A DNA stretch of 64,000 nt from Candidatus Enterousia sp. (GTDB lineage Bacteria > Pseudomonadota > Alphaproteobacteria > Rs-D84): positions 7,363 to 71,362 of the forward strand of contig JAZTWM010000004.1 in the NCBI GenBank assembly GCA_045635825.1. The letters are read 5' to 3'. The notes beneath the pieces were generated by a model. That model saw nothing but the letters and a program-made list of their open reading frames with translations, had not been told where the DNA came from and searched no databases. The position numbers and the translations under genes are program-made. How positions within the stretch are numbered: the stretch's first letter is position 1; the number at the start of each line of letters is the position of its first letter. This document shows, one piece after another, positions 1-64,000 of the stretch.

Positions 1-101
1 CCGTCGCCCAACACACATATCTGCAACATTATCTTAATTTTTCAAATAAGGTAGAGATTAACACCATAGTTAATTGAAGACATCGAAAAAGGTTAAAAAA
101 A

Positions 102-485
102 ATGGCAGTTACAAAAGCTAAGAAAAAAGTTGTTAAGAAAGTATCACATGGCATTGCACATGTTGTTGCGACAAATAACAATACACGTATTACAATTACA
201 GACCAGTCTGGTGCTGTCTTGACATGGGCAACCGCTGGGGCAAATAATTTTAAGGGCGCAAAAAAGTCCACACCATATGCCGCAACAATCGTTGCAGATG
301 CAGTTGGTAAGAAAGTCGCCGAAATGGGTATGAAAACAGTTGATGTTTTAATGCGTGGTATTGGTCAGGGTCGTGAATCTGCTGTACGTGGATTGGCAAA
401 CGCTGGTCTGATTGTGCAGTCCATTACTGATACAACACGTATTCCACACAACGGTTGCCGTCCAAAGAAGGTTCGTCGTGTGTAA
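102..485 (+). CDS. rpsK: 30S ribosomal protein S11
   Basis: 127-aa ORF with S11 hallmarks GIAHV..NNTRITITD, KGAKKSTPYAA and C-terminal TDTTRIPHNGCRPKKVRRV. Confidence 0.97.
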   Translation: MAVTKAKKKVVKKVSHGIAHVVATNNNTRITITDQSGAVLTWATAGANNFKGAKKSTPYAATIVADAVGKKVAEMGMKTVDVLMRGIGQGRESAVRGLANAGLIVQSITDTTRIPHNGCRPKKVRRV

Positions 486-517
486 TAAGATTAAATCAAT
501 TTGATTTATCAATAAAA

Positions 518-549
518 GTCCGCAATCTAGTATGTTTGCGGATTTTTTT
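518..549 (+). terminator. rho-independent terminator directly after rpsK
   Basis: GTCCGCAA-loop-TTGCGGAT hairpin followed by a run of 7 T. Confidence 0.75.
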
Positions 550-632
550 ATGGGTTTATTTTTTAAAAAATACTTGCGGATTAATTTTTTTCGTACTATC
601 TTGACTCTTAATACACAAAAAAGGATTTATAA

Positions 633-1163
633 ATGAAGAAAAACGCATTGCCACAACTGAATGTGGCCAAACAGGAAGATTTGTTAAGTACGCCAATTAA
701 TCAAATGGTGGTATATGATCATTTAACAAAATCTTTAAATAGAACGCATTATGCAGGTCGTGATTTGTATTGGTTTGCAGGTGATGCGATTGCCAACATA
801 GCAAAAAAGCGTATTGATAATGCTTTGTTAGCAGAAGGTAAACAGGTCGTTGCAAGTGCTGTTAAAGGTGTTCCAGAAATGTCTTGGAACGGTGATTTGG
901 AATTGATTCAATATCCTTTGGCTGAAAAGTTTTCACAAAAGATGGCGGGTAATTTAATTGTTTTTAATATCCATACCGGCTTGTATGAAGTTTTGCCAGA
1001 TGGTAATTGGTTGGGTGTTGATCCTGTTGTTAATGGTATTATACCACGTTTGACCAGCATGAATCAGCATTCTGGCATGCATGCATTTTTGGTTGCAATG
1101 GGTCGTAACGATAAGGCACGCGACAAGATTGTTGCAGAGTTTGCAAAGTCACGTCAAAAATAA
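633..1163 (+). CDS. hypothetical protein, cytoplasmic-looking, no recognisable family
   Basis: 176-aa ORF, ATG preceded by AAGGA; no signal peptide or TM segment; no motif I recognise. Confidence 0.55.
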   Translation: MKKNALPQLNVAKQEDLLSTPINQMVVYDHLTKSLNRTHYAGRDLYWFAGDAIANIAKKRIDNALLAEGKQVVASAVKGVPEMSWNGDLELIQYPLAEKFSQKMAGNLIVFNIHTGLYEVLPDGNWLGVDPVVNGIIPRLTSMNQHSGMHAFLVAMGRNDKARDKIVAEFAKSRQK

Positions 1164-1180
1164 TATTTGTGGGACAGTTG

Positions 1181-1597
1181 ATGAAAAATTACTTCAGTAC
1201 TGTTGTAGAGTATGTAAAAAACTTGTTTCCTGGTCGTGCAGCGGTGGTTGTGCCAAGTGATAACCCAAAACTGGATGCAGAGGTTTTGTATTCTTTGGCG
1301 ACGGATTTGTTTTATACGAATACACTTGGTGGGGGACGGGACTGGTACTGTTTCACACGTGTTTGTGATATGCCGATTGCAAAATATATTTTGGCCAGTA
1401 ATGGTATAGATCCGGCAAAGTACGGTCGTCGTTTTTTGTGTAACCCGACCCCTATGTTTCGTGTACGTATGTCCGAGTTGCATAATAATTTGTCGGCACG
1501 TGACTTTGTAGAGCGTGTTATGGATGTGGATGCCGGTAAAATGGATATGGTGCGTGTGAATGCCCGTATTGCAGAGATTAGGCAAAAATTGAAATAA
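1181..1597 (+). CDS. hypothetical protein
   Basis: ORF-track 1169-1597 begins with GTG; first ATG at 1181 (MKNYFSTVVEY...); 18 nt after previous stop, probably co-transcribed; terminator follows. Confidence 0.5.
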   Translation: MKNYFSTVVEYVKNLFPGRAAVVVPSDNPKLDAEVLYSLATDLFYTNTLGGGRDWYCFTRVCDMPIAKYILASNGIDPAKYGRRFLCNPTPMFRVRMSELHNNLSARDFVERVMDVDAGKMDMVRVNARIAEIRQKLK

Positions 1598-1627
1598 AAA
1601 AAATCCCCGTTTTGGGGATTTTTTTTA
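1596..1627. terminator. bidirectional hairpin terminator
   Basis: A-run, ATCCCC-GTTT-GGGGAT, T-run; lies between convergent genes ending at 1597 (+) and 1625 (-). Confidence 0.8.
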
Positions 1628-2482
1628 TCGTTGTCTTTGTAACATTATTACGTGTTCTTCTTTGTTGGTTGTGTCCATATACATTTTGGCCCAATCCCTG
1701 AAGCGTCTGGATAATGTTCGGTATTGTTCAAGGTTTTTGTCCAATGCCAGACCAGGGCCAGTTTGAACCAGTATGAATCCGCCAGGACGTACGTGTTGGC
1801 GTAGGTTTAGCAGTGTTGGTTCGATTTTTTTAGGTGCCCATTCAAAAATATTGGACAGGTTGATTACATCATATTGTTTATCTAGTTTTGTATGAACATT
1901 GATTGCATCTGACCATATGAATGGGAACGGTGTTTGAACCTGTGATTGCAATTGTTCGTATGATGTTGGGGTCAAAGAAGGGTACAGTTCTGTGCCCAAG
2001 CCATTTGAAAATATTTTGTAACCATCCATAGATTGCAGTACGTGGGCGCTGTCTGGGGACAGGTTTGGTAAAACTTTGTCCATGCCTTTGACCTGGGCGT
2101 GGTGTGGTGCACGATGCAGTTCATGCAACATTTTGTTGTATTGTTCATATGGCATTTTGGATTGCAGTGCGGCAACCTTAATATCTGATATCACCTTGGC
2201 AAATGCGCTGATGTCAAATGTATCGATGTTTTTAGCCCCCGCCAGTTTATAATACAGCGCCTGGTCGCCACTGCCAGCGATTGTTAACACATTGTCGTGT
2301 GGTACATTTTGTGTCAGGCCTGTGGTGTATGCCAGTTCTTCATTTGTTGAAACATATGCGGGCATATATTTTAAGTCTGAATCTGGAAACATAAAGTATG
2401 CGGGTACCAATGCACCATATGTATCTGTTGGTTTGCCGTAGTGTATTTTTGCATCTTGTGCGTTAAACTTTGATAAAGCCAT
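1625..2482 (-). CDS. SAM-dependent methyltransferase-fold protein, DUF3419/BtaA-like
   Basis: 285-aa ORF with GGAGGA RBS. VLTIAGSGDQALYYKLAGAKNIDTFDISAFAKVISDIKVAAL resembles the DUF3419 N-terminal SAM-binding region, and DVINLSNIFEW / LRQHVRPGGFILV resemble later methyltransferase motifs. Confidence 0.55.
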   Translation of the reverse strand: MALSKFNAQDAKIHYGKPTDTYGALVPAYFMFPDSDLKYMPAYVSTNEELAYTTGLTQNVPHDNVLTIAGSGDQALYYKLAGAKNIDTFDISAFAKVISDIKVAALQSKMPYEQYNKMLHELHRAPHHAQVKGMDKVLPNLSPDSAHVLQSMDGYKIFSNGLGTELYPSLTPTSYEQLQSQVQTPFPFIWSDAINVHTKLDKQYDVINLSNIFEWAPKKIEPTLLNLRQHVRPGGFILVQTGPGLALDKNLEQYRTLSRRFRDWAKMYMDTTNKEEHVIMLQRQR

Positions 2483-2628
2483 ATTTATCCTCCATTGCTC
2501 CTGTTAATATAGTACAAAAATACAGAATGTCAACAGTGTTGTTGTTTGGGTTTACAGAAAGTCGTGATTTTTTGCTTTTATAAAATTGGAATGTGTGATA
2601 AAATCCAATAAATTGGAAGGGATATTTT

Positions 2629-5589
2629 ATGAGAAAGATTGCAATTTTATCTATGTTGCTGGCTGTTTTTGTGGCGGATTCGCATGCTGCGATACGTCCA
2701 ACAGGTGGGCGTGCATCACGTGGTCCATCGTCTGCTGGTTCAACTGCAACAACATCAACCAAGGCGGTTGGTGCACGTTCTGCACGTACATCGACAACTG
2801 CAAAAAAGCCTGCTGTTGCGGCACGTGCGGCATCTAATTCTAAGACCGCGCCCAAGGCAACAGTTGCGGCACGTGCGGGGGTGACACAAAAGGTTATTGG
2901 TACAGGCACCAAGGTTGCAGCGGCGGCAAAGAATGTTGTGGTCAGTGAAGAATGTCAGGCCAAGTATGATGGATGTATGGATTCTTTTTGTATGCTGGAT
3001 AACGAGACCGGGGGCAGATGCTTATGCAGTGATAAAAATGCAGAGTTAGATGCAATCTTGGCTGAAATTGAAAAGTTAGATCAGCAATCTTATCAAATGG
3101 CGACATTTGGGGTCGAAAAAATTGAAATGGGTGCAGATGCAGATGCCGCGATTGCCAGTGCAAATGCAGCGGCACAATCTGTTATCAAGGAAACGGAATC
3201 AAAAAAAACAGCACGTAAAGCATTGGATTTATCGCTGTGGGATGAACCGGTTGATTTAGATGATACGGATGATGTTTTTGGTGGAATGGCATCATCACCG
3301 GTTGATGGCAAAGAAGGGGATGCGTTGCATCGTGCGGCAGCCCAGTTGTGTGTTGCCCAGATTCCAGAATGTGCGGGTGATTTAGATATGCTGCAGATGA
3401 TGTATGCACAGCGTATCAAGTCTGATTGTACGGCATATGAGAACAGTTTGAAGCAGCAAAAAAAATCCAGTACACAAAAATTGGCGACTGCAGAAAAAGC
3501 ATTAAGAGAGGCGGCGTTAGAGCAACTGCGTACAGCAAACAAATATGATTTAGGCCAATGTACGGTTGAGTTTAAAAAGTGTATGCAGACAACCGGTGGT
3601 TGTGGTGATGATTTTGCACAATGTGCATCGGTTGTTGCGTCTGATAATACGAATTTGAACAAATCTACATCCAGAAAACAGAAAAATTATGCGATCAAGG
3701 GGGCTGTGACCACGATTGAAATCTCTGCATCTACGTATGATGCATTGATGGCTAAAAAGCCCTTGTGTGAATCTGTTACAAAGTCTTGTGTTAATGTCGC
3801 AGGACAGGTGTGGGATACTTTCCTGCGTGAAGTCGCACCGCAAGTTAAAAATGCTGAATTGATTGCAGAAGATAAAGCAAGACAAGACTGTATCGGTAAT
3901 ATCTCTTCCTGTTTCCAAAAGGCCTGTAAGGATACAATGGATCCTAATGACCCAGATGGTTCATATGATATGTGTTTGTCCAGACCAGAAACCATGCTGA
4001 ATCTTTGTAAGATTCCTTTGAATGCATGTGGTATTGATGCTTCTTCTGCAGACAAGGCACAAGATTCTATGATCTGGGACTTCGTGGTCGCTAGACTTGC
4101 TTCTATGAGAGTTGATTCCTGCACAACAGAGGTTAAACAATGTTTGCAAAGCGATGATAGATGTGGTGAAGATTATGCTAATTGTATCGGATTGGATACG
4201 GATACAATAATTCGTATGTGCCCATATGATAAATTGACTGGCTGTCAAAAGGTTTATGGCGAAACTGATATTCGTGGTGATGCGGTTTATGAAGAGTTGG
4301 CCATGATGGTTCAGGGAATTATGCTGAATATTGATAATAACTTTATGGTTCAATGTCAAAATGCAGCGAATGAAGCCATGTTAAAGGTGTGTGGTGATAC
4401 AGAAAACTGTAATGCATTGACCACCGATAGCGGAATTGGTGCACGTGCATTGGATTATAAGATTTGTGAATATTCTGGTTCAGAAGATAGTCTGGATATT
4501 GATTATAACAAGTGTAGAACAGATATTTCACAAGTTTTGGACAGCGAATTGGGGCGTGTTGAAGGTGCAACCAGTGCCGGTTTGGGTGCGGTCACACCAT
4601 TCGCAGGCGTTATAGATGGTGTTATTTATTGGGAATCTGTGGACTTTGATGATGATGGAAAACTGATTTCTGTTGATGAATATTTGGCCAAGTTGGATGA
4701 CGCCAACATTTCTGCCCAGCAAAAAGAAAAAGTAAAATCTGAATTGGCGGTTTTGCAACGTAATATTGATGTTGCAATAAGTGCAATTGAATCTGATCCA
4801 ACGGTTCAATATTGTATGACAGGACGCGAAGTTCAGGGTATGAAAAAAATTGACAAAGACGGCGTTGCTACACGTACGCGTATTGGCGAAAAAAGTGCAG
4901 ATGCGGCACGCTTCCCAGAATTGACCAAGCAAATGCGTATGGTTATTGCGTCCGCGGCATTAAAAAAGGCCAAGGATAACTATTACAAAAAGTATGACGA
5001 GTTAAATGATAAAATGTTGCAGGATTATGCGACCTTGGGCGAGCGAATTTCAAAGATTCAAGGCGAAAATTCATTGGATGTAAAACGTGAATTGGCACGT
5101 AAATCATGTGTTGCATTTGTAGACATGGCATCTTTGCCAAAGTCACCAAATCCACCAAAAAGTGCATTTGGTAAAATTGCGGCCATGGTTGCAATTGTTG
5201 GTGCTGCGGTTGCAATTCCATTTACGCTTGGTACATCAACAGTTGTAATTGGTGCATTGACAGTGACAACTACTACAGGTGTAGGTGCATCCGCTGCAAT
5301 TGGTGCAGGCGCGGCAGTAGTTGCAGGTATTGGTATGTTGGGTAACGCTGGTTCTGGGAAAGCAAATGGCGAAGATAGCAAGGGGGTATTGGATTTGGTT
5401 GGTTCCAAGCAGCTTAATCAATGGAATTACAAGGAAACGATCACCACAACATTTGATTGGGATAAATTGATCTGTAAAAAATGTACACGTACACAAAAAT
5501 GTTCCAAGACCAAGAATCCGTTGTTTGGTAATAAATATTGTAAAACATGGGCGGATGCGGTTGAAACATGTAATGACACCCAGTTCTAA
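2629..5589 (+). CDS. secreted cysteine-rich repeat protein (family member A)
   Basis: 986 aa, RBS GGAAGGGA. Signal peptide MRKIAILSMLLAVFVADSHA, then an S/T/A/R-rich linker and CQAKYDGCMDSFC-x9-CLC. Modules QCTVEFKKCMQTTGGCGDDFAQC and SCTTEVKQCLQSDDRCGEDYANC. Gly/Ala-rich hydrophobic segment at aa 847-910 and tail VETCNDTQF. Collinear paralogue of 24966 and 27187. Confidence 0.85.
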   Translation: MRKIAILSMLLAVFVADSHAAIRPTGGRASRGPSSAGSTATTSTKAVGARSARTSTTAKKPAVAARAASNSKTAPKATVAARAGVTQKVIGTGTKVAAAAKNVVVSEECQAKYDGCMDSFCMLDNETGGRCLCSDKNAELDAILAEIEKLDQQSYQMATFGVEKIEMGADADAAIASANAAAQSVIKETESKKTARKALDLSLWDEPVDLDDTDDVFGGMASSPVDGKEGDALHRAAAQLCVAQIPECAGDLDMLQMMYAQRIKSDCTAYENSLKQQKKSSTQKLATAEKALREAALEQLRTANKYDLGQCTVEFKKCMQTTGGCGDDFAQCASVVASDNTNLNKSTSRKQKNYAIKGAVTTIEISASTYDALMAKKPLCESVTKSCVNVAGQVWDTFLREVAPQVKNAELIAEDKARQDCIGNISSCFQKACKDTMDPNDPDGSYDMCLSRPETMLNLCKIPLNACGIDASSADKAQDSMIWDFVVARLASMRVDSCTTEVKQCLQSDDRCGEDYANCIGLDTDTIIRMCPYDKLTGCQKVYGETDIRGDAVYEELAMMVQGIMLNIDNNFMVQCQNAANEAMLKVCGDTENCNALTTDSGIGARALDYKICEYSGSEDSLDIDYNKCRTDISQVLDSELGRVEGATSAGLGAVTPFAGVIDGVIYWESVDFDDDGKLISVDEYLAKLDDANISAQQKEKVKSELAVLQRNIDVAISAIESDPTVQYCMTGREVQGMKKIDKDGVATRTRIGEKSADAARFPELTKQMRMVIASAALKKAKDNYYKKYDELNDKMLQDYATLGERISKIQGENSLDVKRELARKSCVAFVDMASLPKSPNPPKSAFGKIAAMVAIVGAAVAIPFTLGTSTVVIGALTVTTTTGVGASAAIGAGAAVVAGIGMLGNAGSGKANGEDSKGVLDLVGSKQLNQWNYKETITTTFDWDKLICKKCTRTQKCSKTKNPLFGNKYCKTWADAVETCNDTQF

Positions 5590-5593
5590 TAAA

Positions 5594-5614
5594 ATCCCCC
5601 GGATGGGGGATTTT
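5594..5614. terminator. hairpin terminator between convergent genes
   Basis: TCCCCC-GGAT-GGGGGA followed by TTTT, preceded by AAAA. Confidence 0.7.
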
Positions 5615-6653
5615 AAATTTCCGTTATGTCTGTTATGACGGTTATGCCGGCGGATTGCCATTCTGTGATATAGTTGTCCAGATCCAGAATATTTGTCGCC
5701 CCCAGATAAATTACGGGGTGTAATTCGTGGTCGTTGGCATATTGTGTGACCTGGGCGATTGGGGATGGGCGAACCTTGCCTGATGCAAACCAGTTTTCTG
5801 TGTCAATAACCCAAAAGTCGGGGTCTGTATGGCATGCGATTGCATGGGTGTCTGTTACGATTAAGTCATTGATAATTTGGTATGGACGGTTGTTGCTTTC
5901 CAGATGCTCAACCAGTTTTGTTAGGTCTGTTGCGTAATCGGTGTTTGGTGTGTTGTTTGGGGCCTCTGTTTCTGTTTCTGTTTCTGTTTCTGTTTCTGTT
6001 GGGGCGTCAAAATCTATGGTTGAAAATGTTGGCATTTCTGTAAATACTGGTGTGTTGTCCATTTCAACAGGTATGTCAAAATCGGTTGGTAATGGGAATG
6101 TGTCGCCAGACATGTCTGTTATGTCGGATGTATTTTGTGGTGCTGTATTGATGTCGGGTGTTTGTTTGATATCAATACTGTTGAAAATAGAAGTTTGTGA
6201 TTGGCCCATGTGGTGGTGGGCGCGTCTGTATGCGGGACGTAATTCCGCAGGAATATCAGGTGATAAATCAACCTTGATGGTTTCTTCGTCTGGACCCAAA
6301 GATGGCGTGTCGCCACTTGATTCTGGTGTGGTGTCATCTGTTGCTTTTTTTGTTGGGCGTAAAAACTTTGGTAATGGGATTTTGGGCAGTGGTACCGTTA
6401 TCAATGGTTTTTTTGTGCGGATGATTAATGTTGTGCTGGCCATGTACAGGGGCAGGGCGGCCAAAATTAATAGGCCAAATACGTGCCCTGCAAATCCATG
6501 CAGGCGTGCGTGCATCAGACGGTGCCACATGTGTCCATCAAACATATTAAAATTAAACAAGAAATACAAAATTGCCCACATGACGATGATATAGCCAATC
6601 GTCCACTGTATGGCGTGTTTGTGGTTCTTGAAGATGTCTGTTATCTTTTTCAT
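5613..6653 (-). CDS. membrane protein with acidic low-complexity linker and (TE)6 repeat
   Basis: 346 aa; two N-terminal hydrophobic segments (WTIGYIIVMWAILYFLF, VFGLLILAALPLYMASTTLII); P/D/T-rich linker including TETETETETETE; globular C-terminal approx. 110 aa of unknown family. Confidence 0.7.
   Translation of the reverse strand: MKKITDIFKNHKHAIQWTIGYIIVMWAILYFLFNFNMFDGHMWHRLMHARLHGFAGHVFGLLILAALPLYMASTTLIIRTKKPLITVPLPKIPLPKFLRPTKKATDDTTPESSGDTPSLGPDEETIKVDLSPDIPAELRPAYRRAHHHMGQSQTSIFNSIDIKQTPDINTAPQNTSDITDMSGDTFPLPTDFDIPVEMDNTPVFTEMPTFSTIDFDAPTETETETETETEAPNNTPNTDYATDLTKLVEHLESNNRPYQIINDLIVTDTHAIACHTDPDFWVIDTENWFASGKVRPSPIAQVTQYANDHELHPVIYLGATNILDLDNYITEWQSAGITVITDITEI
5965..6000. repeat. 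(TCTGTT)6 hexanucleotide microsatellite
   Basis: Six perfect tandem TCTGTT units read on + strand; encode (TE)6 in the minus-strand gene 5613-6653. Confidence 0.95.
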
Positions 6654-6661
6654 TTTGATAT

Positions 6662-6689
6662 ATTATAGACAATGTATATAATTTGTCAA
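6662..6689 (-). promoter_or_regulatory. near-consensus sigma70-type promoter, TTGACA-N16-TATAAT
   Basis: Read on minus strand; the -10 hexamer ends 8 nt before the ATG at 6653, and no Shine-Dalgarno sequence is present, suggesting a leaderless or near-leaderless mRNA. Confidence 0.6.
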
Positions 6690-6785
6690 TATTAAAAATA
6701 AAGCGGAAAATATATAAAAAGTGCTTTTTTTATAACTGTTTTTATGTCATAATAATAGGGATAATATTGAAAGGGGGGTATTTTA

Positions 6786-17491: not shown

Positions 17492-18628
17492 TAAACTGTT
17501 TATTAGTTCAAGAATTTCTGCGGTTATTTTTTTGGGGTTAAAACGGTTTAATGATAACTGACTGTTTTTGATTATTTCTTGTCGTGGAATACGATTATGA
17601 TATATGTTTGACATGATTTGTGATAAAGCATGTTTGTCGCCAATATTAAATAATAGACCTGCTGTGCCATTTAAGAGTATTTCTTGTGCACCGTTTTTGT
17701 GCTGTGTTGAAATGTTTAGTGTGCCAACAGATGCCGATTCTAATAATACCATTCCAAAACCTTCGCTGTGACTGGATAATATGTGTGCCATAGATTTTTG
17801 CATATAACCAAAGGGATTAGTTTGTGTGCCTAGGAAGATAATATGTTCTTTGGCGGTGCTTTGATTTGCATGTTGTTCAAGACCGGTTCGATTTGGGCCG
17901 TCCCCAATAATCAATAGTTTTATATCGGTTGTATTTTCAGTTCTTAGGAAAATGGTAAATGCATCAATTATTGTATGGATGTCTTTCGGGCTGCCTAGTC
18001 TAGATATAGAGCAGAAGTATCGACCGGGATATGTGGGGCCTGTTTTTGCTTTGGTAATAATATGTTCTGGTGTAATAGGATTATATATCCGAATGATTTT
18101 GCTGGAATGTGATGGATAGTGTAATGTAAACTCGTCTTTAAATTCATCTGTTAATACAACCATTTTATCATAATATTTCAACCTGTTGATAAGTTTGCTT
18201 TTTTGAAAGAAGTCAAAAGAGCCATGACACCATGTTATTTTTGGGGTTTTGATATGCCGTAGTTCCTTGAAAAAGGATGCGTTTTTATAGTCTATGTATA
18301 TATCATGATTGTTGATATGGAATATTGAACGTCTGTACATTTTATATAAACTGAAGATTAGTTTACGCAGATTTTTGAGAGGGAAAAAATTTGTGCTTTT
18401 TTTTAGGTTTTCAAAATATGGTAACATGGGATAGATGACTTTTAGTTTTATTTCTGGGTGATGGTTAAACCAATCTTGGTAATATTTTTCTTGTAGTTTG
18501 GATTGCATATATACTGATATTTTTAGGTCGGGATATTTTAATAGTTCTTCTAGGGTGGAAATAAATACTGTTTCAACGCCCCCAACAATCATGTCGGGAA
18601 TACAAAAGGCAATTTTTTGTTTGTTCAT
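17489..18628 (-). CDS. glycosyltransferase, GT4-like (GT-B fold)
   Basis: ORF-track start 18709 is rejected because a terminator hairpin lies inside that extension. ATG at 18628 gives MNKQKIAFCIPDMIVGGVETV... EGFGMVLLESASVGT matches the E-x7-E GT4 motif. Confidence 0.85.
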   Translation of the reverse strand: MNKQKIAFCIPDMIVGGVETVFISTLEELLKYPDLKISVYMQSKLQEKYYQDWFNHHPEIKLKVIYPMLPYFENLKKSTNFFPLKNLRKLIFSLYKMYRRSIFHINNHDIYIDYKNASFFKELRHIKTPKITWCHGSFDFFQKSKLINRLKYYDKMVVLTDEFKDEFTLHYPSHSSKIIRIYNPITPEHIITKAKTGPTYPGRYFCSISRLGSPKDIHTIIDAFTIFLRTENTTDIKLLIIGDGPNRTGLEQHANQSTAKEHIIFLGTQTNPFGYMQKSMAHILSSHSEGFGMVLLESASVGTLNISTQHKNGAQEILLNGTAGLLFNIGDKHALSQIMSNIYHNRIPRQEIIKNSQLSLNRFNPKKITAEILELINSL

Positions 18629-18658
18629 TTTCTTACTTCTTTTTTGTTCGTTTTTTAT

Positions 18659-18886
18659 TGGAAAAAGAAAAGACCACATATTTTGTGGTCGGGAAGTTAA
18701 GAAAATCATACACTAAATGACCCCACCGGTTTTTGGAGTTTTTCCTGTTGTATGACCGGTGGCTTCCCGACATTATGGTGTCGAGAAAATGGCACGATGT
18801 GTGCCTGGTATTAATGGATTACGACAGTTAATGCCGTAGTGTACGGGTTTTCTTACGACCCCGAAGCCTTATCCCTAAGGTTTCGA
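18659..18886 (-). promoter_or_regulatory. candidate structured 5' leader (riboswitch/attenuator-like) or independent sRNA upstream of the glycosyltransferase gene
   Basis: Downstream of the promoter at 18893-18921. The minus-strand RNA has local hairpins CCUUA/UAAGG, GGGU/ACCC, CGUA/UACG, GGCAC/GUGCC, CGACA/UGUCG and CCACCGGU/ACCGGUGG. It ends in GACCACA-loop-UGUGGUC plus UUUUCUUUUU (18659-18690), 30 nt before the ATG at 18628. Confidence 0.5.
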
Positions 18887-18892
18887 TTTTGG

Positions 18893-18921
18893 ATTATATA
18901 TAGTAGGGCGTTGGATTTCAA
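18893..18921 (-). promoter_or_regulatory. sigma70-type promoter, TTGAAA-N17-TATAAT
   Basis: Read on minus strand: perfect -10, 5/6 -35 and 17-nt spacer. Divergent from the rpoA promoter. Confidence 0.65.
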
Positions 18922-18934
18922 GTCGTTTATCTAT

Positions 18935-18963
18935 TTGACTTTTGGGTTTTGTTGATATAAAAT
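18935..18963 (+). promoter_or_regulatory. sigma70-type promoter for rpoA, TTGACT-N17-TAAAAT
   Basis: 5/6 matches in both hexamers and a 17-nt spacer. About 70 nt upstream of the rpoA ATG. Confidence 0.6.
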
Positions 18964-19034
18964 ATCGACCGCATGTGCGTTGTGTACATGGCCGTTTTGG
19001 CGAAAATGATAAACTAAGCTAAAAGGAAACTTAA

Positions 19035-20063
19035 ATGATTGAAAAAAATTGGATGACCTTGATTAAGCCAAAAAAGCTGACAATCAAGCAAGATGAACAT
19101 AATCCTAATATTGCAACTTTGATCGCAGAACCATTGGAAAAAGGATTTGGTTTGACATTGGGGACTGCTTTGCGTCGTGTATTGCTGTCTTCTTTGCAGG
19201 GCTGTGCACCAATTTGCATTAAAATTGACGGCGTTCAGCATGAATTTTCCAGCATTTCTGGTGTTCGTGAAGATGTAACAGATATTATCTTGAACTTGAA
19301 GGGTGTTTATTTCAAGGCATTAACAGAAGGCCAGCACAAGGCATTTTTAAAGGTTAAAGGTCCCGCAGTTGTTACAGCAGGTATGATTGAAACAACAGGT
19401 GGTGTCGAGGTTATGAACAAAGATGCTGAAATATGCACTTTGGATAAGGGTGCAAATTTGGATATGGAAATCACATTGGGTACAGGTCGTGGTTATGTTC
19501 CTGCATCACAACATGCAGATGGTTTACCATTGGGTGTTATTCCAGTTGATTCTATCTTTTCACCAATCTTGAACGTTGCAAGTGATGTTTTGCCAACACG
19601 TGTTGGTCAGTCAACAGACTTTGATAAGTTGGAATTGACAGTTAAGACAAATGGTTCTGTTACACCAGAAGATGCGATTGCATTTGCGGCACGTATTTTG
19701 ACAGACCAGTTGGTTGTATTCATTAATTTTGAAGATCCTGCACAGTTAAATGCACCAACCGAAGAAGAAAAAGCAAAAGATGCATTGCCATTTGATCCAA
19801 AGTTGTTAAAGCATGTTGATGAATTGGAATTGTCAGTTCGTGCGAATAACTGCTTGAAGAATGATAAAATCAATTGGTTGGGTGAATTGGTTCAAAAGAC
19901 AGAAGCCGATATGTTGAAGACACCAAACTTTGGTCGCAAGTCTTTGAACGAAATCAAGGTTCAGTTGGAAGCCATGGGATTGGGCTTGGGTATGGAAGTA
20001 CCAGGTTGGCCGCCAGAAAATATTGCTGAATTGGCCAAAAAGTACGAAGACCCATACAAATAA
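19035..20063 (+). CDS. rpoA: DNA-directed RNA polymerase subunit alpha
   Basis: 342 aa. N-terminal domain [22 protein letters not shown]-terminal domain [45 protein letters not shown]. Confidence 0.97.
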
Positions 20064-20075
20064 ATTAAAATATAT

Positions 20076-20385
20076 GGATTCTTGTTGTGTTTGTCGGTCC
20101 TTATGTAGGTCAACTACACTGCGGACCGTCAAGCACTTCCAATAATCTCATATCTTTTAATTTCTTGGCTGGGCAAGGGGATTCTTGTTGTGTTTGTCGG
20201 TCCTTATGTAGGTCAACTACACTGCGGACCGTCAAGCACTTCCAATAATCTCATATCTTTTAATTTCTTGGCCAGGCAAGGGGATTTTTGGTATGTTTAT
20301 CGGTCCTTGTGTGGGGCAACTGCAACGGGGACCGGTAAAGCATTTCTAATAATCTTATATCTTATAGTTTCTTAGCAGGGCAGGG
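20076..20385. repeat. 3 x approx. 103-bp tandem direct repeat in the rpoA-rplQ spacer
   Basis: Copies start at 20076, 20179 and 20282. Copies 1 and 2 differ only by TG>CA at unit positions 95-96. Copy 3 is 104 nt and roughly 80% identical by manual alignment. Each unit contains an imperfect hairpin closed by CGGTCC...GGACCG. Confidence 0.95.
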
Positions 20386-20402
20386 AGTGAAGTAATATTT
20401 TC

Positions 20403-20430
20403 TTGCAATTTGCATGAAATTATATAGAAT
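20403..20430 (+). promoter_or_regulatory. possible promoter for rplQ, TTGCAA-N16-TAGAAT
   Basis: Moderate matches to -35 and -10, 97 nt upstream of the rplQ ATG and downstream of the tandem repeats. Confidence 0.35.
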
Positions 20431-20526
20431 AGAACGGATTTAATTCCACAATACTGGTTGAAATCAGGTTGTGGGCGTCTCAAGAATCCCACTAATTTCG
20501 GTGGGCAGAAACAAAAGGAGTAATCG

Positions 20527-20967
20527 ATGAGACATATGAAAGCAGGTCGTACATTCAATCGCGACACAAATGCACGCAAGGCCCTGTTTATTGGTCTGGC
20601 AAAAAACTTGATTGAAAAAGAACAGATTAAAACAACTTTGCCAAAGGCAAAAGATTTGCGTAGTGTCGTTGAAAAATTGATTACTCGCGCCAAGGTTGAT
20701 ACAGTTGCAAATCGTCGCTTGACAGCATCTGAATTGGGTAATTCTTCTGCAAAGACAGTTAAGAAATTGTTCGAAGTTTTGGGCCCACGCTATGCAACAC
20801 GTCCAGGTGGTTATACACGTGTTTTGAAGGCTGGTTTCCGTTATGGTGACGCAGCACCAATGGCGATTATCGAATTGGTTGATCGTGATGTAAATGCCAA
20901 GAAAGCAGCACCTGTTGCAGAAGTTGTTACAGAAGAAGTTGCTGAAACAAAGGCAGATGCAGAATAA
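20527..20967 (+). CDS. rplQ: 50S ribosomal protein L17
   Basis: 146 aa, [30 protein letters not shown]...[23 protein letters not shown] is typical L17. Confidence 0.95.
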
Positions 20968-20986
20968 TATTTTGCAGAAATTATAT

Positions 20987-21010
20987 GCCCGCCATTTGGC
21001 GGGTTTTTTC
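20987..21010 (+). terminator. rho-independent terminator after rplQ
   Basis: CCCGCC-ATTT-GGCGGG followed by T6. Confidence 0.85.
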
Positions 21011-21044
21011 TTGATATAATACCCACAAGCAGGGTGGTGTATGA

Positions 21045-21761
21045 TTAATTTGTTTTGTTTTTGAATGCAATGCTTTTTTTGTCTGCAGATGTTTTATACA
21101 TATCTTGGAATTTATTTTTGGCATCTGCCATTGTTTGTGGTGCGTTGCCCTGGGGGGCGTAGATGTCGGCACCGTTTAGTACAATCAGTCGTGATGGTGT
21201 GATTGTGTTGCCTTCGCAGTCAATATAATATTTGTTCTGGTCAAAATGTTTGCCATAACATTGGCCGTTTTCCACTGCAACATAACCATATTCTGCCAAC
21301 TTTGTGCATGTTGGTTGGGTGCCAAATGTTATTTCGCCATTTGGTGTTGTTTCGTCAACCCTGTCCAGAATGCCATGGCACCATACTTGGACATATTTGC
21401 CGTTTACCATTGTTTCTGTGCCGTTGTTTTTGGTTTTTCTTTGTCCATAGCAGTCGCCATATGCAGATAGTTTATTTGTGTCAAAGTCGGCATTGACATA
21501 AGAGGTGTTAGATATTTCTTTTTTTGGTAATGGGGTGTTGCCAGAACTGTTCTTTAATGCTTCGGCACATATAATTTTTTGTCCCCAACATTTTGAACCG
21601 TTGTCCCATAATTCGGTGTCAAATCCGGCCCCCATTGCAGAGTAGCAACGACTGGGGTCCAGGCGGCATACAGTTGGTTGTTCCCACCATGGTGTAAATG
21701 CGTTGGCGGAATTGTATATTCCCAGGATTGCTGTAATGAAAAAGATATATTTTTTATTCAT
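21045..21761 (-). CDS. secreted protein with about 10 Cys
   Basis: ATG at 21761 (RBS AGGAA) gives the signal peptide MNKKYIFFITAILGIYNSANA. The ORF-track start 21842 adds an unlikely polar extension. Lies immediately downstream of member D on the same strand. Confidence 0.7.
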   Translation of the reverse strand: MNKKYIFFITAILGIYNSANAFTPWWEQPTVCRLDPSRCYSAMGAGFDTELWDNGSKCWGQKIICAEALKNSSGNTPLPKKEISNTSYVNADFDTNKLSAYGDCYGQRKTKNNGTETMVNGKYVQVWCHGILDRVDETTPNGEITFGTQPTCTKLAEYGYVAVENGQCYGKHFDQNKYYIDCEGNTITPSRLIVLNGADIYAPQGNAPQTMADAKNKFQDMYKTSADKKSIAFKNKTN

Positions 21762-21847
21762 TTTTATTTCCTGTTTTCTGTTCATTTTATCATTTTTTGT
21801 TGTTTTTCGCAAGGTTTGGTGGTTTGTGTCATTCTTGCTCAATTAGT

Positions 21848-24469
21848 TTATTTGTGGTCCGCACAATATCCCCATTGTGTGTTTGCGGCTGTTTCTTTGT
21901 TGAATGTTGGATGTATTGGATCGCCTGTGATGTCGTGGCAACCATCGGTCTTTTCTGTTATGCCGTCGCCCTCCGTTGAACATGTGCCGTATGCACAACA
22001 TGTTTTGTTTTGTACTTTATCTACCCAGACAGAGTCGACCCAAATACCCCCCAGGCGTTCACATTCTTGTGACAGGGCGTTTGCCATATCTATGTGCAGT
22101 TGGTTCATAACAATGTTTACGTCTTGCAGGATGTTTGTTGGTAATACATCGCTGGATTGGGATGGGCGGACGCATGTTTGCATGGCATAACGAACAAGTT
22201 TTTGATAAAGACTGCCGACATAGTCGTCGCATTCGTTATCTTCTGTGGTTGGGGAATCGCTAATTACTATTTCTTTAGGTTTGTCGGTTCCGCCTGCACA
22301 GGTGTAGCCCGAAGGGCATGGTTCGCATGTGTTGTCGACTTGAGGGGTGCTATCGGCCTTGCCGTTATATTGCATATAGTATCCAGCAGCACAACTGGTG
22401 TATGCACAAATTGGGGCGGCGGTTCCACCAGGGTATGTGCATATTGCACCTTCGCGGGCTTTTATGCATGTGTTTCCAACGGTTGGGGTGCCGTTGTGTT
22501 CTGTGCCAGATGGGCCTGCCATATAGGAACCTGCAGGGCATGATGTGTATATTTTGCCACAAGTGTATGTAGGGTCCGTTACCGGTGTTGGGCGTGTTCC
22601 TTGATAATCGTCTTGTGTTGTAGTGTTGGATTCGCCAGGGGAACCGTTACCGCCGATTGTTTGGTCTGTGCTGGTGGATGTGGTATCCTGGTTGCATTTG
22701 GCAATTGTGGCGTATTGCTGACTGCCGGGGGCATAGACACGACATGTATATGGGTAGGCGTGCAGAGTGTCGTTGCTGGGGACGGCACACATGTTTTTTG
22801 CAAAGTCTATCAGGGTTTCACGACATTGTAGGCCGATTTGCAGGTCTGTTTTGTCGTGCATTGCGGTCAGTAGTGCCTGCATCCCATCAGGGCCGCCACC
22901 ATACAGGTTTGAACATGTGTCTAATTTTTCTTGGCACATTTGTTCGGCCAGTTCCAGGCGTGCACCAATTAATAGTTGTTCGTTTGTATTGCTGAAATCT
23001 TTTAGGGATTGGGTTTGTTCGTCATAGCATTTGTTAACCACGTCAAGACATTCGTTTTTTACCTGGCGGATGCGTTCGTGTTGACCTTGGTAGATTTCTG
23101 TGATTGCCTGGCGTAGAAATTCGTCCCATACATCATCGGCCAAATCGCGACATGTGTCTAGACTGTTCTTGGCAAAAGGGCGCATGGAGTTCAGTTTTGC
23201 AATTAACATTCTGTTGGTTTGGTTTGTTAGGATGTCGCCAGATAGTGAGATTTGAGATTCCAGTTGATAAAAATTAGGGCTGTATATTGGTTCGCCGGTT
23301 TCGTATGTTAGGTACAATCCAGTGATGTCTAGACAGTGGACATAGTCTGTGCCGCATGCAGTGTTGGCTGTGATATCTGTGCGAACCAATGACATGCAGT
23401 CATTGATTGAAGATGAATTGTGGGTGTTATAGTTTTCAAGGCGGGCCAGATTCATTTCACGTTCTGTTGAACGAATGGCGCTGTTTGCTTCAACTAGTTT
23501 TTTGTCCAGACCGTTTAGTACAATTGAGCAGTCGTTTTCTATATACATGCCGTATGCAGAGACCACCATATTTTGTGTGGTTTTGTCTGGACATTTATCG
23601 ATTGTTATTTCGGCACATTGTGCGTGTACGGCATTATACAGTGCTTCGCCAGATAGGTTTGCAATATTTACGCCGCCCGTTAAATCTGTGGTTGCCCAAA
23701 TAGAGTTTATGTTGCCTGCAATATCAAGTGTGCCTTGGGTTGATAATGATTTGGTTTTGGATTTGGATAATACATCAGTGATGCCTGCAAGTTGTAGTGC
23801 GGCATCGGACGAGTCTTTGTTGGCAGATTGGTATAGTTCACCACTGGATGCGGATATCATTGCGTTAACTTCGTCTGCGGATTTATCAATTACAGACAGG
23901 TTCAGTATATGGAAATCTTGTAATGAATTTGATGACTGGCTTAGGGCGCGTTCACGTTCTTGGACGGCAGATAGTTTGGACGAGCATACGCAGCGACGGT
24001 ATGTGTCGTTGGCGGTTCCGCAAAATTGATCCATGCATGTAAAATATGCGTCACGACAAGTGTTGTATCCGGTGCCGAATGTGTTCGATTGTGTGGTGTT
24101 AAGTGTTATTGTTGCACGTGCGGTGTTTTTTGTGTTCTGGGGATTAGAACTGAGACGTATGGCTGTCTTGTTTTGTTGTGTGCGTAGGCGACTGTTGCTT
24201 GGTGTTGTGCGTGTTGTAACAGATGCGGGGGTTGCAGTGCGTGCAGATACTGTGTTTTGACGATTGGTATTTACGGGTTTTGTGGTACGTTGTAATTTGC
24301 GCTGGACCGTAGCACGTGCAGCGGTGCCTTCGTTTCGTGTGTTTGTGATGGTTCGTTGTGTGTTAGTGTTCGTGTCGCCACGATGTATAGTGTTTGCATC
24401 ACGAACAGCAGCGTCAGCATTGCAGACGCCCAGGATAATAGCCAGGGAAAGTTTTATAATCCTTCTCAT
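21848..24469 (-). CDS. secreted cysteine-rich protein (family member D) with C-terminal C-x-x-G-Y-type repeats
   Basis: Start chosen at MRRIIKLSLAIILGVCNADA (24469). T/N/R-rich linker, then TCRDAYFTCMDQFC-x9-CVC. C-x6-C pairs (ECLDVVNKC, MCQEKLDTC). C-terminal SCPAGSYM, SCAAGYYM and EPCPSGYTCAGG repeats. Confidence 0.8.
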   Translation of the reverse strand: MRRIIKLSLAIILGVCNADAAVRDANTIHRGDTNTNTQRTITNTRNEGTAARATVQRKLQRTTKPVNTNRQNTVSARTATPASVTTRTTPSNSRLRTQQNKTAIRLSSNPQNTKNTARATITLNTTQSNTFGTGYNTCRDAYFTCMDQFCGTANDTYRRCVCSSKLSAVQERERALSQSSNSLQDFHILNLSVIDKSADEVNAMISASSGELYQSANKDSSDAALQLAGITDVLSKSKTKSLSTQGTLDIAGNINSIWATTDLTGGVNIANLSGEALYNAVHAQCAEITIDKCPDKTTQNMVVSAYGMYIENDCSIVLNGLDKKLVEANSAIRSTEREMNLARLENYNTHNSSSINDCMSLVRTDITANTACGTDYVHCLDITGLYLTYETGEPIYSPNFYQLESQISLSGDILTNQTNRMLIAKLNSMRPFAKNSLDTCRDLADDVWDEFLRQAITEIYQGQHERIRQVKNECLDVVNKCYDEQTQSLKDFSNTNEQLLIGARLELAEQMCQEKLDTCSNLYGGGPDGMQALLTAMHDKTDLQIGLQCRETLIDFAKNMCAVPSNDTLHAYPYTCRVYAPGSQQYATIAKCNQDTTSTSTDQTIGGNGSPGESNTTTQDDYQGTRPTPVTDPTYTCGKIYTSCPAGSYMAGPSGTEHNGTPTVGNTCIKAREGAICTYPGGTAAPICAYTSCAAGYYMQYNGKADSTPQVDNTCEPCPSGYTCAGGTDKPKEIVISDSPTTEDNECDDYVGSLYQKLVRYAMQTCVRPSQSSDVLPTNILQDVNIVMNQLHIDMANALSQECERLGGIWVDSVWVDKVQNKTCCAYGTCSTEGDGITEKTDGCHDITGDPIHPTFNKETAANTQWGYCADHK

Positions 24470-24539
24470 TCGTGTATATATATAATATACTTTACCAAAA
24501 AATGGTTTTTTTAACAAGAAAAATACATAAAGATGCTAT

Positions 24540-24563
24540 TAAAAAATGCCCGTTTCGGGCATT
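24540..24563 (-). terminator. rho-independent terminator after infA
   Basis: ATGCCC-GAAAC-GGGCAT followed by T6 when read on the minus strand. Confidence 0.8.
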
Positions 24564-24569
24564 GAAAAA

Positions 24570-24815
24570 TTAGTTGGTGTTTTCAGTGGTTGGACGGTTG
24601 CGTTCAACAAACGTGATGCGACCCTTGTCCAAATCGTATGGTGTCATTTCAACGCGTACACGTTCGCCAACATTAACCCAGATGCGTGCTTTGCGCATTT
24701 TTCCGCATACTGTTGCCAAGATTTCGTGTCCGTTTTCAAGTTTTACACGAAACATGGTGTTTGGCAGTTTGTCTTCGACAGTGCCACTAAAAACAATTAC
24801 ATCGTCTTTTGCCAT
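24570..24815 (-). CDS. infA: translation initiation factor IF-1
   Basis: [78 protein letters not shown] upstream of the ATG at 24815. Confidence 0.95.
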
Positions 24816-24965
24816 TTGTTTATCCCTTGGATTTTTCTGCAATTTCTGGGGTGTATGATATTGGTTTTGGGTGAAAAAAGCAAGAGTTTTTTATTTGCTT
24901 GTTAAAATTGTTAAGTTTTGATAAAATAAAGTAATAAAATCTATCTTGATGAGGGGTGTAGTCTA

Positions 24966-27152
24966 ATGAAAATAAGAATTCTTGCGACCTTGCTGGTGTT
25001 AATACCGGGTGTGTCTTTTGCTGCACAGCGTAGTGAACAATCGCGTGTTGGGGTTAATCGTGTGGCAATGGCGGGTGTTCGTGGACCGAATATGACCAAG
25101 ACGTTGTCTTCGACGACTAAGCCGACTGTGCCCTTGAATCCAGGTGACGGTACGGATAAAAACCCAGGGGATGCGGATGATGAAGATGATGTTGTAGATT
25201 CTGGTGATAAAGAAGATTCAACAGATAATGATGCGGATGTTAATCCAGATGCCGGTGATGAAGTGATTACGGACGGTGACTGTCGCGAGGCGTATCGTGC
25301 ATGTATGGATGAGTTTTGCTTGTTAGATGAATCAGAAGGGTATCGTTGTGCGTGTTCGGATAATATAAATCAAGCAAAGTCCTTGATTCAAGAAATTCAG
25401 CGTATTCAGGCAGAGGCGGATAAATTGTACACCGAAGAAGTTGAGCGTATTCAATTGGGGGCCAAGGCTAAGTTGGTATTTGGTGAAAGTGAGGCGGCAA
25501 AGAAGAGTTCGCGTGCATCGGGTTTGAGTTTTGCAGAATGGTTAAAGAGTGGTGATGACGATTCTGAATCTTTGGATGCAGACGAGTATATTGGTGATGG
25601 TTTATATGGAATGGCTGCTGATTTTTGTCAGGCGGAATTAAAGGCGTGTGGTGCCAAGGCAGATATGGAAGAAATGTTGTATCTGCGTCAGGTGACGGCA
25701 GATTGTAAGACGTATAATTATTATTTGGCGGATCAAAAAACAAATGCAGAGTCGAATAAGAGGACGGCAGAAGCGGCGGTTCGTCAGGCCCGTTTGGCGA
25801 TGCTGGATACAACGGATAAATATAATCGTGGTGAATGTTTGTTGGCGTATCGTTCTTGTATTGCAGACAAGGGTGGGTGTGGTAACAATTTTGAAAACTG
25901 TTTAGATGCAGATTTGCTGGGGCGTCGTGCACATGCGTGCGAAAATGTATTAGATCAATGTATGGCGTCACGCAGTTATGTTTTGCAGGACTGGGAGGCC
26001 GAGGCTGAGGCTATTTTAGTAGATGCTGCAAAATATGCGGATAAATATCGCAGACAGACATGTTTGGCACAGATTCAGGTTTGTTTAGAAGATGGTTGTT
26101 CGACTGCAACGAATTCGGCGTGTTTGTCCGATGTGAATGTTGCAGCAGGTGTTTGTCCGATTATTGATGAGTGTGATTCTATTATCCCAGGGTTAAAGAC
26201 AGTTGTTAATGATAAGTTGGGATATTTGCGTACACAGTTCTGTCAAAATGATGTTGATGCGTGTTTGAAGGATAAATGTGGTGCGAACTTTACGGCACCC
26301 GAATGTATCGGTAAAACGCCTGCACAAATTGTTGAATTGTGTCCACAGACAATGTTCCCATCATGTAAGAACGAAACGCAATATGATATTATTGTATCGG
26401 CGGCGGTATTGCAGATGGATTATCAGTTGATGCAGGGGTGTGTGAATTATTTTGGTGAACAGTTGGGTAAGACATGTGGAACAGACATGTCATGTTTGCC
26501 AAGCGATGATACTGTTGTTGGGTTGACTGATGTTCCGGGGTCTGAACAAGAAATGATTGAATTGCGTGCACGTGTGCGTGATAATGCCAAGGTTGCGGTT
26601 GATGGCTTCTTTGAAAAGTTTGAACAGGATAAGACGGTTGCAGCCTGTGCTGATGCTGAAAAACCAACAGGTAAAAATAGTTTAGGGGTCACTGTATTTA
26701 ATACGGCAAAGTTGATTGCGTATATTGGTGCAGAAAATCGTGCAATGCGTGAATTGGAAACCAAGATTTCCGAATTGTCGCGTAAACAGGATTTGGCCAA
26801 GGCAGAAGAAACATGTTATTCTATGTTCAAGCCAGAGACGCCAAAAACAGGTGATAAGAACTATAGTTATATTCGCAGTGTAGTTTTTGAACCAGCGTTG
26901 CGTAATTGTCATGTGTGCCGTATGCAACAGGTTTGTGAAACGGGTGGTGAATCCAAGGCAACGTCTGCATTAAAAGCGGCCGGCGGTGGATTGGCCAGTG
27001 GTGCTGCAATGGGTACAATGGTTAATGCAGGTTGGGGTACGGCCATTGGTGGTATCGTTGGTGCGGTTGGTGCCGGTATCGGTGGTGCATTGTCTGGTGG
27101 ACAAGAAGAGTTCTGTCAGCAGATTGAATCTTGTGAAGATGTTAATATGTAA
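24966..27152 (+). CDS. secreted cysteine-rich repeat protein (family member B)
   Basis: 728 aa. Signal peptide MKIRILATLLVLIPGVSFA and an acidic linker, then DCREAYRACMDEFC-x9-CAC. Modules ECLLAYRSCIADKGGCGNNFENC and FCQNDVDACLKDKCGANFTAPEC. Gly-rich hydrophobic segment at aa 668-712 and tail IESCEDVNM. Confidence 0.85.
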   Translation: MKIRILATLLVLIPGVSFAAQRSEQSRVGVNRVAMAGVRGPNMTKTLSSTTKPTVPLNPGDGTDKNPGDADDEDDVVDSGDKEDSTDNDADVNPDAGDEVITDGDCREAYRACMDEFCLLDESEGYRCACSDNINQAKSLIQEIQRIQAEADKLYTEEVERIQLGAKAKLVFGESEAAKKSSRASGLSFAEWLKSGDDDSESLDADEYIGDGLYGMAADFCQAELKACGAKADMEEMLYLRQVTADCKTYNYYLADQKTNAESNKRTAEAAVRQARLAMLDTTDKYNRGECLLAYRSCIADKGGCGNNFENCLDADLLGRRAHACENVLDQCMASRSYVLQDWEAEAEAILVDAAKYADKYRRQTCLAQIQVCLEDGCSTATNSACLSDVNVAAGVCPIIDECDSIIPGLKTVVNDKLGYLRTQFCQNDVDACLKDKCGANFTAPECIGKTPAQIVELCPQTMFPSCKNETQYDIIVSAAVLQMDYQLMQGCVNYFGEQLGKTCGTDMSCLPSDDTVVGLTDVPGSEQEMIELRARVRDNAKVAVDGFFEKFEQDKTVAACADAEKPTGKNSLGVTVFNTAKLIAYIGAENRAMRELETKISELSRKQDLAKAEETCYSMFKPETPKTGDKNYSYIRSVVFEPALRNCHVCRMQQVCETGGESKATSALKAAGGGLASGAAMGTMVNAGWGTAIGGIVGAVGAGIGGALSGGQEEFCQQIESCEDVNM

Positions 27153-27186
27153 GTTGTAATTGTTACGAGGTTTATGGAGAGAGAAA

Positions 27187-29682
27187 ATGAGACATTTTGG
27201 TTTTTTGTGTTCTGTTTTTGCGTTGTTGGCTGCGTTGCCTGTTGCTGACGTGTCAGCAGCGGCTGCAAAAAAGGCGACAAAACAGTCTGCGATTCAGTCT
27301 GGAACCAAGGTTCGTACCAAGACAGATGCGTCTGGTTTGTATGATCAGGAATGTTATGATGCGTATTATGGCTGTATGGATCAATTCTGTATATCTGAAA
27401 ATGAAAATGGTGGCAGCTGTGCGTGCAGTGATTTAAGTTTGCAATATGATAAGCAATTTTTGGAAATTCAGGAAATCTTGGCCGAGGCAGATCGTATTTC
27501 AACGGAAGAGGTGGAAAAGGTAAAAGCCGGTGCAAATGCGGATATTGTTTTCACAGGAAAACGTGAATATGATGATGATGGAAATCTGGTTGATGTAGAT
27601 GATATTGGGAAAAATGATAAGTCTAAAAAACGTGCAGATTTGTTGTCGTTGTGGGATGAAAATGTTGAGGAAGACGAAGAAGAATTTGGCAATACAATTG
27701 GTAATATTGCAGATTTGACGGGTGCGGCTTTGTACAAAGCGGCAGAAGAACTGTGTTTGGATCAGGTTCCAGATAGTTGTGAATCAGATTTGCCTTTGTT
27801 GCAAAGTATGTATTCCAGACAGATTACATCGGATTGCAAAGGTTTTGAAAATAGTTTGAAGGCCAAACGTATAGAGGCGGATAATGCATTGGCGGCTGCA
27901 AATGCAGATGTGCGTAATGCATTAAAAGAAAGTTTTGACAGTGCAAATAAGTATGATTTGGGTCAATGCATGGTTGCCTTTAAAAAGTGTATGCAGACCG
28001 ATGATGCCTGTGGTAAAAATTGGGAAAATTGTGTTGCGACAATAGCCTCGGAAAATATGCAGAATAACAAAGCACAGAGTACGGCTGGCACAAAGGTTAA
28101 GACGGTTGATGTTTATGATATCACTGCATCAACAATGGAGGTTTTGGATTCCAAGCGTATGATATGTGAAAACGTATTGGGGCAGTGTATGGCGGTGCGT
28201 GATAAGGTTTGGCCCGCATTCCTGCGTGAGGCGGCACCAACAATCAAGGTTGCAGAAGCGTCTGCAGAATCAAAGTTCCGTCAATCGTGCTTAAGCAGTA
28301 TTTCCACATGTATTCACAAGGCCTGTAAAGATGATATTGCAGGCAAGGGGGTAGAGACAATGGATGCGTGTTTGTCACGACCAGATATGGCACGCAGTTT
28401 TTGTAAGGTTGAAATTGACCCTTGTGAAAGAATGGAACCGCTGATTTGGGGATATGTTGTTGATAAATTGGCGGCGATGCGTGTTGATGCATGTACACAA
28501 GAGGTCAAAGATTGCTTTACAGCAGACACACGTTGTGGCAAGGATTTTGAAAATTGTATTGGTATGGACTATGACTATATCCATGATATTTGTCCAGTTG
28601 ATAGTTTGGTTGTCTGCAAGGCGAATAATCCTGCTTTTTCAATGGATGATTTAGATTCTATGCTGATGGGATTGTATTTGAACATTGATAATGCAGCACT
28701 GGATCAATGTCAGGATTTGATTGACCGTAAAATGGCCGAGGTTTGTGGCAGTACAACAGACTGTAACAGGTTCGCGGCCGATGATACCATTGGTGCGGGC
28801 AGTATTCGTTCCCAAAAAGATGGGACTAAATATCGTGTGACGGGAATGATTTCATTTGGATCAATTAAAATGGGATCGGCCAATGGTTTAACACGTGACG
28901 AAGGGGATGATGAGACAACACGTTTGAAGCCAGGTGAGATTGGTGTGCAGGAATATTTGACACGTGTTCGTGAATTGAATGCAGGTGTGCCAAATGCGGA
29001 TGGCATTATTGCATCGATTGAAGAAGAATTGAATAATATTGCGGGTACCATTAATCGTACAATTGAAATGATTGAACAGGATCCAGAAATTCAGTTCTGT
29101 GTAAGCGGGCGTGATTTGTCACAGATTACAGGAAAGAAGGGCGATAAAACAAGTGCCCGCTTCCCAAATCTGCTGAATCAGGTTAAGTTACAGATTGCGG
29201 TCTCGGCATTGCGTCAGGCACAGGATAACTATAATGCCAAGTTTAATCAGGCAGTATCTGAGGCGACCAAGGATGCGGATGCGGACCTGGCACAGTATAT
29301 GTGTCATAAGATGGCTGAAAACAGTGCGACAACTTTGAAAAGTCCAACGGTTGATTTGGCACCGCCATATGCAATTAGTTACGAGGTTGGAACTGGACTG
29401 ATCGCAGAAGATTTAACAGCCGGTGGTCATGGTAAGACGGATTTAGGTAAGGTTAGTTATAAAAATAGTGGTTATTTGGGGAAAAGCAGTGGGGATTTGA
29501 ATGCTGGTACCAAAGAAACAACAGCGATATTTAATCGTGATACCAGGGTTTGTCACATCTGTACAACAACTGTTACCCAGTCTTGTAAAACAACAGGGTC
29601 TAAGTCGTGGTTCCATAATAACAGAAACACGTCTTGTACAACAAATGCACCGATTGAAAAGTGTGAAGATGTACAAATGTAA
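27187..29682 (+). CDS. secreted cysteine-rich repeat protein (family member C)
   Basis: ATG at 27187 (RBS GGAGAGAG) gives MRHFGFLCSVFALLAALPVADVSA, followed by ECYDAYYGCMDQFC-x9-CAC. Modules QCMVAFKKCMQTDDACGKNWENC and ACTQEVKDCFTADTRCGKDFENC. Tail IEKCEDVQM. Collinear with member A but lacks the Gly-rich hydrophobic segment. Confidence 0.85.
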   Translation: MRHFGFLCSVFALLAALPVADVSAAAAKKATKQSAIQSGTKVRTKTDASGLYDQECYDAYYGCMDQFCISENENGGSCACSDLSLQYDKQFLEIQEILAEADRISTEEVEKVKAGANADIVFTGKREYDDDGNLVDVDDIGKNDKSKKRADLLSLWDENVEEDEEEFGNTIGNIADLTGAALYKAAEELCLDQVPDSCESDLPLLQSMYSRQITSDCKGFENSLKAKRIEADNALAAANADVRNALKESFDSANKYDLGQCMVAFKKCMQTDDACGKNWENCVATIASENMQNNKAQSTAGTKVKTVDVYDITASTMEVLDSKRMICENVLGQCMAVRDKVWPAFLREAAPTIKVAEASAESKFRQSCLSSISTCIHKACKDDIAGKGVETMDACLSRPDMARSFCKVEIDPCERMEPLIWGYVVDKLAAMRVDACTQEVKDCFTADTRCGKDFENCIGMDYDYIHDICPVDSLVVCKANNPAFSMDDLDSMLMGLYLNIDNAALDQCQDLIDRKMAEVCGSTTDCNRFAADDTIGAGSIRSQKDGTKYRVTGMISFGSIKMGSANGLTRDEGDDETTRLKPGEIGVQEYLTRVRELNAGVPNADGIIASIEEELNNIAGTINRTIEMIEQDPEIQFCVSGRDLSQITGKKGDKTSARFPNLLNQVKLQIAVSALRQAQDNYNAKFNQAVSEATKDADADLAQYMCHKMAENSATTLKSPTVDLAPPYAISYEVGTGLIAEDLTAGGHGKTDLGKVSYKNSGYLGKSSGDLNAGTKETTAIFNRDTRVCHICTTTVTQSCKTTGSKSWFHNNRNTSCTTNAPIEKCEDVQM

Positions 29683-29683
29683 T

Positions 29684-29712
29684 AAAAAACCGCCAATTAA
29701 TGGCGGTTTTTT
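29684..29712 (+). terminator. rho-independent terminator
   Basis: ACCGCCA-ATTAA-TGGCGGT followed by T6. Confidence 0.85.
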
Positions 29713-29795
29713 GATTGTAAAAAAATCCTAGACAAAAGGTGTTTATGCTGTGATATAATTATCGCATAAACCAAAATAAACCAAAGGGGACAAAT

Positions 29796-30182
29796 ATGAA
29801 AAAAATTTCAATGTCTGTTTTGATGGCTGTGTTGGCAATTGGTTCTGCGTCTGCGGAATTTGATGGGCCAAGTATGCCACAGGCAACTGCGACAAATCAA
29901 AAAGGTGGTTTTGTTGGTGGGGCCGAAACAATTGTTACTGTTAAACAGGTAAATGAAATGCGTGATGATGTGCCCGTGATTATCAAGGGCAAGATTGTTC
30001 AGCGTATGGGCGATGAAAAATATCTGTTCGAAGATGGTACAGGATCAATCACCATTGAAATTGATGATGACAGTTGGCGTGGTCAAACGGTTAGTCCAGA
30101 AGATACAGTCAAAATGTATGGCGAGGTTGATCGTGGATTCTTTACAACAGAAATTGATATAGATTATGTTGAAAAAATGTAA
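29796..30182 (+). CDS. YgiW/YdeI-family periplasmic OB-fold (BOF) protein
   Basis: 128 aa with a signal peptide. TVKQVNEMRDDVPVIIKGKIVQRMGDEKYLFEDGTGSITIEIDDDSWRGQTVSPEDTVKMYGEVD matches the YgiW pattern. Confidence 0.85.
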   Translation: MKKISMSVLMAVLAIGSASAEFDGPSMPQATATNQKGGFVGGAETIVTVKQVNEMRDDVPVIIKGKIVQRMGDEKYLFEDGTGSITIEIDDDSWRGQTVSPEDTVKMYGEVDRGFFTTEIDIDYVEKM

Positions 30183-30183
30183 A

Positions 30184-30210
30184 TAAAAATCCCCATTATG
30201 GGGATTTTTA
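30184..30210. terminator. bidirectional hairpin terminator
   Basis: ATCCCCA-TTA-TGGGGAT with flanking A and T runs, between convergent genes. Confidence 0.8.
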
Positions 30211-32982
30211 TTTGCCCCAGACTGGGCCAATGACATATTCTGCCACCAATGGTATGCTTAATTTTGTGATGTTTTCCATGGCAGATTTAATTTGTAATGC
30301 AAAATCGTTGGCGTGTTCGGTTTTGCATTCAAATATTATTTCATCGTGTACCTGCATTATCATTTGGATTTTGTCAGGGTTTTGCTGTATGATATTTTTA
30401 TCAATTTCCACCATTGCACGTCGCATCAGGTCCGCTTCGAAACCTTGGATTGGGGCATTTACAGCTGCACGCATTGCATATGCACGCATACGTGGATTTT
30501 TTGCATCTGGTAGTTCAATGCGGCGGCCCCATGGTGTGTAAACACAGGCGTGTTCGGTTGCGAAAGCCTTGGTTTTATCAATATATTCTTTTATTTCTGG
30601 CAGGCCAGACATATATGAATTAATTATGTTTTGGGCGTCTGTCCTGCTGATTCCCAGTTGACCCGCCAATCCAAATGAAGATATTCCATAAATGATGGAA
30701 AAGTTTACAGTCTTGGCGGCACGACGTAAATCGCGTGGTACGGATTGATTGTCTGGGATGTTAAATATTTTACGTGCGGTTTGTTCATGTATGTCTGCAC
30801 CGTTATTAAATGTTTCTTTGAATGTTTGGACATTTGCCATATCGGCCAATAGACGTAATTGAATCTGAGAATAATCAACTGATATTAAGGTGTGTTCGGG
30901 GGATGCGATAAAACATTTGCGAATTTCTTCGCCCAGTTCTGTTTTTATTGGTATGTTTTGCAAGTTAGGGTCGCGACTGGACAGGCGTCCGGTGTTTGTA
31001 CTGGTTTGTAGATATGTTGTATGTATTCTGTTGTCTGTTGCAATTTGGTGCGGCAATGCGTCTGCGTATGTGCCAGCCAGTTTGGCGATTGAACGCCAAT
31101 TTAGTATTTTTTCAATGATTTGGTGTTGGTCAATCAAATCGTTCAAGGAATCTGCATCGGTTGAACGCTTCTTGTTTGCGGGTAACATTAGTTCGTCAAA
31201 TAGGACAGCCCCCAGTTGCTTTGGGCTGGCGATGTTAAATTCGTGACCGGCCAATTGCCATATTTCTTGTTCAAGTGTACGCAATTGTTCATGAAAGACG
31301 AAGGATAGGTGTTGCAGTTTTTCTTTGTCAACCATAACCCCCAGTTTTTCCATTCGCATCAATATTGGCATCAAAGGCAAATCGCATGTTTCGTATAAAT
31401 TACACAATTCTTCATTGGCATTTAGTTCTGGACGCATTTTGTTGTACAGGGCATAACATATGCATGCGTCTTCGGTTGCATATGGTGTTGCAACGTCAAT
31501 AGCCAGTCTTTCAAAGTGCATGTCTGCGTCACGTGTTTTGGGCGGGAATAAAGATGCAAATGTAATGGTGTTATGCCCCAGGTATTTCAGGGCCAGTTCG
31601 TCCAGACTGTGTCCATGTTGTGCGCCGTTAAGTATATATGATAGTAACATGGTGTCGTCAATTGGATGAATTTGCTTGGTGTCCCATCCTTCGTTTTCCA
31701 TTATGTGTAAATCATATTTTAGATTGTGGCCGATTTTTGTAATCTGGGGGTTGGTAAGTATTGGCCACAGGTGCTTGTATACTGTATCGGGGGATAATTG
31801 ATTTGGGGCGTGTTCGTCTGTGCCGAATAAGTCTGTGCATCCAATAGTGTGACGGATTGGAATATATACGCCATGTGTTGAATCGGTTGCCAATGATACG
31901 CCGACCATACGTGCGTTGGTTTGGTTCAGGCCGGTTGTTTCTGTGTCAATGGCTAATATTGTTTTTACGCCTGATAAAAATTGTGTTAATTCATTCTCTG
32001 TTGTAATTGTTGTGTATTTGATGTCCAGTTGTGTTTGTGTTTTTTGGATGTCTGTGTCATTTGTGACTGGGGTTGGACATGCGTTGCCGGTAAAGTTAAA
32101 TTCAAGGGCAGGGGTGCTGAACTTTTCTATCGGGAATAATTTTTCAATTTTTGCAATTAATGATTTGCTTTCGATTTTCTTGCGAATAAAGTCCAGTGCA
32201 GATGGTGTATTGAATCTAAAAGGTTTCAGTTCCAGACCAGATAAATCAACATCGTCTTTTAGCGTGACCAGTTGTTTTGATATGTATGCCATGTCACGAT
32301 TGTCACGCAACAGATTGCGGGTACGTTCATTTTTTACCTGGTCCAGATTGGCATATAAATTATCTAAGTTGCCAAATTGATTTATCAATTCAGCGGCTTT
32401 TTTTGGGCCGATTCCTGGAACACCGGGAACGTTATCGGATGAATCGCCCATTAATGCCTGAACATCTGTTACCTGGGATGGGGTGACCCCAAACTTTTCA
32501 AAAACAGCGGGTTCACGAATGTCGCATCCCTTCATCCCGTCATAAAGGTAGACACAATTTGATACCAATTGCATCAAGTCTTTGTCACTGCTGATGATTC
32601 GGGTGGCGTCAGTACGATTGCAGTGTGTGCGTGCCAGTGTGGCAATGACATCATCTGCTTCGACACCGGAGACGCACAGAACAGGTATGCCCATCGCAGC
32701 CAGACCTTCGCGTATTAGCAAGCCCTGGGATATTAAATCGTCCGGTGTTTGGGTGCGATTCATTTTATAGTCTGGGTATATATCTTGGCGGAATGTGATA
32801 CGTGATGCATCAAATATACATACGAATTCGTCTTCTGGTTTGGCGGTGGCCAAGATCGGCAGAATCATATTGTAGAAACCATATACCGCACCTGTTGGTG
32901 TGCCATCGGTTCGTGTTAGGCGACTGTGTACACCGTAATAGGCACGAAATAATAATGAATTTCCATCAATCAGCGTCAGCAT
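30208..32982 (-). CDS. polA: DNA polymerase I
   Basis: 924 aa. 5'-nuclease N-terminus MLTLIDGNSLLFRAYYG. 3'-5' exonuclease region AIDTETTGL. Polymerase motifs SVDYSQIQLRLLA, RRAAKTVNFSIIYG and QVHDEIIFE. Confidence 0.97.
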   Translation of the reverse strand: MLTLIDGNSLLFRAYYGVHSRLTRTDGTPTGAVYGFYNMILPILATAKPEDEFVCIFDASRITFRQDIYPDYKMNRTQTPDDLISQGLLIREGLAAMGIPVLCVSGVEADDVIATLARTHCNRTDATRIISSDKDLMQLVSNCVYLYDGMKGCDIREPAVFEKFGVTPSQVTDVQALMGDSSDNVPGVPGIGPKKAAELINQFGNLDNLYANLDQVKNERTRNLLRDNRDMAYISKQLVTLKDDVDLSGLELKPFRFNTPSALDFIRKKIESKSLIAKIEKLFPIEKFSTPALEFNFTGNACPTPVTNDTDIQKTQTQLDIKYTTITTENELTQFLSGVKTILAIDTETTGLNQTNARMVGVSLATDSTHGVYIPIRHTIGCTDLFGTDEHAPNQLSPDTVYKHLWPILTNPQITKIGHNLKYDLHIMENEGWDTKQIHPIDDTMLLSYILNGAQHGHSLDELALKYLGHNTITFASLFPPKTRDADMHFERLAIDVATPYATEDACICYALYNKMRPELNANEELCNLYETCDLPLMPILMRMEKLGVMVDKEKLQHLSFVFHEQLRTLEQEIWQLAGHEFNIASPKQLGAVLFDELMLPANKKRSTDADSLNDLIDQHQIIEKILNWRSIAKLAGTYADALPHQIATDNRIHTTYLQTSTNTGRLSSRDPNLQNIPIKTELGEEIRKCFIASPEHTLISVDYSQIQLRLLADMANVQTFKETFNNGADIHEQTARKIFNIPDNQSVPRDLRRAAKTVNFSIIYGISSFGLAGQLGISRTDAQNIINSYMSGLPEIKEYIDKTKAFATEHACVYTPWGRRIELPDAKNPRMRAYAMRAAVNAPIQGFEADLMRRAMVEIDKNIIQQNPDKIQMIMQVHDEIIFECKTEHANDFALQIKSAMENITKLSIPLVAEYVIGPVWGK

Positions 32983-33016
32983 GTTGGGTTCCTGTTTTTT
33001 TTGTGTTTGTTAAATA

Positions 33017-33565
33017 TTAGAACATATAACGCAGTTTTATACGGCCGTCATATTGCAATAAGTCTGTGTCAATGTCCTTGGATAGGTTTGGTGTGTATAG
33101 TATTCGACCCTCGATATCGATGTTAAAGGGCATGATTGGCAGATCTAGTGTTAGCCCAACCATTGCTTGGTATGCTAATTTATCTGTAATTTTTATGTGG
33201 GTGTTTGTACTGTTGTTTTTATATTTGCTGTTGAATGTGATACCAAATCCAGCCCCTAAATATGGCTTTACAATTGGTGTTGGGAACTTGAAATAGGCGT
33301 TTGCCATGCCAAGGTTCATTTCCAGTGAATCTGCGTCCAGCTTATTGTATTCCAATTCCAGTCGGAATAGGGGGATGTCCATGCCAATCAGTACGCCATA
33401 TGCATTTGATGATGCGGATGTGTGGTGGTCGTTCATAAATATTGTATGTCCCCCAATGCCATATGTGGCCCCACCATAAAGGTCAAATAATAAATTGGCA
33501 TGTGCGTTGGCTGTGCCAAGTGCAATCATTGCTGCGGTTATTATGGCTGGTGTTTTTGCTTTCAT
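33017..33565 (-). CDS. small outer-membrane beta-barrel protein (OmpA-like/opacity-type 8-strand family)
   Basis: 182 aa. Signal peptide MKAKTPAIITAAMIALGTANAHA, alternating hydrophobic strands and a C-terminal ...KLRYMF. Confidence 0.75.
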   Translation of the reverse strand: MKAKTPAIITAAMIALGTANAHANLLFDLYGGATYGIGGHTIFMNDHHTSASSNAYGVLIGMDIPLFRLELEYNKLDADSLEMNLGMANAYFKFPTPIVKPYLGAGFGITFNSKYKNNSTNTHIKITDKLAYQAMVGLTLDLPIMPFNIDIEGRILYTPNLSKDIDTDLLQYDGRIKLRYMF

Positions 33566-33611
33566 GTTTTATCCTTTGTGTGATAATATATTAAAAAAAA
33601 GAGCAAGAAGT

Positions 33612-34133
33612 ATGCAAGAAAATAAACCGTTTTTGATTGTGGGGTTAGGAAATCCAGGGGGGCAGTATGCCAGTACGCGTCATAATGTTGGATTTATGGC
33701 GATTGATGCCTTGGCTGGTGATGATGTGACGTGGAAGTCGGAAAAGAATGCGATGACGGCACGTGGTGAATTGGATGGGCGAAAGATAATTTGGGTAAAA
33801 CCACAGACCTTTATGAATAATAGTGGTGTGGCTGTTCAAGCATTGATGACTTTTTATAAGGTGCCGTTGGAAAACCTGGTTGTTATTCATGATGATATGG
33901 ATGTTGCAATTGGTGCTATGCGTGAAAAAGTTGGTGGTGGCAGTGCAGGGCATAATGGTATCAAGTCGATAGACACACATGTTGGACGTGATTATCGTCG
34001 CATTAGAATTGGGGTTGGGCATCCACGTGATTTTGGTTTGCCAATGGATCCTGCAGATTGGGTACTGGGACGTTTTGGTGCAGAGCAGTTAGATGCGATT
34101 GGGTGTGCCATTTCGAATATTAAATTATTTTAG
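33612..34133 (+). CDS. pth: peptidyl-tRNA hydrolase
   Basis: ATG at 33612 gives MQENKPFLIVGLGNPGGQYASTRHNVGF, the canonical Pth N-terminus. The ORF-track upstream extension overlaps the OMP gene. Confidence 0.9.
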   Translation: MQENKPFLIVGLGNPGGQYASTRHNVGFMAIDALAGDDVTWKSEKNAMTARGELDGRKIIWVKPQTFMNNSGVAVQALMTFYKVPLENLVVIHDDMDVAIGAMREKVGGGSAGHNGIKSIDTHVGRDYRRIRIGVGHPRDFGLPMDPADWVLGRFGAEQLDAIGCAISNIKLF

Positions 34134-34220
34134 AGTGTTTTGTATGTGTTTTTTATGCTTTACTAAGTGTATGAAAAATCGTATAATAACAGGGATTAAA
34201 GAGAAAGAAGGAATTATACA

Positions 34221-35855
34221 ATGAATTACAAGTCAGGTGTAGCAACATGGATTGTTTCGCGTATGCTGATGTTGGCGGGGGTGGTTGCGCTGGGGGCATG
34301 TGCAAATTCAGGTTATGATGCAACCCAATATACGGGTGTGGCGATTACGCCAACAGTTGATTATGTTGAAGGATTGGATGTCTATGCTGCACCGCACAAG
34401 GATTCTTTCTTGAACCAGTTGGCGATGAATTATCGTTCTTATGCAATTTATAATGCACGTACCAGTGGTTATGCAGATATGGGTGAATTGTTTGCGAATA
34501 AGGCGGTGGCGGCATTTAGTGGTGATGTTCCGTTCCCAGAAAACCTGGATAACTGGCCAATAGAAGATGAACAAGAAGCGTTTGAGTTGAATGCAGCATA
34601 CAATGATTTGATGGATTTGTTCAAGAATGATGCCACACATCGTAATCCAGAATTGGCTGCAGAAGCACAGGCGAAATTTGATTGTTGGTTATCTGCCAGT
34701 GCCAGTGGGCAGTTTGCAACGGCCGAGCAATGTCGTGACAGATTTAATAAGGCTTTGCATGCGTTGCGTGATGGTGTGGGTGCAAAGGTTTTAAATAAGG
34801 GCACAGAGACAGTTACAGAAACTGTGACCGAATCGGTTGTTGAAAATAATGGTGATGTTTTTGATTTTGTAGAAACAAAACAGAAAACAAAATATTATCC
34901 AGATACACGTAATATGTCTGCAATGCGTGGTGCGGGTCAGGCACGTGAAGGGGTTATTATTGTCAACAATGTTAATGTGCCAGAACACTTGATTAATCCA
35001 CAACCTGTTCAGCCATTGGTCTTTAATCAGAATATTTATGGTGGTGACAAGACGGTTACCAAAAATGAAACTGATAATAGTGTAAAGGATAGTAATAATC
35101 ATTTGATGTTGCTTGATTGTCCAATGGGCGATGTGGAGTGCGAACAAAGAAATCAGGAAGTACGTGAATATAATTGTAAGCAAGGTGATCAGAGTGCGTG
35201 TCAGCAGGCTGCACCAGCGGTTGCGGTTGTTATTACAGAAAAAGATCAACCGGAAAATCCAATGCTGGGTGATGAATTGGTTTCACGTGAAGAGTTTATT
35301 AATATGATGATGGCAATGCGTGCAGAATTGGCGGCGATAAACTCTCGTTTGGATCAGATTCAGGCAATGGCTGGTGAAAAAACAATGATTAAGGTTCAGC
35401 AGATTCCATTGGAACCACAGCAGCATGTTATGGAAGAAGTATTTGAAGTTCGATTCGATTTTAACAAGGCGGTAATTAAACCTGAGTATCAAGACTTGAT
35501 TCGTCAGTTGGCCAGTGCAACACAGGAAAATAAAAATATCAAAGTGTCAGTTGTTGGGCATACAGATACAACGGGGACTGAAAATTATAACTATGCATTG
35601 GGTGGAAGACGTGCAGAGGCGGTACAAAAAATGCTGATTAAATATGGCATCCCAGCCAGTCAGATTGTTGCAGTTTCTGCAGGCGAGGAAGACTTAGCGG
35701 TTCCAACACCAGATAATACACCGAATGCACAAAATCGTCGTGTTCGTGTTGTTAAAGAGGTTCATTATACAGAAACACCAAAACCTGTCCCAATGGCGAT
35801 AGAGGTAGAAGAATATACTGCCGATACATGTGGCGACTATGGTTGTGAAATGTAA
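34221..35855 (+). CDS. OmpA-family lipoprotein with long N-terminal region
   Basis: 544 aa with lipobox ...VALGAC. C-terminal OmpA domain (VVGHTDTTGTENYNYALGGRRAEAV...NAQNRRVRVV). Cys-containing insert LLDCPMGDVECEQRNQEVREYNCKQGDQSACQQ and tail TCGDYGCEM. Confidence 0.85.
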   Translation: MNYKSGVATWIVSRMLMLAGVVALGACANSGYDATQYTGVAITPTVDYVEGLDVYAAPHKDSFLNQLAMNYRSYAIYNARTSGYADMGELFANKAVAAFSGDVPFPENLDNWPIEDEQEAFELNAAYNDLMDLFKNDATHRNPELAAEAQAKFDCWLSASASGQFATAEQCRDRFNKALHALRDGVGAKVLNKGTETVTETVTESVVENNGDVFDFVETKQKTKYYPDTRNMSAMRGAGQAREGVIIVNNVNVPEHLINPQPVQPLVFNQNIYGGDKTVTKNETDNSVKDSNNHLMLLDCPMGDVECEQRNQEVREYNCKQGDQSACQQAAPAVAVVITEKDQPENPMLGDELVSREEFINMMMAMRAELAAINSRLDQIQAMAGEKTMIKVQQIPLEPQQHVMEEVFEVRFDFNKAVIKPEYQDLIRQLASATQENKNIKVSVVGHTDTTGTENYNYALGGRRAEAVQKMLIKYGIPASQIVAVSAGEEDLAVPTPDNTPNAQNRRVRVVKEVHYTETPKPVPMAIEVEEYTADTCGDYGCEM

Positions 35856-35874
35856 ATAAGTTGGGGAAAAATAC

Positions 35875-35903
35875 TTGACAAAAAGTTTTTGTTGGTATAA
35901 ACT
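35875..35903 (+). promoter_or_regulatory. possible promoter, TTGACA-N17-TAAACT
   Basis: Consensus -35, 17-nt spacer and 4/6 -10. 36 nt upstream of the small ORF at 35940. Confidence 0.4.
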
Positions 35904-35939
35904 CCGCTTGTCAGAGAGATGTTTTTAAGAGGCATTAGA

Positions 35940-36104
35940 ATGACTGATATAGTAAAAGAGTTGAAGATGGGAATTGAAAATTTGGCACGTGGTACCAAGG
36001 CCAGCAGATTTGGCAAGGGTGTTGAGGCAATCAACCTGGCACAGATTTTCGAAAAACGTGGGATAACATTTGGGCCGTCCGATTTTAACGGTAACGAAAT
36101 GTAG
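35940..36104 (+). CDS. small hypothetical protein (54 aa)
   Basis: MTDIVKELKMGIENLARGTK... with RBS AAGAGG 7 nt upstream. Has its own candidate promoter and a strong terminator. Confidence 0.45.
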   Translation: MTDIVKELKMGIENLARGTKASRFGKGVEAINLAQIFEKRGITFGPSDFNGNEM

Positions 36105-36130
36105 TCTGGTGATAACAATAGTTTTATAGA

Positions 36131-36162
36131 CCATGGGGACAGAAATGCCCCCATGGTTTTTT
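36131..36162 (+). terminator. rho-independent terminator
   Basis: CCATGGGG-loop-CCCCATGG 8-bp stem followed by T6. Confidence 0.8.
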
Positions 36163-36282
36163 GCTTGTTATAATAAATGTTTTCTTATTTCAATCATAAA
36201 AATAGGACTTTTTTGTTGATAATAAAAATATGTGTGATATGAATATATATAACCTATTTTTGGATTTGAGAAAGGAGAAATC

Positions 36283-39200
36283 ATGTCCCATACAAAACAT
36301 TTGGCGGATTTGTTGAAAGTCTGCAGTATTTTGCCAGCCTTGGTAATTATGCCTGCAATGGCGGAAAGTCTTTCGGAACGTCAGGTTATAACACAAGATA
36401 AAACATATAAGAATTTGACGATTGATGGCATCTCTTCTTCTGTTGCAAATAACGGTGGTGTTTTTTATTTAGAGGATGTTCAGGATGTGCTTTTGACTTT
36501 TAAAGGCGAAAGTAAGTTTGTTAACAACTCTATTCTTAATGGTGGGATGGGAGCTGTTATTGGTAATGGTTGGTTGTCTACGAAGGATGCTGATAAATGG
36601 AATCCATATACACCAGGCGGTCATATACTTTTTGATGGTGATACATTATTTATGAATAATACAACTAATAATGCAAATGGGGCTGGGGCGATATTTAATT
36701 ATGGTATTGGAACAGTGGATAATCCAGATATTTTATTTAATGGAGAGGCGGAGTTCATTGGAAACTCGTCTACTGGGGTGAGTAATTCTTTTTGTGTCGG
36801 TGGTGGGGCGATATACCATCGTGATGGGATGATTGTATTTAATGATGATGCGAATTTTGTTGCTAATTCCTCGGCATCAAAGGGTGGGGCGATTATGGCC
36901 GCTGGTGATATTGTATTTAGGGGCGAAGCAGATTTTGAGGAAAATAAGGCCTCGTCCCAGGGTGGTGCATTAGCCATTTTGGGTGGTAATGTTGTTTTTG
37001 AAAAGGAGGCAAGTTTTAAAAATAATTCTGCGAATGCTGGGGCAGCGATATCTATGGATGCATCAAATGCGTCTGTAACATTTAAGGATTTTGTGTTGTT
37101 TGATAGAAATACAGGGACTGCTACATTGTGGAATAATTCTTCTACTGGGACAGTTGTGTTTGAAAATGGTGCCAAGTTCTATCAAAATACAAATACTCAA
37201 AATGGAACTTTGCAGAATGCGGGTGATGTGACTTTAAATTCTGGTGATTTTGTATTTATGCATAATACAGGTGGAAATGGTGGCGGTCTAAAAAATGTTG
37301 GGACGGTTACTGTAAATACCGATGGTGATGTGTTGTTTGATACAAATATTACCAAGTCTACTGGTGCTGCGGTTGATAATGGTGGGACTTTAACATTAAC
37401 GGCAGCAAATGTATCGTTCTTGGGAAATACATCTGATGCAGGGTATGCAGGTGCGATATTTAATTCAGGTGATATGAGCATCTTGGGCGCAACAAATGTG
37501 TTCAGCAATAATATTGCTAAGGATACAGGAACAACCAAGCACGGTGGTGGCGCAATTCATAATCGCGGAGCTAAGGGGACTACAACATTGGTTCTTGGAA
37601 CGAAAGACAGTGTGAATGTCTTTAGTGCTAATCAGTCGAATGCACATGGTGGGGCAATTGTTGCACGTGCGTTTGATGGAGATACACAAAATTCAGAAGT
37701 AGTTATAAATGGTGATACAACATTTGTTGGTAATACTGCGGCATTAAATGGTGGTGCAATTTGGAATAATGTGGCAAAAAGTGGATCTACAACAGGGACA
37801 GCAAGTTTTGCCATAAATGGTGAGGTTGAATTTAAAAATAATATTGCAAATGGTGTTGGCGGTGCAATCTTTAATGGATCGCAAATGACAATTGCCAAGG
37901 CAGAATTTGATGAAAATATTGCGTACGGTAATTATGCGGGTGCGATTTATAATTCTGCATCTGGTGATATTGCAAATGTAGTTGCGGATTTTGATGAAAA
38001 CAAGGTCTTGAATGATAACTTTGCTGCGGGTGGTGCAATTGCTAACATAGGAAAAATTGGTAGCCTGACAGGTTTATTTGAAGAAAATGTTGTAAATGCA
38101 ATGGCAGGCGATGTTTATGCGACTGCTAAGGGAGGTGCGATTTATACATATGCAGGTTCTTCTATTGAATCAATTGTTGCGGATTTTGATGGCAATTCAG
38201 CTGTAAGTGCTGGAGATGCAATAGGGGGGGCAGTAGTAAATGATGGGGTTGTTGGTGTGTTGAGTGCCGAGAAATATGGTTTTGTAAACAATGCTGTAAC
38301 TGCCAAAGCGAATGCATGGGCAGGTGCATTGTATAACAGCCAAGATGCGATCATTAATGAGTTGTCCGCAAGCTTTACTGGAAATTCAGCAAATGGAACG
38401 GATTGGGCGATTGGTGGTGCAGTGGTTAACTTTGGTACATTGAATGTGACATCTGGGGTGTACGCTAATAATTCAGTTAGTGCTTCTGCTAAAGAAGGTT
38501 ATGCTATGGGTGGTGCAATCTATAATGCCAATGTGCTGAATTTTGTTGGTGACGTTGAATTTAGAAACAATGTGGTAAGTGGTGCAAGAGATTATGCATA
38601 TGGTGGTGCGATTTATAATGACGGCACACTGAATTTTGATGCCAATGCGTTGTTTGCGAATAATACGGTGGCAGGTGGTGCAAATGATATTTATAACGCA
38701 GGAATTATAAATGTTAATAAAGATGCTGTTTTGACATTGGATGGCGGTATTATTGGCGAAGGTTCTGGTGTGATAAACATTGCCCATGGTGCCACAATGA
38801 ATATCGGTACTGCAGTAGTCGAGCAGGCAGAAATAAATATTGATGGTACTGTTGTTGCATCTGTTTTAAGCAATCGTTCTTATGGTCGTTTGTTTGGTGA
38901 CATTAATGCAGGTCAGCTTGCTGAGTTGCAGTTAAATGTTGGTGCAGCTGGTTCTTATACAATATTTAGAGATGACGTGGATATTAAAGTGTCGGCTGGT
39001 AAGGCATATGATGCAGCGGTTTTAGAGGATGGTACAGTTGTTATTACAACAAAATCTGTTGCAGATATTGCGGATGATGCTGGTATTTCAACACAGGCGG
39101 CGGGTGCAGTTGCAAGTTTGGCAAATACAACCAGCAACAAAGCACATCGTGTATCATTGGCGTTGCAAGAAGCATTGAATGCAGGTGATGCAGCATATGT

Positions 39201-40125
39201 AGAGGCAGAGACAGCCAAATTGAACCCAACAGATAAGCCTGTTGCCCAGGCGGCGACAACATCTGTGCAGAATCAGGTTTTGTCATTGGCGTCAGGCCGT
39301 ATGAGCGGTGGCATGTCCGTTGGTCGTTCGGGTGGTGACGAGTATGCCCAAGAAAATGGTTTCTGGATTCAGGGGCTGTTTAATAAGTCAAAGTTTGCAG
39401 ATCAATTCCATGGATATACACGTGGGGTTGCATTGGGTGCGGATACTTTGATTGATCGTAAATGGACAATTGGTGGTGGTTTGGCATTTAATGGCAGCGA
39501 TGTTCATGCCAGAAATGGTGCACATACCAGTATTGATACCAAAACATTGTTCTTGTATGGTCAGTATAAGCCAAACAATTGGTTCGTAAATGCGACTGCA
39601 ACATATTCTATGTCTGAATATACAGAAAATAAAACTGTTGCAGGTGTTGGACTGGGGGCATCCTATGATGTTGATGCATATGGTGCACAGTTTATGACCG
39701 GTTACGATTTTGCGACAGGTATCACAACACAGGCGGGTATGCGTTATCTGTATATTGCCCAGGATTCGTACATTGATGATCGTGATGCACAAATCATGGC
39801 GACAGATACGGATTTCTTGACAGGTGTTGCAGGGCTGAAATATGCGTTCGCAATTGAAAATGATTGGGCAATCCAGATTCGACCAGAATTGTCAGCGTCT
39901 GTGACATATGACTTTGTCAGTGATGATTCTGCAACAACGGTTGTGACCCCAGGGGTAGAAGCGTATGCGGTAAACGGTAATCGTTTGTCACGTATTGGTG
40001 GGGAATTTGGTATTGGCTTCACCGCACAGTATAAAGGTGTTGAAATGTCCCTGATGTACGATTTGGATTTGCACAAAGATTATACATCCCAGACAGGTAT
40101 GTTGAAATTGCGTGCCCAATTCTAA
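36283..40125 (+). CDS. autotransporter with Pmp-type (GGA[ILV] / FxxN) passenger repeats
   Basis: 1280 aa, RBS AAGGAG. Signal region ...ALVIMPAMAES. Dozens of GGAI[YFW]N and F[VIEK]xN repeats. C-terminal beta-domain (GFWIQGLFNKS...LKLRAQF). Confidence 0.9.
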   Translation: MSHTKHLADLLKVCSILPALVIMPAMAESLSERQVITQDKTYKNLTIDGISSSVANNGGVFYLEDVQDVLLTFKGESKFVNNSILNGGMGAVIGNGWLSTKDADKWNPYTPGGHILFDGDTLFMNNTTNNANGAGAIFNYGIGTVDNPDILFNGEAEFIGNSSTGVSNSFCVGGGAIYHRDGMIVFNDDANFVANSSASKGGAIMAAGDIVFRGEADFEENKASSQGGALAILGGNVVFEKEASFKNNSANAGAAISMDASNASVTFKDFVLFDRNTGTATLWNNSSTGTVVFENGAKFYQNTNTQNGTLQNAGDVTLNSGDFVFMHNTGGNGGGLKNVGTVTVNTDGDVLFDTNITKSTGAAVDNGGTLTLTAANVSFLGNTSDAGYAGAIFNSGDMSILGATNVFSNNIAKDTGTTKHGGGAIHNRGAKGTTTLVLGTKDSVNVFSANQSNAHGGAIVARAFDGDTQNSEVVINGDTTFVGNTAALNGGAIWNNVAKSGSTTGTASFAINGEVEFKNNIANGVGGAIFNGSQMTIAKAEFDENIAYGNYAGAIYNSASGDIANVVADFDENKVLNDNFAAGGAIANIGKIGSLTGLFEENVVNAMAGDVYATAKGGAIYTYAGSSIESIVADFDGNSAVSAGDAIGGAVVNDGVVGVLSAEKYGFVNNAVTAKANAWAGALYNSQDAIINELSASFTGNSANGTDWAIGGAVVNFGTLNVTSGVYANNSVSASAKEGYAMGGAIYNANVLNFVGDVEFRNNVVSGARDYAYGGAIYNDGTLNFDANALFANNTVAGGANDIYNAGIINVNKDAVLTLDGGIIGEGSGVINIAHGATMNIGTAVVEQAEINIDGTVVASVLSNRSYGRLFGDINAGQLAELQLNVGAAGSYTIFRDDVDIKVSAGKAYDAAVLEDGTVVITTKSVADIADDAGISTQAAGAVASLANTTSNKAHRVSLALQEALNAGDAAYVEAETAKLNPTDKPVAQAATTSVQNQVLSLASGRMSGGMSVGRSGGDEYAQENGFWIQGLFNKSKFADQFHGYTRGVALGADTLIDRKWTIGGGLAFNGSDVHARNGAHTSIDTKTLFLYGQYKPNNWFVNATATYSMSEYTENKTVAGVGLGASYDVDAYGAQFMTGYDFATGITTQAGMRYLYIAQDSYIDDRDAQIMATDTDFLTGVAGLKYAFAIENDWAIQIRPELSASVTYDFVSDDSATTVVTPGVEAYAVNGNRLSRIGGEFGIGFTAQYKGVEMSLMYDLDLHKDYTSQTGMLKLRAQF

Positions 40126-40152
40126 ATAAATTATAATAATTTATCTGCAAGC

Positions 40153-40198
40153 GAACCCGCCGGTTTATGTAGCGTCTGTACACTGCACCGGCGGGTTC
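40153..40198 (+). other. 12-bp-stem hairpin downstream of the autotransporter gene
   Basis: GAACCCGCCGGT - 22-nt loop - ACCGGCGGGTTC; no T-run follows. Confidence 0.5.
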
Positions 40199-40260
40199 AT
40201 CTTGCATCTAAATCATTCTAATTTATTTACAATAAAATCTAATTTTCGTGTTTATGGGTT

Positions 40261-40289
40261 GGATGGCGTAAATTGCCATCCTTTGTTTT
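40261..40289 (+). terminator. rho-independent terminator-like hairpin
   Basis: GGATGGC-loop-GCCATCC followed by TTTGTTTT. Confidence 0.55.
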
Positions 40290-40406
40290 AATGTGGGTGA
40301 ATGCTTTGATTTGTAATGGGGATTTGACCGATGATCGTGGGCATAGATGTTTTATGAATAAAGCCAACCCTGGGGGTGTTTTATTGTATTATTATTAAAA
40401 AAAATG

Positions 40407-40415
40407 TGGTATAAT
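40407..40415 (+). promoter_or_regulatory. extended -10 element TGGTATAAT
   Basis: TGnTATAAT match that overlaps the ORF-track ATG at 40404. This argues the real start of the downstream gene is further 3'. Confidence 0.5.
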
Positions 40416-40445
40416 TTTTGGGAAATTGATAAGTGGAGAGAACCC

Positions 40446-41678
40446 TTGCAGCAGTTTGCAGATTTAGTTTTTATCAGGTTGTTAAAATTAATGGCTGTGG
40501 TGGCTATGGTTCTGGGTGGTGCCGCCTTTGCAGATGATGGATCTGCTATATTTTTGCCGCGAATTGGGGATGTTTCGCCGGAATCTGTGCCTGCATCTAT
40601 GTCGCCTTCAACCACAGCACCATCTGCTTCGGAGTGTAGTTTATATCAAAAAGAGTCTGTTGCTTGTCCTGCGAACTATAGTCATGCGGCAACATGTGAG
40701 AGGCGATGTGGTGGTGACTTGCGATGGAAAGTAGTAGTGGTAACATGTGAGCATAATTATAGGCTGGGTCGTGACGAGTTGACGTGTACGCAGATTATAT
40801 CATATACACATTTGGTTGGGCGTGCTTGCCAAAATCCTGTTCCGTTGCCGGCACATGCAACGGTTGGGCGTATTGTTGAAAATAGTCTTAGCCCATATGG
40901 TATTGCGTGTGGGGTGACTGCATGCGAGGATGGCTGGCATGTTGATACCAGGAATCATGGACAATGTCTGAAAGGGGCGGGAACACAAACGACTGCGTCG
41001 TGTGATGCGGGGTTGTTTATGGTGGCGTCTGGCAATCAATGTGAGTGTATGCAAAATTACGAGTGGCGTGACCCGAATAATCACGCATTGGGCTGCGTAG
41101 AGTCGACTGTGGCAAGATTAAAGCAAGAGTGTGCAGCTGCAGGTGGGACAACATGGAACGAAGAAACAAGTGTTTGTACATGCAATGATACAAATTATGA
41201 ATATAATACCGATACCAAGATTTGTACAGAAACTGAACTATATGCACAGTGTCAATCATTGGTGTCGGCAGGTCAGGCAGAGTGGGATGACGCGTCAAAG
41301 GTTTGTACATGCACACAGACAAATTATCTGTTTAGTAATGGTCAGTGTATTGAAGATCCGGCAATTGTTGCTGCAAGGAATGCGGAAAATGCAAGGGTTG
41401 CAAAGCAAAAGATAGAGAATGTGCATGCAAAGTTAAAAAGAAAACAGGATACTTTAAAGGTCAGTGCATGGAAAGATGCAGATGGTCAATTTAATACTGC
41501 ACGTTTGGCGTCTGATTCTATTGCAGGGGCTGCGGTTGGTGCGGTTGGGGGACTGTTGATAAACAAACATGTAAAAAAGAATCAGGTTGAAGATGGGTTC
41601 GAGGCCCTGGGGTGTACGGTCAAGGGTGAAACTGTGGCACAGTGGGGTGAAGAGTTTAGTATAGATATTAAAAAATAG
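40446..41678 (+). CDS. secreted/anchored cysteine-rich protein with C-x-C EGF-like modules (member I)
   Basis: Start proposed at TTG 40446, with GGAG 7 nt upstream, giving (M)QQFADLVFIRLLKLMAVVAMVLGGAAFA; an ATG at 40491 is the alternative. Modules CECMQNYEWRDPNNHALGC, VCTCNDTNYEYNTDTKIC and VCTCTQTNYLFSNGQC. C-terminal IAGAAVGAVGGLLI hydrophobic segment. Confidence 0.7.
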   Translation: MQQFADLVFIRLLKLMAVVAMVLGGAAFADDGSAIFLPRIGDVSPESVPASMSPSTTAPSASECSLYQKESVACPANYSHAATCERRCGGDLRWKVVVVTCEHNYRLGRDELTCTQIISYTHLVGRACQNPVPLPAHATVGRIVENSLSPYGIACGVTACEDGWHVDTRNHGQCLKGAGTQTTASCDAGLFMVASGNQCECMQNYEWRDPNNHALGCVESTVARLKQECAAAGGTTWNEETSVCTCNDTNYEYNTDTKICTETELYAQCQSLVSAGQAEWDDASKVCTCTQTNYLFSNGQCIEDPAIVAARNAENARVAKQKIENVHAKLKRKQDTLKVSAWKDADGQFNTARLASDSIAGAAVGAVGGLLINKHVKKNQVEDGFEALGCTVKGETVAQWGEEFSIDIKK

Positions 41679-41688
41679 TTGTGATTAT

Positions 41689-41712
41689 TCCCCATGCTAT
41701 GGGGATTTTTTT
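41689..41712 (+). terminator. rho-independent terminator
   Basis: TCCCCAT-GCT-ATGGGGA followed by T7. Confidence 0.8.
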
Positions 41713-41750
41713 ATAAACAATTTTCTTTCATTTTGTATAATGCATGTGTT

Positions 41751-42401
41751 ATGAAATTAGAGTCAAATGGTATTTTAATTGGATTGCGTCCATTTAATGA
41801 ACGTGATGCAATTGCACAAATCTTTAGCCAGGATTTTGGTGTCGTGGTGGGGATGTTGCGTGGTGCAAATATTGCAAAAAAGAATAAGCCTTTGTTGGGG
41901 CAGTATGGTCATATGGTGTGGAATGCGCGCCTGGATTCGCAATTGGGGACAATGCATTGGGATATAGAAAAGAATTTGTCGGTTGCATTGTTAATGTCGC
42001 CTGACAAATTGTCCTGTATGAATGCGGGATTTGAATTGTTGGTCACATTGTTGCCAGAACGTCAGGCGTATCAAGAATTGTATGAAGAAACGATTCGTTT
42101 AATGTTTGGGTTGGCGTCAGATATGCCGAATGCATATTTAAATTGGGAAGTCGCTTTGTTGCGTGAATTGGGCTATGCACTGGATTTGTCCAGGTGTTCA
42201 GGATGTGGGACATTAAATGATTTGAATTATTTGTCGCCACGTACCGCACGTGCGGTTTGTGATTCGTGTGCCAGACCATATTTGAATAAACTGTATCGAT
42301 TGCCTGTGGATTTAGGGGTGACGGGACGCTTTCTGGAAAGTGTCTGTAATCAACAGGGTGTTAATATTCCAGTAATGCGAAAAATGTTAAAATTGGATTG
42401 A
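41751..42401 (+). CDS. recO: DNA repair protein RecO
   Basis: ATG at 41751 gives MKLESNGILIGLRPFNERDAIAQIFSQDFGVVVGMLRG (OB-fold N-terminus). C-terminal Cys cluster CSGCG...CDSC. Confidence 0.8.
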   Translation: MKLESNGILIGLRPFNERDAIAQIFSQDFGVVVGMLRGANIAKKNKPLLGQYGHMVWNARLDSQLGTMHWDIEKNLSVALLMSPDKLSCMNAGFELLVTLLPERQAYQELYEETIRLMFGLASDMPNAYLNWEVALLRELGYALDLSRCSGCGTLNDLNYLSPRTARAVCDSCARPYLNKLYRLPVDLGVTGRFLESVCNQQGVNIPVMRKMLKLD

Positions 42402-42478
42402 TTTTATCCAGAATTATTTCTTGCGATTTTGATAATTTTTGCTATGGTGATTTTGTTCAACAGAAGAAGGAGAAAATC

Positions 42479-43303
42479 ATGACTTGGACAATCTTGGTGC
42501 TGGTATTGGGTATTGCGCTGTTCATGTTTGGCGGTATGTTGCTGAAACAGGATGCGAAAAAACCATCTGCCGGTGTAAAAATGGTTAAAAAAGCAATCAA
42601 AGTTATTGCAATCATCATGGTCGCAGGCAGTGTTTGCCGTCTGTATGTTCCATATTATTTGACAAGCGTTAACCCAGCAATCATTCAGGAAATGGTTGAA
42701 GGTATGCAGGCACAGCAGAATGCAGAAAAGAATAAAGCGATTCGCAAATATGTTCGTGAATCTGCAGATGAAATGACAGAAAATGCACCAATCTTGGGTA
42801 ACAAAGACGCAGAAAAAACAATCTATGTTTGGACAGCTGCTTCTTGTGGTTACTGCCGTCGTGTACACGGTGAATTGGATCGTGTTTTGAAATCACGTGA
42901 TGATGTGAAGGTTGTTTTGAAAAACTTCTCTATCCATGGCGTAATGTCTGATGGCCCAGCACGTGCAATGATTGCTGCAAAAATGCAAGATGGTGACAAG
43001 GCAGCAAAGTTTGCAGACTTGGTTATGACACGTGAATATCGTCCATCTGAACAGATTAAAGATCAGGACAAATTGGCGGCTGCAATTGAAAAGAACTTGA
43101 TGAAGTTTGCAACAGAAGCAGGTTTGGATGCAGACCAGTTGAAAAAAGATATGACAAGTGATGTTGTCGCACGTGAATTGACAAATGTTCGTGAATTGGC
43201 GAATCGTTTTGAAATCACAGGTACACCATTCTTGATTATTGGCGAAGAAGCGTTCCCAGGTGCAATCCCAGCGGATCAAATCAACGCAGCATTGGATAAA
43301 TAA
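42479..43303 (+). CDS. membrane-anchored DsbA-family thiol:disulfide oxidoreductase
   Basis: ATG at 42479 with RBS AAGGAG. Two N-terminal TM segments, CGYC active-site motif (VWTAASCGYCRRVH) and ITGTPFLIIGEEAFPGAIP (cis-Pro loop region). Confidence 0.85.
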   Translation: MTWTILVLVLGIALFMFGGMLLKQDAKKPSAGVKMVKKAIKVIAIIMVAGSVCRLYVPYYLTSVNPAIIQEMVEGMQAQQNAEKNKAIRKYVRESADEMTENAPILGNKDAEKTIYVWTAASCGYCRRVHGELDRVLKSRDDVKVVLKNFSIHGVMSDGPARAMIAAKMQDGDKAAKFADLVMTREYRPSEQIKDQDKLAAAIEKNLMKFATEAGLDADQLKKDMTSDVVARELTNVRELANRFEITGTPFLIIGEEAFPGAIPADQINAALDK

Positions 43304-43326
43304 TTTTGTCTGATGTTCGGGTTAAA

Positions 43327-43359
43327 ACAGGCCCTAAAAATGGGGCCTGTTCTTTTTTA
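43327..43359 (+). terminator. rho-independent terminator
   Basis: ACAGGCCC-loop-GGGCCTGT followed by TCTTTTTT. Confidence 0.8.
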
Positions 43360-43424
43360 TATTGGTTGCCTTTTTATTTTTCTACGATATAATTCACATG
43401 CTTTTTTAGACATAAGGAGAACAC

Positions 43425-44663
43425 ATGAAAATCAAACCTTTTGCAGGTGTAAGACCACCAAAAGAACTGGCGGCAGAGGTTGCGTCACGCCCATATGATG
43501 TCTTGAATTCAGTAGAAGCCAAGGCAGAGGCAGGTGAAAAATCTTTGTTGCATATTATTAAACCAGAAATTGATTTTGACCCAATCGCAGATGAACATTC
43601 ACAGCCTGTGTATGACAAGGCGGTTGAAAACTTTAAGTTGTGGCAGGAACGTGGTTGGTTGGTGCAGGATGATACAGAAATGTACTATGTCTATGCCCAG
43701 ACAATGGATGGTCGTACCCAGTATGGTTTGGTTGCAGCAGCAAATGTTGATGATTATATGTCTGGTAAAATCAAAAAGCATGAATTGACACGCAAGGATA
43801 AAGAAGAAGATCGTATGATTCATGTTCGTATCCAGAATGCGAATATTGAACCTGTATTCTTTGCGTATCCAGACGTTGATGAAATGAATCAAATTGTTGA
43901 AAATATTGTTAAAAACCAAGAACCAGAATATGATTTTGTTGCAGAAGATGGTTTTGGCCATACATTCTGGGCGATTCGTGATGCGGATGTTAATGCACGT
44001 ATCACAGAAATTTTTGAACAGATTCCAGCGTTGTATGTTGCAGATGGGCACCATCGTACAGCGGCCGCTGCATTGGTTGGTGCAGAAAAACGTGCCAATA
44101 ATCCAAATCATACGGGGGACGAAGAATATAATTATTTCTTGGCTGTGATTTTCCCAGAAAGCCAGTTGAAAATTATTGACTATAACCGCGTGGTTAAAGA
44201 TTTGAATGGTTTAAGTAATGAAGAGTTTTTGGCAAAGTTAAACGAATCGTTTGATGTTGTAGAAATGGGTGCCGATATTTACAAGCCAAATGCATTGCAT
44301 AATTTTGGTATGTATTTGAACGGTAAGTGGTATTCTTTGACTGCAAAGCAGGGTACATATAACGATGATGATCCAATTGGTGTATTGGATGTGACAGTAT
44401 TGTCAAATCTGGTATTTGATAAAATCTTGGAATTGGGCGATTTGCGTACCAGCAAGCGTATCGATTTCGTAGGTGGTATTCGTGGATTGGGTGAACTGCA
44501 AAAGCGTGTGGACAGTGGTGAAATGGTTGCGGCATTTGCATTATATCCGGTTACAATGCGTCAAATTATTGATATTGCAGATACTGGTAACATTATGCCA
44601 CCAAAAACAACATGGTTTGAACCAAAGTTGCGTAGTGGTTTGGTGATTCATAAATTGTCGTAA
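43425..44663 (+). CDS. DUF1015-family protein
   Basis: 412 aa, RBS AAGGAG. MKIKPFAGVRPPKELAAEVASRPYDVL and ...YVADGHHRTAAA match the DUF1015 pattern. Confidence 0.85.
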   Translation: MKIKPFAGVRPPKELAAEVASRPYDVLNSVEAKAEAGEKSLLHIIKPEIDFDPIADEHSQPVYDKAVENFKLWQERGWLVQDDTEMYYVYAQTMDGRTQYGLVAAANVDDYMSGKIKKHELTRKDKEEDRMIHVRIQNANIEPVFFAYPDVDEMNQIVENIVKNQEPEYDFVAEDGFGHTFWAIRDADVNARITEIFEQIPALYVADGHHRTAAAALVGAEKRANNPNHTGDEEYNYFLAVIFPESQLKIIDYNRVVKDLNGLSNEEFLAKLNESFDVVEMGADIYKPNALHNFGMYLNGKWYSLTAKQGTYNDDDPIGVLDVTVLSNLVFDKILELGDLRTSKRIDFVGGIRGLGELQKRVDSGEMVAAFALYPVTMRQIIDIADTGNIMPPKTTWFEPKLRSGLVIHKLS

Positions 44664-44669
44664 TAATTA

Positions 44670-44696
44670 AAATCCCCCGTTTTGGGGGATTTTTTA
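44670..44696 (+). terminator. rho-independent terminator
   Basis: ATCCCCC-GTTT-GGGGGAT followed by T5. Confidence 0.85.
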
Positions 44697-44713
44697 TGAA
44701 GATATATTGTATA

Positions 44714-44739
44714 TAAAAAAACCGCCAATTGGCGGTTTA
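44714..44739 (-). terminator. rho-independent terminator after rpsU
   Basis: ACCGCC-AATT-GGCGGT followed by T7 on the minus strand. Confidence 0.8.
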
Positions 44740-44742
44740 TAA

Positions 44743-44949
44743 TTAGAACCCGAATACCATACGTTGTTTTGATTGACGTTTTTTTTCGTTACGTACAGCT
44801 TCTTCTTTCAAACGTTTGCGTTTGGTTGTTGGTTTTTCATAACGCTGACGTTCTTTCATTTCGCGGTACAGGCCTTCTTTTTGTGACTTACGTTTTGCAA
44901 CGCGCAGTGCCTGTTCGACGTTATTGTCACGAACCAGAACTTTCACCAT
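44743..44949 (-). CDS. rpsU: 30S ribosomal protein S21
   Basis: 68 aa: [58 protein letters not shown]. Confidence 0.93.
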
Positions 44950-44984
44950 GTTTTATTCACCCCCTTTAACGCAATTTATTGGTT

Positions 44985-45014
44985 TTAACCGAAAGAAAGG
45001 GAACATATGTTCCC
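44985..45014 (-). terminator. rho-independent terminator after tRNA-Ala
   Basis: GGGAAC-ATAT-GTTCCC followed by TTTCTTTC on the minus strand, 12 nt after the tRNA CCA end. Confidence 0.7.
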
Positions 45015-45026
45015 CCTCCGTTGTCT

Positions 45027-45102
45027 TGGTGGAGCCAATCAGACTCGAACTGACGACCCCCTGCTTGCAAAGCAGGTGCTCTACCAACTGAGCTATGACC
45101 CC
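45027..45102 (-). tRNA. tRNA-Ala (anticodon UGC), CCA encoded
   Basis: Minus strand reads GGGGTCATAGCTCAGTTGGTAGAGCACCTGCTTTGCAAGCAGGGGGTCGTCAGTTCGAGTCTGATTGGCTCCACCA. G3:U70 identity pair, anticodon loop TTTGCAA and TTCGAGT T-loop. Confidence 0.95.
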
Positions 45103-45134
45103 AAAACTTTGCACTTTCATATGAAAGCGAATGC

Positions 45135-45163
45135 ATTTTAGTTTTTTTTTGATTAAATGTCAA
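45135..45163 (-). promoter_or_regulatory. sigma70-type promoter for tRNA-Ala, TTGACA-N17-TAAAAT
   Basis: Read on minus strand; the -10 ends 32 nt upstream of the mature tRNA 5' end. Confidence 0.65.
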
Positions 45164-45242
45164 TAGAAAATTAATAAAAATAATTACATGTTGACAATAA
45201 TGTTTTTTAGTGTAATATAAGTCGAACAAAAAAGCAGAGAAA

Positions 45243-46208
45243 ATGTACAAAATACATCAATCGACATTTATACCAGATAATTATTCTGATGTCCTGAAAG
45301 ACTTGAAGGGCAAGCATTTTCGTTGGGAAATGAACTTTTGTTCGCGTACAGAAAATAAGACGATTGGTCACGTGACGCATTATTCAATCGGTGATGGACC
45401 AGCCAAGAATTGTTTGATTTTAATTCCTGGGTTGGCATCTAATACACGTACAGAGCCTTTGATGAAGGTGATTGAATATTGGGCATTGATGAATAAGCAT
45501 GATGTATATTGTTTGGATACTTTTCTGGGCGATTTTTTACCAGATATATCACAAGATTTGGCGGAAAAACACACTTTTGCAGAATATGTTGATTTGATTG
45601 ATGCAGGTTTGGATGTTATTGAAAAAGATGTAAAAGACAAAAAGTATGAACATGCATGTTTGGTGGGACATTCGGCTGGGGCGACCGGCGTGTTCGAGGT
45701 GTATAATAAACGTATTCGTGAACGTAAAAAATTGCGTTTTAATGCGTCTGTAATGTTTGCACCATATTTGACACACGAATTTACGGACTTTATTCATGCT
45801 TTTTATAAACGTTTTTCATTTGGTGGACAGATTAGCGATTCGCAATTCAAGCAATCTGCAATTGGCATCAACAGTCCGCATGAATCTTTGCCGGATTGTG
45901 CGTATCCAAAGGTTTCTATTTTGCCAACATTTTATGATGATATGGATTCCGTTGAGTTTCGTCCAGATTTGATGGATAAGTATTGTATTCCAATTACTCT
46001 GGTGGCGGCAGGGCGTGATAGAAAATCACCGCCAGATGAATTACGCAAAAAATATAATGTTCTGCGTGAAGGAAAAAATGGTAGTTTATGGAAATTCTTG
46101 GTGTTTAAAGATTCAAGGCACAGTTTTATGGATCAACACAAAGACTGGAATACTATTTTGCGATTGATTCAATCACAAAAGCGGTTATCATTAAAGCGTA
46201 CAAAGTAA
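45243..46208 (+). CDS. alpha/beta-hydrolase-fold protein
   Basis: 321 aa with nucleophile elbow LVGHSAGATG (G-x-S-x-G). C-terminal FKDSRHSF could hold the catalytic His. Confidence 0.65.
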   Translation: MYKIHQSTFIPDNYSDVLKDLKGKHFRWEMNFCSRTENKTIGHVTHYSIGDGPAKNCLILIPGLASNTRTEPLMKVIEYWALMNKHDVYCLDTFLGDFLPDISQDLAEKHTFAEYVDLIDAGLDVIEKDVKDKKYEHACLVGHSAGATGVFEVYNKRIRERKKLRFNASVMFAPYLTHEFTDFIHAFYKRFSFGGQISDSQFKQSAIGINSPHESLPDCAYPKVSILPTFYDDMDSVEFRPDLMDKYCIPITLVAAGRDRKSPPDELRKKYNVLREGKNGSLWKFLVFKDSRHSFMDQHKDWNTILRLIQSQKRLSLKRTK

Positions 46209-46254
46209 TTTAGACTTTACTTAATGTTTAATATTTGGTTATAATCTTGTTGCT

Positions 46255-48072
46255 ATGAAGAAAGTAATAAATAAAGTTAAAGCCTTTGTTAAAGGCGATG
46301 AATCAAACGGTCGAATTAAATGGTCGCTGTATGGGCGTGTATGGAATGAAATTGGTCGGTCTTATTGGAAATGGTTGTTGGCGGGTATTGTTTTTACTAT
46401 TTTAGCCGCCGCCGCAGAAGCATATACAATCACCATTGTTCAGCAGGTGGTGGATGAGGCTTTTATTGAAAAAAGTATGAATGCGGTTTATTGGCTGGGG
46501 ATTCAGGTAATCGTTGCGTTTGGTGCCAAAGGTACGTTTACATATGCCAAAGCCTTGATTATGTCCAAGGGTGGTTTGGTTGCCAGTGCAGATTTGCAAA
46601 AGAAGATTTATCGTCACATGACACATATGAATCTGGCACGTTTTTATGCGGATGGTATTGGTAAAAACCTGAATTATTTCGGGGTACAGTCTGGGGCGGT
46701 GTTGAATTTGGTGACAGGTACTGTTATCAAGGTTGTTCAAAATATTGCCACATTGATAATGACATTGGCATTGATGTTTTATTATGCACATCAAATGTGC
46801 TTGGTGTTGATGTTCTTGGCACCGGCAATTATGATTCCAATGGTTGTTATTATGCGTAAAAGACGTAAATTATCGCGTCAATCATTTGGTATTGCAAATA
46901 GTGTCTCGCAACAATTAAATCAAACCCTGCATGGTATCAAGACAATTCAAGCATTTGCGGCCGAATCACGTGAAGAAAAGAACTTTGCCGATGTGTTGAA
47001 TAGATCCATGGTAAATGCTTATAAAAGCACCCAGGCCAATGCATTGCGTTCACCATTGATGGAGTTTATGATTTCAATTGGTTTGTGTATTGCAATGATT
47101 ATGGGTGGGCATTTTATCGCCAGTGGTGCAATTACAACAGGTGATTTTACAGCGTTTTTGTTGGCACTGACTGCGGCATATAAACCTGCAAAGTCAATTA
47201 CAGGTACAGGTGATACTGTACAGCATGGTTTGTTGGCAGCCGAGATTTTGTTTAACTTTTTGGATAGCAAACCAGATATTACAGATTCGCCGGATGCACG
47301 TGTATTGAATGCAAAAACAATGTCTGTTGCGTTCAAGGATGTGTCTTTTGCCTATAATCCCAATGAACCTGTTTTGAAAAATATTAATTTGAATGTACCT
47401 GCAGGCAAGGTTTGTGCATTGGTTGGGCCATCTGGTGGCGGAAAGACAACTTTGTTTAATTTGTTGGAACGTTTTTATGATCCGCAAATTGGTACTGTGT
47501 CTATCAATAGAACGGACATAAAGAAGTATAAATTAAAATCTTTGCGTGAAAATATTGCAGAGGTTTCGCAATCGGTGTTCTTGTTTAATGGATCTATTGA
47601 AGATAATATTAAATATGGTCGTCCAGATGCCACACATGAAGAGGTTGTTCTGGCGGCAAAGGCGGCAAATGCAGATGGATTTATTAACGAGTTCCCAAAT
47701 GGCTATGCAACATCTGTTGGTGAAGGTGGTGGATTGTTGTCTGGTGGACAGAAACAGCGAATCGCCATTGCACGTGCGATATTAAAGGATGCACCAATTT
47801 TATTGTTAGATGAAGCGACATCTGCGCTGGATACACAAAGTGAAAAATTGATTCAGTCAGCATTGAATGATTTAATGCGTGGTCGTACCACATTTGTTAT
47901 TGCACATAGATTGTCTACGATTTTAGACGCGGATATAATTTGTGTTATCAAAGAAGGTCAAATTGTAGAAATGGGTACGGATGCCGAGTTGTGTGCACTG
48001 GATGGAGAATACAAGCGGTTGCGAGATATTCAGTTTAAGACAGATGCAAAACAAAAATCTAAGAAAAAATAA
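46255..48072 (+). CDS. ABC exporter, fused permease/ATPase (MsbA-like)
   Basis: 605 aa. Six-TM N-terminal half, Walker A GPSGGGKTT, signature LSGGQKQRIAIARAIL and Walker B ILLLDEATSALD. Confidence 0.9.
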   Translation: MKKVINKVKAFVKGDESNGRIKWSLYGRVWNEIGRSYWKWLLAGIVFTILAAAAEAYTITIVQQVVDEAFIEKSMNAVYWLGIQVIVAFGAKGTFTYAKALIMSKGGLVASADLQKKIYRHMTHMNLARFYADGIGKNLNYFGVQSGAVLNLVTGTVIKVVQNIATLIMTLALMFYYAHQMCLVLMFLAPAIMIPMVVIMRKRRKLSRQSFGIANSVSQQLNQTLHGIKTIQAFAAESREEKNFADVLNRSMVNAYKSTQANALRSPLMEFMISIGLCIAMIMGGHFIASGAITTGDFTAFLLALTAAYKPAKSITGTGDTVQHGLLAAEILFNFLDSKPDITDSPDARVLNAKTMSVAFKDVSFAYNPNEPVLKNINLNVPAGKVCALVGPSGGGKTTLFNLLERFYDPQIGTVSINRTDIKKYKLKSLRENIAEVSQSVFLFNGSIEDNIKYGRPDATHEEVVLAAKAANADGFINEFPNGYATSVGEGGGLLSGGQKQRIAIARAILKDAPILLLDEATSALDTQSEKLIQSALNDLMRGRTTFVIAHRLSTILDADIICVIKEGQIVEMGTDAELCALDGEYKRLRDIQFKTDAKQKSKKK

Positions 48073-48090
48073 TTAAAACAGGATTGTAAT

Positions 48091-48116
48091 AAAAAACGGG
48101 CAAAGCCCGTTTTTTA
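48091..48116. terminator. bidirectional hairpin terminator
   Basis: A6, ACGGGC-AAA-GCCCGT, T6, between convergent genes. Confidence 0.85.
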
Positions 48117-48124
48117 TTTAGTGT

Positions 48125-48853
48125 TTACATAACAAAATCTTCGCCCAGATATACTTTTTTTACCATCTCGTCTTGGACGATTTCGGGTGTTGTGCCGTGT
48201 TTCAGGATTTTGCCATCGTGCAGAACATAACTGCGGTCGGTAATACCCAATGTTTCACGAACGTTGTGGTCGGTGATAATTACACCCAGACCACGATTTT
48301 TTAATTGTGATACCAATGAACGAATTTCGTTTACTGCAATTGGGTCGATTCCTGCAAATGGTTCGTCCAGTAATATGAACTTTGGATCGTTTGCCAAGGC
48401 GCGTGCAATTTCAACACGACGACGTTCGCCCCCAGATAGGGCAGTTGCCGGACTGCGACGCAGGGAAGAAATAGAGAACTCTTCAAGCAGAGAGTCTAGT
48501 TTCTTTTGGCGTTTTTTGCGGTCTGGTTCAATAACTTCTAAAATTGCCATAATATTTTGTTCAACGGTTAGCCCACGGAATACACTGTTTTCTTGGGGCA
48601 GGTATCCAATATGCAGGCGGGCACGCTGATAAAATGGCAGGTGTGTAATATCCTGAGAGTTCAGGAATATTTGTCCACCTGTGGCTGCAAGTTGTCCCGT
48701 GATACAATAGAATGCAGTTGTTTTACCTGCACCATTTGGGCCCAATAGACCAACAGATTCGCCTTGGCGTGCTTCTAATGATATATCTTTGATAACCATA
48801 CGTTTGCCGTATGTTTTGGATAGGTGTTGAACACGTAGTACTGATTGCTTCAT
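48125..48853 (-). CDS. lptB: LPS export ABC transporter ATP-binding protein LptB
   Basis: 242 aa: GLLGPNGAGKTT, LSGGERRRVEIARAL, FILLDEPFAGIDP and the LptB-type C-terminus VYLGEDFVM. Confidence 0.9.
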   Translation of the reverse strand: MKQSVLRVQHLSKTYGKRMVIKDISLEARQGESVGLLGPNGAGKTTAFYCITGQLAATGGQIFLNSQDITHLPFYQRARLHIGYLPQENSVFRGLTVEQNIMAILEVIEPDRKKRQKKLDSLLEEFSISSLRRSPATALSGGERRRVEIARALANDPKFILLDEPFAGIDPIAVNEIRSLVSQLKNRGLGVIITDHNVRETLGITDRSYVLHDGKILKHGTTPEIVQDEMVKKVYLGEDFVM

Positions 48854-49329
48854 AGTCTTATTACCAATTCTGTTGTTCTGACTTTGTCGCCGTTGCTGGA
48901 ATCAACACGAACATTGCCAGTCAATGTTATTTTTTTGTTTTTACGATTATATTGGCCGCTGTTGGCGTGTATATTATCTGTAACATTTGTGCCATTGGAT
49001 TGGCGTGTAATTTTACCAGATACTGTATTTAGGTAAATTATATCGGGTTCTTCATAGGATTGATATCCAGATTTTGCATGTATTTGGAATGGGTTGCCAT
49101 TTTTATCGGTGCCGACAAATGAGGCACCGGTCATTTTGAATTGGTTGGTGACGATGTCGGTCATGTTGATTGCGGTAATTGGTGTCCATAATATTTGTTT
49201 GGTGAATAAAGAGCCTGCAACCAGTGCAGCCACCATAACCAGTCCCCATCCTGTAAAAAAGAATTGCCACAGGCGTTTTAGGCGTCTGTGTTTGGTAAAT
49301 ATAATAAAATTTCTTTTATCTTTATGCAC
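48850..49329 (-). CDS. LptC-like (OstA-fold) membrane-anchored LPS transport protein
   Basis: 159 aa. N-terminal TM LWQFFFTGWGLVMVAALVAGSLF, beta-rich remainder with ITLTGNVRV. Overlaps the lptB start by 4 nt (ATGA). Confidence 0.55.
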   Translation of the reverse strand: MHKDKRNFIIFTKHRRLKRLWQFFFTGWGLVMVAALVAGSLFTKQILWTPITAINMTDIVTNQFKMTGASFVGTDKNGNPFQIHAKSGYQSYEEPDIIYLNTVSGKITRQSNGTNVTDNIHANSGQYNRKNKKITLTGNVRVDSSNGDKVRTTELVIRL

Positions 49330-49415
49330 ATGTCCAGTTTAAACCCTTGGAATTGAAAATGCAATTTTTATATTTATTAGTGTGTGTTTTTGTGTTATAA
49401 TTTGTTTTAAGAGAG

Positions 49416-50219
49416 ATGAATACAAAAATACTGTTTTTTATGGGGATGTTTTCCATGGCATTTATTGGTGCTGTGGATGCTGTTACTATTAAAAAGGCGG
49501 CTTCTGTTGAAACTAAAAAGGCAGATACGTCCGAATTGACAGGCAGTATTGCCCCAACAGTTATGGGTTTGGTTGCCAGTGTTCAGCAAATTAATCAACA
49601 GCAAAAGGCATTAAGTGCAGAATGTCGTCCATCTGGTCAGGAAGTTGAGGCTGTAAATAAACTGGTCAAGGAATGGGCCAAGACGGGTGCCGCAACAGCG
49701 GATGAGGTGCAACAGCGTTTGGGAATGCGGCGTTGTGCTTCGTCAAGTGGTGGGTATCAAGCATCCGTTCAAATTGCTGCGGGTGAAGATGACGGGTCGA
49801 TGATTTGTTATGATTATTTTAGCGATAGTGGTGCTGTTTGGTATGAGTTTCCAATTGTGGTCAGCACATATTATTGCACCGATGGTTCAATAAGTGGGTG
49901 TTCAGATAAGCATCGCAAGGATGTTTCAAATATCTATGACGTATTTAATCTGATTGATTTTTCAGATGCAGACTATACGGCGGATGAATTGAAAACAGTG
50001 GCAAAATTGCGTGAAAAGGCTGAGAAATGTTCGGATGCCAAAATAGGTGCCCAAAAGAAGGCCATGTGGTCTGAATTGCTGGTTAATACCATTGGTGGTG
50101 CAGGTCAATCAACGAATACAGGGGCAATTATGCAAACGGTTAGTGGTGTTGCAAATGGCGGTGTGTCCGGGGTATTGTCTTCATTTGGTTCAATGGCCGG
50201 TCAATTGATGGGGCAATAA
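49416..50219 (+). CDS. secreted protein with 6 Cys and Gly-rich C-terminal tail (member J, loosely related)
   Basis: 267 aa. Signal peptide MNTKILFFMGMFSMAFIGAVDA. Tail NTIGGAGQSTNTGAIMQTVSGVANGGVSGVLSSFGSMAGQLMGQ. Confidence 0.65.
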   Translation: MNTKILFFMGMFSMAFIGAVDAVTIKKAASVETKKADTSELTGSIAPTVMGLVASVQQINQQQKALSAECRPSGQEVEAVNKLVKEWAKTGAATADEVQQRLGMRRCASSSGGYQASVQIAAGEDDGSMICYDYFSDSGAVWYEFPIVVSTYYCTDGSISGCSDKHRKDVSNIYDVFNLIDFSDADYTADELKTVAKLREKAEKCSDAKIGAQKKAMWSELLVNTIGGAGQSTNTGAIMQTVSGVANGGVSGVLSSFGSMAGQLMGQ

Positions 50220-50240
50220 GATATTTTTATGGATAAAAAG

Positions 50241-50263
50241 AAACCGCCGAAGTGGCGGTTTCT
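50241..50263. terminator. bidirectional hairpin terminator
   Basis: AACCGCC-GAAGT-GGCGGTT with flanking A and T tracts, between convergent genes. Confidence 0.75.
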
Positions 50264-51433
50264 TTATTTGTCTTCTAAGATTGCAATACCAGGCAGGGTG
50301 CGACCTTCGACAAATTCTAAAAATGCGCCACCACCGGTGGATACATATGTAATATCGTCTTTGGTCTGGGATGCGACCAGTGCGGCAACTGTGTCGCCGC
50401 CACCAACAATACTGGTCAATTTGCCGGCACGTGTTTGTTCGGCAATTGTGTTTGCAATTGCAAATGAACCGTATGACCATGTTGGTTGCCACTCAGCCAT
50501 ACCAACAGTGCCATTCCAGATAACAGTTGCGGATTTGCGAATCGCATCAATGTTGCGTTCGGTTGTTTTTAATCCTGCATCGATGATGATGTCGTTGTCT
50601 TGGATTTCTGTGAAATCTTTGTTTGTGCGAACCGCGTCACGTGCGAATTCTGTGGCGACCCCTTTGTCCAGGGGCAGTAATACCTCGCAATTATTTTGGT
50701 GTGCAAAATCTAATATTTCCAGTGCAGTGTCACGTTGGTCGGCTTCGTACAATGAATTGCCAACACGTGCACCAGTTGCATAGTTAAAAGTTGTTCCCAA
50801 TGCACCACCAATAATCAGTGTGTCAGATAATTTTGCCAGTGCCTTTAATACACCGATTTTTGTCGAGACTTTGCTGCCTGCGACAATGGATAACAGTGGA
50901 CGTGCCGGATTTTCCATAACTGCGGTCAGGTGTTCAATTTCAGATGCCAGCAATTTTCCTGCGTATGATGGCAGGATTTCTGCAACACCAACGGTGCTGG
51001 CGTGGGCGCGGTGTGATACGGCAAATGCGTCGTTGATAAAGATATCAAAGCCACGTGCCAATTGGGCAGAAAATGCAGGATCATTTTTTTCTTCGCCTGC
51101 ATAGAAGCGGACGTTTTCCAGCAGCACAACATCCCCATCTTGCATATCCGCCATAAAGTCTTTGTTCAGGCAATCTGGAATCAGTTTTATGTTCATAAAG
51201 TCTGCAATTGGTTGCAGTGTGTATTCCATATTGCGTTCACCCTTGGGGCGGCCGCGGTGGGCAACAATTGCGACACGTGCGCCCATTTCGCGCAGTGCAT
51301 TTATTGTTGGCATACTTTCTTGGATTCTAAATGGGTCGGTAATAACACCATCGACAATTTGTACATTAAAGTCGTCACGTAATAATACGTATTTCCCACG
51401 CAAATCCAGATTTTCCATTGTGCGTAATTTCAT
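50264..51433 (-). CDS. pgk: phosphoglycerate kinase
   Basis: 389 aa: LRDDFNVQIVDG.ITD..RI, VAHRGRPKG and GGGDTVAA motifs. Confidence 0.97.
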   Translation of the reverse strand: MKLRTMENLDLRGKYVLLRDDFNVQIVDGVITDPFRIQESMPTINALREMGARVAIVAHRGRPKGERNMEYTLQPIADFMNIKLIPDCLNKDFMADMQDGDVVLLENVRFYAGEEKNDPAFSAQLARGFDIFINDAFAVSHRAHASTVGVAEILPSYAGKLLASEIEHLTAVMENPARPLLSIVAGSKVSTKIGVLKALAKLSDTLIIGGALGTTFNYATGARVGNSLYEADQRDTALEILDFAHQNNCEVLLPLDKGVATEFARDAVRTNKDFTEIQDNDIIIDAGLKTTERNIDAIRKSATVIWNGTVGMAEWQPTWSYGSFAIANTIAEQTRAGKLTSIVGGGDTVAALVASQTKDDITYVSTGGGAFLEFVEGRTLPGIAILEDK

Positions 51434-52047
51434 TTCTTTATCCTTTCTTTTATTGGTCCAAAACTTTTACGATAGTGTTCATTTATACCATATTGTTCAA
51501 TGGCCTGTAAATGAGATTTGGTTGGGTATCCTGCATTTTTGTCCCATCCGTATTGGGGAAATTGTTGTGCCAGGTCGTGCATAATCTTGTCGCGTGTTTC
51601 TTTGGCGATAATGGATGCGGCCGCGATAGATATGGATTTTGCATCGCCATGAACAACGGGTGTGCCAATTAAATCGTTCGGCAATCTGTTCCCGTCAATT
51701 AGACAATGTTGTGGTTTTGAACTTAATTTTTCAACTGCACGTGTCATTGCCGTCATAGACGCCCACAGGATGTTTAGTTCATCTATTTCGGCAGGTGAAC
51801 ATTCGGCAACGGCCCATATAGTATTTTTGGTAATCCATTCATATGCCATGGCACGTTGACGTGCGGTCATTTGTTTAGAGTCACGAATAACAACAGGTAT
51901 TTCAATATCGTGTCGTGGGAATATAACCGCCGCGGCAACAACCGGTCCGCACAGTGGGCCACGTCCGGCTTCGTCAACACCGGCAACCAGTTTTGCACCA
52001 GATTCGATTTCCAATGAAAAGTCAGGGTTTTCTTTCTGCATAGCCAA
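51430..52047 (-). CDS. rnhB: ribonuclease HII
   Basis: 205 aa with GVDEAGRGPLCGPVVAAAV and DSKQM motifs. Stop overlaps the pgk start (ATGA). Confidence 0.93.
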   Translation of the reverse strand: MAMQKENPDFSLEIESGAKLVAGVDEAGRGPLCGPVVAAAVIFPRHDIEIPVVIRDSKQMTARQRAMAYEWITKNTIWAVAECSPAEIDELNILWASMTAMTRAVEKLSSKPQHCLIDGNRLPNDLIGTPVVHGDAKSISIAAASIIAKETRDKIMHDLAQQFPQYGWDKNAGYPTKSHLQAIEQYGINEHYRKSFGPIKERIKK

Positions 52048-52145
52048 ACAATAGCAGGTTTTGTAAAAGAAACAAAATACTTTTTGTTGTTGACAAAAAA
52101 TGTTTTGTGGGCTAGGGTTATTGTGATGAAAATAAGGCCGTAATA

Positions 52146-52430
52146 ATGTTTAGAGAAGAAAAACAGATAAAAAAATTAGAAAAAGATGCAGCATTGTCAC
52201 GGGAAATTGGTGCAATAGGTGTGGTTGCCGGTGTTGGTGCATTGGCGGTGGCGCTGTACAATGTGTGCACCCAGGATTATGATTTGGCGGCAATTTGCGC
52301 TGTGTCGGGGGCGTTCAGTACGGTTGTTGGGGCAATGAACCTGAATAATGCACGCAAGACATTTGCACGTGCCAAAGAAGTGTATAATAAACAATTTGAG
52401 GACCCTTGGCGGTATGGTAGGGAACCCTGA
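52146..52430 (+). CDS. small two-TM membrane protein (paralogue 1 of 3)
   Basis: 94 aa. Two hydrophobic segments flank a DYD motif, with a basic C-terminal tail. Confidence 0.5.
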   Translation: MFREEKQIKKLEKDAALSREIGAIGVVAGVGALAVALYNVCTQDYDLAAICAVSGAFSTVVGAMNLNNARKTFARAKEVYNKQFEDPWRYGREP

Positions 52431-52522
52431 TATTTTTGTCTGGGTGTTAGAAAAAAGTGGGATAATAAAGGATTTAGAATATCAAAAGGCAGATTTGCCA
52501 AAATAGTGATAAGAGGTAAATT

Positions 52523-52774
52523 ATGAAAGATAATGATATTTTTGCGGAAGATAAAAAGAAGTTAAATAAGGCTATGTCAGTATATGGTGTGTTTAATGGC
52601 GTGTGTGTTGTTGGTGCGTTGCGGCAATGTGCGCATATGGTAAAAGACGGGTATGATAATGGCTTTTTGTTGATGCTGTTGATGTATTTGGCTGCTGCTG
52701 GGGTGTCTGCACATAAAATATATAAATTACGTCAGTATAAAAAGGACCTGATGGATAGTCAAAACCAGCGATAG
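52523..52774 (+). CDS. small two-TM membrane protein (paralogue 2 of 3)
   Basis: 83 aa, RBS AAGAGG. VVGALRQCAHMVKDGYDNGFLLMLLMYLAAAGVSAHKIYKLRQYKKD aligns with the next gene. Confidence 0.55.
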   Translation: MKDNDIFAEDKKKLNKAMSVYGVFNGVCVVGALRQCAHMVKDGYDNGFLLMLLMYLAAAGVSAHKIYKLRQYKKDLMDSQNQR

Positions 52775-52783
52775 AGGTTAATT

Positions 52784-53056
52784 ATGCAGGAAAATCATAA
52801 GTTTGATAATTTAACAGACGAAGCAAAAAATCGTATAGAACGTACCTATAATATATTGATGCCTTTGAATGTCATCTTAAACGGTATTTCTGTTGGTGGG
52901 ATGATTCGTAATTCTAGGTTTATGATAGAAAACGGTTATGATGATCAAGCAATGCTTAGTGTGCTGTTGTATTTGGGATGTGCACTGCATACAGGTCGTA
53001 GTATATATCGTATGTATCAGGATAAAAAGCATATGGATAACAATCGACAAAGATAG
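52784..53056 (+). CDS. small two-TM membrane protein (paralogue 3 of 3)
   Basis: 90 aa, RBS AGAGG. SVGGMIRNSRFMIENGYDDQAMLSVLLYLGCALHTGRSIYRMYQDKKH. Confidence 0.55.
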   Translation: MQENHKFDNLTDEAKNRIERTYNILMPLNVILNGISVGGMIRNSRFMIENGYDDQAMLSVLLYLGCALHTGRSIYRMYQDKKHMDNNRQR

Positions 53057-53155
53057 CAGGGTGTCACTTTACAGATAAATATTTATTTGGTTGCCCCCCT
53101 TGCATGGGGGGCAAATGCGTGTTATCATTTCCTTGATAATTATGGGGTTTTTAGT

Positions 53156-54370
53156 ATGCAAAACGAATTGTTGAATGAATTACAGGCACGTGGTTTTATA
53201 AATCAAACATCTAATCTGGATGGTTTGAATGATGCATTGAACGCAGGTAAGATTACAGCATATTTGGGATCTGATCCAACGGCGGATTCGTTGCATGTTG
53301 GGCATTTGGTGCCGGTTATGATGATGCGTTGGTTGCAGAAATATGGTCATCGTCCGATTGCGTTGGTTGGTGGTGCAACGGGGCGTATTGGTGATCCGTC
53401 TGGTCGTGACAGTGGTCGTCCAATGATGACCGAAGATGTTTTGGCAAAAAATGTTGCAGGATTAAAGCGGTCTTTTGCCAAGTTCTTGCGTTTTGATGAT
53501 GCGGAAAATGGCGCGATTATGGTTGACAACTATGATTGGATGCGCGCATACAGTCATTTGGATTTTTTACGTGATTTTGGAACGGACTTTACTGTGCCAC
53601 GTATGTTGTCTATGGATTCTGTAAAACGCAGATTAGATAATGGTATGACGTTTTTGGAGTTTAATTATATGACATTCCAGGCGGTGGATTTCTTGACATT
53701 ATATAAACAGCATAATTGCATCTTGCAGACCTGTGGTGCAGACCAGTGGGGTAATGCGATTATGGGGATTGAACTGGTTCGTAAAAAGTTGGGCAAGGAA
53801 GTATTTGTTTTATCTACGTCACTGATTACAGATGCAAATGGTAACAAGATTGGAAAGTCTGCCGGTAATGCGGTTTGGGTAAATGAAGACAAGACATCTC
53901 CATATGAATATTATCAGTATTTCCGCAATATATCTGATGATTTGGTGGAAAAGTTCTTGAAGATTTTTACCGAGATTCCATTAGATGAAATTGCGCGTTT
54001 GTCTGCATTACAAGGGGCAGAGTTAAATGCAGCCAAGAAGGTATTGGCATTTGCAGCGACCGAGATTGCACATGGTCATGATGCAGCAGTTATGGCACAG
54101 CAGACGGCGGATGCATTATTCGGTGGTGGTGCAAGATTGGAAAATATGCCATCTGTTGAAATTGAAATGTCGGCAGATATGGGCGTATTGGATTTCTTGG
54201 TTGCAGCCGGTTTGTTCCCATCAAAATCCGAAGCCCGTCGTATGGTAGAGCAGGGGGGCATTCAAATTGATGGTACAAAAATCACAGACCCAAAGTTTGT
54301 GGTTGCGGTGGCCGATGAAATTATGGTGCAAAAGGGTAAAAAGACATTCTTGAAAGTGATTAAGAAATAA
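53156..54370 (+). CDS. tyrS: tyrosine--tRNA ligase
   Basis: ATG at 53156 (MQNELLNELQARGFINQ). HIGH-type motif HVGHLVP, KMSKS-type motif KIGKS and a C-terminal S4-like domain. Confidence 0.95.
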   Translation: MQNELLNELQARGFINQTSNLDGLNDALNAGKITAYLGSDPTADSLHVGHLVPVMMMRWLQKYGHRPIALVGGATGRIGDPSGRDSGRPMMTEDVLAKNVAGLKRSFAKFLRFDDAENGAIMVDNYDWMRAYSHLDFLRDFGTDFTVPRMLSMDSVKRRLDNGMTFLEFNYMTFQAVDFLTLYKQHNCILQTCGADQWGNAIMGIELVRKKLGKEVFVLSTSLITDANGNKIGKSAGNAVWVNEDKTSPYEYYQYFRNISDDLVEKFLKIFTEIPLDEIARLSALQGAELNAAKKVLAFAATEIAHGHDAAVMAQQTADALFGGGARLENMPSVEIEMSADMGVLDFLVAAGLFPSKSEARRMVEQGGIQIDGTKITDPKFVVAVADEIMVQKGKKTFLKVIKK

Positions 54371-55443
54371 TGAAGAAAATTGTGGTTATATTTTCTTTGT
54401 TATCTGGGTTTGTGGGACCGTCTTTTGGTGCCAGTGAATTGTCCAAGATAAACGCCCAGATTCGCCAAACAGAACAGCAGAATAAAAAACTGGAACAGCA
54501 GGTAAAAACGTCCGAGCGTGAGGTTTCCAAAACAAAAAAACAGTTGGTTCAGGCGGCCGACAAAGTAAGTTCTTTGGAAGAACAACGCAGTGCCATGGCA
54601 AAAAAAATTGCGGAATTGGATGCACAGCGTGATCGAATAAATCAGGAAATGGATGCGAATCGGGAACGTATCGCAGATGCCGGGGCCAGTATTTTGTTTG
54701 TCGCATCCCACCCCAGTTTTGATACAGATTCAATGCGCGAATATGTGTTGATGTCGGCGGTATTGTCTGGGACGGCACAAATGTTGGATGAACAGGTTCA
54801 ACAGGCGGAAAATCAGATTCGTGAATTGGGACGTATTCGTGATGCACGTGCCATTGAAAAAGAAAAGTTAGACAGAACCGCCAAGAAATACACCAAAGAA
54901 AAAAATCATCTGGATAAATTGTTAAAGACACGCAGTGCGCAAAATGAAAAGTTAAAAAATCAGCATTCGGCATTACAGAAAAAGTTGCGTGATTTATCGG
55001 CACGTGCGAAAAGTATTTCGGAATTGTCCGCCGGTGTCGGCAGTTCCCAGATGTCGGGTGATGCACGTTTTTCCAGACGTAAATTGAACCTGCCGGTTCG
55101 TGGGCGTGTAACGGTGCGATTCGGTGAAAAGACGGCGTTGGGGTTAAAGTCTGATGGGTGGCGTGTTCGCACACGTGGTGATGCGTTGGTTATGGCGCCG
55201 GCGGATGGTGTTGTAAAATTTGCAGACAGTTTTCGTGGCTTTGGTCGTGTGGTTATTATGTCGCATAAAAATGGATATAATACGGTTATGACAAATCTGG
55301 GTGATATTGATGTTATGCTGGAACAGGAAGTCTTGGCCGGTGAACCAATTGGTCGTATGAATCCGGATAAGCCTGAAATGTATCTAGAGGTTCGGCGTGG
55401 CAATAATGCCGTTGATCCGGCACGTTTGTTCAAAGAAGAATAA
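54370..55443 (+). CDS. EnvC-like coiled-coil / degenerate M23 (LytM) domain protein
   Basis: 357 aa with a signal peptide and a long coiled coil. C-terminal LytM-like domain ends in YLEVRRGNNAVDP rather than a His-containing catalytic motif. Start overlaps the tyrS stop (TAATG). Confidence 0.8.
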   Translation: MKKIVVIFSLLSGFVGPSFGASELSKINAQIRQTEQQNKKLEQQVKTSEREVSKTKKQLVQAADKVSSLEEQRSAMAKKIAELDAQRDRINQEMDANRERIADAGASILFVASHPSFDTDSMREYVLMSAVLSGTAQMLDEQVQQAENQIRELGRIRDARAIEKEKLDRTAKKYTKEKNHLDKLLKTRSAQNEKLKNQHSALQKKLRDLSARAKSISELSAGVGSSQMSGDARFSRRKLNLPVRGRVTVRFGEKTALGLKSDGWRVRTRGDALVMAPADGVVKFADSFRGFGRVVIMSHKNGYNTVMTNLGDIDVMLEQEVLAGEPIGRMNPDKPEMYLEVRRGNNAVDPARLFKEE

Positions 55444-55567
55444 TTGGTGTATTTAACTGTTGTAAAAAATGATTTTTCATATTATCATACGTGGTGATAT
55501 GTGGAAATTATGCCAATTAAACCGAAATAATTGTGGTTTGATTTGTAAAGTGAAAGGAGAGTGTAAA

Positions 55568-56275
55568 ATGCAAAAAGTCACTGGGTTTATTCAAAAAAGT
55601 TTGTTGGGGGCGGTGGTTGCTGTCTTGGTCTGTTCTGGAAATGCATATGCGGCGACATGTACGACCGCTAACAGTTCGGCAACATCAAATTGGATAAGTG
55701 TTATGCAGCAAACCACATCAACGGGGTCAACAGGTACAAGTTTATGTACAAGTTATACAACCAAGTATTATAAGTGTGGAACGGCATATTACAAGGTTCA
55801 GGATTGTAATACATGTGGGTCAGGCAGTACAAGAACCTCAACAAACTTTGCATCGGGTTATACAAATACTTATTATATTTGTAAGGCTTCTAGTGTGTCG
55901 CCAGTTTTGCCACCTGTAGCTTTATGTGATCCAGGTGTGGATTGTGGACTACCCCCTGCGGTTTACTGGAGTTCTTTTGGTACTGTGTATCAGCGTAAAA
56001 CTGCATCGAAATGTGATGTCAGCACGGATTGTGAATGGGTGACGGATGGATATGATTATCGGTGTGCGGCGGGGTATTATGGTAGTGCCAATTGTACAGG
56101 GACCACTTCATCAACATGTAGTGGGTGCAGTCGCTGTGAGCCTAAAGATGGAATATATGGCACATCTGCGGCGGGCAGTGATGCGAAAACCGATTGTTAC
56201 ATAAGTTCATCAACCAGTCTCACCAACACCACGGGTACGTATAAGTTTATCAGTAATTGTTATTACACCAATTAA
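55568..56275 (+). CDS. secreted Cys- and S/T/Y-rich protein (member K)
   Basis: ATG at 55568 with RBS AAGGAG gives MQKVTGFIQKSLLGAVVAVLVCSGNAYA. Contains YRCAAGYYGSANCTGTTSSTCSGCSRCEP, like the C-terminal repeats of member D. Confidence 0.7.
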   Translation: MQKVTGFIQKSLLGAVVAVLVCSGNAYAATCTTANSSATSNWISVMQQTTSTGSTGTSLCTSYTTKYYKCGTAYYKVQDCNTCGSGSTRTSTNFASGYTNTYYICKASSVSPVLPPVALCDPGVDCGLPPAVYWSSFGTVYQRKTASKCDVSTDCEWVTDGYDYRCAAGYYGSANCTGTTSSTCSGCSRCEPKDGIYGTSAAGSDAKTDCYISSSTSLTNTTGTYKFISNCYYTN

Positions 56276-56278
56276 AAA

Positions 56279-56310
56279 TATCCCCACGTTTTGTGGGGGT
56301 ATTTGTTGTA
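56279..56310 (+). terminator. rho-independent terminator-like hairpin
   Basis: CCCCAC-GTTTT-GTGGGG followed by a T-rich tract. Confidence 0.6.
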
Positions 56311-56336
56311 AAAAACCGCCGATTGGCGGTTTTTTA
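56309..56336. terminator. bidirectional hairpin terminator
   Basis: A6, ACCGCC-GATT-GGCGGT, T6. The 16-nt core is identical to the one at 59069-59084. Confidence 0.85.
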
Positions 56337-56852
56337 TTTTGCAACAATAACCATTGCAGTTCGCAGAACGGTGTCGCCGAACATGTATCCGGTTTGCATT
56401 TCGTCCACAATTGTATTTGGGGTGGCGTCTGGTGATTCAACAACCTGAATCGCATTGTGAAACATTGGGTTTAATGGTTCGCCAATCGATTCGATTTTTG
56501 TAATGCCAATCTGTGCAAATGCGGATTCCAATGCACGTGCCATTGACTGAATGCCGGCATCGTCTGGGGCGTGTTTCAAGGCGGCGTTTACCGCATCCAT
56601 CACCGGCAGGATTTTTTCCGCCACACCCATTGCACGATTGCGTGCACGTGATTCGGCGTCCAATGCACTGCGACGGCGTGTGTTTTCCAGTTCTGCCACC
56701 GCACGCATGTATTTGTCATTCATATCCGCCAGTTGGGCAGTTAAACTTTCGATTTCTGGATTTATATCCGGTGTGGTTACATCTGGTGTCACATCGTCAA
56801 CAGATACAGATTCTATTTTTACTTCTTTGTCTTTGTTCATACCGTTTCCCAT
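56334..56852 (-). CDS. grpE: nucleotide exchange factor GrpE
   Basis: 172 aa: KYMRAVAELENTRRRSALDAESRARNRAMGVAEKILPVMDAVNAAL and C-terminal GYMFGDTVLRTAMVIVAK. Confidence 0.92.
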   Translation of the reverse strand: MGNGMNKDKEVKIESVSVDDVTPDVTTPDINPEIESLTAQLADMNDKYMRAVAELENTRRRSALDAESRARNRAMGVAEKILPVMDAVNAALKHAPDDAGIQSMARALESAFAQIGITKIESIGEPLNPMFHNAIQVVESPDATPNTIVDEMQTGYMFGDTVLRTAMVIVAK

Positions 56853-56876
56853 TTTGTTCGTGTTTATAGCATATAT

Positions 56877-57581
56877 TTATTTAACACTGGTTATTATAGG
56901 TATGAAATCGTCGCTTTTCAAGGATGCACCGCCAACCAATACGCCATCAACATTTGGAATTGACATGATTTCGTTGGCATTGTTGCCTTTGACTGATGCA
57001 CCGTACAGTACAGGTGTGCCACCCAAGCCCATGTCGGTCAATGTGTTTGCGATTAATGTGTGGGCGGTGGCGATTTCTTCGGTCGTTGGGGTGATGCCGG
57101 CACCAATTGCCCAACGTGGTTCGTATGCAATGATAATATCTGTGTCAATATTTGCAGGCACAGATTCACGTACGCCCGATTCGATTATTTCCATTGTTTT
57201 GCCGGCTTGCTTTTCATCCATTGTTTCGCCAACGCATATAATTGGTGTCAGGCCGTTCGCAATTGCATGTTCTGCCTTTTGGCGGACGGTGTCATTTGTG
57301 TCGCCATGATATTGACGGCATTCGCTGTGACCAATAATAACATATTTTGCACCGGTGCTTGCGACCATTTGGGCGGATACTTCGCCTGTAAAGGCACCGC
57401 TGGTGTGGGTGCTGATGTCTTGGGCACCAATTGCAACATGGTCGTTGCCACTGCACAGCATTGTGTATGGTACACATAAAATTATGCGATTATTTGTTTG
57501 GATTTTCATCAGGTCGTTCAGCATTGTTTCCAGGCCATCACGTGAACCGTTCATTTTCCAGTTTCCTGCAATAATTTTCAT
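56877..57581 (-). CDS. tpiA: triose-phosphate isomerase
   Basis: ATG at 57581 (RBS AGGGGAA) gives MKIIAGNWKMNGS. Also IIGHSECR, YEPRWAIGAG and GGASL motifs. Confidence 0.95.
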   Translation of the reverse strand: MKIIAGNWKMNGSRDGLETMLNDLMKIQTNNRIILCVPYTMLCSGNDHVAIGAQDISTHTSGAFTGEVSAQMVASTGAKYVIIGHSECRQYHGDTNDTVRQKAEHAIANGLTPIICVGETMDEKQAGKTMEIIESGVRESVPANIDTDIIIAYEPRWAIGAGITPTTEEIATAHTLIANTLTDMGLGGTPVLYGASVKGNNANEIMSIPNVDGVLVGGASLKSDDFIPIITSVK

Positions 57582-57650
57582 AAGTATTTCCCCTTTTTTT
57601 ATTTGCATTTTATTGTATCGTTTTGCTATGGTAACGCAAAAGGGGAATAA

Positions 57651-59063
57651 ATGCTAGAATATTTAAGAAATGCATCAGAAAAGCCAATTGCCAAGATTTT
57701 GATTAGTGTTTTGGCTTTTTCTTTCGTGGGGTGGGGCGTTGCCGAATGGATTTTTGGTGGTGTCACAGGTGATAATACACTGTTAAATGTTGGGGATGCG
57801 GAAATCTCTGCACAGCAGTTTAATGCAGAAAAATCACGTGAATTGGCACAGTTGTCACGTGAACAACAGCGTGATATATATACTGATGCCGGTACACAGA
57901 ACGCTTTTGCACAGCAGGTGATGACCAAGATTGCAACCCAGCAGATGGTTCAAAATCGTGCAAGTGATTTGGGCTTTGTGGTCAGCGATAAACGAATCGC
58001 ACGTGAAATTCGTGATTATCCAGAGTTTCAGGTCAATGGTCAGTTTTCAACATTGGCGTTTGATAGGGTTTTGAATAATTCCGGATATACAGAAGCCCAG
58101 TTTGCAGACGTTCTGCGTTCTCAGGTTTTGCGTTCAATGGTATTGGGTGCCATGTCTGCGTCTGTGCCTGTGCCAGATTTTGCAGTGCGTGCAGCGTATG
58201 ATGCACGTTATGGTTCACGTGAAATTGAATATGCAACGGTTAAATTCGATGATTTCAAGATTGCAAAACCAACCGATGATCAGTTAAAGGATTTTTATAA
58301 GCAGAATCCACAAACAGTGCCAGAGGTGCGTACTGTATCCTATGTATTTATACCGGCAGAAATGTCACAGCCAGATAAATATGATGCAGGTTATGCGACC
58401 GCGGTCAAGGTAGAAGATGACATTATCGCAGGTGAAACAATGGCGGACGCTGCAAAAAAGCATGGTGCAAAATATGTTGCGTTGCCTGCATTTGGTCGTG
58501 ACAAGCGTCCTGTGGACAAGGTGTTGACCGATAAAATGGTTGCAAAAATCTTTGACATGGATGCAGGCTTGGAAAGTGAGATGATTGAGACCAATGACGG
58601 ATTTGTTTTTGTTCGTGTTGATAAGGTTGTGCCAGCACACGTCGCAGACTTTGAAAGTGTAAAGAAGTCTTTGGTTGCGGACTGGGTTCGTGCTGAACAG
58701 AAAAAGCAAGCCTATGTTCGTGCCAATGAAATGTTGGTTGATTGGAAAAAAGATGGCAGTTTGGCAAATAAAAAGAATGCAACTGTATCACGTACCAAGG
58801 GTGCACCAACCGAATTGTTGGTTGCGGCATTCCGTGGTGATATAGATGCCAAATCCATTGTGCCTGCAACAGATGCGTTTTATGTCTTTAATGTGACCAA
58901 GACGGTTGCACCATCGGTTGATGATAAAAAAATGGCAGAATTACGTAAAGAAATGCAGAATATGAGTGATACAGGTGTTAAGGATGATTATAATTCTTTC
59001 TTGATGCGTTTGTATCCAGTTCAGGTAAACGAAAAGGTATTTAATCGTTACTTTGCGAATTAA
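57651..59063 (+). CDS. PpiD-like periplasmic chaperone (SurA-N-domain protein), membrane-anchored
   Basis: 470 aa. MLEYLRNASEKPIAKILISVLAFSFVGWGV is a PpiD-type N-terminus with a TM anchor. I did not recognise an obvious parvulin catalytic domain. Confidence 0.7.
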   Translation: MLEYLRNASEKPIAKILISVLAFSFVGWGVAEWIFGGVTGDNTLLNVGDAEISAQQFNAEKSRELAQLSREQQRDIYTDAGTQNAFAQQVMTKIATQQMVQNRASDLGFVVSDKRIAREIRDYPEFQVNGQFSTLAFDRVLNNSGYTEAQFADVLRSQVLRSMVLGAMSASVPVPDFAVRAAYDARYGSREIEYATVKFDDFKIAKPTDDQLKDFYKQNPQTVPEVRTVSYVFIPAEMSQPDKYDAGYATAVKVEDDIIAGETMADAAKKHGAKYVALPAFGRDKRPVDKVLTDKMVAKIFDMDAGLESEMIETNDGFVFVRVDKVVPAHVADFESVKKSLVADWVRAEQKKQAYVRANEMLVDWKKDGSLANKKNATVSRTKGAPTELLVAAFRGDIDAKSIVPATDAFYVFNVTKTVAPSVDDKKMAELRKEMQNMSDTGVKDDYNSFLMRLYPVQVNEKVFNRYFAN

Positions 59064-59090
59064 AAAAAACCGCCGATTGGCGGTTTTTTT
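59062..59090. terminator. bidirectional hairpin terminator
   Basis: A8, ACCGCC-GATT-GGCGGT, T7. Confidence 0.85.
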
Positions 59091-59096
59091 AATTTG

Positions 59097-59306
59097 TTAA
59101 CGTTGGTTTTCTTGTTCTTTTGCCCTGTGTTTTGCTTTGCGTTGTGCAAAAGATGCTTTTAGTTTTGCAATGCCGTTCATTATTTTATCCAGTGTGCTTG
59201 GCTCTGCAAACCAACGTTCTTCGCGTTTTTGTGCGTGTTCCAGTTTTTTTGCGGTTATTTTATCTAGTTTTTCTGCCAAATCACTATTTGTTCTTTTGTT
59301 TGTCAT
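59097..59306 (-). CDS. small basic coiled-coil protein (69 aa)
   Basis: Strong RBS AAGGAG 9 nt upstream of the ATG. Lies 27 nt downstream of the VirB11-like gene on the same strand. Confidence 0.6.
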   Translation of the reverse strand: MTNKRTNSDLAEKLDKITAKKLEHAQKREERWFAEPSTLDKIMNGIAKLKASFAQRKAKHRAKEQENQR

Positions 59307-59332
59307 TGGTTTAATCTCCTTTGATTTGTGTC

Positions 59333-60292
59333 TTATACCACTTCGGTTACGGCACGTAATGCGCCGTCACGTGATAATTGAACAACACGTATTTTCTTGC
59401 GCATTTCTGTCATTAAATCTGTTCGGTTGTATGCAGGTTGGGTATGCAGGATTCTGTCCGCAAAGGCAGCGTATGCGGCATCTGCGCTTTCTGCGTGGAT
59501 GGTTGTATAGAAATGATCGTGACCCGTTCCCAACATTTCCCACAGTATTGATGCGTTGTCTGTTGATATTTCGCCACCAATAATAACGTCTGGGGTCATG
59601 CGTACGACCAAGTCCAGTAATCGTGCATAATTAAAATCGTTGTTTTGTTGTGTTCGTGACAGCAGGAAATGTACACGATTTGCCTGGGGAACACGAATTT
59701 CACGTGCGTCTTCGACTGTGATAACACGACTATTTTTATCAATCAGTGTCAGCATGTGGTTCAAGAATGTTGTCTTACCCGTTGCCGTTGCACCAGATAT
59801 CAAGATAGGACTGCCGTCATTAATGGCGCTCATCAATCGTTCGTATGGGTCGTCTGGGCGTATGTTGTCACGTGGTTTGACCTTTAATAATTCATGGCCA
59901 CGACGCAGGTGATAGTTTTCAAAACTGGTGTCATGGGCATTACCACCACGAATGTTTAGGGCAACGCCACCGGTAACGTCACGTTCGTCATACTGGACAT
60001 TTGGGCCTGCAATTGCGGAAAAACGGTGATTGCCCGGTAGTGTTGCGTATACAACAGGTATCCCATGGATGGGATCAAAAGGCTGCTCATAAATATTTGC
60101 AACGGTGTGTATCAGGTCAATTAAATACTGTTTGCTTAATTTTTCTGCCTGGTATGGGGCCCATGGTACGCGTGAACCATGCAGACGCATCCATACTTCG
60201 CCCGCATGATTGATGGCGATTTCTTCTACGAACGATGGTTTGTAGAACTCTTCCAATGGGGCCAGTAAAGATTCTAGGACTACATTTGACAT
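59333..60292 (-). CDS. virB11: VirB11/TrbB-family type IV secretion ATPase
   Basis: First ATG at 60292 (MSNVVLESLLAPLEEFYK...); the ORF-track start 60331 is TTG. EEIAINHAGEVWM, Walker A ISGATATGKTT, VITVEDAREI, RMTPDVIIGGEI and GHDHFYTTIHAES. Confidence 0.85.
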   Translation of the reverse strand: MSNVVLESLLAPLEEFYKPSFVEEIAINHAGEVWMRLHGSRVPWAPYQAEKLSKQYLIDLIHTVANIYEQPFDPIHGIPVVYATLPGNHRFSAIAGPNVQYDERDVTGGVALNIRGGNAHDTSFENYHLRRGHELLKVKPRDNIRPDDPYERLMSAINDGSPILISGATATGKTTFLNHMLTLIDKNSRVITVEDAREIRVPQANRVHFLLSRTQQNNDFNYARLLDLVVRMTPDVIIGGEISTDNASILWEMLGTGHDHFYTTIHAESADAAYAAFADRILHTQPAYNRTDLMTEMRKKIRVVQLSRDGALRAVTEVV

Positions 60293-60372
60293 ATTTATCT
60301 TGATTTTATCATAAATCGTGACTTGAATCAAAATGCTTTATTTGTTAAAATAATAAAAAAGAGAGATTGGAT

Positions 60373-60933
60373 ATGAAAAAGTCTTTGTTGTTCTTGATTT
60401 TGGGTGCCTTGGTAATGGGTGGCTGCATGAATGGTGATGTGCCGTATAATGAGGCAGATTTTGCACATGGTGGTGAAGATGCACCTTTGTATAATGAACG
60501 AACCAGTACTTTTATGCAGGCAGATAATCAGTATTCTAATATCGATTCGTATAAGCCTAAAACAAGTGAAGAAAAAGAAAGAAATTCAAATCGTTGGAAT
60601 ACCGCACGTATGGAAACACGCTGGCAAGAATACAAGGGGACAATGGTTCGTGTGCAGATCTTGTTGGGTAATACTGATTTGCGTGAAATGCGTTTGCGTT
60701 TGATGCAGAATGCAGATGGTATGGATGTTGATGGCGATTCGCGTACCGTCTTGGGCGAGGTTGCAGACTATGAAATGAAGCGTGTTTGTGGACGTAACGC
60801 AGATAGTATTGTTATGGTGTATGATAGACCGTCTTTTGATGTTATGCGACCAACACCATATTTTGACTATAGAATTGAAGCCGAAGGTGCCACAATGCGT
60901 GAGTATGGTTTCAGATGTGTTTACAATAAATAA
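60373..60933 (+). CDS. putative lipoprotein
   Basis: MKKSLLFLILGALVMGGC lipobox; no recognisable domain. Confidence 0.65.
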   Translation: MKKSLLFLILGALVMGGCMNGDVPYNEADFAHGGEDAPLYNERTSTFMQADNQYSNIDSYKPKTSEEKERNSNRWNTARMETRWQEYKGTMVRVQILLGNTDLREMRLRLMQNADGMDVDGDSRTVLGEVADYEMKRVCGRNADSIVMVYDRPSFDVMRPTPYFDYRIEAEGATMREYGFRCVYNK

Positions 60934-60954
60934 CAAAAACAAAAAGGGTGAAAA

Positions 60955-61287
60955 ATGAAAAAAGTTGTATCTATTATGGGCATCTGTGCAATGTTGGGTT
61001 TGACAGGTTGTGGTGAAAAAACACCTGTTGCAGAAAATGGTGACACAGTTGTTATTAACTTCTCGGGTTTCTTGGATGGTGTTCAGTTCCCAGGTGGTAC
61101 TGCAGAAAACTTTGCCTTGAAATTGGGTAGCGGTCAATTTGTCCCAGGTTTTGAGGATCAGGTTATTGGTATGGCCGAAGGTGAAGAACGTGATATTAAC
61201 ATCACATTCCCAGAACAGTATGTAGAAGGTTTGGCAGGTAAGGCAGTTGTCTTTAAAGTCAAGGTTGTAGATATTGTAGAAAAATAA
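60955..61287 (+). CDS. FKBP-type peptidyl-prolyl isomerase, lipoprotein, trigger-factor-like PPIase domain
   Basis: 110 aa with lipobox [83 protein letters not shown] closely follows the trigger-factor PPIase pattern. Confidence 0.85.
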
Positions 61288-61293
61288 ATGTTT

Positions 61294-61322
61294 ATCCCCG
61301 ATGAAAATCGGGGATTTTTTTT
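61294..61322 (+). terminator. rho-independent terminator
   Basis: ATCCCCGAT-GAAA-ATCGGGGAT followed by T8. Confidence 0.85.
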
Positions 61323-61330
61323 GAGTTTGT

Positions 61331-61362
61331 AAAAAAAAATACCGACATTGTCGGTATTTTTT
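61331..61362 (-). terminator. rho-independent terminator after ssb
   Basis: TACCGAC-loop-GTCGGTA followed by T9 on the minus strand. Confidence 0.8.
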
Positions 61363-61366
61363 ATCC

Positions 61367-61825
61367 TTAGAATGGGATGTCGTCACCAATATCGGCAGGG
61401 GATATTTCTTCGCGTGGTGCGGATACAGGTGCAGGTGATGATACATATTCGCCACCCATGCCATCAATTGTTTTTGCACCGCTTAAAATTACCATTTGGC
61501 CGCCAAATGGGTTCAATACAACTTCGGTTGTGTAAACGTCTGCACCAGATTGGTTTTGCCATTTGCGTGTACGCAGGGAACCTTCTAGGTATAATTTTGT
61601 GCCTTTTTGTAACATGCGTTCTGCGACTTCAACCAGGTTTGGGTTAAAGATTACAACACGATGCCATTCTGTTTGTTCTTTTTGTTCGCCACTGGTGCGG
61701 TCACGCCAGCGATCAGATGTTGCCAAAGAAAAACTGACAACCTTTTGGCCGCTGCCCATTGTGCGTGTTTGTGGTTCTTGGCCAATATTGCCGACCAAGA
61801 TGACTTTATTGATACTGCCTGCCAT
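61367..61825 (-). CDS. ssb: single-stranded DNA-binding protein
   Basis: 152 aa: MAGSINKVILVGNIGQEPQTR..., TEWHRVVIF and acidic tip DDIPF. Confidence 0.95.
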   Translation of the reverse strand: MAGSINKVILVGNIGQEPQTRTMGSGQKVVSFSLATSDRWRDRTSGEQKEQTEWHRVVIFNPNLVEVAERMLQKGTKLYLEGSLRTRKWQNQSGADVYTTEVVLNPFGGQMVILSGAKTIDGMGGEYVSSPAPVSAPREEISPADIGDDIPF

Positions 61826-61942
61826 TTTCGCTTCCTTTTAGTTTTATTTCGTATGTTATGATTTGACCAAGAATCCCCGTAAAAAGCAAGTTTTTTTTAC
61901 GGGGTGTTGGATTTTGCTATTCCTGTTTTGGCTTGGCGTATT

Positions 61943-63805
61943 TTAAAACTGTAACTTTGTTTTAGTTAACATATATATTTCGTCTGTGCCGTAGGGGTTG
62001 TCTACAAAGCCCATTGTAAATGATTTGTAGGATGCAGTGATTTCAATAGATGGACGGGCTGCCATATTGATAGTTTGGTTGGTAAATGTATAGTTTCCGT
62101 TTACACTGCGTCCAGTTGGCGTGTTCAGGAACATGTTGCCGTTGATAATTGTGTCTGGTGCACCAATACTGAATGTAAAATCACCATATTTTGCACCGAT
62201 AGATACGGATGCGGTGTATGTATCAGAGAAATCATTAACCATTGATTCTGCTGATGGGGTTGGGTTCATTGTGCCGAATGTTGCAGAATAAAACAGTTTT
62301 GTGTCTTTGATGTTGATTTCATCACCCCAGCCCAGATAGGCGATTGTGTTTTTTGAATCTGTTGCTAAAAAGCCATCGGACATCAGCAGGTCTGTATTTT
62401 TGAACCCGAATTCCAGGTTCCCGAATTTGATGCTGTGATTATCTGAGTGATTGCGTAGGCGTTCAAATCCCAGACCACGATTTTTAATGCGGATGTTGTC
62501 GTTCAGGTTTGTTTCAAATGCACGACCATAACTGTCGATAAATGCGAATTTAATGTCGGCAGATTTAATGTTGTGTGCCATTGTGCCTGTGACGGTTGCA
62601 CTGCGAAGTGTTGTGGTTGTGCCATCGGCCAATGGGATTAGTTCTGTGCCAACTGGACGGGTGGCACGTTCCAGGTCCAGCATACCATGGCCATATATTT
62701 CATCGACCCCGGCAACACCTAAGTCACGTGCGGTTTCGAATAACAGTGCGGTAATTTGTGTTGCCTGCATGTATGGGAATGCTTCGCGTAAAACAGCAAT
62801 TGCGGCGGATACAATTGGGGTGGCAAAGCTGGTTCCGTTTAGTGTTCCTTCTGCTTTGGGTGATTCGATGTTTGTGCCAGGTGCGGTTATGCAATATTCT
62901 TTTGTGATGCCACATTGGTTGCTGAAATCAGCCAATGTGCCGGCATCTGTATCCCATGCGACAACATTTACAAAGTGACCTGATAATTCTGTGACATGCA
63001 GGGGCAGGGCAGATAGGGCGCTGGATTGACTGTTGTAATCATTGCCGGCGGCCCATACAAATATTGCATCGTTTTTTGATGCGGCGTTTGTTAAGGAATT
63101 GATAAAGTTTGTATCTGTTAAGTGTTCCAGATGGTTGCGGTCATGGATTTGTGTGGCAGATATGTTTGCAGACCAACTGAAATTGTAAATGTTGGCACCT
63201 TGGGCGGTGGCAGTGTTAATTGTGTTGCCGATTGTGTTATATGTTTCAAACACGCCGTCCCGATTTGCGACCTGATATGATTGGATTGTGGCGGATGGGG
63301 CGATTGGTGTTCCGGCCAGATATGCAACATTGCCACCATGAAATGTATTTTTGCCAGAGTCAAATACTGCGATGGTCGAGCCTGCACCCGTATATCCACG
63401 TGCCAGGGAATATGCCAGAAGAATGTCATTGTATTGTTCGGTGTTGCGTGCATATTCGGTTGTGTTCATTATGGATGCCAGTTGAATATTGTCAATGTCG
63501 TTGCCAACCAGTCTGTGGGTTGGTGCCATTGGCAGGGCGACAGATGGTCTTTCGCTTTGGGTTTCGTTATCACTGTTAGAAGAAGATGAACCGAATAGGG
63601 CGATTGTGCCACCGATTAATGCGGCGGCACCAGATGTGATGGTGGCAACGCTGGCAAAGGAAAGTGCAGAATCTGTATCATAGTTTTGGCATTTTTCTGG
63701 ATTATAGCGACGATACATTTCATTGTCGCAATTATTTGCCAAGGCAGTGGTGCAGAATATTGCACCTGATAGCAATCCAACCAAGAATCTAGCGTGTCGT
63801 TTCAT
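61943..63805 (-). CDS. subtilase (S8) serine protease with C-terminal beta-barrel-type domain
   Basis: ATG at 63805 gives MKRHARFLVGLLSGAIFCTTALA. Triad context IAVFDSG, NTFHGGN, WAAGND and GTSFATP. C-terminal alternating beta-strand region ends in TKTKLQF. Confidence 0.85.
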   Translation of the reverse strand: MKRHARFLVGLLSGAIFCTTALANNCDNEMYRRYNPEKCQNYDTDSALSFASVATITSGAAALIGGTIALFGSSSSNSDNETQSERPSVALPMAPTHRLVGNDIDNIQLASIMNTTEYARNTEQYNDILLAYSLARGYTGAGSTIAVFDSGKNTFHGGNVAYLAGTPIAPSATIQSYQVANRDGVFETYNTIGNTINTATAQGANIYNFSWSANISATQIHDRNHLEHLTDTNFINSLTNAASKNDAIFVWAAGNDYNSQSSALSALPLHVTELSGHFVNVVAWDTDAGTLADFSNQCGITKEYCITAPGTNIESPKAEGTLNGTSFATPIVSAAIAVLREAFPYMQATQITALLFETARDLGVAGVDEIYGHGMLDLERATRPVGTELIPLADGTTTTLRSATVTGTMAHNIKSADIKFAFIDSYGRAFETNLNDNIRIKNRGLGFERLRNHSDNHSIKFGNLEFGFKNTDLLMSDGFLATDSKNTIAYLGWGDEINIKDTKLFYSATFGTMNPTPSAESMVNDFSDTYTASVSIGAKYGDFTFSIGAPDTIINGNMFLNTPTGRSVNGNYTFTNQTINMAARPSIEITASYKSFTMGFVDNPYGTDEIYMLTKTKLQF

Positions 63806-63933
63806 ATCTTTTCTTTCCCTTGGGTGGGGTACCATACCCGCACACTATTTAATATAGTACTAATGGCGTGTTTGTCAATAGAAAAAGGGTGTTTTTTTAT
63901 GGTTTTGGTTGGGTGATTTTTTTATATTTTTAC

Positions 63934-63962
63934 TTGATTTTTTGATGACTATCGGGTATTAT
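63934..63962 (+). promoter_or_regulatory. possible promoter reading out of the window, TTGATT-N17-TATTAT
   Basis: 4/6 and 4/6 hexamer matches with a 17-nt spacer. The downstream target lies beyond position 64000. Confidence 0.3.
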
Positions 63963-64000
63963 CGTGGCACGCACTTTGTGCGAATAACACAGCCGTTCTG

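Follow-up and report, generated by a model that had tools for sequence, protein, structure and literature searches.

The window analysed here, the whole 64-kb stretch of Candidatus Enterousia DNA, contains six homologous ORFs for large, cysteine-rich, putatively Sec-exported proteins (members A and C–G), each matched by a profile of a four-Cys module (Cx6Cx6Cx6C), and a gene for a DsbA-like protein:

2629..5589, forward strand: member A, a Cys-rich exported protein of 986 aa with 38 Cys
9950..12004, reverse strand: member C, 684 aa, a remote member (hhalign 94.4%, E = 9e-8, against A residues 288–497)
12026..12892, reverse strand: member D, 288 aa with 20 Cys, the minimal member, matching A residues 1–470 by Cys-gap pattern and hhalign (98.2%, E = 4e-14)
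21848..24517, reverse strand: member E, 889 aa, a divergent paralogue (BLASTP E = 9e-21; hhalign 100%)
24966..27152, forward strand: member F, 728 aa, with two modules and a C-terminal glycine-zipper stretch (GTAIGGIVGAVGAGIGGALSGG), directly upstream of G
27160..29682, forward strand: member G, 840 aa, with two modules and no hydrophobic anchor, likely start ATG 27187
42398..43303, forward strand: membrane-anchored DsbA-like thiol-disulfide oxidoreductase with a CGYC active site (Pfam DSBA 7e-17, Thioredoxin_4 6e-17)

From the N- to the C-terminus, member A comprises a signal peptide, a basic S/T/A/R linker, a predicted helical core with Cys ladders, a putative hydrophobic Gly/Ala-rich hairpin and a Cys-bearing C-terminal beta domain, with the following parts on the forward strand:

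2689..2940: residues 21–104, disordered basic S/T/A/R-rich linker (by pLDDT, composition and conservation profile)
2953..3027: residues 109–133, N-terminal Cx6Cx4C-x9-CxC motif (CQAKYDGCMDSFC...CLC), invariant family-wide
3556..3789: residues 310–387, six-Cys unit 1, i.e., module 1 (Cx6Cx6Cx6C, 311–332) and a downstream Cx6C (380/387)
3889..4029: residues 421–467, putative three-rung ladder (C421–C467 and C433–C449 by co-loss; C428–C460 predicted)
4117..4245: residues 497–539, six-Cys unit 2, i.e., module 2 (498–519) and a Cx7C (531/539)
5158..5352: residues 844–908, 65-aa hydrophobic Gly/Ala/Thr-rich stretch (by hydropathy)
5377..5586: residues 917–986, beta-rich C-terminal domain that contains 5 Cys and ends in ..DTQF

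The N-terminus of A (MRKIAILSMLLAVFVADSHA) reads as the n/h/c layout of a Sec signal peptide, with a hydropathy peak at residues 3–23, and an N-terminal hydrophobic segment was found by hydropathy in every member. Of 86 residues in the linker (about residues 21–104), 15 are K or R, 2 are D or E, 23 are S or T and 21 are A, and pLDDT was below 50 across residues 16–102 of the AF2 model; residues 21–80 are variable among orthologues, and the last ~25 residues of the linker (VAARAG.TQKVIGTGTKV...) are conserved. The motif CQAKYDGCMDSFC-x9-CLC begins at residue 109, SLWDE at 202, module 1 (QCTVEFKKCMQTTGGCGDDFAQC) at 310 and module 2 (SCTTEVKQCLQSDDRCGEDYANC) at 497; all the motifs that a preceding sequence-only reading had quoted from ORF 2629–5589 were recovered where it had located them. 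That reading had also assigned the module to the genes at 24966, 27187, 9950 and 12026, where it is indeed present, except that the copy at 9950 has the form Cx6Cx4Cx6C and is two residues shorter; the Cx6C pairs that it had seen in 21848 number five.

The six paralogues were all homologous by hhalign (94–100%), with BLASTP E-values between paralogues from 1e-123 to 1e-21. A 30-aa module HMM, built from 293 instances and run against the 281 window ORFs of at least 60 aa, matched only A, G, F, E, D and C (independent E from 2e-17 to 1e-5), which bears out the proposal of an expanded family of large Sec-exported cysteine-rich proteins. G is the closest paralogue of A (BLASTP E = 2e-123; hhalign 100%), with module matches of 1.5e-15 and 8.5e-15; the match in C was 1.2e-5, and this member combines two Cx6Cx4Cx6C units with a glycine-zipper stretch, CxC repeats, a basic region and a poly-Q tract. 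E is without C318, C380, C433, C449 and C505, and its C-terminal half diverges and bears CxxGxY-type Cys repeats. The Cys-rich ORFs B (6786) and I (21045) were unrelated to the six homologues in hhalign, and H (40404), likewise Cys-rich, had no BLASTP match within the window set and no Cx6C pair. The earlier estimate of about 19.1 kb of Cys-rich signal-peptide ORFs is reproduced as a sum, since the nine ORFs with at least 3.4% Cys (17,430 bp) and an OmpA-domain ORF (34221–35855; 9 Cys, 1.7%) give 19,065 bp; however, only the six homologous ORFs, 13,263 bp or 20.7% of the window, belong to one family. The window also holds an ORF for a PMP-repeat autotransporter (36283–40125; Autotransporter 4e-31), and an ankyrin-repeat protein (K) adjoins the family's gene cluster.

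Two homologue searches yielded 1015 and 701 matches, each of them either unnamed or a "hypothetical protein" of Alphaproteobacteria MAGs. The 701 were homologues of D, which measured 273–315 aa among the 120 listed and had no Pfam domain. At 50% identity, 867 clusters were obtained, and wherever a cluster had a name it was "hypothetical protein", from MAGs of gut Alphaproteobacteria (Ca. Enterousia, order Rs-D84). A further 589 confirmed genomic matches lay in animal and human gut MAGs labelled Ca. Enterousia, Alphaproteobacteria or Rickettsiales. As known so far, the family is confined to the Ca. Enterousia/Rs-D84 lineage of uncultured reduced-genome gut Alphaproteobacteria. The genome had been presumed small, and genomes of this lineage are below 1 Mbp (PMC12306168), a related circular MAG being 958,618 bp. 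No family in Pfam-A 2025 or NCBIfam r20 exceeded its cut-off for A, G, D, C or E; the best sub-threshold scores of A were 11 bits for EGF_Pikachurin (cut-off 27) and 15.6 bits for TIGR04104 (cut-off 45). The profile search of PDB sequences gave a best E of 0.64, whereas Foldseek searches, made with models of moderate confidence and thus not proving fold novelty, gave best E-values of 1.1 (A) and 3.2 (D) against the PDB and 0.26 against BFVD. The module had been described as matching no named domain, and these negative searches agree; on the sequence evidence, this family of large exported proteins, with their predicted helical disulfide ladders, is undescribed.

Pairs of the form Cx6C were far more frequent than in 2000 shuffles of each protein, with 11 observed against 1.4 in the shuffles for A, 10 against 1.6 in G, 8 against 1.7 in F, 6 against 1.3 in D and 5 against 0.8 in C; the observed count was reached in 0–2 of the 2000 shuffles. 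A predicted helical core of about 500 aa is conserved as a whole and includes 29 Cys columns, almost every one of which is occupied in 95% or more of 155 sequences. In A, module 1 was matched by the HMM with iE = 4e-15 and module 2 with iE = 2e-17, and the two cross-matched in hhalign (E ~4e-5). The description of these proteins as built from a repeated four-Cys module did not hold, since the module occurs only once or twice in the conserved core; what recurs is the Cx6C pair, predicted to lie on one helix. In the AF2 models, whose confidence was moderate to low (pLDDT 63 and 69, pTM 0.37 and 0.32), 49% of residues were helical, 27 of 38 Cys lay within helices, and all five Cx6C pairs checked (109/116, 241/248, 311/318, 421/428 and 498/505) were helical; C311 and C318 were located on helix 308–321 and C380 on helix 367–386. 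The strands of the C-terminal domain of A were modelled at pLDDT 76–82.

Cys residues were lost in pairs. C318 and C380 were both present in 139 sequences and both absent in 16, with no sequence retaining only one (a single parsimony event, in the E clade); the corresponding counts for C433/C449 were 130, 22 and none (2–3 events), and for C421/C467, 146, 6 and one (2–3 events). C505/C531 were both present in 126 sequences, both absent in 7 and discordant in six, which are probably E-clade misalignments (5–6 events), and C952/C981 were both present in 42, both absent in 74 and discordant in three, with ~25 independent gains or losses. Furthermore, C958 co-varied with C971 in the C-terminal domain of A, and C109 and C248 were jointly lost in one F-like sequence; for most co-varying pairs, 2 to about 25 independent events were counted. 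The mature Cys count was even in 115 of 120 A orthologues, 110 of 133 representatives and 108 of 120 D orthologues, and odd in E, C, H and I. Together, pairwise co-loss and even parity point to intramolecular "twin Cx6C" ladders between antiparallel helices, and indicate that such disulfide ladders may hold the core; co-loss covers one rung per staple (109–248, 318–380, 421–467 and 505–531), the predicted partner rungs being invariant. The second Cys of the module co-varies with a Cys 26–62 residues downstream (318–380, 505–531), which indicates that it would bond outside the module and that the four module Cys are not paired among themselves. The disulfide stapling proposed earlier is thus supported indirectly by co-loss, parity and the presence of the DsbA-like gene.

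Chlamydial cysteine-rich envelope proteins are cross-linked between molecules; OmcA and OmcB resemble the family in being exported and rich in Cys, in their envelope location (putative here) and in coming from a host-associated bacterium with a reduced genome. A complex of this type, in which intermolecular Cys cross-links would form a rigid shell in a transmissible stage, would accommodate the high Cys content of several unrelated exported proteins of the window (A–I), the host association and reduced genome of the lineage (PMC12306168) and the odd number of Cys in mature E, C, H and I, which leaves some thiols able to cross-link. However, pairwise loss and even counts in 83–96% of sequences are expected of intramolecular bonds, the family had no Pfam match to OMP3 or OMP6, and it is non-homologous to OmcA/OmcB (Pfam negative), helical and, judging by parity and co-loss, paired within the molecule. 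Moreover, RodA, MreB and MrdA, components of the cell-wall machinery, are reportedly encoded in the Enterousia lineage, so that a peptidoglycan substitute is not obviously needed (PMC12306168). The analogy that the sequence-only reading offered, with cysteine-rich envelope proteins of other host-associated bacteria, is thereby weakened for the chlamydial case, and such a complex is considered very improbable.

A structural analogy, drawn here from co-loss and helix predictions, is with the CHCH (twin CX9C) and small Tim (twin CX3C) proteins of the mitochondrial intermembrane space, which are helix-loop-helix proteins with fixed-spacing Cys pairs bonded across antiparallel helices and served by dedicated oxidation machinery in an oxidising compartment. 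Regular Cys spacing and placement on helices in the present family fit such hairpins, but the spacing is 6 (i, i+7) rather than 9 or 3, and several ladders of up to three rungs would occur in a ~500-aa region of a bacterial exported protein; no Pfam match to CHCH (PF06747) and no sequence or Foldseek similarity was found. Helicobacter Hcp and other Sel1-like proteins are also secreted, alpha-helical and bacterial, with helix pairs bridged by closely spaced Cys, but the family lacks a regular 36-aa repeat, differs in architecture and Cys connectivity, and has no Pfam match to the Sel1 repeat (PF08238).

The CGYC motif was read in the translation of ORF 42398–43303, whose product is a candidate oxidase or isomerase for the family. 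Having an N-terminal hydrophobic segment, predominantly even Cys parity and a DsbA-like gene in the window, the members show the predicted features of the Sec-exported, Dsb-oxidised class. Neither DsbB nor VKOR was seen within the 64-kb window. The Rs-D84/Enterousia lineage is reported to consist of strict fermenters without respiratory chains (PMC12306168), which leaves re-oxidation of DsbA unexplained.

The stretch at A residues 844–908, with hydropathy peaks of 2.23 and 1.75 and pLDDT below 50, is the least conserved block of A and is read as a putative membrane hairpin resembling a glycine zipper. Gly/Ala-rich GxxxG-type stretches of 20–65 aa occur in A, F (hydropathy, residues 691–712), B, C and H; among 134 representatives, a hydrophobic stretch was present in 29 and absent from 105, including G, E and D. 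A had no match to the Pfam glycine-zipper families; B scored 17.7 bits against Gly-zipper_YMGG (E = 0.003, under the cut-off of 28.9), and F and B matched YiaD_Gzip_OmpA weakly (E = 0.04–0.05). These stretches could form a two-helix hairpin similar to those of SlyB/Pcp and the Rickettsia 17-kDa antigen, but the family proteins are not lipoproteins, their Pfam matches are sub-threshold and most members are without the stretch. A lipobox ([LVI][ASTVI][GAS]C) ending the signal peptide was absent; A has no Cys before residue 109, and in D the earliest Cys (ATAC) corresponds in the alignment to C109 of the core, with no canonical lipobox before it.

The stretches invite the suggestion that the proteins are host- or partner-directed effectors that, once released or displayed, would act on the membrane of another cell, with the Gly/Ala stretch as a membrane-inserting pore- or fusion-type element and the disulfide-locked helices as a delivery scaffold, giving a transporter-poor parasite access to metabolites. 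Rs-D84 genomes are indeed without most biosynthesis and standard transporters, and metabolites are proposed to come from other cells (PMC12306168); the weak matches extend to Bacteriocin_IIc besides Gly-zipper_YMGG and YiaD, the cluster adjoins the ankyrin-repeat gene and the window contains the PMP-repeat autotransporter gene, and long helices with a Gly/Ala-rich segment loosely recall class I fusion proteins (CX6C loop). Nevertheless, Foldseek against the PDB and viral structures returned no pore-former or fusion protein, most representatives have no such stretch, its low conservation is what a simple anchor, and not an active element, would be expected to show, and purifying selection acts strongly and uniformly on the core; an effector role is accordingly regarded as unlikely.

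Because co-varying Cys pairs lie beyond the anchor of A, its C-terminal domain is placed on the same side as the core. A hairpin whose two flanks both face the oxidising side is consistent with tethering to the inner membrane, and the Sec signal stands alone: no secretion motif of known type or localisation signal beyond it was found in the family, and no member had a Pfam match to the autotransporter C-terminal beta-barrel domain. With the high conservation and no sign of diversifying selection, this would suit a disulfide-rigid periplasmic or inner-membrane-tethered frame that never crosses the outer membrane, for instance one bracing an envelope short of lipid and peptidoglycan. The present data do not separate such a frame from surface display, but the long disordered N-terminal linkers, the ankyrin neighbour and the PMP-type autotransporter are more typical of surface proteins, and a purely periplasmic scaffold appears doubtful.

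The gene orders C-D-K-O-A-P-B and I-E-F-G are syntenic across species, and each paralogue has 1:1 orthologues at conserved positions. Orthologue identity was 64–73% for A, F and G against 33–44% for the adjoining methyltransferase-like gene; conservation of the A core was uniform (0.8–0.9), with variation only in the linkers and anchor. Relative to a close strain, dN/dS was 0.18 for A, 0.085 for B, 0.045 for D and 0.48 for C, and identity was 94.6% for A and 86% for C against ~98% for neighbours. A is tandemly duplicated two or three times in some species. The several paralogues, tandem copies and close-strain divergence, together with the dN/dS of C, might recall an adhesin or antigen family diversifying against host immunity, as do the helical, disulfide-stapled coats by which extracellular parasites are covered. 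Trypanosome VSG, Plasmodium DBL and Giardia VSP are likewise paralogous exported Cys-stabilised families exposed to host proteases, but they are eukaryotic and hypervariable, whereas the Enterousia family is conserved; no fold or sequence match to them was found. With 1:1 orthology, conserved synteny, dN/dS of 0.05–0.18 for A, B and D and better conservation of A, F and G than of a neighbouring enzyme gene, a variable antigen family is hardly credible. The same orthology, the conserved cluster and purifying selection lead us to infer a stable envelope or surface assembly.

Considered jointly, the data make it moderately probable that the family consists of exported twin-Cx6C disulfide-laddered helical paralogues forming a stable, protease-resistant envelope or surface structure. 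Each paralogue would be exported by its Sec-type signal peptide to the periplasm, where numerous disulfides within the molecule would lock its mainly alpha-helical predicted core. Each Cx6C pair, with its Cys seven residues or two helical turns apart, would bond a matching pair on an antiparallel helix, giving nested staples of 109/116 with 248/241, 311/318 with 387/380, 421/428/433 with 467/460/449 and 498/505 with 539/531; the four-Cys module would be the first helix of a staple plus a small CG-D-F-x2-C loop. Oxidation would probably be performed by the DsbA-like CGYC protein encoded 37 kb downstream of A. The glycine-zipper-like hairpin may tether A, F and C to the membrane, with both flanking Cys-bearing domains on the oxidising side, and the structure may be needed for gut life and for contact with a partner supplying metabolites. 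A bolder version, in which the six paralogues with B, I, the two-pass membrane protein P and the ankyrin-repeat protein K would form a lineage-specific coat or contact organelle without counterpart in described bacteria, serving partner-cell attachment and metabolite extraction, is rather improbable.

Rs-D84/Enterousia bacteria occur widely in the guts of humans and animals and have no known route to make or import most metabolites. The present family occupies roughly one-fifth of 64 kb in a tiny genome, is retained throughout the lineage and is without relatives among the proteins described to date, which makes it a prime candidate for the apparatus that supports this lifestyle. The inferred twin-Cx6C arrangement would add a new spacing to the twin CX3C and twin CX9C stapled hairpins, with concrete bond predictions. 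Each protein would contain as many as 19 disulfides although the organism ferments and has no respiratory chains, so that the force behind oxidation in the periplasm of an anaerobe becomes a question of wider interest; if the bolder version above is true, a strict gut fermenter would depend on extensive oxidative folding via an unknown re-oxidation route.

The ORF 2629–5589 (+) encodes protein A, which consists of 986 aa and contains 38 Cys (3.9%). Its N-terminus, MRKIAILSMLLAVFVADSHA, was arranged like a Sec signal peptide, with a charged, a hydrophobic and a small-residue part and the hydropathy peak at residues 3–23, and the approximately 85 residues after the signal peptide were basic, S/T/A-rich and disordered according to the AlphaFold2 (AF2) prediction. 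The motifs described in the sequence-only reading were located in A, namely, CQAKYDGCMDSFC-x9-CLC at aa 109, SLWDE at aa 202 and two four-Cys modules Cx6Cx6Cx6C at aa 310 and 497; the module instances quoted for ORFs 24966 (F), 27160/27187 (G), 9950 (C) and 12026 (D) were all found, and in ORF 21848 (E), for which Cx6C pairs had been claimed, five were counted. Proteins A, G, F, D and C contained 11, 10, 8, 6 and 5 Cx6C pairs, respectively, which is an enrichment far above chance (shuffled residues gave 0.8–1.7 pairs, and between 0 and 2 of the 2000 shuffles reached the observed counts). Counting modules over all ORFs with a plain regular expression was contaminated by antisense ORFs of a poly-Q tract, and an HMM was preferred (30 aa, built on 293 instances). 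When run on all 281 window ORFs of at least 60 aa, it gave matches confined to six proteins, with two matches each in A, G and F, one each in E and D, and one or two in C (E-values from 2e-17 to 1e-5).

BLASTP related A to its paralogues G, F and E (E-value = 2e-123, 6e-46 and 9e-21, respectively). Profile–profile comparison (hhalign) of family alignments made from related loci linked A with G, F and E (100% each), with D (98.2%, E-value = 4e-14) and with C (94.4%, E-value = 9e-8); D (288 aa) aligned with A residues 1–470 and shared its Cys-gap pattern, and C aligned with A residues 288–497. Therefore, the window contains six family members, which occupy 13,263 bp (20.7%). The proteins B (6786), I (21045) and H (40404) are also Cys-rich and exported. 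B, I and the neighbouring P were rejected as remote family members (hhalign <3%; a 27% value for I spans the signal peptide only), and H had no BLASTP match to the family and no Cx6C pair. Together, the nine Cys-rich ORFs (Cys content of 3.4% or more) comprised 17,430 bp; the 19.1 kb previously estimated for Cys-rich ORFs was reproduced (19,065 bp) only when the OmpA-domain ORF 34221–35855 was counted as well.

The core alignment included 150 representatives, at most 50% identical to one another, and the window paralogues. It contained 29 core Cys columns (A residues 109–594), nearly all of these Cys being present in at least 95% of the sequences, and the variable Cys changed as exact pairs.

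Table. Variable Cys pairs (A numbering) in the representatives and window paralogues: numbers of sequences with both Cys / the first alone / the second alone / neither Cys.
433–449: 130 / 0 / 0 / 22
318–380: 139 / 0 / 0 / 16
421–467: 146 / 0 / 1 / 6
505–531: 126 / 0 / 6 / 7
952–981: 42 / 0 / 3 / 74
958–971: 104 / 0 / 8 / 5 (weaker, with 8 discordant sequences)
613–629: 64 / 1 / 1 / 3 (both missing in just 3 sequences)

In addition, exactly C109 and C248 were missing in one F-like sequence. Independent events, counted by parsimony on a neighbour-joining tree, numbered one for 318/380 (in the E clade), 2–3 each for 433/449 and 421/467, 5–6 for 505/531 and approximately 25 for 952/981. An even number of mature Cys was found in 115 of 120 A orthologues (38 Cys), 110 of 133 representatives and 108 of 120 D orthologues (20 Cys). 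Helices of the A model (AF2) contained 27 of the 38 Cys, among them all five Cx6C pairs checked (109/116, 241/248, 311/318, 421/428 and 498/505). Taken together, the paired variation, the even counts and the helical position of the Cys indicate that intramolecular disulfide ladders would join antiparallel helices of the core, and cross-linking between separate molecules is disfavoured. Metal-binding Cys clusters are likewise disfavoured: A contains a single CxxC, the partner Cys are distant in sequence and lost pairwise, and the proteins are exported.

In the proposed arrangement, rungs (the disulfides of a ladder) would be formed from Cys seven residues apart, 311–387 with 318–380 and 498–539 with 505–531; a three-rung ladder would combine 421–467 with 428–460 and 433–449, and 109–248 with 116–241 probably represents a further ladder. 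Each ladder has one rung supported by co-loss, and its partner rung we only infer, because the Cys of the latter never vary. The module, described earlier as a four-Cys unit of fixed spacing, thus combines the first staple helix, which carries Cys1 and Cys2, with a small loop. Cys2, whose co-loss partner lies outside the module, would bond with a Cys there, and the loop, that is, the CG-D-F-x2-C part, would be closed by Cys3–Cys4. Modules 1 and 2 matched each other (hhalign E-value ~4e-5), suggesting that a six-Cys unit was duplicated within the protein long ago.

The earlier remark that no named domain is recognizable held, as Pfam and NCBIfam scans of the nine Cys-rich ORFs gave no significant match. 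A PDB profile search found no match, and Foldseek comparison of the AF2 models of A and D with PDB and BFVD found none with an E-value <0.26, which is weak evidence given the pLDDT of 63 and 69. Faint matches of the C-terminal beta domain to PP7/levivirus coat and avidin-like proteins were dismissed as noise. In design, the family comes closest to the twin CXnC helical hairpins of CHCH (twin CX9C) and small Tim (twin CX3C) proteins, from which it differs in Cx6C spacing, in several longer ladders and in the lack of homology. The gamma-retroviral Env loop, the main CX6C in the literature, is treated as a loose analogy only. The defining features of chlamydial Omc, Helicobacter Hcp/Sel1, lipoproteins and autotransporters were sought in the family and were not found. 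Cys repeats of a second type, not related to the Cx6C ladders, were also present: H (40404–41678 (+)) and the C-terminal third of C (9950–12004 (−)) carry CxC-x11-15-C units (for example, CTCNDTNYEYNTDTKIC), and the C-terminal third of E (21848–24517 (−)) carries CxxGxY...C units (for example, CPAGSYM, CAAGYYM, CPSGYTC) that recall eukaryotic furin-like or ephrin-receptor-like repeats; Pfam gave no significant match to these repeats of H, C and E.

Past the core, A contains beta hairpins and a 72-residue helix (763–834), followed by a 65-aa Gly/Ala/Thr-rich hydrophobic stretch (844–908), which had low model confidence and was the least conserved block of the protein, and by a ~70-aa beta domain with five Cys and the end ..TQF. 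Since the Cys pairs of the C-terminal domain co-vary, this domain and the core are expected to share one oxidising compartment, which implies an even number of membrane passes; thus, the hydrophobic stretch should form a membrane hairpin, with the C-terminal domain on the core side. Judged by hydropathy, shorter stretches of glycine-zipper type were present in F, C, B and H and absent from G, E and D, and 29 of 134 representatives contained such a stretch; glycine-zipper Pfam families gave sub-threshold matches only.

The window also encodes LptB, LptC, an OmpA-domain protein, a small beta-barrel OMP and a SurA/PpiD-like chaperone, as well as the following:

42398–43303, +, membrane-anchored DsbA-like protein with a thioredoxin fold, two membrane helices at the N-terminus and the active site CGYC
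36283–40125, +, autotransporter of 1280 aa, containing PMP repeats of Chlamydia type and, at the C-terminus, an Autotransporter beta-domain (E-value = 4e-31)
59333–60331, −, T2SSE-family secretion ATPase of 332 aa, VirB11-sized, at the right end of the window
61943–63835, −, S8 subtilase of 630 aa, at the right end of the window
13838–17461, +, K, 1207 aa, starting with a signal peptide, then ankyrin repeats (residues ~27–91) and a hydrophobic segment; the C-terminal part resembles a beta-barrel in sequence

CGYC is the active-site motif of the isomerase DsbC; neither DsbB nor VKOR was visible in the window. The envelope genes and the DsbA-like gene point to a diderm cell with an oxidising periplasm. 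The T2SSE ATPase or the S8 subtilase could be relevant to how envelope proteins are exported or processed. Against PDB, only the ankyrin repeats of K were matched (DARPin matches down to E-value = 1e-20), and single-sequence searches with P and H gave no match.

The gene orders C-D-K-O-A-P-B and I-E-F-G were kept across species, and several genomes had these two halves side by side; in many species, K was found in synteny with the Cys-rich genes. In several related species, A occurred in two or three tandem copies (loci L011, L013, L014, L017, L064 and L066, around 4.7–16 kb in each), the rest of the cluster being single-copy. In almost every relative, A was flanked by two genes (1625–2482 (−) and 5613–6653 (−)), one encoding a DUF3419 and methyltransferase protein and the other P, which has two membrane helices at its N-terminus, a linker that is acidic and contains TETETE, and an uncharacterised domain at its C-terminus. 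In the alpha operon, rpoA normally adjoins the gene for ribosomal protein S11; here, ~18.5 kb (486–19034) lie between rpsK (102–485) and rpoA (19035–20063) and carry the cluster half O, A, P, B, C, D, K and a GT4 glycosyltransferase gene, and the second half, I, E, F, G, directly follows rplQ (20527–20967). In the close relative L078, spc-operon genes (L29 to L15, secY) and then rpsM and rpsK lie immediately upstream. GC skew was positive in every 2-kb window of 1–64000 (0.05–0.35), and the cumulative skew rose without a turn; therefore, the whole window lies on one replichore, with genes on both strands.

Orthologue identity was highest in A, F and G (64–73%), the value for the neighbouring DUF3419 methyltransferase-like gene being 33–44%. 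Protein A itself had no exact match on record in the assemblies. Relative to one 94%-identical strain (protein P0002 for A, 94% identical), dN/dS was 0.18 for A, 0.085 for B, 0.045 for D and 0.48 for C. The core was evenly conserved among A orthologues (0.8–0.9), variation being limited to the anchor, the linker and two loops, one of them the acidic loop. Antigenic variation is disfavoured on the grounds of synteny, conservation and dN/dS. The value for C was the highest in the cluster; this protein has 684 aa here and 776 aa in a strain with ~98% identical neighbouring genes, and its ORF contains a poly-Q/PAQQ tract (~10169–10297 (−)). Synonymous divergence of A from its counterpart in the closest strain (L078 10001–12937) was 0.175, compared with 0.07 for the immediately neighbouring O, P and B, which may reflect recombination at the A gene.

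The homologues of A (1015) and D (701) were all unnamed or "hypothetical protein" entries of Alphaproteobacteria MAGs, without a Pfam domain; for ten cluster representatives, the members listed were likewise only "hypothetical protein" of Rickettsiales. A scan for the N-terminal motif in one genome per GTDB species gave at least 598 matches, 589 of them confirmed. The best 80 belonged to Candidatus Enterousia or unclassified Alphaproteobacteria/Rickettsiales MAGs, a few evidently mis-binned, from human, ruminant, horse, chicken and mouse guts and termite, judging by isolate names; one circular MAG with a match was 958,618 bp. Among 1.84 billion representatives, the core profile matched 867 clusters (50% identity), 706 of them at E-value ≤1e-10. 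Enterousia (order Rs-D84) is described as fermentative, with genomes <1 Mbp; it is reported to lack respiration, most biosynthesis and standard transporters, and reliance on other cells has been proposed; that paper does not mention these Cys-rich proteins (PMC12306168). Rs-D84 MAGs were found in lower termites and also in flagellate-free higher termites, and the order is thus not simply a flagellate endosymbiont (PMC11257099). No literature linking Rs-D84 or Enterousia to cysteine-rich proteins was found.

It is well supported that these proteins form a family restricted to one lineage, are exported by Sec, are largely helical and are stabilised by defined intramolecular disulfides; the observation of the sequence-only reading was confirmed, and its interpretation was borne out in part. 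We infer that the family builds a conserved assembly of the envelope or surface, tethered in part to a membrane; this reading is based on 1:1 orthology, on conservation of the cluster, on purifying selection throughout the core and on how much of a tiny genome the family takes up. As less likely rival readings, the proteins may be membrane-active effectors or a periplasmic scaffold. The family is undescribed until now and gives a new form to a known principle, that of disulfide-stapled helical hairpins and of exported Cys-rich proteins in host-associated microbes.

Follow-up and report, generated by a model that had tools for sequence, protein, structure and literature searches.

The window (the whole 64,000-nt stretch of Candidatus Enterousia DNA that was analyzed) carries on its minus strand, between 18921 and 18628 and in this order, a promoter, a structured stretch, an intrinsic terminator, and the ATG of a GT4 glycosyltransferase gene. 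The elements of the locus are as follows:

18916..18921, minus strand: -35 hexamer TTGAAA of the leader promoter, which with the -10 hexamer gives 11/12 matches
18893..18898, minus strand: -10 hexamer TATAAT, at a spacing of 17; the transcription start is predicted near 18886
18886-18662, minus strand: structured RNA of ∼225 nt, judged by fold energy
18662..18690, minus strand: intrinsic terminator, with stem GACCACA/UGUGGUC, loop AAAUA, and U tract UUUUCUUUUU
17489..18628, minus strand: GT4 glycosyltransferase gene (379 aa), with no room for a promoter of its own

A preliminary description, made from the letters of the window, had placed a promoter, a structured leader, and a terminator before the GT4 gene, and both coordinates and features were borne out. 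The TTGAAA-17-TATAAT promoter (18921-18893, minus strand) scores 11/12, and the minimum free energy of the 236-nt transcript is -80 kcal/mol, versus -48.7 ± 4.0 kcal/mol for 200 dinucleotide shuffles (z = -7.84); none of the shuffles (0/200) equaled its stability. The terminator stem of the window copy has 7 bp, 4 of them GC, followed by UUUUCUUUUU, and is therefore classed as an intrinsic terminator. Inspection also turned up TATGAT as the -10 box of a candidate internal promoter, which was rejected for lack of a -35 box at usable spacing. On the opposite strand, rpoA-rplQ begins at 19035 with its own promoter (18935-18963).

The true start of the GT4 gene is the ATG at 18628, 33 nt past the U tract; an ORF call of 406 aa from 18709 places the start inside the RNA, and the 18628 start is preferred. 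Among NCBIfam and PDB entries, the best relatives of the encoded protein are surface-glycan enzymes of the PglJ/PglH/WaaB type, all far below family cut-offs.

We searched the whole window against Rfam 15 (4227 models) with cmscan at the gathering threshold, and the region 18550-19050 at E ≤ 10 in addition. The first search returned only a tRNA, and the second only chance matches, with scores of 8 to 24 bits against cut-offs of 65 to 90. Thirteen homologous loci searched at the gathering threshold gave tmRNA, tRNA, and 5S rRNA only, and ARAGORN found no tmRNA at the leader; its one hit in the window is a tRNA-Ala elsewhere. The leader thus matches no known family at either threshold. A segment of the leader, AAUACCAGG, had been likened to part of the TPP aptamer. 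The TPP riboswitch (RF00059) gave no match even at E ≤ 10, and homologues do not conserve the linker in which the segment sits, so that the likeness was abandoned. A full-text literature search retrieved no paper naming Rs-D84 together with riboswitch or structured-RNA terms. We conclude that the RNA family is previously undescribed and absent from Rfam; structured leaders that end in a terminator are, as such, a well-known kind of element.

A conserved structured RNA in gut Alphaproteobacteria

The family comprises at least 71 copies, which group into 63 clusters when 90% identity is the limit; their median pairwise identity is 0.51, and leader lengths range from 190 to 260 nt. A degenerate pattern taken from the conserved 3' part recovered 34 true loci among GTDB species representatives and 45 metagenome copies. 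The sources are gut MAGs from the alphaproteobacterial order Rs-D84 (Ca. Enterousia and relatives), named variously as Alphaproteobacteria bacterium, Candidatus Enterousia, or Rickettsiales bacterium, and the guts are those of human, mouse, rabbit, ruminant, and termite hosts. Enterousia belongs to the order Rs-D84, whose members are uncultured and widespread in mammalian and termite guts and have genomes mostly below 1 Mb (PMC12306168). Genomes hold several copies; at least two to four were found in several of them, including a tandem pair (locus L022) and divergent pairs (L030, L035, and L041), and some copies adjoin tRNA and tmRNA genes. No second copy was found by blastn or nhmmer in the window or in the loci of close strains.

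Homologues of the GT4 protein at 40 to 70% identity come from uncultured Alphaproteobacteria and "Rickettsiales" MAGs. The same RNA lies upstream of four orthologues with 57 to 70% amino acid identity (L011, L013, L015, and L016). In these orthologous loci the RNA is better conserved than the GT4 protein, and compensatory changes are visible. The RNA was not found in the upstream regions of two further loci, L014 and L017.

A consensus fold computed with RNAalifold from 35 sequences (MAFFT alignment) contains 36 pairs, 25 of which show compensatory changes. A covariance model, R1, was built, and all 71 copies were aligned to it. Although an alignment fitted to R1 favors structure, the independent MAFFT alignment gave the same helices; in the 71-sequence alignment 96.9% of the cells are standard pairs, compared with 30 to 57% after the partners were slid by 1 to 3 columns. 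Both sides had changed in 29 of the 36 pairs (549 cells), and none of 500 shuffles reached any of the five measures. Scores of the covariance model on the reverse strand were 14 to 30 bits, against 93 to 217 on the forward strand; these weak reverse-strand scores, together with the G-U pairs, fix the transcribed strand. Covariation in homologous upstream regions, which the preliminary description had put forward as a check, is thus strong, and the leader is a conserved structured RNA kept by compensatory changes. Within the window copy, the parts of the fold are as follows, from 5' to 3':

18862..18885, minus strand: P0, 5'-terminal hairpin CGAAACCUU-AGGGAUA-AGGCUUCG with conserved loop GGGAU; helix 1, compensatory changes at 5/5 pairs
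18839..18862, minus strand: 5' strand of the closing rod, made up of segment a (CGGGG), P1b GUAAGAAAA, segment e (ACCC), and P1c GUACAC; helices 2-5
18820..18838, minus strand: P2 hairpin UACGGCAUUAACUGUCGUA; helix 6, compensatory changes at 5/5 pairs
18815..18819, minus strand: linker AAUCC, which may make a tertiary contact with the P0 loop GGGAU, from co-occurrence of the motifs
18791..18805, minus strand: P4 hairpin GGCACACAUCGUGCC, a variable decoration missing from minimal members
18790-18784, minus strand: U-rich junction AUUUUCU before P5
18766..18785, minus strand: P5 hairpin, segment b (CUCGAC) with segment c (GUCGGG); helix 7, 97.4% of cells paired
18763..18771, minus strand: segment c GUCGGGAAG, whose alternative partner is d' (18696-18688)
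18723..18762, minus strand: P6 hairpin with conserved internal loop AUACAAC/AAAAA; helix 8, compensatory changes at 4/4 pairs
18714..18722, minus strand: junction GGUCAUUUA, in which GGUCAUU is >90% conserved and unpaired
18688..18713, minus strand: 3' strand of the closing rod, made up of GUGUAUG, UUUUCUUAAC, and segment d CUUCCCGAC; conservation across the family is highest here

The hairpins noticed earlier from the single sequence correspond to P0, P2, P4, P5, P6, and the terminator. The rod is held together by P1 (CGGGG/UCCCG), P1b (UAAGAAAA/UUUUCUUA), which covaries to UUAG/CUAA, GACA/UGUC, UCGA, and UCAA, and P1c, which is variable and strongly covarying. Minimal members (L022 and L024) keep only the rod, P5, and P6. 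A tertiary contact between the P0 loop GGGAU and the linker AUCC is possible; with related copies counted separately, both motifs are present in 50 copies, the loop only in 9, the linker only in none, and neither in 10. Conserved nucleotides lie mostly in helices and not in a junction pocket, a distribution less typical of small-molecule aptamers.

The invariant UAUGAU within the RNA could be read as the start of a short ORF (MIFLTSRPP...), and the leader as a small gene coding for a leader peptide or type I toxin, with long-range 5'-3' pairing in its mRNA. The AUG is indeed invariant, the predicted peptides, of 10 to 50 residues, are hydrophobic, and the rod recalls the hok and aapA toxin mRNAs. 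Likeness to hok and aapA1 extends to a self-contained transcript of ∼200 nt with a 5'-3' rod, present in multiple copies and accessory. Unlike those toxin mRNAs, the leader family has no translatable toxin ORF and no antisense partner, and a co-oriented gene lies downstream in ∼50 of 60 loci. The AUG lacks an SD and is buried inside a helix; the ORF runs past the terminator and the U tract, so that terminated transcripts would have no stop codon; the peptide after residue 9 follows the covarying terminator stem; and neither frame nor length is conserved. With no conserved frame through the RNA, a leader-peptide attenuator or type I toxin mRNA was rejected, and we consider a coding function very improbable.

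Downstream genes and the accessory cassette

The layout of the window locus recurs throughout the family. Nearly all copies have a TATAAT or TATACT box 7 to 8 nt before P0, and most homologues have a TTG-type -35 at a spacing of 16 to 18 nt; nearly every copy ends in a terminator with a covarying stem, followed by a U tract. The constant position of the -10 box makes it unlikely that transcription fails to start near 18886, which the preliminary description had named as a refuting outcome. In ∼50 of 60 distinct loci a co-oriented ORF begins 10 to 165 nt after the RNA with only an SD between them (the distance from terminator to start codon is 10 to 60 nt in the family description). There is no room for a further promoter, so that transcription of the downstream genes has to pass the terminator. 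The location expected of a cis-acting leader, in the 5' UTR, co-oriented with and near the gene, was thus found in ∼50 of the 60 loci. A riboswitch-like leader or sRNA of an unrecognized class had been suggested at the outset; the absence of any Rfam match, the strong covariation, and a promoter-RNA-terminator-gene layout recurring in ∼60 independent loci support that suggestion.

About two-thirds of the downstream genes encode small signal-peptide proteins with 5 to 11% cysteine, which fall into several families; one of these Cys-rich proteins has Pfam colipase domains. The others include ∼10 GT2 and ∼6 GT4 genes and single cases of RgpF, LicD, a Band-7 protein, a lipoprotein, and a few more. 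RNA subtypes track the class of the downstream gene, and the same leader also precedes unrelated genes within one genome. When the 1494 ORFs from all loci were clustered, only secreted Cys-rich families and glycosyltransferases recurred, with no recurring regulator gene near the copies; nor was a candidate ligand gene found near them. A tblastn search for GGDEF/EAL enzymes in 730 kb of related loci gave nothing, a weak negative, as the queries were approximate.

The layout has exceptions: the tandem pair in L022 has no ORF between its copies, one copy in L030 faces a tRNA gene, and the copy in L089 is convergent with a collagen-like gene, to which read-through would run antisense. Copies such as these, which have no co-oriented downstream gene, would fit a multicopy trans-acting sRNA, that is, a stable RNA of ∼220 nt that is transcribed from its own promoter, ends at a constitutive terminator, and binds a protein or other RNAs elsewhere, and whose position before envelope genes is incidental or reflects leaky read-through. 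The complete promoter and terminator at every copy, the several copies per genome, and the very stable species expected from a fully closed rod are in keeping with this explanation, and the conserved, unpaired GGUCAUU and AUA-AAC could be contact sites. The orientation bias is unexpected for free-standing sRNA genes, however, given a co-oriented ORF 10 to 165 nt past the U tract in ∼50 of 60 loci. The tracking of gene class by RNA subtypes, and the joint gain and loss of RNA and gene described below, also speak against a trans-acting sRNA, which we consider unlikely.

Contigs encoding an exactly identical RpoA were compared with the window. Two of these (L001 and L003) have the same GT4 gene, preceded by an RNA 100% identical to that of the window. 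In four others (L002, L005, L006, and L009) the 1207-aa upstream gene has rpoA as its immediate neighbor, and the junctions define the following accessory unit:

17490..18932: 1.44-kb promoter-leader-GT4 cassette, present in the window, L001, and L003 and absent from L002, L005, L006, and L009 (junction comparison)

The 1.44-kb indel is made up of promoter, RNA, and GT4 gene and of nothing else. Because it takes RNA and GT4 gene together, the two form one accessory unit. The covariance model found nothing in L002 and L004.

A cassette of this kind might be mobile or duplicating, with the leader as its non-sensing 5' module, which would serve mRNA stability or processing, or hold read-through at a constant low level, and would spread by recombination together with accessory surface genes. 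Such a module is compatible with one leader type before unrelated genes in one genome, with a promoter-leader-gene unit that is present or absent as a cassette, with copies beside tRNA and tmRNA genes, sites that are typically variable, and with the thermodynamic dominance of the stable fold. A stabilizer, however, needs no conserved intrinsic terminator right before the SD, and no covarying, mutually exclusive conserved pairings. Neither recombinase genes nor repeats flank the cassette, and its borders show no convincing direct repeats, which also counts against a mobile module. We regard a non-sensing module as quite improbable.

Alternative pairings and a proposed switch

The most invariant sequences of the family fall into two types, a GGGA type formed by segments a (UCGGGA) and c (GUCGGGAAG) and a UCCC type formed by segments e (UCCC), b (CCCGAC), and d (CUUCCCGAC). 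The stable fold contains the pairings a:d (P1) and b:c (P5). Segment c GUCGGGAAG is also perfectly complementary to d together with the nucleotides that open the terminator stem, and this extended partner, d', shares the first 3 nt of the window terminator. The invariance of these segments fits the pattern of a switch, because each of them would serve two partners.

Across the 71 sequences, the 9-bp c:d' helix is paired in 97.2% of cells, and 5 of its 9 pairs show compensatory changes. Position 348:487, which lies within AAG:CUU and is unpaired in the stable fold, is AU in 47 sequences, GC in 17, and unpaired in 7. The median duplex energies are -19.2 kcal/mol for c:d', -11.4 kcal/mol for b:c (P5), and -15.1 kcal/mol for the rod base, and c:d' is the strongest of the four duplexes. 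In folds of the 3' half only, c:d' forms in 66 of 71 sequences; all 9 bp form in 39 of the 71, and the terminator stem then shrinks from ∼8 to 9 bp to 4 to 5 bp. The window copy forms only 6 bp of c:d' in its 3'-half fold, with the terminator intact, and at full length its stable fold beats a forced c:d' by 13 kcal/mol.

The preliminary description had raised the possibility of a long-range alternative pairing. The pairing of CUUCCCGA with UCGGGAAG holds family-wide (97% of cells paired, 5/9 pairs compensatory); the other proposed partner, GGCUUC, did not stand, as it belongs to the 3' strand of the 5' hairpin, which varies, and occurs in this copy only. A local a:e hairpin covaries as well, with 96% of cells paired and with AU in 28 sequences, UA in 4, and CG in 1 at position 37:55; the window subtype has U:A in a:e where P1 would have U-U. 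Pairing between the U tract and the SD region is frequent in folds but only weakly above composition-matched shuffles (mean z, -0.6), and no weight is placed on it. Pairing of segments 1 and 2 (the 5' strand with the U-rich junction and b) has a median of -9.7 kcal/mol, versus -7.5 kcal/mol with shuffled partners, and is not above background in the window copy, a weak signal.

Segments a and c, like b and d, are near-identical repeats, so that part of the alternative complementarity is automatic, and concerted changes in the repeats could reflect few lineages rather than many events. Because of this automatic complementarity, and because c:d' overlaps the terminator by only 2 to 4 nt, we infer rather than assert the switch, that is, regulated termination and the direction in which it works. 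Termination, read-through, and the 5' end of the leader are likewise predictions from sequence.

With these reservations, we consider it on balance probable that the RNA is a new cis-acting leader controlling accessory envelope genes by conditional intrinsic termination. Each copy would be transcribed from its own sigma-70-type promoter and would fold in four parts: P0; the long rod P1/P1b/P1c; a junction with P5, P6, and optionally P2 to P4; and the terminator, placed before an accessory envelope gene. In the putative OFF state, the rod (1:4) and P5 (2:3) would form, the terminator would form, and the gene would be off. In the ON state the 5' strand would be withheld, an effect that folding kinetics, the local a:e hairpin, or the binding of a factor or ligand could each produce; c GUCGGGAAG could then pair with d' CUUCCCGAC, invading the base of the terminator and permitting read-through.

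Four-segment attenuators and antitermination leaders (trp/his, PyrR, BglG/SacY RAT, ANTAR targets, and T-box) offer a close parallel to such exclusive helices (1:4 plus 2:3 versus 3:4) beside a terminator, and they share invariant switching segments that each have two partners. Unlike these systems, the leader family has no leader peptide and matches neither the T-box nor any other Rfam leader, and its alternative helix overlaps the terminator by a few nucleotides only. A leader regulated by an ANTAR protein, with two tandem hexaloop hairpins (A1/G4) of which the second overlaps the terminator, was considered and rejected; only the P0 loop AGGGAU fits as an ANTAR-like hexaloop, and no second hairpin overlaps the terminator. 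By inspection, the hairpin adjoining the terminator is the rod or P5, with variable loops.

The c-di-GMP riboswitches (c-di-GMP-I/GEMM-I, RF01051, and c-di-GMP-II, RF01786) are alike in their layout of promoter, structured domain, terminator, and gene, in having many copies per genome, and in heterogeneous downstream genes that encode mostly surface or secreted proteins and glycosyltransferases and do not belong to one metabolic pathway. By analogy, then, the surface-protein-rich, heterogeneous regulon predicted here resembles those of second-messenger riboswitches. Neither sequence nor structure of the c-di-GMP riboswitches matches the leader family, which in contrast to them has a 5' hairpin and a rod of ∼25 bp, with 3 to 6 helices meeting at its junction and conservation concentrated in repeated helix segments. 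Such helix-centered conservation is equally compatible with recognition by a protein or by an RNA factor.

More tentatively, and with rather less confidence than in a cis-acting leader as such, the family could be a new class of riboswitch, or a new attenuator dependent on a factor, that responds to a signal and coregulates most of the accessory "surfaceome" of these <1-Mb gut Alphaproteobacteria. That surfaceome would consist of secreted Cys-rich proteins, some of them eukaryote-like, and surface-glycan enzymes, and one reused RNA fold would replace protein regulators. A more speculative extension would have terminated leaders pair in trans with their siblings, a/c against b/d, and thereby coordinate which surface genes are on.

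Bartonella Brt RNAs are multicopy alphaproteobacterial RNAs of ∼200 nt with a terminator, located upstream of XRE-type regulator genes. Compared by description only, they and the leader family have in common restriction to a genus or order, a multicopy structure of ∼200 nt with its own promoter, a terminator just before the gene, and a host-associated alphaproteobacterium as the bearer; their downstream genes differ from those of the leader family.

The family is of interest because it is abundant in very small genomes, covaries strongly, and is clearly linked to host-facing genes: one fold of ∼225 nt, several copies of it per genome, stands before genes that can be expected to determine the character of the cell surface, those for glycosyltransferases, LicD, and secreted Cys-rich proteins. 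If it is a sensor, it would be a new class of orphan riboswitches or attenuators, whose regulon is unusually clear, and would provide a handle on what these organisms sense. In practice, the family can be added to annotation, where it sets right gene starts called within the RNA, for example that of the 406-aa GT4 ORF.

The cassette next to rpoA

A 1.44-kb cassette, consisting of promoter, leader and GT4 glycosyltransferase gene (window 17490-18932), is present in some strains and absent from others with 100% identical RpoA. At the empty site (2860-2900 of L002, the locus from a strain without the cassette), 21 unrelated bases are found in its place; comparison of the two sites revealed no clear flanking repeats. 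In this genome (window 13838-20967), rpoA-rplQ is separated from rpsM-rpsK, and a 1207-aa ORF (13838-17461), for which no Pfam or NCBIfam match was found, lies upstream of rpoA-rplQ. In L013, from a related species, rpsK and rpoA flank the leader and GT4 cassette, which is inserted there in the opposite orientation. L004, a further comparison locus, shows a different arrangement again 5' of rpoA, where an ORF of 554 aa and a gene with an OEP domain are found. The 1207-aa ORF is the longest of five window ORFs (265-1207 aa) without any Pfam family:

9950-12004, ORF
12026-12892, ORF
13838-17461, ORF of 1207 aa
21045-21842, ORF
21848-24517, ORF

GC skew is above zero throughout all 64 kb of the window.

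The GT4 start codon and a second hairpin

The public call of the window GT4 gene, P0001 (406 aa), reaches into the leader, starting from the ATG at 18709 within the invariant UAUGAU segment. Several GT4 homologues of 396-416 aa are likewise called from UAUGAU, their ORFs being prolonged into the leader. The true GT4 start is the ATG at 18628, not that at 18709.

A long, conserved hairpin, GGUGGGUG...ACCAGUUGUU...CACCCACC, distinct from the leader and without an Rfam match, is found immediately 5' of GT4 and GT2 start codons:

L014 2380-2475, second long hairpin on its own, without a leader
L015 215-310, second long hairpin
L016 1040-1130, second long hairpin

It also occurs in L031 and L044; all of these copies are outside the window. 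The hairpin lies 3' of the leader terminator, except in L014, where it is solitary. It may represent a regulatory element of its own, close to the gene.

Surroundings of leader copies in related genomes

Several leader copies lie near tRNA genes (L025, L029, L030, and L041) or genes for a two-piece alphaproteobacterial tmRNA:

L022 3819-4197, tmRNA gene
L030 4072-4449, tmRNA gene
L031 4575-4948, tmRNA gene

These RNA genes are 0.1-3 kb from the leader copies, and the arrangement suggests that leader-led genes cluster in variable regions beside RNA genes.

In L024, from a gut alphaproteobacterium, the minus-strand leader copy at 5660-5850 is followed by an ORF for a 233-aa signal-peptide protein. 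Its Pfam matches are to both Colipase domains, the N-terminal one with E 5e-12 and the C-terminal one with E 8e-7, a eukaryote-like cysteine-rich fold. In L089, one leader copy is convergent with a gene for a secreted collagen-like protein, so that read-through past the terminator would give an antisense transcript:

9890-10537, plus strand, secreted collagen-like protein gene (GATGPQG repeat)
10597-10825, minus strand, leader copy

In another related genome, the glycosyltransferase cluster is adjoined by an Mtd_N-domain gene (L014 4769-5401). Diversity-generating retroelements target the major tropism determinant, whose N-terminal domain is Mtd_N.

Follow-up and report, generated by a model that had tools for sequence, protein, structure and literature searches.

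Correia elements (CREE/NEMIS) and ERIC/IRU sequences are co-transcribed as long RNA hairpins that RNase III or RNase E can process, which alters the stability of the flanking mRNA. The MIRU-VNTRs of mycobacteria are tandem intercistronic operon units of 40-100 bp that are oriented with transcription, touch stop codons and vary in copy number among strains, while the Rickettsia palindromic elements (RPEs) are alphaproteobacterial palindromes of ~100-150 bp that persist at orthologous sites. In E. coli, the rplL-rpoB spacer, with its attenuator and RNase III site, sets the ratio of ribosomal-protein to RNA-polymerase genes within one transcription unit. The REPs (or BIMEs) of enterobacteria and pseudomonads are non-coding and imperfect, reside in 3′ UTRs and intercistronic spacers, are co-transcribed and often clustered; they measure 20-40 nt, are GC-rich and species-specific in sequence, occur in hundreds of copies, have a 5′ GT(A/G)G and are linked to RAYT transposases. 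Many REPs lie no more than 15 nt from a stop codon, where they cause ribosomes to stall and reduce translation, and REPs also stabilise the upstream mRNA (PMC12306157).

Here, we analysed a stretch of 64,000 nt (hereafter, the window) from the gut alphaproteobacterium Candidatus Enterousia sp. (GCA_045635825.1, contig JAZTWM010000004.1, positions 7,363-71,362, forward strand), in which the rpoA-rplQ spacer carries an array of three hairpin units. The element repeated there resembles REPs in being a non-coding, imperfect, presumably co-transcribed palindrome of 3′ UTRs and spacers that is often clustered; unlike them, it is 100-170 nt long, keeps its tip in genomes that differ widely and has a low density. 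Correia and ERIC elements are likewise near-palindromes of ~100-150 bp, ERIC has a conserved central inverted repeat, and the TA duplications of Correia elements are matched in the high-GC relatives of our element. However, they share no sequence similarity with it, lie in either orientation without being tied to stop codons and are confined to Neisseria, or to enterobacteria and vibrios, and the rpoA-type copies show no visible target duplication. The array is akin to MIRU-VNTRs in its tandem, oriented, stop-touching and strain-variable units, but MIRUs are not long palindromes, contain small overlapping ORFs and are unrelated in sequence and host. RPEs lie in frame inside genes or RNAs rather than after stops, with no sequence relation seen, and the rplL-rpoB spacer is single-copy, locus-specific and not dispersed, with the gene order reversed.

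Results

TRF called a single array at 20076-20382 with a period of 103, 3.0 copies, 88% matches and a score of 458, corresponding to three 103-bp units arranged head-to-tail over 309 bp (20076-20384), within an rpoA-rplQ spacer that is indeed 463 bp long, as the first-pass annotation had stated. Its description of the units is equally accurate: units 1 and 2 are identical at 101 of 103 positions, the sole change being TG>CA in a small linker loop; unit 3 is ~80% identical (83 positions match unit 1, with one 1-nt indel); the CGGTCC/GGACCG stem is unbroken in all three units; unit 3 has GTGG/CTGC in place of the inner stem GTAG/CTAC; and the length of a unit is not divisible by 3. The predicted folds are stable (-34.7, -34.7 and -33.2 kcal/mol, with z of -5.1, -5.3 and -4.1 against shuffled sequences). 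What needed correction was the register. The units had been taken to start 13 nt past the rpoA stop, but the TRF phase is arbitrary, and the true first hairpin begins within the stop codon itself, at 20062, with the 12 nt ahead of 'unit 1' forming its outer left arm (Table 1). This first copy combines an AT-rich outer stem, the middle stem CGGTCC/GGACCG and the tip TTATGTAGGTCAACTACACTGC; it is paired from 20062 to 20163 (-44.0 kcal/mol) and scores 127 bits with R1 and 54 bits with R2, our family model. Copy 2 is a core hairpin followed by the U-rich tail AATAATCTCATATCTTTTAATTT (R1, 102 bits; R2, 46 bits). The linker CTTGC-N-GCAAGG(G/A)G also follows units in many other species and loci. The array had been described as free of terminator-like T-runs; a U-rich run, TCTTTTAATTTCTT, is in fact present after each hairpin, but our scan of 20064-20400 flagged no terminator-like site. 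Two ORFs with GTG starts run across the units (20087-20248 and 20190-20375; 53 and 61 aa), and one pipeline called a 61-aa gene in a related strain (L007).

Table 1. Coordinates of the rpoA-rplQ locus and of the second family member, numbered from the first letter of the window
Feature	Position	Strand	Description
rpoA	19035-20063	+	342 aa, from the ORF list; TAA stop (20061-20063) is the foot of hairpin 1
Element copy 1 (type A)	20062-20163	+	Complete ~102-nt imperfect hairpin, tip TTATGTAGGTCAACTACACTGC
Linker mini-hairpin 1	20164-20178	+	CTTGGCTGGGCAAGG
Element copy 2 (type A)	20179-20266	+	Without the AT-rich outer left arm
Linker mini-hairpin 2	20267-20281	+	CTTGGCCAGGCAAGG; site of the TG>CA change that sets unit 2 apart from unit 1
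Element copy 3 (type B)	20282-20370	+	~80% identical to type A; tip stem GTGG/CTGC
Degenerate linker 3	20371-20387	+	CTTAGCAGGGCAGGGAG
Promoter-like box	20403-20430	+	TTGCAA-N16-TAGAAT, upstream of rplQ; 9/12 matches in scan, not above chance alone
Conserved rplQ leader	20446-20526	+	P1 hairpin 20446-20474; GTCTCAA 20477-20483; P2 hairpin 20488-20505; GCAGAAAC 20505-20512; SD 20515-20520
rplQ (L17)	20527-20967	+	146 aa, from the ORF list
Canonical intrinsic terminator	20987-21014	+	GCCCGCCATTTGGCGGGT + TTTTTCTT, after rplQ
Second family member	40123-40229	+	~107-nt hairpin, tip TTTATGTAGCGTCTGTACACTGC, flanks TA..TA
Canonical terminator	40261-40289	+	GGATGGC-GTAAATT-GCCATCC + TTTGTTTT, downstream of the second element

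A protein identical to the RpoA of the window bears the Pfam domains RNA_pol_L, RNA_pol_A_bac and RNA_pol_A_CTD. Between the array and rplQ lie a promoter-like box that many Enterousia species share, TTGCAA..TATAAAAT versions of it being kept in the spacers of eleven further loci, and a leader that is present in essentially all of the 78 species spacers and shows compensatory changes at 9 of the 12 pairs of its P1 hairpin. The units themselves do not have the position of a ribosomal-protein leader: the promoter-like box separates them from the rplQ ribosome-binding site, they also occur after unrelated genes, and the place directly upstream of rplQ is taken by this different conserved structure.

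Strains sharing one RpoA sequence carry one, two or three units. A single A unit is found in four of them (256-nt spacer) and a B unit alone in two (250-257 nt), five have A+B (360 nt; these assemblies could be collapsed A+A+B), and A+A+B (463 nt) is the state of the window. Because strains with identical RpoA differ in unit number, the array is a young copy-number polymorphism, in agreement with the recent triplication suggested on the first pass.

Beyond these strains, an orthologous element follows the rpoA stop in ~50 of the 78 Enterousia species, sometimes as an array of 2-3, and the rpoA-rplQ spacers of the 78 species range from 90 to 633 nt. In about a third of the species it is missing, with unrelated hairpins or nothing at the site, and internally deleted remnants are also present in the genus. 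A conserved structure is supported: across 58 homologous units, 95.5% of the cells are paired (slid controls reach at most 44%) and compensatory changes occur at 13 of 18 pairs, values attained by none of 500 shuffles. The rpoA copy is retained with compensatory changes across species whose RpoA identity is 83-96%; the changes keep the pairing rather than a reading frame, and indels are frequent.

Homologous hairpins of ~105 nt start at the stops of rpsM, rpsK, rpoA and rplQ in about 80 Enterousia species, including between rpsM and rpsK, two genes with no promoter between them. R2 has 68 matches in 683 kb, every one of them on the operon strand. Within the window, the earlier statement that the unit has no other copy holds for exact or near-exact (≤3 mismatches) copies of the core or tail, but a diverged family member is present at 40123-40229. 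It begins at the TAA that ends a 1280-aa ORF (36283-40125), scores 40.3 bits (E = 6.5e-5) with R1 and 72.3 bits (E = 1.6e-15) with R2, folds at -46.7 kcal/mol and coincides with inverted repeat I2. Because a canonical terminator follows it, this second element is part of the 3′ UTR and not itself the terminator; a separate canonical terminator 3′ of the element was also seen at three other loci. The density of the family is low, with R2 finding two sites in the 64-kb window.

At least 120 metagenome stretches, with 25-68% GC, contain the same hairpin tip, GCTCATGTA-N7-TACACTACG, nearly always directly 3′ of a co-oriented ORF; as the tip also served as the scan pattern, its conservation in this set is partly ascertainment. 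The 54 distinct co-oriented upstream contexts end in TAA (39), TAG (10) or TGA (5), with a median of 40 nt from stop to tip, and include dnaN, efp, groEL, infB, ybaB and rpsR; in contigs of low and intermediate GC, ~4 clear antisense cases stand against them. Members are imperfect palindromes of ~100-170 nt, each starting at or overlapping the stop of a gene and oriented with it. Their arms are lineage- or locus-specific and covary, most inner-stem positions showing all four Watson-Crick pair types among 93 non-redundant members, and the tip is nearly invariant (sense 5′-GCUCAUGUA-N7-UACACUACGC; here CUUAUGUAGGUCAACUACACUGC). Several copies per contig and tandem arrays also occur elsewhere (four contigs, one with up to 4 sites in 11.7 kb). 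The unit is neither specific to rpoA-rplQ nor an amplified small-RNA gene, both of which had been considered, but a member of a dispersed and widespread palindromic repeat family. The first-pass annotation had also named, as grounds for rejecting its reading, a widespread dispersed MITE/REP-like repeat devoid of structural conservation; the dispersal is what we found, whereas the structure is conserved.

Rfam 15 holds no family for the element: the only match in the window at gathering score is a tRNA, nothing credible appeared in 19900-20700 at E up to 10, and copies from 18 metagenome loci and one further locus (L128) gave no match. The exact degenerate core pattern has no match in the GTDB species genomes, nor the tip pattern in viral contigs, and a high-GC element gave no BLAST match in plasmids. 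In the literature on Enterousia, on palindromic and stop-codon repeats and on the element's own sequence strings we found no description of it.

Among 160 unique members, the complement of the mRNA strand is the more stable in 126 and the sense strand in 19 (mean difference, 6 kcal/mol), with the complement favoured in 34 of the 36 high-GC members; this better folding of the complement is a poor fit with a simple 'mRNA hairpin' function. Consequently, the earlier argument that the G-U pairs of unit 3 betray RNA-level constraint is valid for that unit (-33.2 kcal/mol on the + strand, -13.3 on the - strand) but undercut for the family. Whole-arm alignments of the sense strand contain 330 A.C/C.A mismatches versus 198 G.U, a count that leaves out the tip with its one conserved mismatch. 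In the in-register inner stem the bias is reversed (135 G.U vs 98 A.C), and in rpoA-type units G.U is about twice as frequent as A.C. At one tip position C.A and U.G exchange (72 vs 14 members). The conserved AUCU/AUCU mismatches of the sense arms would become tandem G.A on the complement, and the tip C.A would become U.G, judging from the sequences.

With respect to known classes of repeat, the element has several but not all of the traits of a MITE. Units are short (100-170 nt, below ~500 bp), non-coding and near-palindromic throughout, which gives them terminal inverted repeats, and high-GC relatives have discrete terminal inverted repeats of ~30 bp (TAGGGCCTGTTCAC...). These repeats together with TA duplications were found in all five high-GC composites examined, and nested copies in two loci. 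By automated check, TA..TA flanks occur at only ~10 of 151 elements and not at rpoA-type copies, which are without target duplication (flanks ..AAAT|AAATT...AATTT|CTT). No autonomous IS with the same ends and no recurrent transposase or mobility gene was found near the elements; an IS630-family IS that interrupts the element in one locus (L150) has ends of another kind. We saw no RAYT gene in the 684 kb that flank the elements and no integrase or HUH gene near them, and found neither a phage copy nor a transposase partner. Moreover, the conserved part is the centre and not the ends, the reverse of what is expected of a deletion-derived MITE. REP traits (a GC-rich palindrome of 20-40 nt with 5′ GT(A/G)G at high copy) are lacking, as the hairpins are 100-170 nt long and a GTAG is found only next to the 4-5-bp stem of the tip, where it lies on the complement. 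The element also differs from integron attC sites: its ends are lineage-specific (AAATTAAAT..., GAGCT..., GGGCC...) without a GTTRRRY core, and its hosts are core operons. On reading of the sequence, we dropped small ORFs over the units, CsrA, IHF, NtcA, TyrR and CtrA-like sites, an ssoA CS-6 box, SECIS, retron msd, IS200/IS605 ends and self-cleaving ribozymes, and the downstream ORFs that overlap high-GC elements turned out to be either spurious or normal cellular genes.

Discussion

The 309-bp array between rpoA and rplQ is a local, recent and copy-number-variable tandem amplification of one member of a palindrome family. We consider it probable that this member is a palindromic repeat of the REP/MITE type that is transcribed together with its host gene and was multiplied by unequal recombination, and not a dedicated regulator of rpoA-rplQ. 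Growth and shrinkage of the array may proceed by unequal recombination or slippage at the short repeats of the unit ends (AATTTCTTGC / GCAAGG), and A and B would represent two alleles of a single ancestral unit joined in one array. Co-transcribed with rpoA, the units would form imperfect hairpins of about 45 bp, the foot of the first probably lying within the footprint of the terminating ribosome. By the precedent of REP and Correia/ERIC elements, such hairpins could stall termination, serve as RNase III/E processing sites or act as barriers to 3′ exonucleases. The likely net effect would be an uncoupling of rpoA from rplQ that strengthens with copy number, rplQ then presumably being served by its own promoter-like box and two-hairpin leader. 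The structured intercistronic RNA proposed on the first pass stands as regards its conserved structure and its position inside a presumably transcribed spacer, but not as something specific to rpoA-rplQ. The exact abutment to stops, the strong sense bias and the enrichment at highly expressed housekeeping genes point to selection or a specific mechanism over neutral insertion.

A rival reading is a cis-acting 3′-UTR or intercistronic RNA module, whose tip (an internal loop UCA/CUAC, a UGUA/UACA stem and a bulged C) would dock a conserved protein or RNase, whose anchoring at the stop would let terminating ribosomes control folding, and whose arrays would tune dosage. It would account for a conserved tip set against covarying arms across 25-68% GC, for the 54 co-oriented contexts and the strand uniformity of the R2 matches, for upstream genes that are highly expressed housekeeping genes, for the long-term retention of the rpoA copy with compensatory changes, for a tip exchange typical of isosteric wobble pairs and for the lack of a mobility gene nearby. 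Still, we regard it as rather unlikely, since folding is mostly less stable on the sense strand, the high-GC relatives have terminal inverted repeats, TA duplications and transposon-like nesting, about a third of Enterousia species do without the element at rpoA, deleted remnants exist, part of the tip conservation is ascertainment and Rfam has no matching family. The folding data invite the reverse view, in which the complementary strand, as single-stranded DNA or an antisense transcript, is the relevant molecule, on which a strand-specific DNA transaction would act, for example recombination of the HUH or integrase type or the transposition of single strands; orientation to genes would then reflect the mechanism, and tandem units would have arisen as side effects, through repeated insertion or through replication slippage on the hairpin. 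The stability of the complement, the excess of A.C over G.U in the arms and the G.A and U.G pairs to be expected there fit this view, as would, by analogy, an attC-like layout with an imperfect palindrome 3′ of an ORF and a folded bottom strand. It is nonetheless improbable: the mismatch bias is reversed in the inner stem and in rpoA-type units, unit 3 is far more stable on the + strand, no integrase, HUH or RAYT gene lies nearby and the ends are devoid of attC-like R′/R″ boxes. In addition, conserved pyrimidine loops may account for part of the strand asymmetry, because energy rules favour purine-rich mismatches.

We think it very unlikely that the units serve rpoA as intrinsic terminators or as attenuators, with each extra copy cutting read-through into rplQ. 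Each unit does combine a long hairpin with a U-rich run (AUAUCUUUUAAUUUCUU), an A-rich run precedes the first and a promoter-like box lies downstream, but the scan called no terminator-like site in the array and the GC-rich stem is ~20 nt from the U run. Because many species have the element but no promoter before rplQ, read-through into rplQ must occur; the promoterless rpsM-rpsK junction and the separate terminators found 3′ of the element elsewhere argue in the same direction. Hardly any weight attaches to an assembly artefact or to a small protein-coding region. Units 1 and 2, being 98% identical, are of the kind that short-read assemblers can mishandle, yet clearly diverged units form arrays in other species and loci (three in one such case, L016), and the artefact that had been raised as a concern is unlikely because the A-only, B-only, A+B and A+A+B states cannot be derived by collapsing one another. 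As for coding, the two GTG ORFs and the gene call in L007 are set against a unit length that is not a multiple of 3, changes that compensate pairing and not coding, and frequent indels.

We suggest, tentatively, that 5′-GCUCAUGUA-N7-UACACUACGC on a stop-anchored hairpin may define a widespread, undescribed class of 3′-end elements of housekeeping genes in Proteobacteria-like bacteria, read by a conserved cellular factor or a strand-specific transaction, with arrays such as the present one as natural dosage variants. One tip of ~25 nt kept across genomes of 25-68% GC is unlike ordinary REPs or MITEs.

At the locus itself, the oversized rpoA-rplQ spacer is explained as modular: the repeat array comes first, followed by the promoter-like box and then by the conserved leader of rplQ. 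The A+A+B triplet is a strain marker (VNTR) in Candidatus Enterousia. A functional tip would give new access to post-transcriptional control or 3′-end biology in the core operons of uncultured bacteria. If selfish instead, the element would clearly exemplify mobile DNA that finds safe sites of insertion at stop codons.

Results

Tandem Repeats Finder detected one strong array in the window (period 103, 3.0 copies, 88% matches, score 458), situated in the 463-bp spacer between rpoA and rplQ. Units 1 and 2 (type A) are identical at 101 of 103 positions, TG>CA being the sole difference, and unit 3 (type B) shares 83 positions with unit 1, with a single indel. The units fold at -34.7, -34.7 and -33.2 kcal/mol (z -5.1 to -4.1 against dinucleotide shuffles) and the entire spacer at z -9.1; the window contains the core and tail motifs three times each, where chance predicts none. 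The first-pass annotation thus accurately described three tandem hairpin-bearing 103-bp units. Its 103-bp periodicity stands, but its unit boundaries do not: the phase set by Tandem Repeats Finder is arbitrary, since hairpin 1 starts within the rpoA stop codon. A 15-nt mini-hairpin linker follows this hairpin, and units 2 and 3 miss the AT-rich outer left arm. The same annotation saw no other copy in the window, which holds for near-exact copies (no further core or tail motif with up to three mismatches in the rest of the window) but overlooks a diverged relative matched by R1, a covariance model of rpoA-type units. A broader family model, R2, run unfiltered, finds exactly two sites in the 64-kb window, namely the array and this relative.

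Features of the window and of related rpoA loci (L handles)
Feature	Locus	Position	Remarks
Short-period coding repeats	window	10171-10289, 13299-13361	period 6-30 bp (TTG/TTGTGG; ACCACAACCAAA)
1207-aa ORF	window	13838-17461	N-terminus resembles signal peptide
Glycosyltransferase gene	window	17489-18709	opposite strand
Region ahead of rpoA	window	17489-19034	no rpsM-rpsK (or rpsD)
rpoA	window	19035-20063	
Hairpin 1	window	20062-20163	
Repeat array	window	20076-20382	
Promoter-like box	window	20403-20430	TTGCAA-N16-TAGAAT; between array and rplQ leader
rplQ leader	window	20446-20526	P1 hairpin, GUCUCAA, P2 hairpin, GCAGAAAC, Shine-Dalgarno; essentially all 78 Enterousia species
rplQ	window	20527-20967	
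1280-aa ORF	window	36283-40125	TAA stop
Second, diverged element	window	40123-40229	from TAA stop of 1280-aa ORF; TA..TA flanks
Canonical terminator	window	40261-40289	after second element
D3/D4 palindromes	window	1596, 5588, 17465, 29684, 30182, 44666, 44716, 56308, 59062, 61332	
Spacer small ORF	L094	5105-5206	
Spacer small ORF	L039	about 5151-5273	
Spacer small ORF	L016	5412-5570	
Spacer small ORF	L042	2093-2233	

Contigs encoding identical RpoA or L17 nevertheless carry four kinds of spacer: 256 nt with one type A unit (loci L001, L002, L009, L010), 250-257 nt with one type B unit (L012, L013), 360 nt with A+B (L003, L004, L007, L008, L014) and 463 nt with A+A+B (the window). Because the proteins are the same and the remainder of the spacer is near-identical across all four kinds, the differing unit content identifies the triplet as a young copy-number polymorphism joining two alleles, A and B, of one ancestral unit.

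Among GTDB species genomes, the 80 closest rpoA loci belong to Candidatus Enterousia or unnamed Alphaproteobacteria MAGs, sampled from the gut of ruminants, horses, birds, humans and termites. The rpoA-rplQ spacer measures 90-633 nt in 78 Enterousia species, about 50 of which have a homologous hairpin of ~105 nt extending from the rpoA stop. Arrays of two or three elements follow rpoA in L016, L019, L038 and L047, two distinct subtypes adjoin in L036 and L041, and remnants with an internal deletion persist in L015, L028 and L040. Outer stems are clade-specific with complementarity kept (e.g. ATTAAATTCTGTGG/CTCACATAATTTAAT, AACAATTTATATGG/CTCATATAAATTGTT, AATTGTGATAACGCGCC/GACGCGTTCTGACAATT), and the hairpin top, or tip, ATGTAGGTCAACTACAC is almost invariant among Enterousia rpoA-type elements. 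The covariation check on homologous copies proposed in the first-pass annotation bore out the structure: in an alignment of 58 rpoA-type units, 95.5% of cells are paired and 13 of 18 pairs changed on both sides, values reached by 0 of 500 shuffles, with slid controls at most 44% paired.

R1 also matches directly 3′ of the stop codons of other genes: rpsM (L016, L029, L037, L054), rpsK, often in tandem (L029, L039, L041, L054), and rplQ (L040, L049, L050, L052). Over 683 kb of Enterousia rpoA loci, R2 gives 68 matches, all on the operon strand and all after rpsM, rpsK, rpoA or rplQ. Some Enterousia spacers also contain a small ORF of 33-52 aa, absent from the window, with a basic N-terminus and a hydrophobic ..VFAQIFRILFFG.. 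motif.

Scanning metagenome contigs for the tip pattern GCTCATGTA-N7-TACACTACG recovered at least 120 stretches of 25-68% GC from termite gut, rumen, sediment and other samples; 2.9 million viral contigs gave no match. Among the matches listed, the tip crowns a 100-170-nt hairpin in nearly all, and a co-oriented ORF lies upstream in 54 different gene contexts (counted by distinct upstream C-termini; stops TAA 39, TAG 10, TGA 5), at a median stop-to-tip distance of 40 nt, so that the hairpin foot touches the stop codon. The upstream genes that could be identified in this set are rpoA, rpsK, rpsM, rplQ, rpsR, dnaN, efp, groEL, infB and ybaB, along with genes for large outer-membrane-type proteins; just 22 contexts are antisense-only, mostly later tandem units or high-GC composites. 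In 93 non-redundant members of the listed matches, most inner-stem positions show all four Watson-Crick pair types. No Rfam 15 family matches the element, and literature searches, literal sequence strings included, found no description of it.

On high-GC contigs the module sits within a ~280-bp composite of two inverted modules around a CCC-GNRA-GGG centre, ending in ~30-bp terminal inverted repeats (TAGGGCCTGTTCAC...), with TA on both sides (TA duplications) in 5 of 5 cases read (metagenome loci L103, L109, L138, L148, L155). Metagenome loci L146 and L150 also hold high-GC MITE-like composite relatives. High-GC copies are nested, and in L150 an IS630-family IS with its transposase gene is inserted at CTAG of the composite. 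No TA duplication was seen at rpoA-type copies, and at the second window element the left flanking TA belongs to the TAA stop. The flanks of the matches listed show no recurring transposase or other mobility gene, nor was an autonomous partner found. Multiple copies, as well as tandem arrays joined by the same GCAAGGGG-type linker, occur on further contigs (L117, L134, L140, L142, L197); it is thus the family, not the rpoA-rplQ locus, that is prone to tandem growth.

Upstream of rplQ, the leader's P1 hairpin shows compensatory changes in 9 of 12 pairs; the leader has no match in Rfam and is a candidate L17 autoregulatory leader. Many species have the TTGCAA..TATAAAAT box in their spacers, an indication that rplQ may be transcribed independently of rpoA. 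Since a glycosyltransferase gene and the 1207-aa ORF precede rpoA, the window species lacks an intact classical alpha operon; other Enterousia species have rpsM and rpsK about 1-3 kb upstream of rpoA. The short-period coding repeats in the region of that ORF encode low-complexity protein repeats and have no connection with the hairpin array. Palindromes of ~30 nt (A-run/GC-stem/T-run, AAAAAACCGCC..GGCGGTTTTTT; repeat families D3 and D4) are, judging by sequence, ordinary bidirectional intrinsic terminators, and the organism thus appears to use canonical ones.

Discussion

In the array, one copy of a palindromic element that is dispersed, widespread and abuts stop codons has been amplified in tandem, to an extent that varies between strains. 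Its locus-specific interpretation in the first-pass annotation was only partly right, the family being dispersed after rpsM, rpsK, rplQ and other genes. The element is akin in kind to REP, Correia/ERIC and MIRU-type repeats and not categorically new, although by their defining tests it appears to fall outside each of these classes; it combines an unusual set of traits, namely an invariant tip, host-adapted arms, strict stop-codon anchoring, gene orientation and core-gene preference.

A REP/MITE-like element is probably the right reading of the array. Distinctly less probable, if still a serious contender, is a genuine 3′-UTR signal, read via the conserved tip. The G-U pairs of unit 3, earlier taken as constraint on the + strand RNA, do bear this out for unit 3 itself (-33.2 on the + strand vs -13.3 kcal/mol on the - strand), and G.U cells are about twice A.C cells in the rpoA-type alignment; the family as a whole does not follow, since in 126 of 160 unique members among the matches listed the strand complementary to the mRNA is the better-folding one, by 6 kcal/mol on average. 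Whole-arm alignments of these matches agree with the latter (sense strand, A.C 330 vs G.U 198), and the in-register inner stem has the opposite sign (G.U 135, A.C 98). A mechanism acting through the complementary strand, as single-stranded DNA or antisense RNA, is unlikely. The asymmetry stems partly from conserved sense-strand pyrimidine mismatches (C.A, U.C/C.U, 'AUCU' boxes), which on the complement turn into U.G and tandem G.A.

That the array serves as a terminator or attenuator is very improbable: as an rpoA terminator it was rejected in that no terminator-like site is called within it, many species have the element yet no promoter before rplQ, and a separate canonical terminator follows other copies (in the window and in L043, L049 and L052). 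Nor is it the rplQ leader, whose place is taken by a different, universally conserved two-hairpin structure. An assembly artefact or a coding region can practically be dismissed. A+A could collapse in short-read assemblies and so hide some three-unit strains, but collapse cannot interconvert the A, B and A+B states; a unit of 103 nt, frequent indels and changes compensatory for pairing speak against coding.

For the REP/MITE-like element, array size may change through unequal recombination or slippage at short unit-end repeats. Correia and ERIC hairpins offer precedent for perturbed termination, processing or decay. So do REPs located no more than 15 nt from a stop codon (PMC12306157). By analogy, the element, presumably co-transcribed with rpoA, probably perturbs one of these steps, which would uncouple rpoA from rplQ, a gene with a promoter-like box and leader of its own.

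Follow-up and report, generated by a model that had tools for sequence, protein, structure and literature searches.

The 64-kb stretch of Candidatus Enterousia DNA that we analyzed (the window) contains, at 21848..24469 on the minus strand, a gene encoding an 873-aa secreted cysteine-rich protein (the target). Our analysis demonstrated that the gene belongs to the core of Candidatus Enterousia, a gut alphaproteobacterium of the order Rs-D84, and occupies a single locus. The C-terminal third of the target contains two copies of a module with four cysteines (YTSC-x2-G-Y-Y-M ... G-N-x-C-x2-C-P-x-G-x2-C-x-G-G), and this module is the lineage's own building block, used in many of its secreted proteins. 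Our reading of these features, which is tentative and to which we assign a probability of roughly 45%, is that the target is a modular envelope or surface protein, where the core would serve as a stalk and a lineage-specific cysteine-repeat head would sit at the distal end for binding or docking. An adhesin or surface role is plausible. Candidatus Enterousia and the wider order Rs-D84 occur widely in the guts of animals and humans; their genomes are smaller than 1 Mb and lack most biosynthesis, and they are suspected to depend on a partner cell (PMC12306168). The small conserved gene set described here is now identified as a set of candidates for the envelope and for attachment, and with the module we describe a bacterial branch of a kind of cysteine repeat that is usually discussed in eukaryotic receptors.

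Protein architecture and locus conservation

The target open reading frame runs on the minus strand from an ATG at 24469 to a stop codon at 21848-21850. An alternative TTG start at 24517, which would add 16 aa to give a protein of 889 aa, was rejected since the orthologue consensus begins at the ATG. The target and its neighbors contain the following features:

24410..24469 (-), aa 1-20: Sec-type signal peptide, read from the sequence as MRRIIKLSLAIILGVCNADA followed by AV and likely cut after A-D-A
24077..24409 (-), aa 21-131: disordered, basic T/N/R-rich linker (composition; pLDDT below 50)
23975..24076 (-), aa 132-165: family-defining cysteine motif C-x6-C-M-D-x-F-C-x9-C-x-C, shared with the paralogues
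22685..23974 (-), aa 166-595: all-helical core with 15 invariant cysteines and C-x6-C pairs (AF2 helices, pLDDT 70-80)
22571..22684 (-), aa 596-633: hypervariable low-complexity linker (16% identity and 43% gaps among orthologues; pLDDT below 50)
22403..22570 (-), aa 634-689: module copy A with the preceding Y-x-C, degenerate, C-x2-C having become C-x8-C
22280..22402 (-), aa 690-730: module copy B, YTSC-x2-GYYM ... GN-x-C-x2-CP-x-G-x2-C-x-GG, the copy kept in orthologues
21851..22234 (-), aa 746-873: C-terminal alpha/beta domain with four invariant cysteines, C747, C766, C803 and C869 (59% identity; pLDDT 70-93)
21045..21761 (-): downstream partner gene, encoding a 238-aa secreted protein with 9 invariant cysteines, syntenic with the target
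24966..29682 (+): two divergently transcribed paralogues (24966-27152 and 27160-29682) of the cysteine-rich helical family, part of the conserved island
2629..5589 (+): third paralogue, 986 aa, identified by BLASTP

The signal peptide is modeled by AF2 as a helix at residues 2-15. We rejected a lipoprotein reading of the "LGVC" that it contains, since just 8% of orthologues have C16 and the consensus reads GVGxADA followed by AVR. The linker that follows contains 28 T, 15 N and 14 R, carries a net charge of +15 and includes VSARTATPASVTTRTTPSNSRLRT; five arginines (R23, R30, R52, R87 and R118) are invariant in orthologues and the remainder varies, with 37% identity overall. Downstream of the signal peptide the target contains 37 cysteines, of which 29 are near-invariant among orthologues. 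The region of the cysteine motif, with TCRDAYFTCMDQFC-x9-CVC located at aa 137-162 of the translation, is the most conserved part of the protein (89% identity among orthologues), and the helical core that follows is 70% identical. C-x6-C pairs occur at C138/145, C372/379, C474/481 and C512/519, and a C-x7-C pair at C285/293.

BLASTP showed residues up to approximately 522 to be homologous to all three paralogues in the window, with E-values of 1e-22 against 27160-29682 (aa 113-522), 1e-19 against 2629-5589 and 8e-8 against 24966-27152, so that both the motif at aa 138-162 and the homologous core place the target in the window's cysteine-rich helical family. This analysis bore out three statements of a preliminary description made from the sequence, namely that the N-terminal motif ties the target to three other members (its A, B and C), that a T/N/R-rich linker of approximately 120 aa is present, which we locate to aa 21-131 by translation and composition, and that the central part keeps C-x6-C pairs, three of which (C372/379, C474/481 and C512/519) are found there in the translation. 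Approximately one-eighth of the 64-kb window encodes this one family of large secreted cysteine-rich proteins, which is described in no database or paper. The helical core matched nothing in the PDB by sequence or by fold, and a fold search with the full-length model returned no significant match, the helical core drawing just spectrin-like noise. The C-terminal domain occurs only in the target's orthologue group, where inspection of the tails showed it to be duplicated in some orthologues, and it has no PDB sequence match and no known relative.

We identified more than 1100 homologues of the target, the top 120 of which show 50-95% identity over the full length, and 244 matching stretches from species-representative genomes encode relatives. 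The target is syntenic in 78-80 of 80 species, in the arrangement parB-parA / infA-target-partner, and the paralogues at 24966-27152 and 27160-29682 are syntenic in 78-80 of 80 loci. The partner gene lies downstream of the target in 79 of 80 loci and begins 86 nt past the target stop, at a conserved MNKKY start; a spacing of 5 nt, obtained from an extended open reading frame, was discarded in favor of this start. Cysteine conservation in the partner is at least 0.99 in 78 genomes, its homologues are only clade-restricted hypothetical proteins, and a terminator-like hairpin follows the gene at 20988-21003. Elsewhere, the window encodes Pmp-like autotransporters and, at 42398-43303, a DsbA-like CGYC protein.

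The four-cysteine module and its distribution

We define the module, from our alignment A3, as C-x2-G-Y-Y-M-x(8-16)-G-N-x-C-x2-C-P-x-G-x2-C-x-G-G-T. In the target translation, YTSCPAGSYM lies at aa 641-650, YTSCAAGYYMQYNG at aa 690-703 and NTCEPCPSGYTCAGG at aa 713-727. A profile HMM built with unit A left out scores 34.1 bits against unit A and 69 bits against unit B, with no other match in the six-frame translation of the window, and the target therefore contains the module as we define it. The two copies are true repeats of each other, with a Smith-Waterman score of 75 compared with 28 +/- 5.5 for shuffled sequences (0 of 2000 shuffles reached 75), and a DNA repeat in the same region (D1) has a spacing of 147 nt, i.e., 49 codons. 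Copy B is predicted to form beta-hairpins (pLDDT 75-92 in the AlphaFold model), and no fewer than 95% of 120 orthologues have each of its cysteines, C693, C715, C718 and C724. Copy A is a clade-specific duplication or insertion present in approximately 10% of the orthologues sampled (gap fraction 0.85-0.9). Across orthologues the number of copies ranges from one to approximately six, and most hold one. In all 80 species loci kept, from hosts including ruminants, birds and humans, the module is fixed at the target position. The preliminary description had assigned a distinct repeat type to the last 250 aa or so; a distinct, true repeat is indeed present, but it spans only approximately aa 634-730, with aa 746-873 being non-repeat, and the conservation in orthologues on which that description had made its case depend is provided by the four cysteines of copy B.

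Searching 1.84 billion proteins with the module HMM returned 232 at E<=1e-3. In 90 of 146 new matches the module lies within the first 130 aa, and in approximately 90 other secreted proteins, of 100-4388 aa, it is located directly behind a stereotyped signal peptide (MSRFLR...NAFA, followed by AGYxC...). Several of these module-headed proteins carry Listeria-Bacteroides repeats, with Flg_new domains present in P0121, P0122 and P0134, and two of them (P0122 and P0124) are encoded in the same Enterousia assemblies as target orthologues. The module profile picks out secreted and surface proteins of the lineage. Only 4 proteins were retrieved when the six-copy repeat region served as query in a word-seeded search.

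A small open reading frame at 55568 had been linked to the target in the preliminary description, and the letters cited for it, YRCAAGYYGSANC...CSGCSRCEP, are present. Kinship with the module was rejected: the module HMM gave no match to this open reading frame at E<=10 with filters off, hhalign gave a probability of 3.8% over 11 columns, and the z-score of a local alignment was approximately 2.4.

Relation to known cysteine-repeat families

Pfam and NCBIfam gave nothing significant for the target (scanned whole and as its C-terminal part), for the paralogues, for the partner or for the small open reading frame. Ephrin_rec_like/GCC2_GCC3 (PF07699; curated Pfam cut-off 23.1 bits) gave no match at E<=1 to the full target or its last 284 aa, and none at E<=10 to the target repeat region or to a six-copy orthologue. 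TNFR_c6 (PF00020; cut-off 29.4 bits) gave no match in the target, its best score among orthologues being 8.9 bits (E 2.7, in P0065), and the furin-like and EGF families did not match the target at E<=1 or the repeat region at E<=10. The sole Pfam match was to DUF7631 (PF24634), at 12.4-15.0 bits for the target (E 0.036 at 15 bits), below the cut-off of 27 bits; the repeat region of the six-copy orthologue P0059 scored above it, at 36.1 bits (E 9e-9), over profile positions of approximately 3-20 of 50 only. The half of the module that matches these positions is C-x2-C-P-x-G-x2-C-x-G-G; the conserved Y-T-S-C-x2-G-Y-Y-M and G-N-x-C signature is particular to the Enterousia unit, in which the loop is also longer. 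Since DUF7631 is without known function, this match explains nothing about mechanism.

TNFR cysteine-rich domains contain six cysteines per roughly 40 aa, forming three disulfides, and ligand binding by TNFRs uses several such domains in tandem. A Foldseek search with the model of aa 688-732 returned TNFR-family cysteine-rich domains as all of its 19 best PDB matches, the predicted fold superposing on domains of GITR, OX40, CD40, RANK, DcR3 and TNFR2. These matches reached probabilities of up to 0.95 over 42-50 columns with 26-33% identity, at E-values of 0.13-1.5, none reaching 1e-3, and with rmsd values of 3.6-3.8 A for the shorter alignments. The Enterousia unit differs in that it contains four invariant cysteines rather than six. 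None of the solved TNFR or Eph structures is matched by the target in sequence; when profiles built from the whole protein, from its C-terminal part and from the module were searched against the PDB, only chance matches came up (viral nsp3 and FGF10, E>=0.45), and a viral structure library gave nothing informative.

With ephrin-receptor-like repeats, the module has in common the pattern C-x2-G-x-[YF] ... C-x2-C-P-x-G-x-[YF]-C-x-G. The proteins matched by the module HMM include the DUF7631 proteins P0134 (57 bits), P0177 and P0202, all of which pass the DUF7631 cut-off, and the Ephrin_rec_like proteins P0192 (lungfish), P0231 (goby), P0252 and P0218, with P0198 borderline; the P0198 cluster includes one protein from an Alphaproteobacteria MAG. 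P0218, a protist-like membrane protein, contains two full-length single-domain matches (34.3 and 28.6 bits). The Ephrin_rec_like matches are summed scores with very large bias, and false positives occur at similar E-values: one ankyrin and one sushi protein were retrieved at 1e-8 to 1e-6, also with very large bias terms. Short cysteine patterns can yield profile matches that look convincing yet are unreliable. An hhalign probability of 97% against ephrin-like units that had been selected with a regular expression was set aside as circular, because the expression itself imposed the cysteine pattern. The less circular test, against Ephrin_rec_like stretches delimited by Pfam, gave 84% over 23 columns compared with 66% for a sushi control, and because of this narrow separation and the false positives, homology to the eukaryotic families rather than convergence on a common cysteine pattern is not proven.

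We class the module as lineage-specific, and as a possible remote relative of DUF7631, ephrin-receptor-like (GCC2_GCC3) and TNFR-type repeats. Of the eukaryote-like character that the preliminary description had seen in it, this remote likeness to the ephrin-receptor-like and TNFR types is what remains: the profile searches that it had proposed against GCC2_GCC3, furin-like, TNFR and EGF families gave no significant match to the target, and the structure prediction it had called for led to TNFR domains as best matches, all at E-values of at least 0.13.

Proposed role of the target and competing readings

The target is built, in order, of a Sec signal, a basic disordered Arg/Thr-rich tail, a helical core, a hypervariable linker, the module or modules, and an alpha/beta end domain with four cysteines. 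Under the reading that we favor, the exported protein would be oxidised by the periplasmic Dsb system, the helical core would become a disulfide-stapled stalk, the basic tail would hold the protein to an anionic envelope layer, and the modules and end domain would form a distal head for attachment to a partner surface or for docking of other proteins that bear the module. The module itself is most likely a rigid unit, locked by disulfides, that serves for spacing or binding. The cysteine count of the mature protein is odd for the target and for 92 of 112 orthologues, and that of the 9-Cys product of the neighboring gene is odd as well; from this parity we propose a single intermolecular disulfide, which may link the two proteins.

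Neither the sequence nor the model of the target contains a beta-barrel, a lipobox or a known outer-membrane anchor, and the protein may therefore never leave the periplasm; moreover, the 70% identity of the core between species is easier to reconcile with a housekeeping component of the envelope than with an adhesin that evolves fast. Such considerations lead to a different reading, which we regard as rather unlikely, namely a periplasmic structural lattice: disulfides would cross-link the four paralogues and the 9-Cys partner into a layer of the envelope, and the module would be just a knot in this structure rather than a surface for binding. The many invariant cysteines and their odd count, the tightly conserved island among housekeeping genes, the 70-89% identity of the core, the lack of a visible outer-membrane anchor or barrel in the target sequence and the Pmp-like autotransporters of the same window are all consistent with such a layer. 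Chlamydial OmcA/OmcB offer a functional analogy, being likewise exported cysteine-rich proteins of the envelope in a bacterium that depends on a host and has a reduced genome, and in both cases intermolecular disulfides may matter; we found no similarity of sequence or fold between them and the target. Against a lattice, the hypervariable linker and the variation from one to approximately six module copies look like an exposed, adaptable region, and the module also heads very large proteins that carry Listeria-Bacteroides repeats, a type of repeat typical of proteins at the surface. In addition, MreB, RodA and MrdA are retained in Rs-D84 genomes (PMC12306168), so that peptidoglycan would still give rigidity.

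The preliminary description had regarded the repeat type as mostly eukaryotic, and hence as a possible sign of host mimicry. In its full form, this would mean that the module copies an animal TNFR or ephrin-receptor domain, is perhaps derived from a eukaryote, and binds a host ligand as a decoy or adhesin. The organism does inhabit animal guts, the top fold matches are TNFR cysteine-rich domains, and the module profile reaches vertebrate Ephrin_rec_like proteins and the protist-like P0218. We nevertheless consider mimicry very improbable, and a decoy for host cytokines unlikely: neither TNFR_c6 nor Ephrin_rec_like matches the target significantly, nor does any solved TNFR or Eph structure match it in sequence, its unit contains four cysteines where a TNFR domain has six, most orthologues hold a single copy where TNFR ligand binding uses several tandem domains, and the false positives of the profile show how easily cysteine patterns are matched. 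The presence of the module in many secreted proteins of the lineage, and its fixation in 80 of 80 loci across species of varied hosts, speak instead for an old bacterial module, and this part of the earlier account is not upheld.

That the module stands directly behind a stereotyped signal peptide in approximately 90 proteins, that module-headed proteins share genomes with the target, and that the target is a core gene with conserved neighbors could also be explained if the module were a recognition element common to the target and to the N-termini of giant surface proteins, with the island serving as a scaffold or assembly machine. We hold this to be improbable, as it draws purely on co-occurrence, and the module could simply be a stable folding unit that is reused widely. 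Carried to its conclusion, the same idea, at similarly long odds, would make the module the shared handle of a new surface-display system, in which the target, perhaps joined to the 9-Cys partner by a disulfide, and the three helical paralogues act as a scaffold for dozens of giant proteins, capped by the module, through which the bacterium attaches to a partner cell, and in which the module may have come from, or been the source of, the ephrin-receptor-like repeats of protists and animals. If true, a conserved scaffold would present the giant proteins of a gut symbiont with a reduced genome to its partner cell.

Public RNA data touched the locus in two instances. The only bovine run labeled as RNA gave flat, DNA-like coverage of approximately 4x over all genes, and a mosquito metatranscriptome contained one identical contig of 201 nt, which is probably carry-over.

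Target gene and its conserved neighbourhood

The target, a gene for an 873-aa cysteine-rich protein, reads on the minus strand from an ATG at 24469 to a stop at 21848-21850. A longer reading from a TTG at 24517 was rejected, as the consensus of 81 orthologues starts at the ATG. All the strings quoted for this protein in the preliminary description were found where stated, and its features are:

N-terminus: signal peptide, MRRIIKLSLAIILGVCNADA/AV, read from the translation
After the signal peptide, 111 aa: T/N/R-rich stretch (28 T, 15 N, 14 R; net charge +15)
aa 138-162: motif C-x6-C-M-D-x-F-C-x9-C-x-C
aa 372/379, 474/481, 512/519: C-x6-C pairs in the long region after the N-terminal motif
Within aa 641-727: YTSCPAGSYM, YTSCAAGYYMQYNG and NTCEPCPSGYTCAGG

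BLASTP ties the target to three paralogues, with aa 113-522 aligning to the one at 27160-29682 (E 1e-22), and with further matches to those at 2629-5589 (E 1e-19) and 24966-27152 (E 8e-8). These paralogues contain no counterpart to the final ~350 residues, and the label "divergent family member" is therefore correct. The paralogues at 24966-27152 and 2629-5589 have a glycine/alanine-rich hydrophobic stretch at their end, and a C-terminal tail, ...C-E-D-V-[NQ]-M, is common to those at 24966 and 27160 and absent from the target.

In a collection holding one genome per species, we identified 244 stretches matching the target, and kept 80 loci for context comparison. Their titles read Candidatus Enterousia, Alphaproteobacteria MAG or "uncultured Rickettsiales", and the samples are from the guts of ruminants, birds, humans and others; bovine gut metagenomes hold near-identical DNA. 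A 201-nt contig from a mosquito metatranscriptome run (X26), 100% identical to 22860-23060 of the target gene, probably reflects sample carry-over rather than biology. Enterousia belongs to the order Rs-D84, with genomes of about 0.75-1.0 Mb that lack respiration and most biosynthetic pathways, which suggests an obligate symbiont or parasite (PMC12306168). These proteins are not mentioned in any of the papers that we found.

Gene order is constant in 78-80 of the 80 loci, with parB and parA in one orientation, and infA, the target and a gene for a secreted protein of ~238 aa (the partner) in the other:

21045-29682: conserved cysteine-rich secreted-protein island around the housekeeping gene infA, same order in 78-80/80 species genomes
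21045-21761 (-): partner, 238 aa, 9 Cys
24570-24842 (-): infA
24966-27152 and 27160-29682 (+): island paralogues

Terminator-like hairpins follow infA (24563-24545) and the partner gene (21003-20988). Judged from the sequence, it is plausible that the target is transcribed from its own putative promoter, possibly with the small partner gene, which lies 86 nt downstream.

A four-cysteine module at a changeable C-terminus

Alignment of the target with 120 homologues demonstrated 29 near-invariant cysteines in the mature protein. Compared with more distant orthologues, identity is 89% in the N-terminal motif, 70% in the helical core, 59% in the C-terminal domain, 50% in copy B of a four-cysteine repeat (the module), 37% in the basic tail and 16% in the linker preceding the repeats. 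The two module copies, A (aa 634-689) and B (aa 690-730), align with a score of 75, where shuffles give 28 +/- 5.5 and 0 of 2000 reach 75; a 31-nt DNA repeat in the gene has a spacing of 147 nt (49 codons). Copy A is an insertion present only in close relatives of the window's protein (~10% of the sample), and nearly all orthologues carry copy B, with C693, C715, C718 and C724 each in at least 95%. By regex count, 105 of 121 sequences (query plus 120 homologues) contain one module copy and a few contain two or three, while six stretches are matched in orthologue P0059. Across 73 units the consensus reads YTSCxxGYYMTxNGxYNxTPxxGNxCxPCPxGxTCxGGTxxP, and its four cysteines are invariant; the motif is thus conserved in orthologues. 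In a further set of orthologues (P0054, P0057, P0074, P0089, P0091; P0046, P0060, P0062, P0093, P0068), some have the C-terminal domain in duplicate, and others are extended at the C-terminus by either C-x-C repeats or an "LNCTEGEE...CCPDG" domain, which marks this end of the protein as a place of modular change.

A search of 1.84 billion representative proteins with the module profile returned 232 at E<=1e-3. In 90 of 146 newly found proteins the module lies within the first 130 residues, following a stereotyped signal peptide (MSRFLR...NAFA/AGYxCxxxKKYTSCxxGYYM...). Their lengths vary between about 100 and 4388 aa, and some continue into Listeria-Bacteroides repeats (Flg_new). Two module proteins share assemblies with target loci, P0122 with L006 (JBKSMY, Enterousia MAG KS320-82) and P0124 with L046 (JAFVOS). 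Within the window the target is the sole carrier: the small ORF at 55568, previously linked to it, contains a CAAGYY string but no module.

Relation to eukaryote-like repeat families

The proposed likeness to eukaryotic repeats failed the direct Pfam test on the target, and survives as a remote resemblance, by profile and fold, to DUF7631, Ephrin_rec_like and TNFR. Neither the whole target nor its last 284 aa matched Pfam GCC2/GCC3, ephrin-receptor-like, TNFR, furin or EGF at E<=1, nor did its repeat region at E<=10; the sole Pfam match was DUF7631 (PF24634), whose 12-15 bits fall short of the cut-off of 27. The NCBIfam scan gave no match, and profiles of the whole protein, C-terminal part and module found no solved structure by sequence. 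The six-copy region of P0059 passes DUF7631 (36.1 bits, E 9e-9, four stretches), covering only about positions 3-20 of the 50 in the profile.

Among 25 Pfam-scanned module-profile matches without the leader-type arrangement, three passed DUF7631 (P0134, P0177, P0202) and five passed Ephrin_rec_like (P0192 from a lungfish, P0231 from a goby, P0252, P0218 and, borderline, P0198), with TNFR-type matches below threshold in several. P0218, a protist-like type I membrane protein, has two single-domain, full-length module matches that score 34.3 and 28.6 bits; the bias of both is small. The profile also retrieved one ankyrin and one sushi protein (E 1e-8 to 1e-6), and the score of a multi-repeat protein adds up numerous weak, partial matches and carries a bias term of hundreds of bits. 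A profile-profile probability of 97% against regex-selected ephrin-like units was discounted as circular, because the selecting regex imposed the cysteine pattern; against Pfam-delimited ephrin-like stretches the probability was 84% over 23 columns, with a sushi control at 66%.

AlphaFold modelling of aa 628-873 gave a mean pLDDT of 72.5, with 75-92 in copy B. The 19 best PDB fold matches of this model were all TNFR-family cysteine-rich domains (CD40, GITR, OX40, RANK, DcR3, TNFR2), with probability up to 0.95, ~42-50 columns, rmsd 3.6-3.8 A and 26-33% identity, all at E of at least 0.13. The TNFR domain has six cysteines, whereas the Enterousia module has four. We conclude that the module is a disulfide-hairpin repeat of the broad type that also includes DUF7631, Ephrin_rec_like and TNFR; neither membership of a single one of these families nor common descent with the eukaryotic ones was established. 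Within a known type of cysteine repeat it represents a novel, lineage-specific form, and the protein family around it is itself undescribed.

Architecture, partner and surrounding genes

The full-length model is modest (mean pLDDT 58.9), with aa 1-131 a disordered tail, an all-helical core (pLDDT 70-80) for which the fold search returned no relative, and an alpha/beta end domain modelled with confidence, which contains four invariant cysteines and for which no relative was found in the PDB. These data are consistent with a modular envelope or surface protein that is exported by Sec and stabilised by disulfides, in which the basic tail would act as a tether, the helical region as a stalk common to target and paralogues, and a flexible linker would join this stalk to a head built from the end domain and at least one cysteine module. 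The variable module copy number, hypervariable linker and extra C-terminal domains of some orthologues look like those of an exposed region. With its strongly conserved core and no recognisable outer-membrane anchor, the target may alternatively have a periplasmic structural role. Host mimicry by the module, suggested in the preliminary description, is the least supported reading, given no significant match of the target to the host families, four cysteines per unit against six in TNFR, a single copy in most species, and use of the module throughout the lineage's own secreted proteins. The original observation stands and its interpretation does so in part: the family tie and conserved repeat hold, the link to 55568 fails, and mimicry is unsupported.

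The mature target has an odd cysteine count in 92 of 112 full-length orthologues, and all nine partner cysteines are invariant across 78 genomes. The partner has no Pfam or NCBIfam match and no named relative, its relatives being clade-restricted and unnamed. Both odd counts would be accounted for by one intermolecular disulfide, possibly between target and partner. A DsbA-like CGYC protein (42398-43303, +), read from sequence only, would make a periplasmic disulfide-forming enzyme available for cysteine-rich proteins.

Other secreted proteins, with a cysteine content of 2-8% and unmatched in Pfam, lie at 6786-8879, 9950-12004 (-; poly-Q tract and C-terminal C-x-C repeats), 12026-12892 (-), 40404-41678 (repeated C-x-C...Y...C units), 49416-50219 and 55568-56275; much of this window from a small genome encodes undescribed cysteine-rich exported proteins. 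Large, putatively autotransporter-like proteins lie at 36283-40125, 13838-17461 and 61943-63835, one with Pmp-like GGAI/FxxN repeats and two resembling subtilase-type passengers with C-terminal barrels. A 297-aa, 18-Cys ORF at 60586-61479 (-) is a spurious antisense reading, the true genes being on the opposite strand; the genes in this region are:

60367-60933, strand opposite to the spurious ORF: lipoprotein
60955-61287, strand opposite to the spurious ORF: FKBP-type isomerase
61367-61825 (-): ssb

GC skew is positive in all 2-kb bins (0.05-0.35) across the window, whichever way genes point, which suggests that it lies within one replichore.
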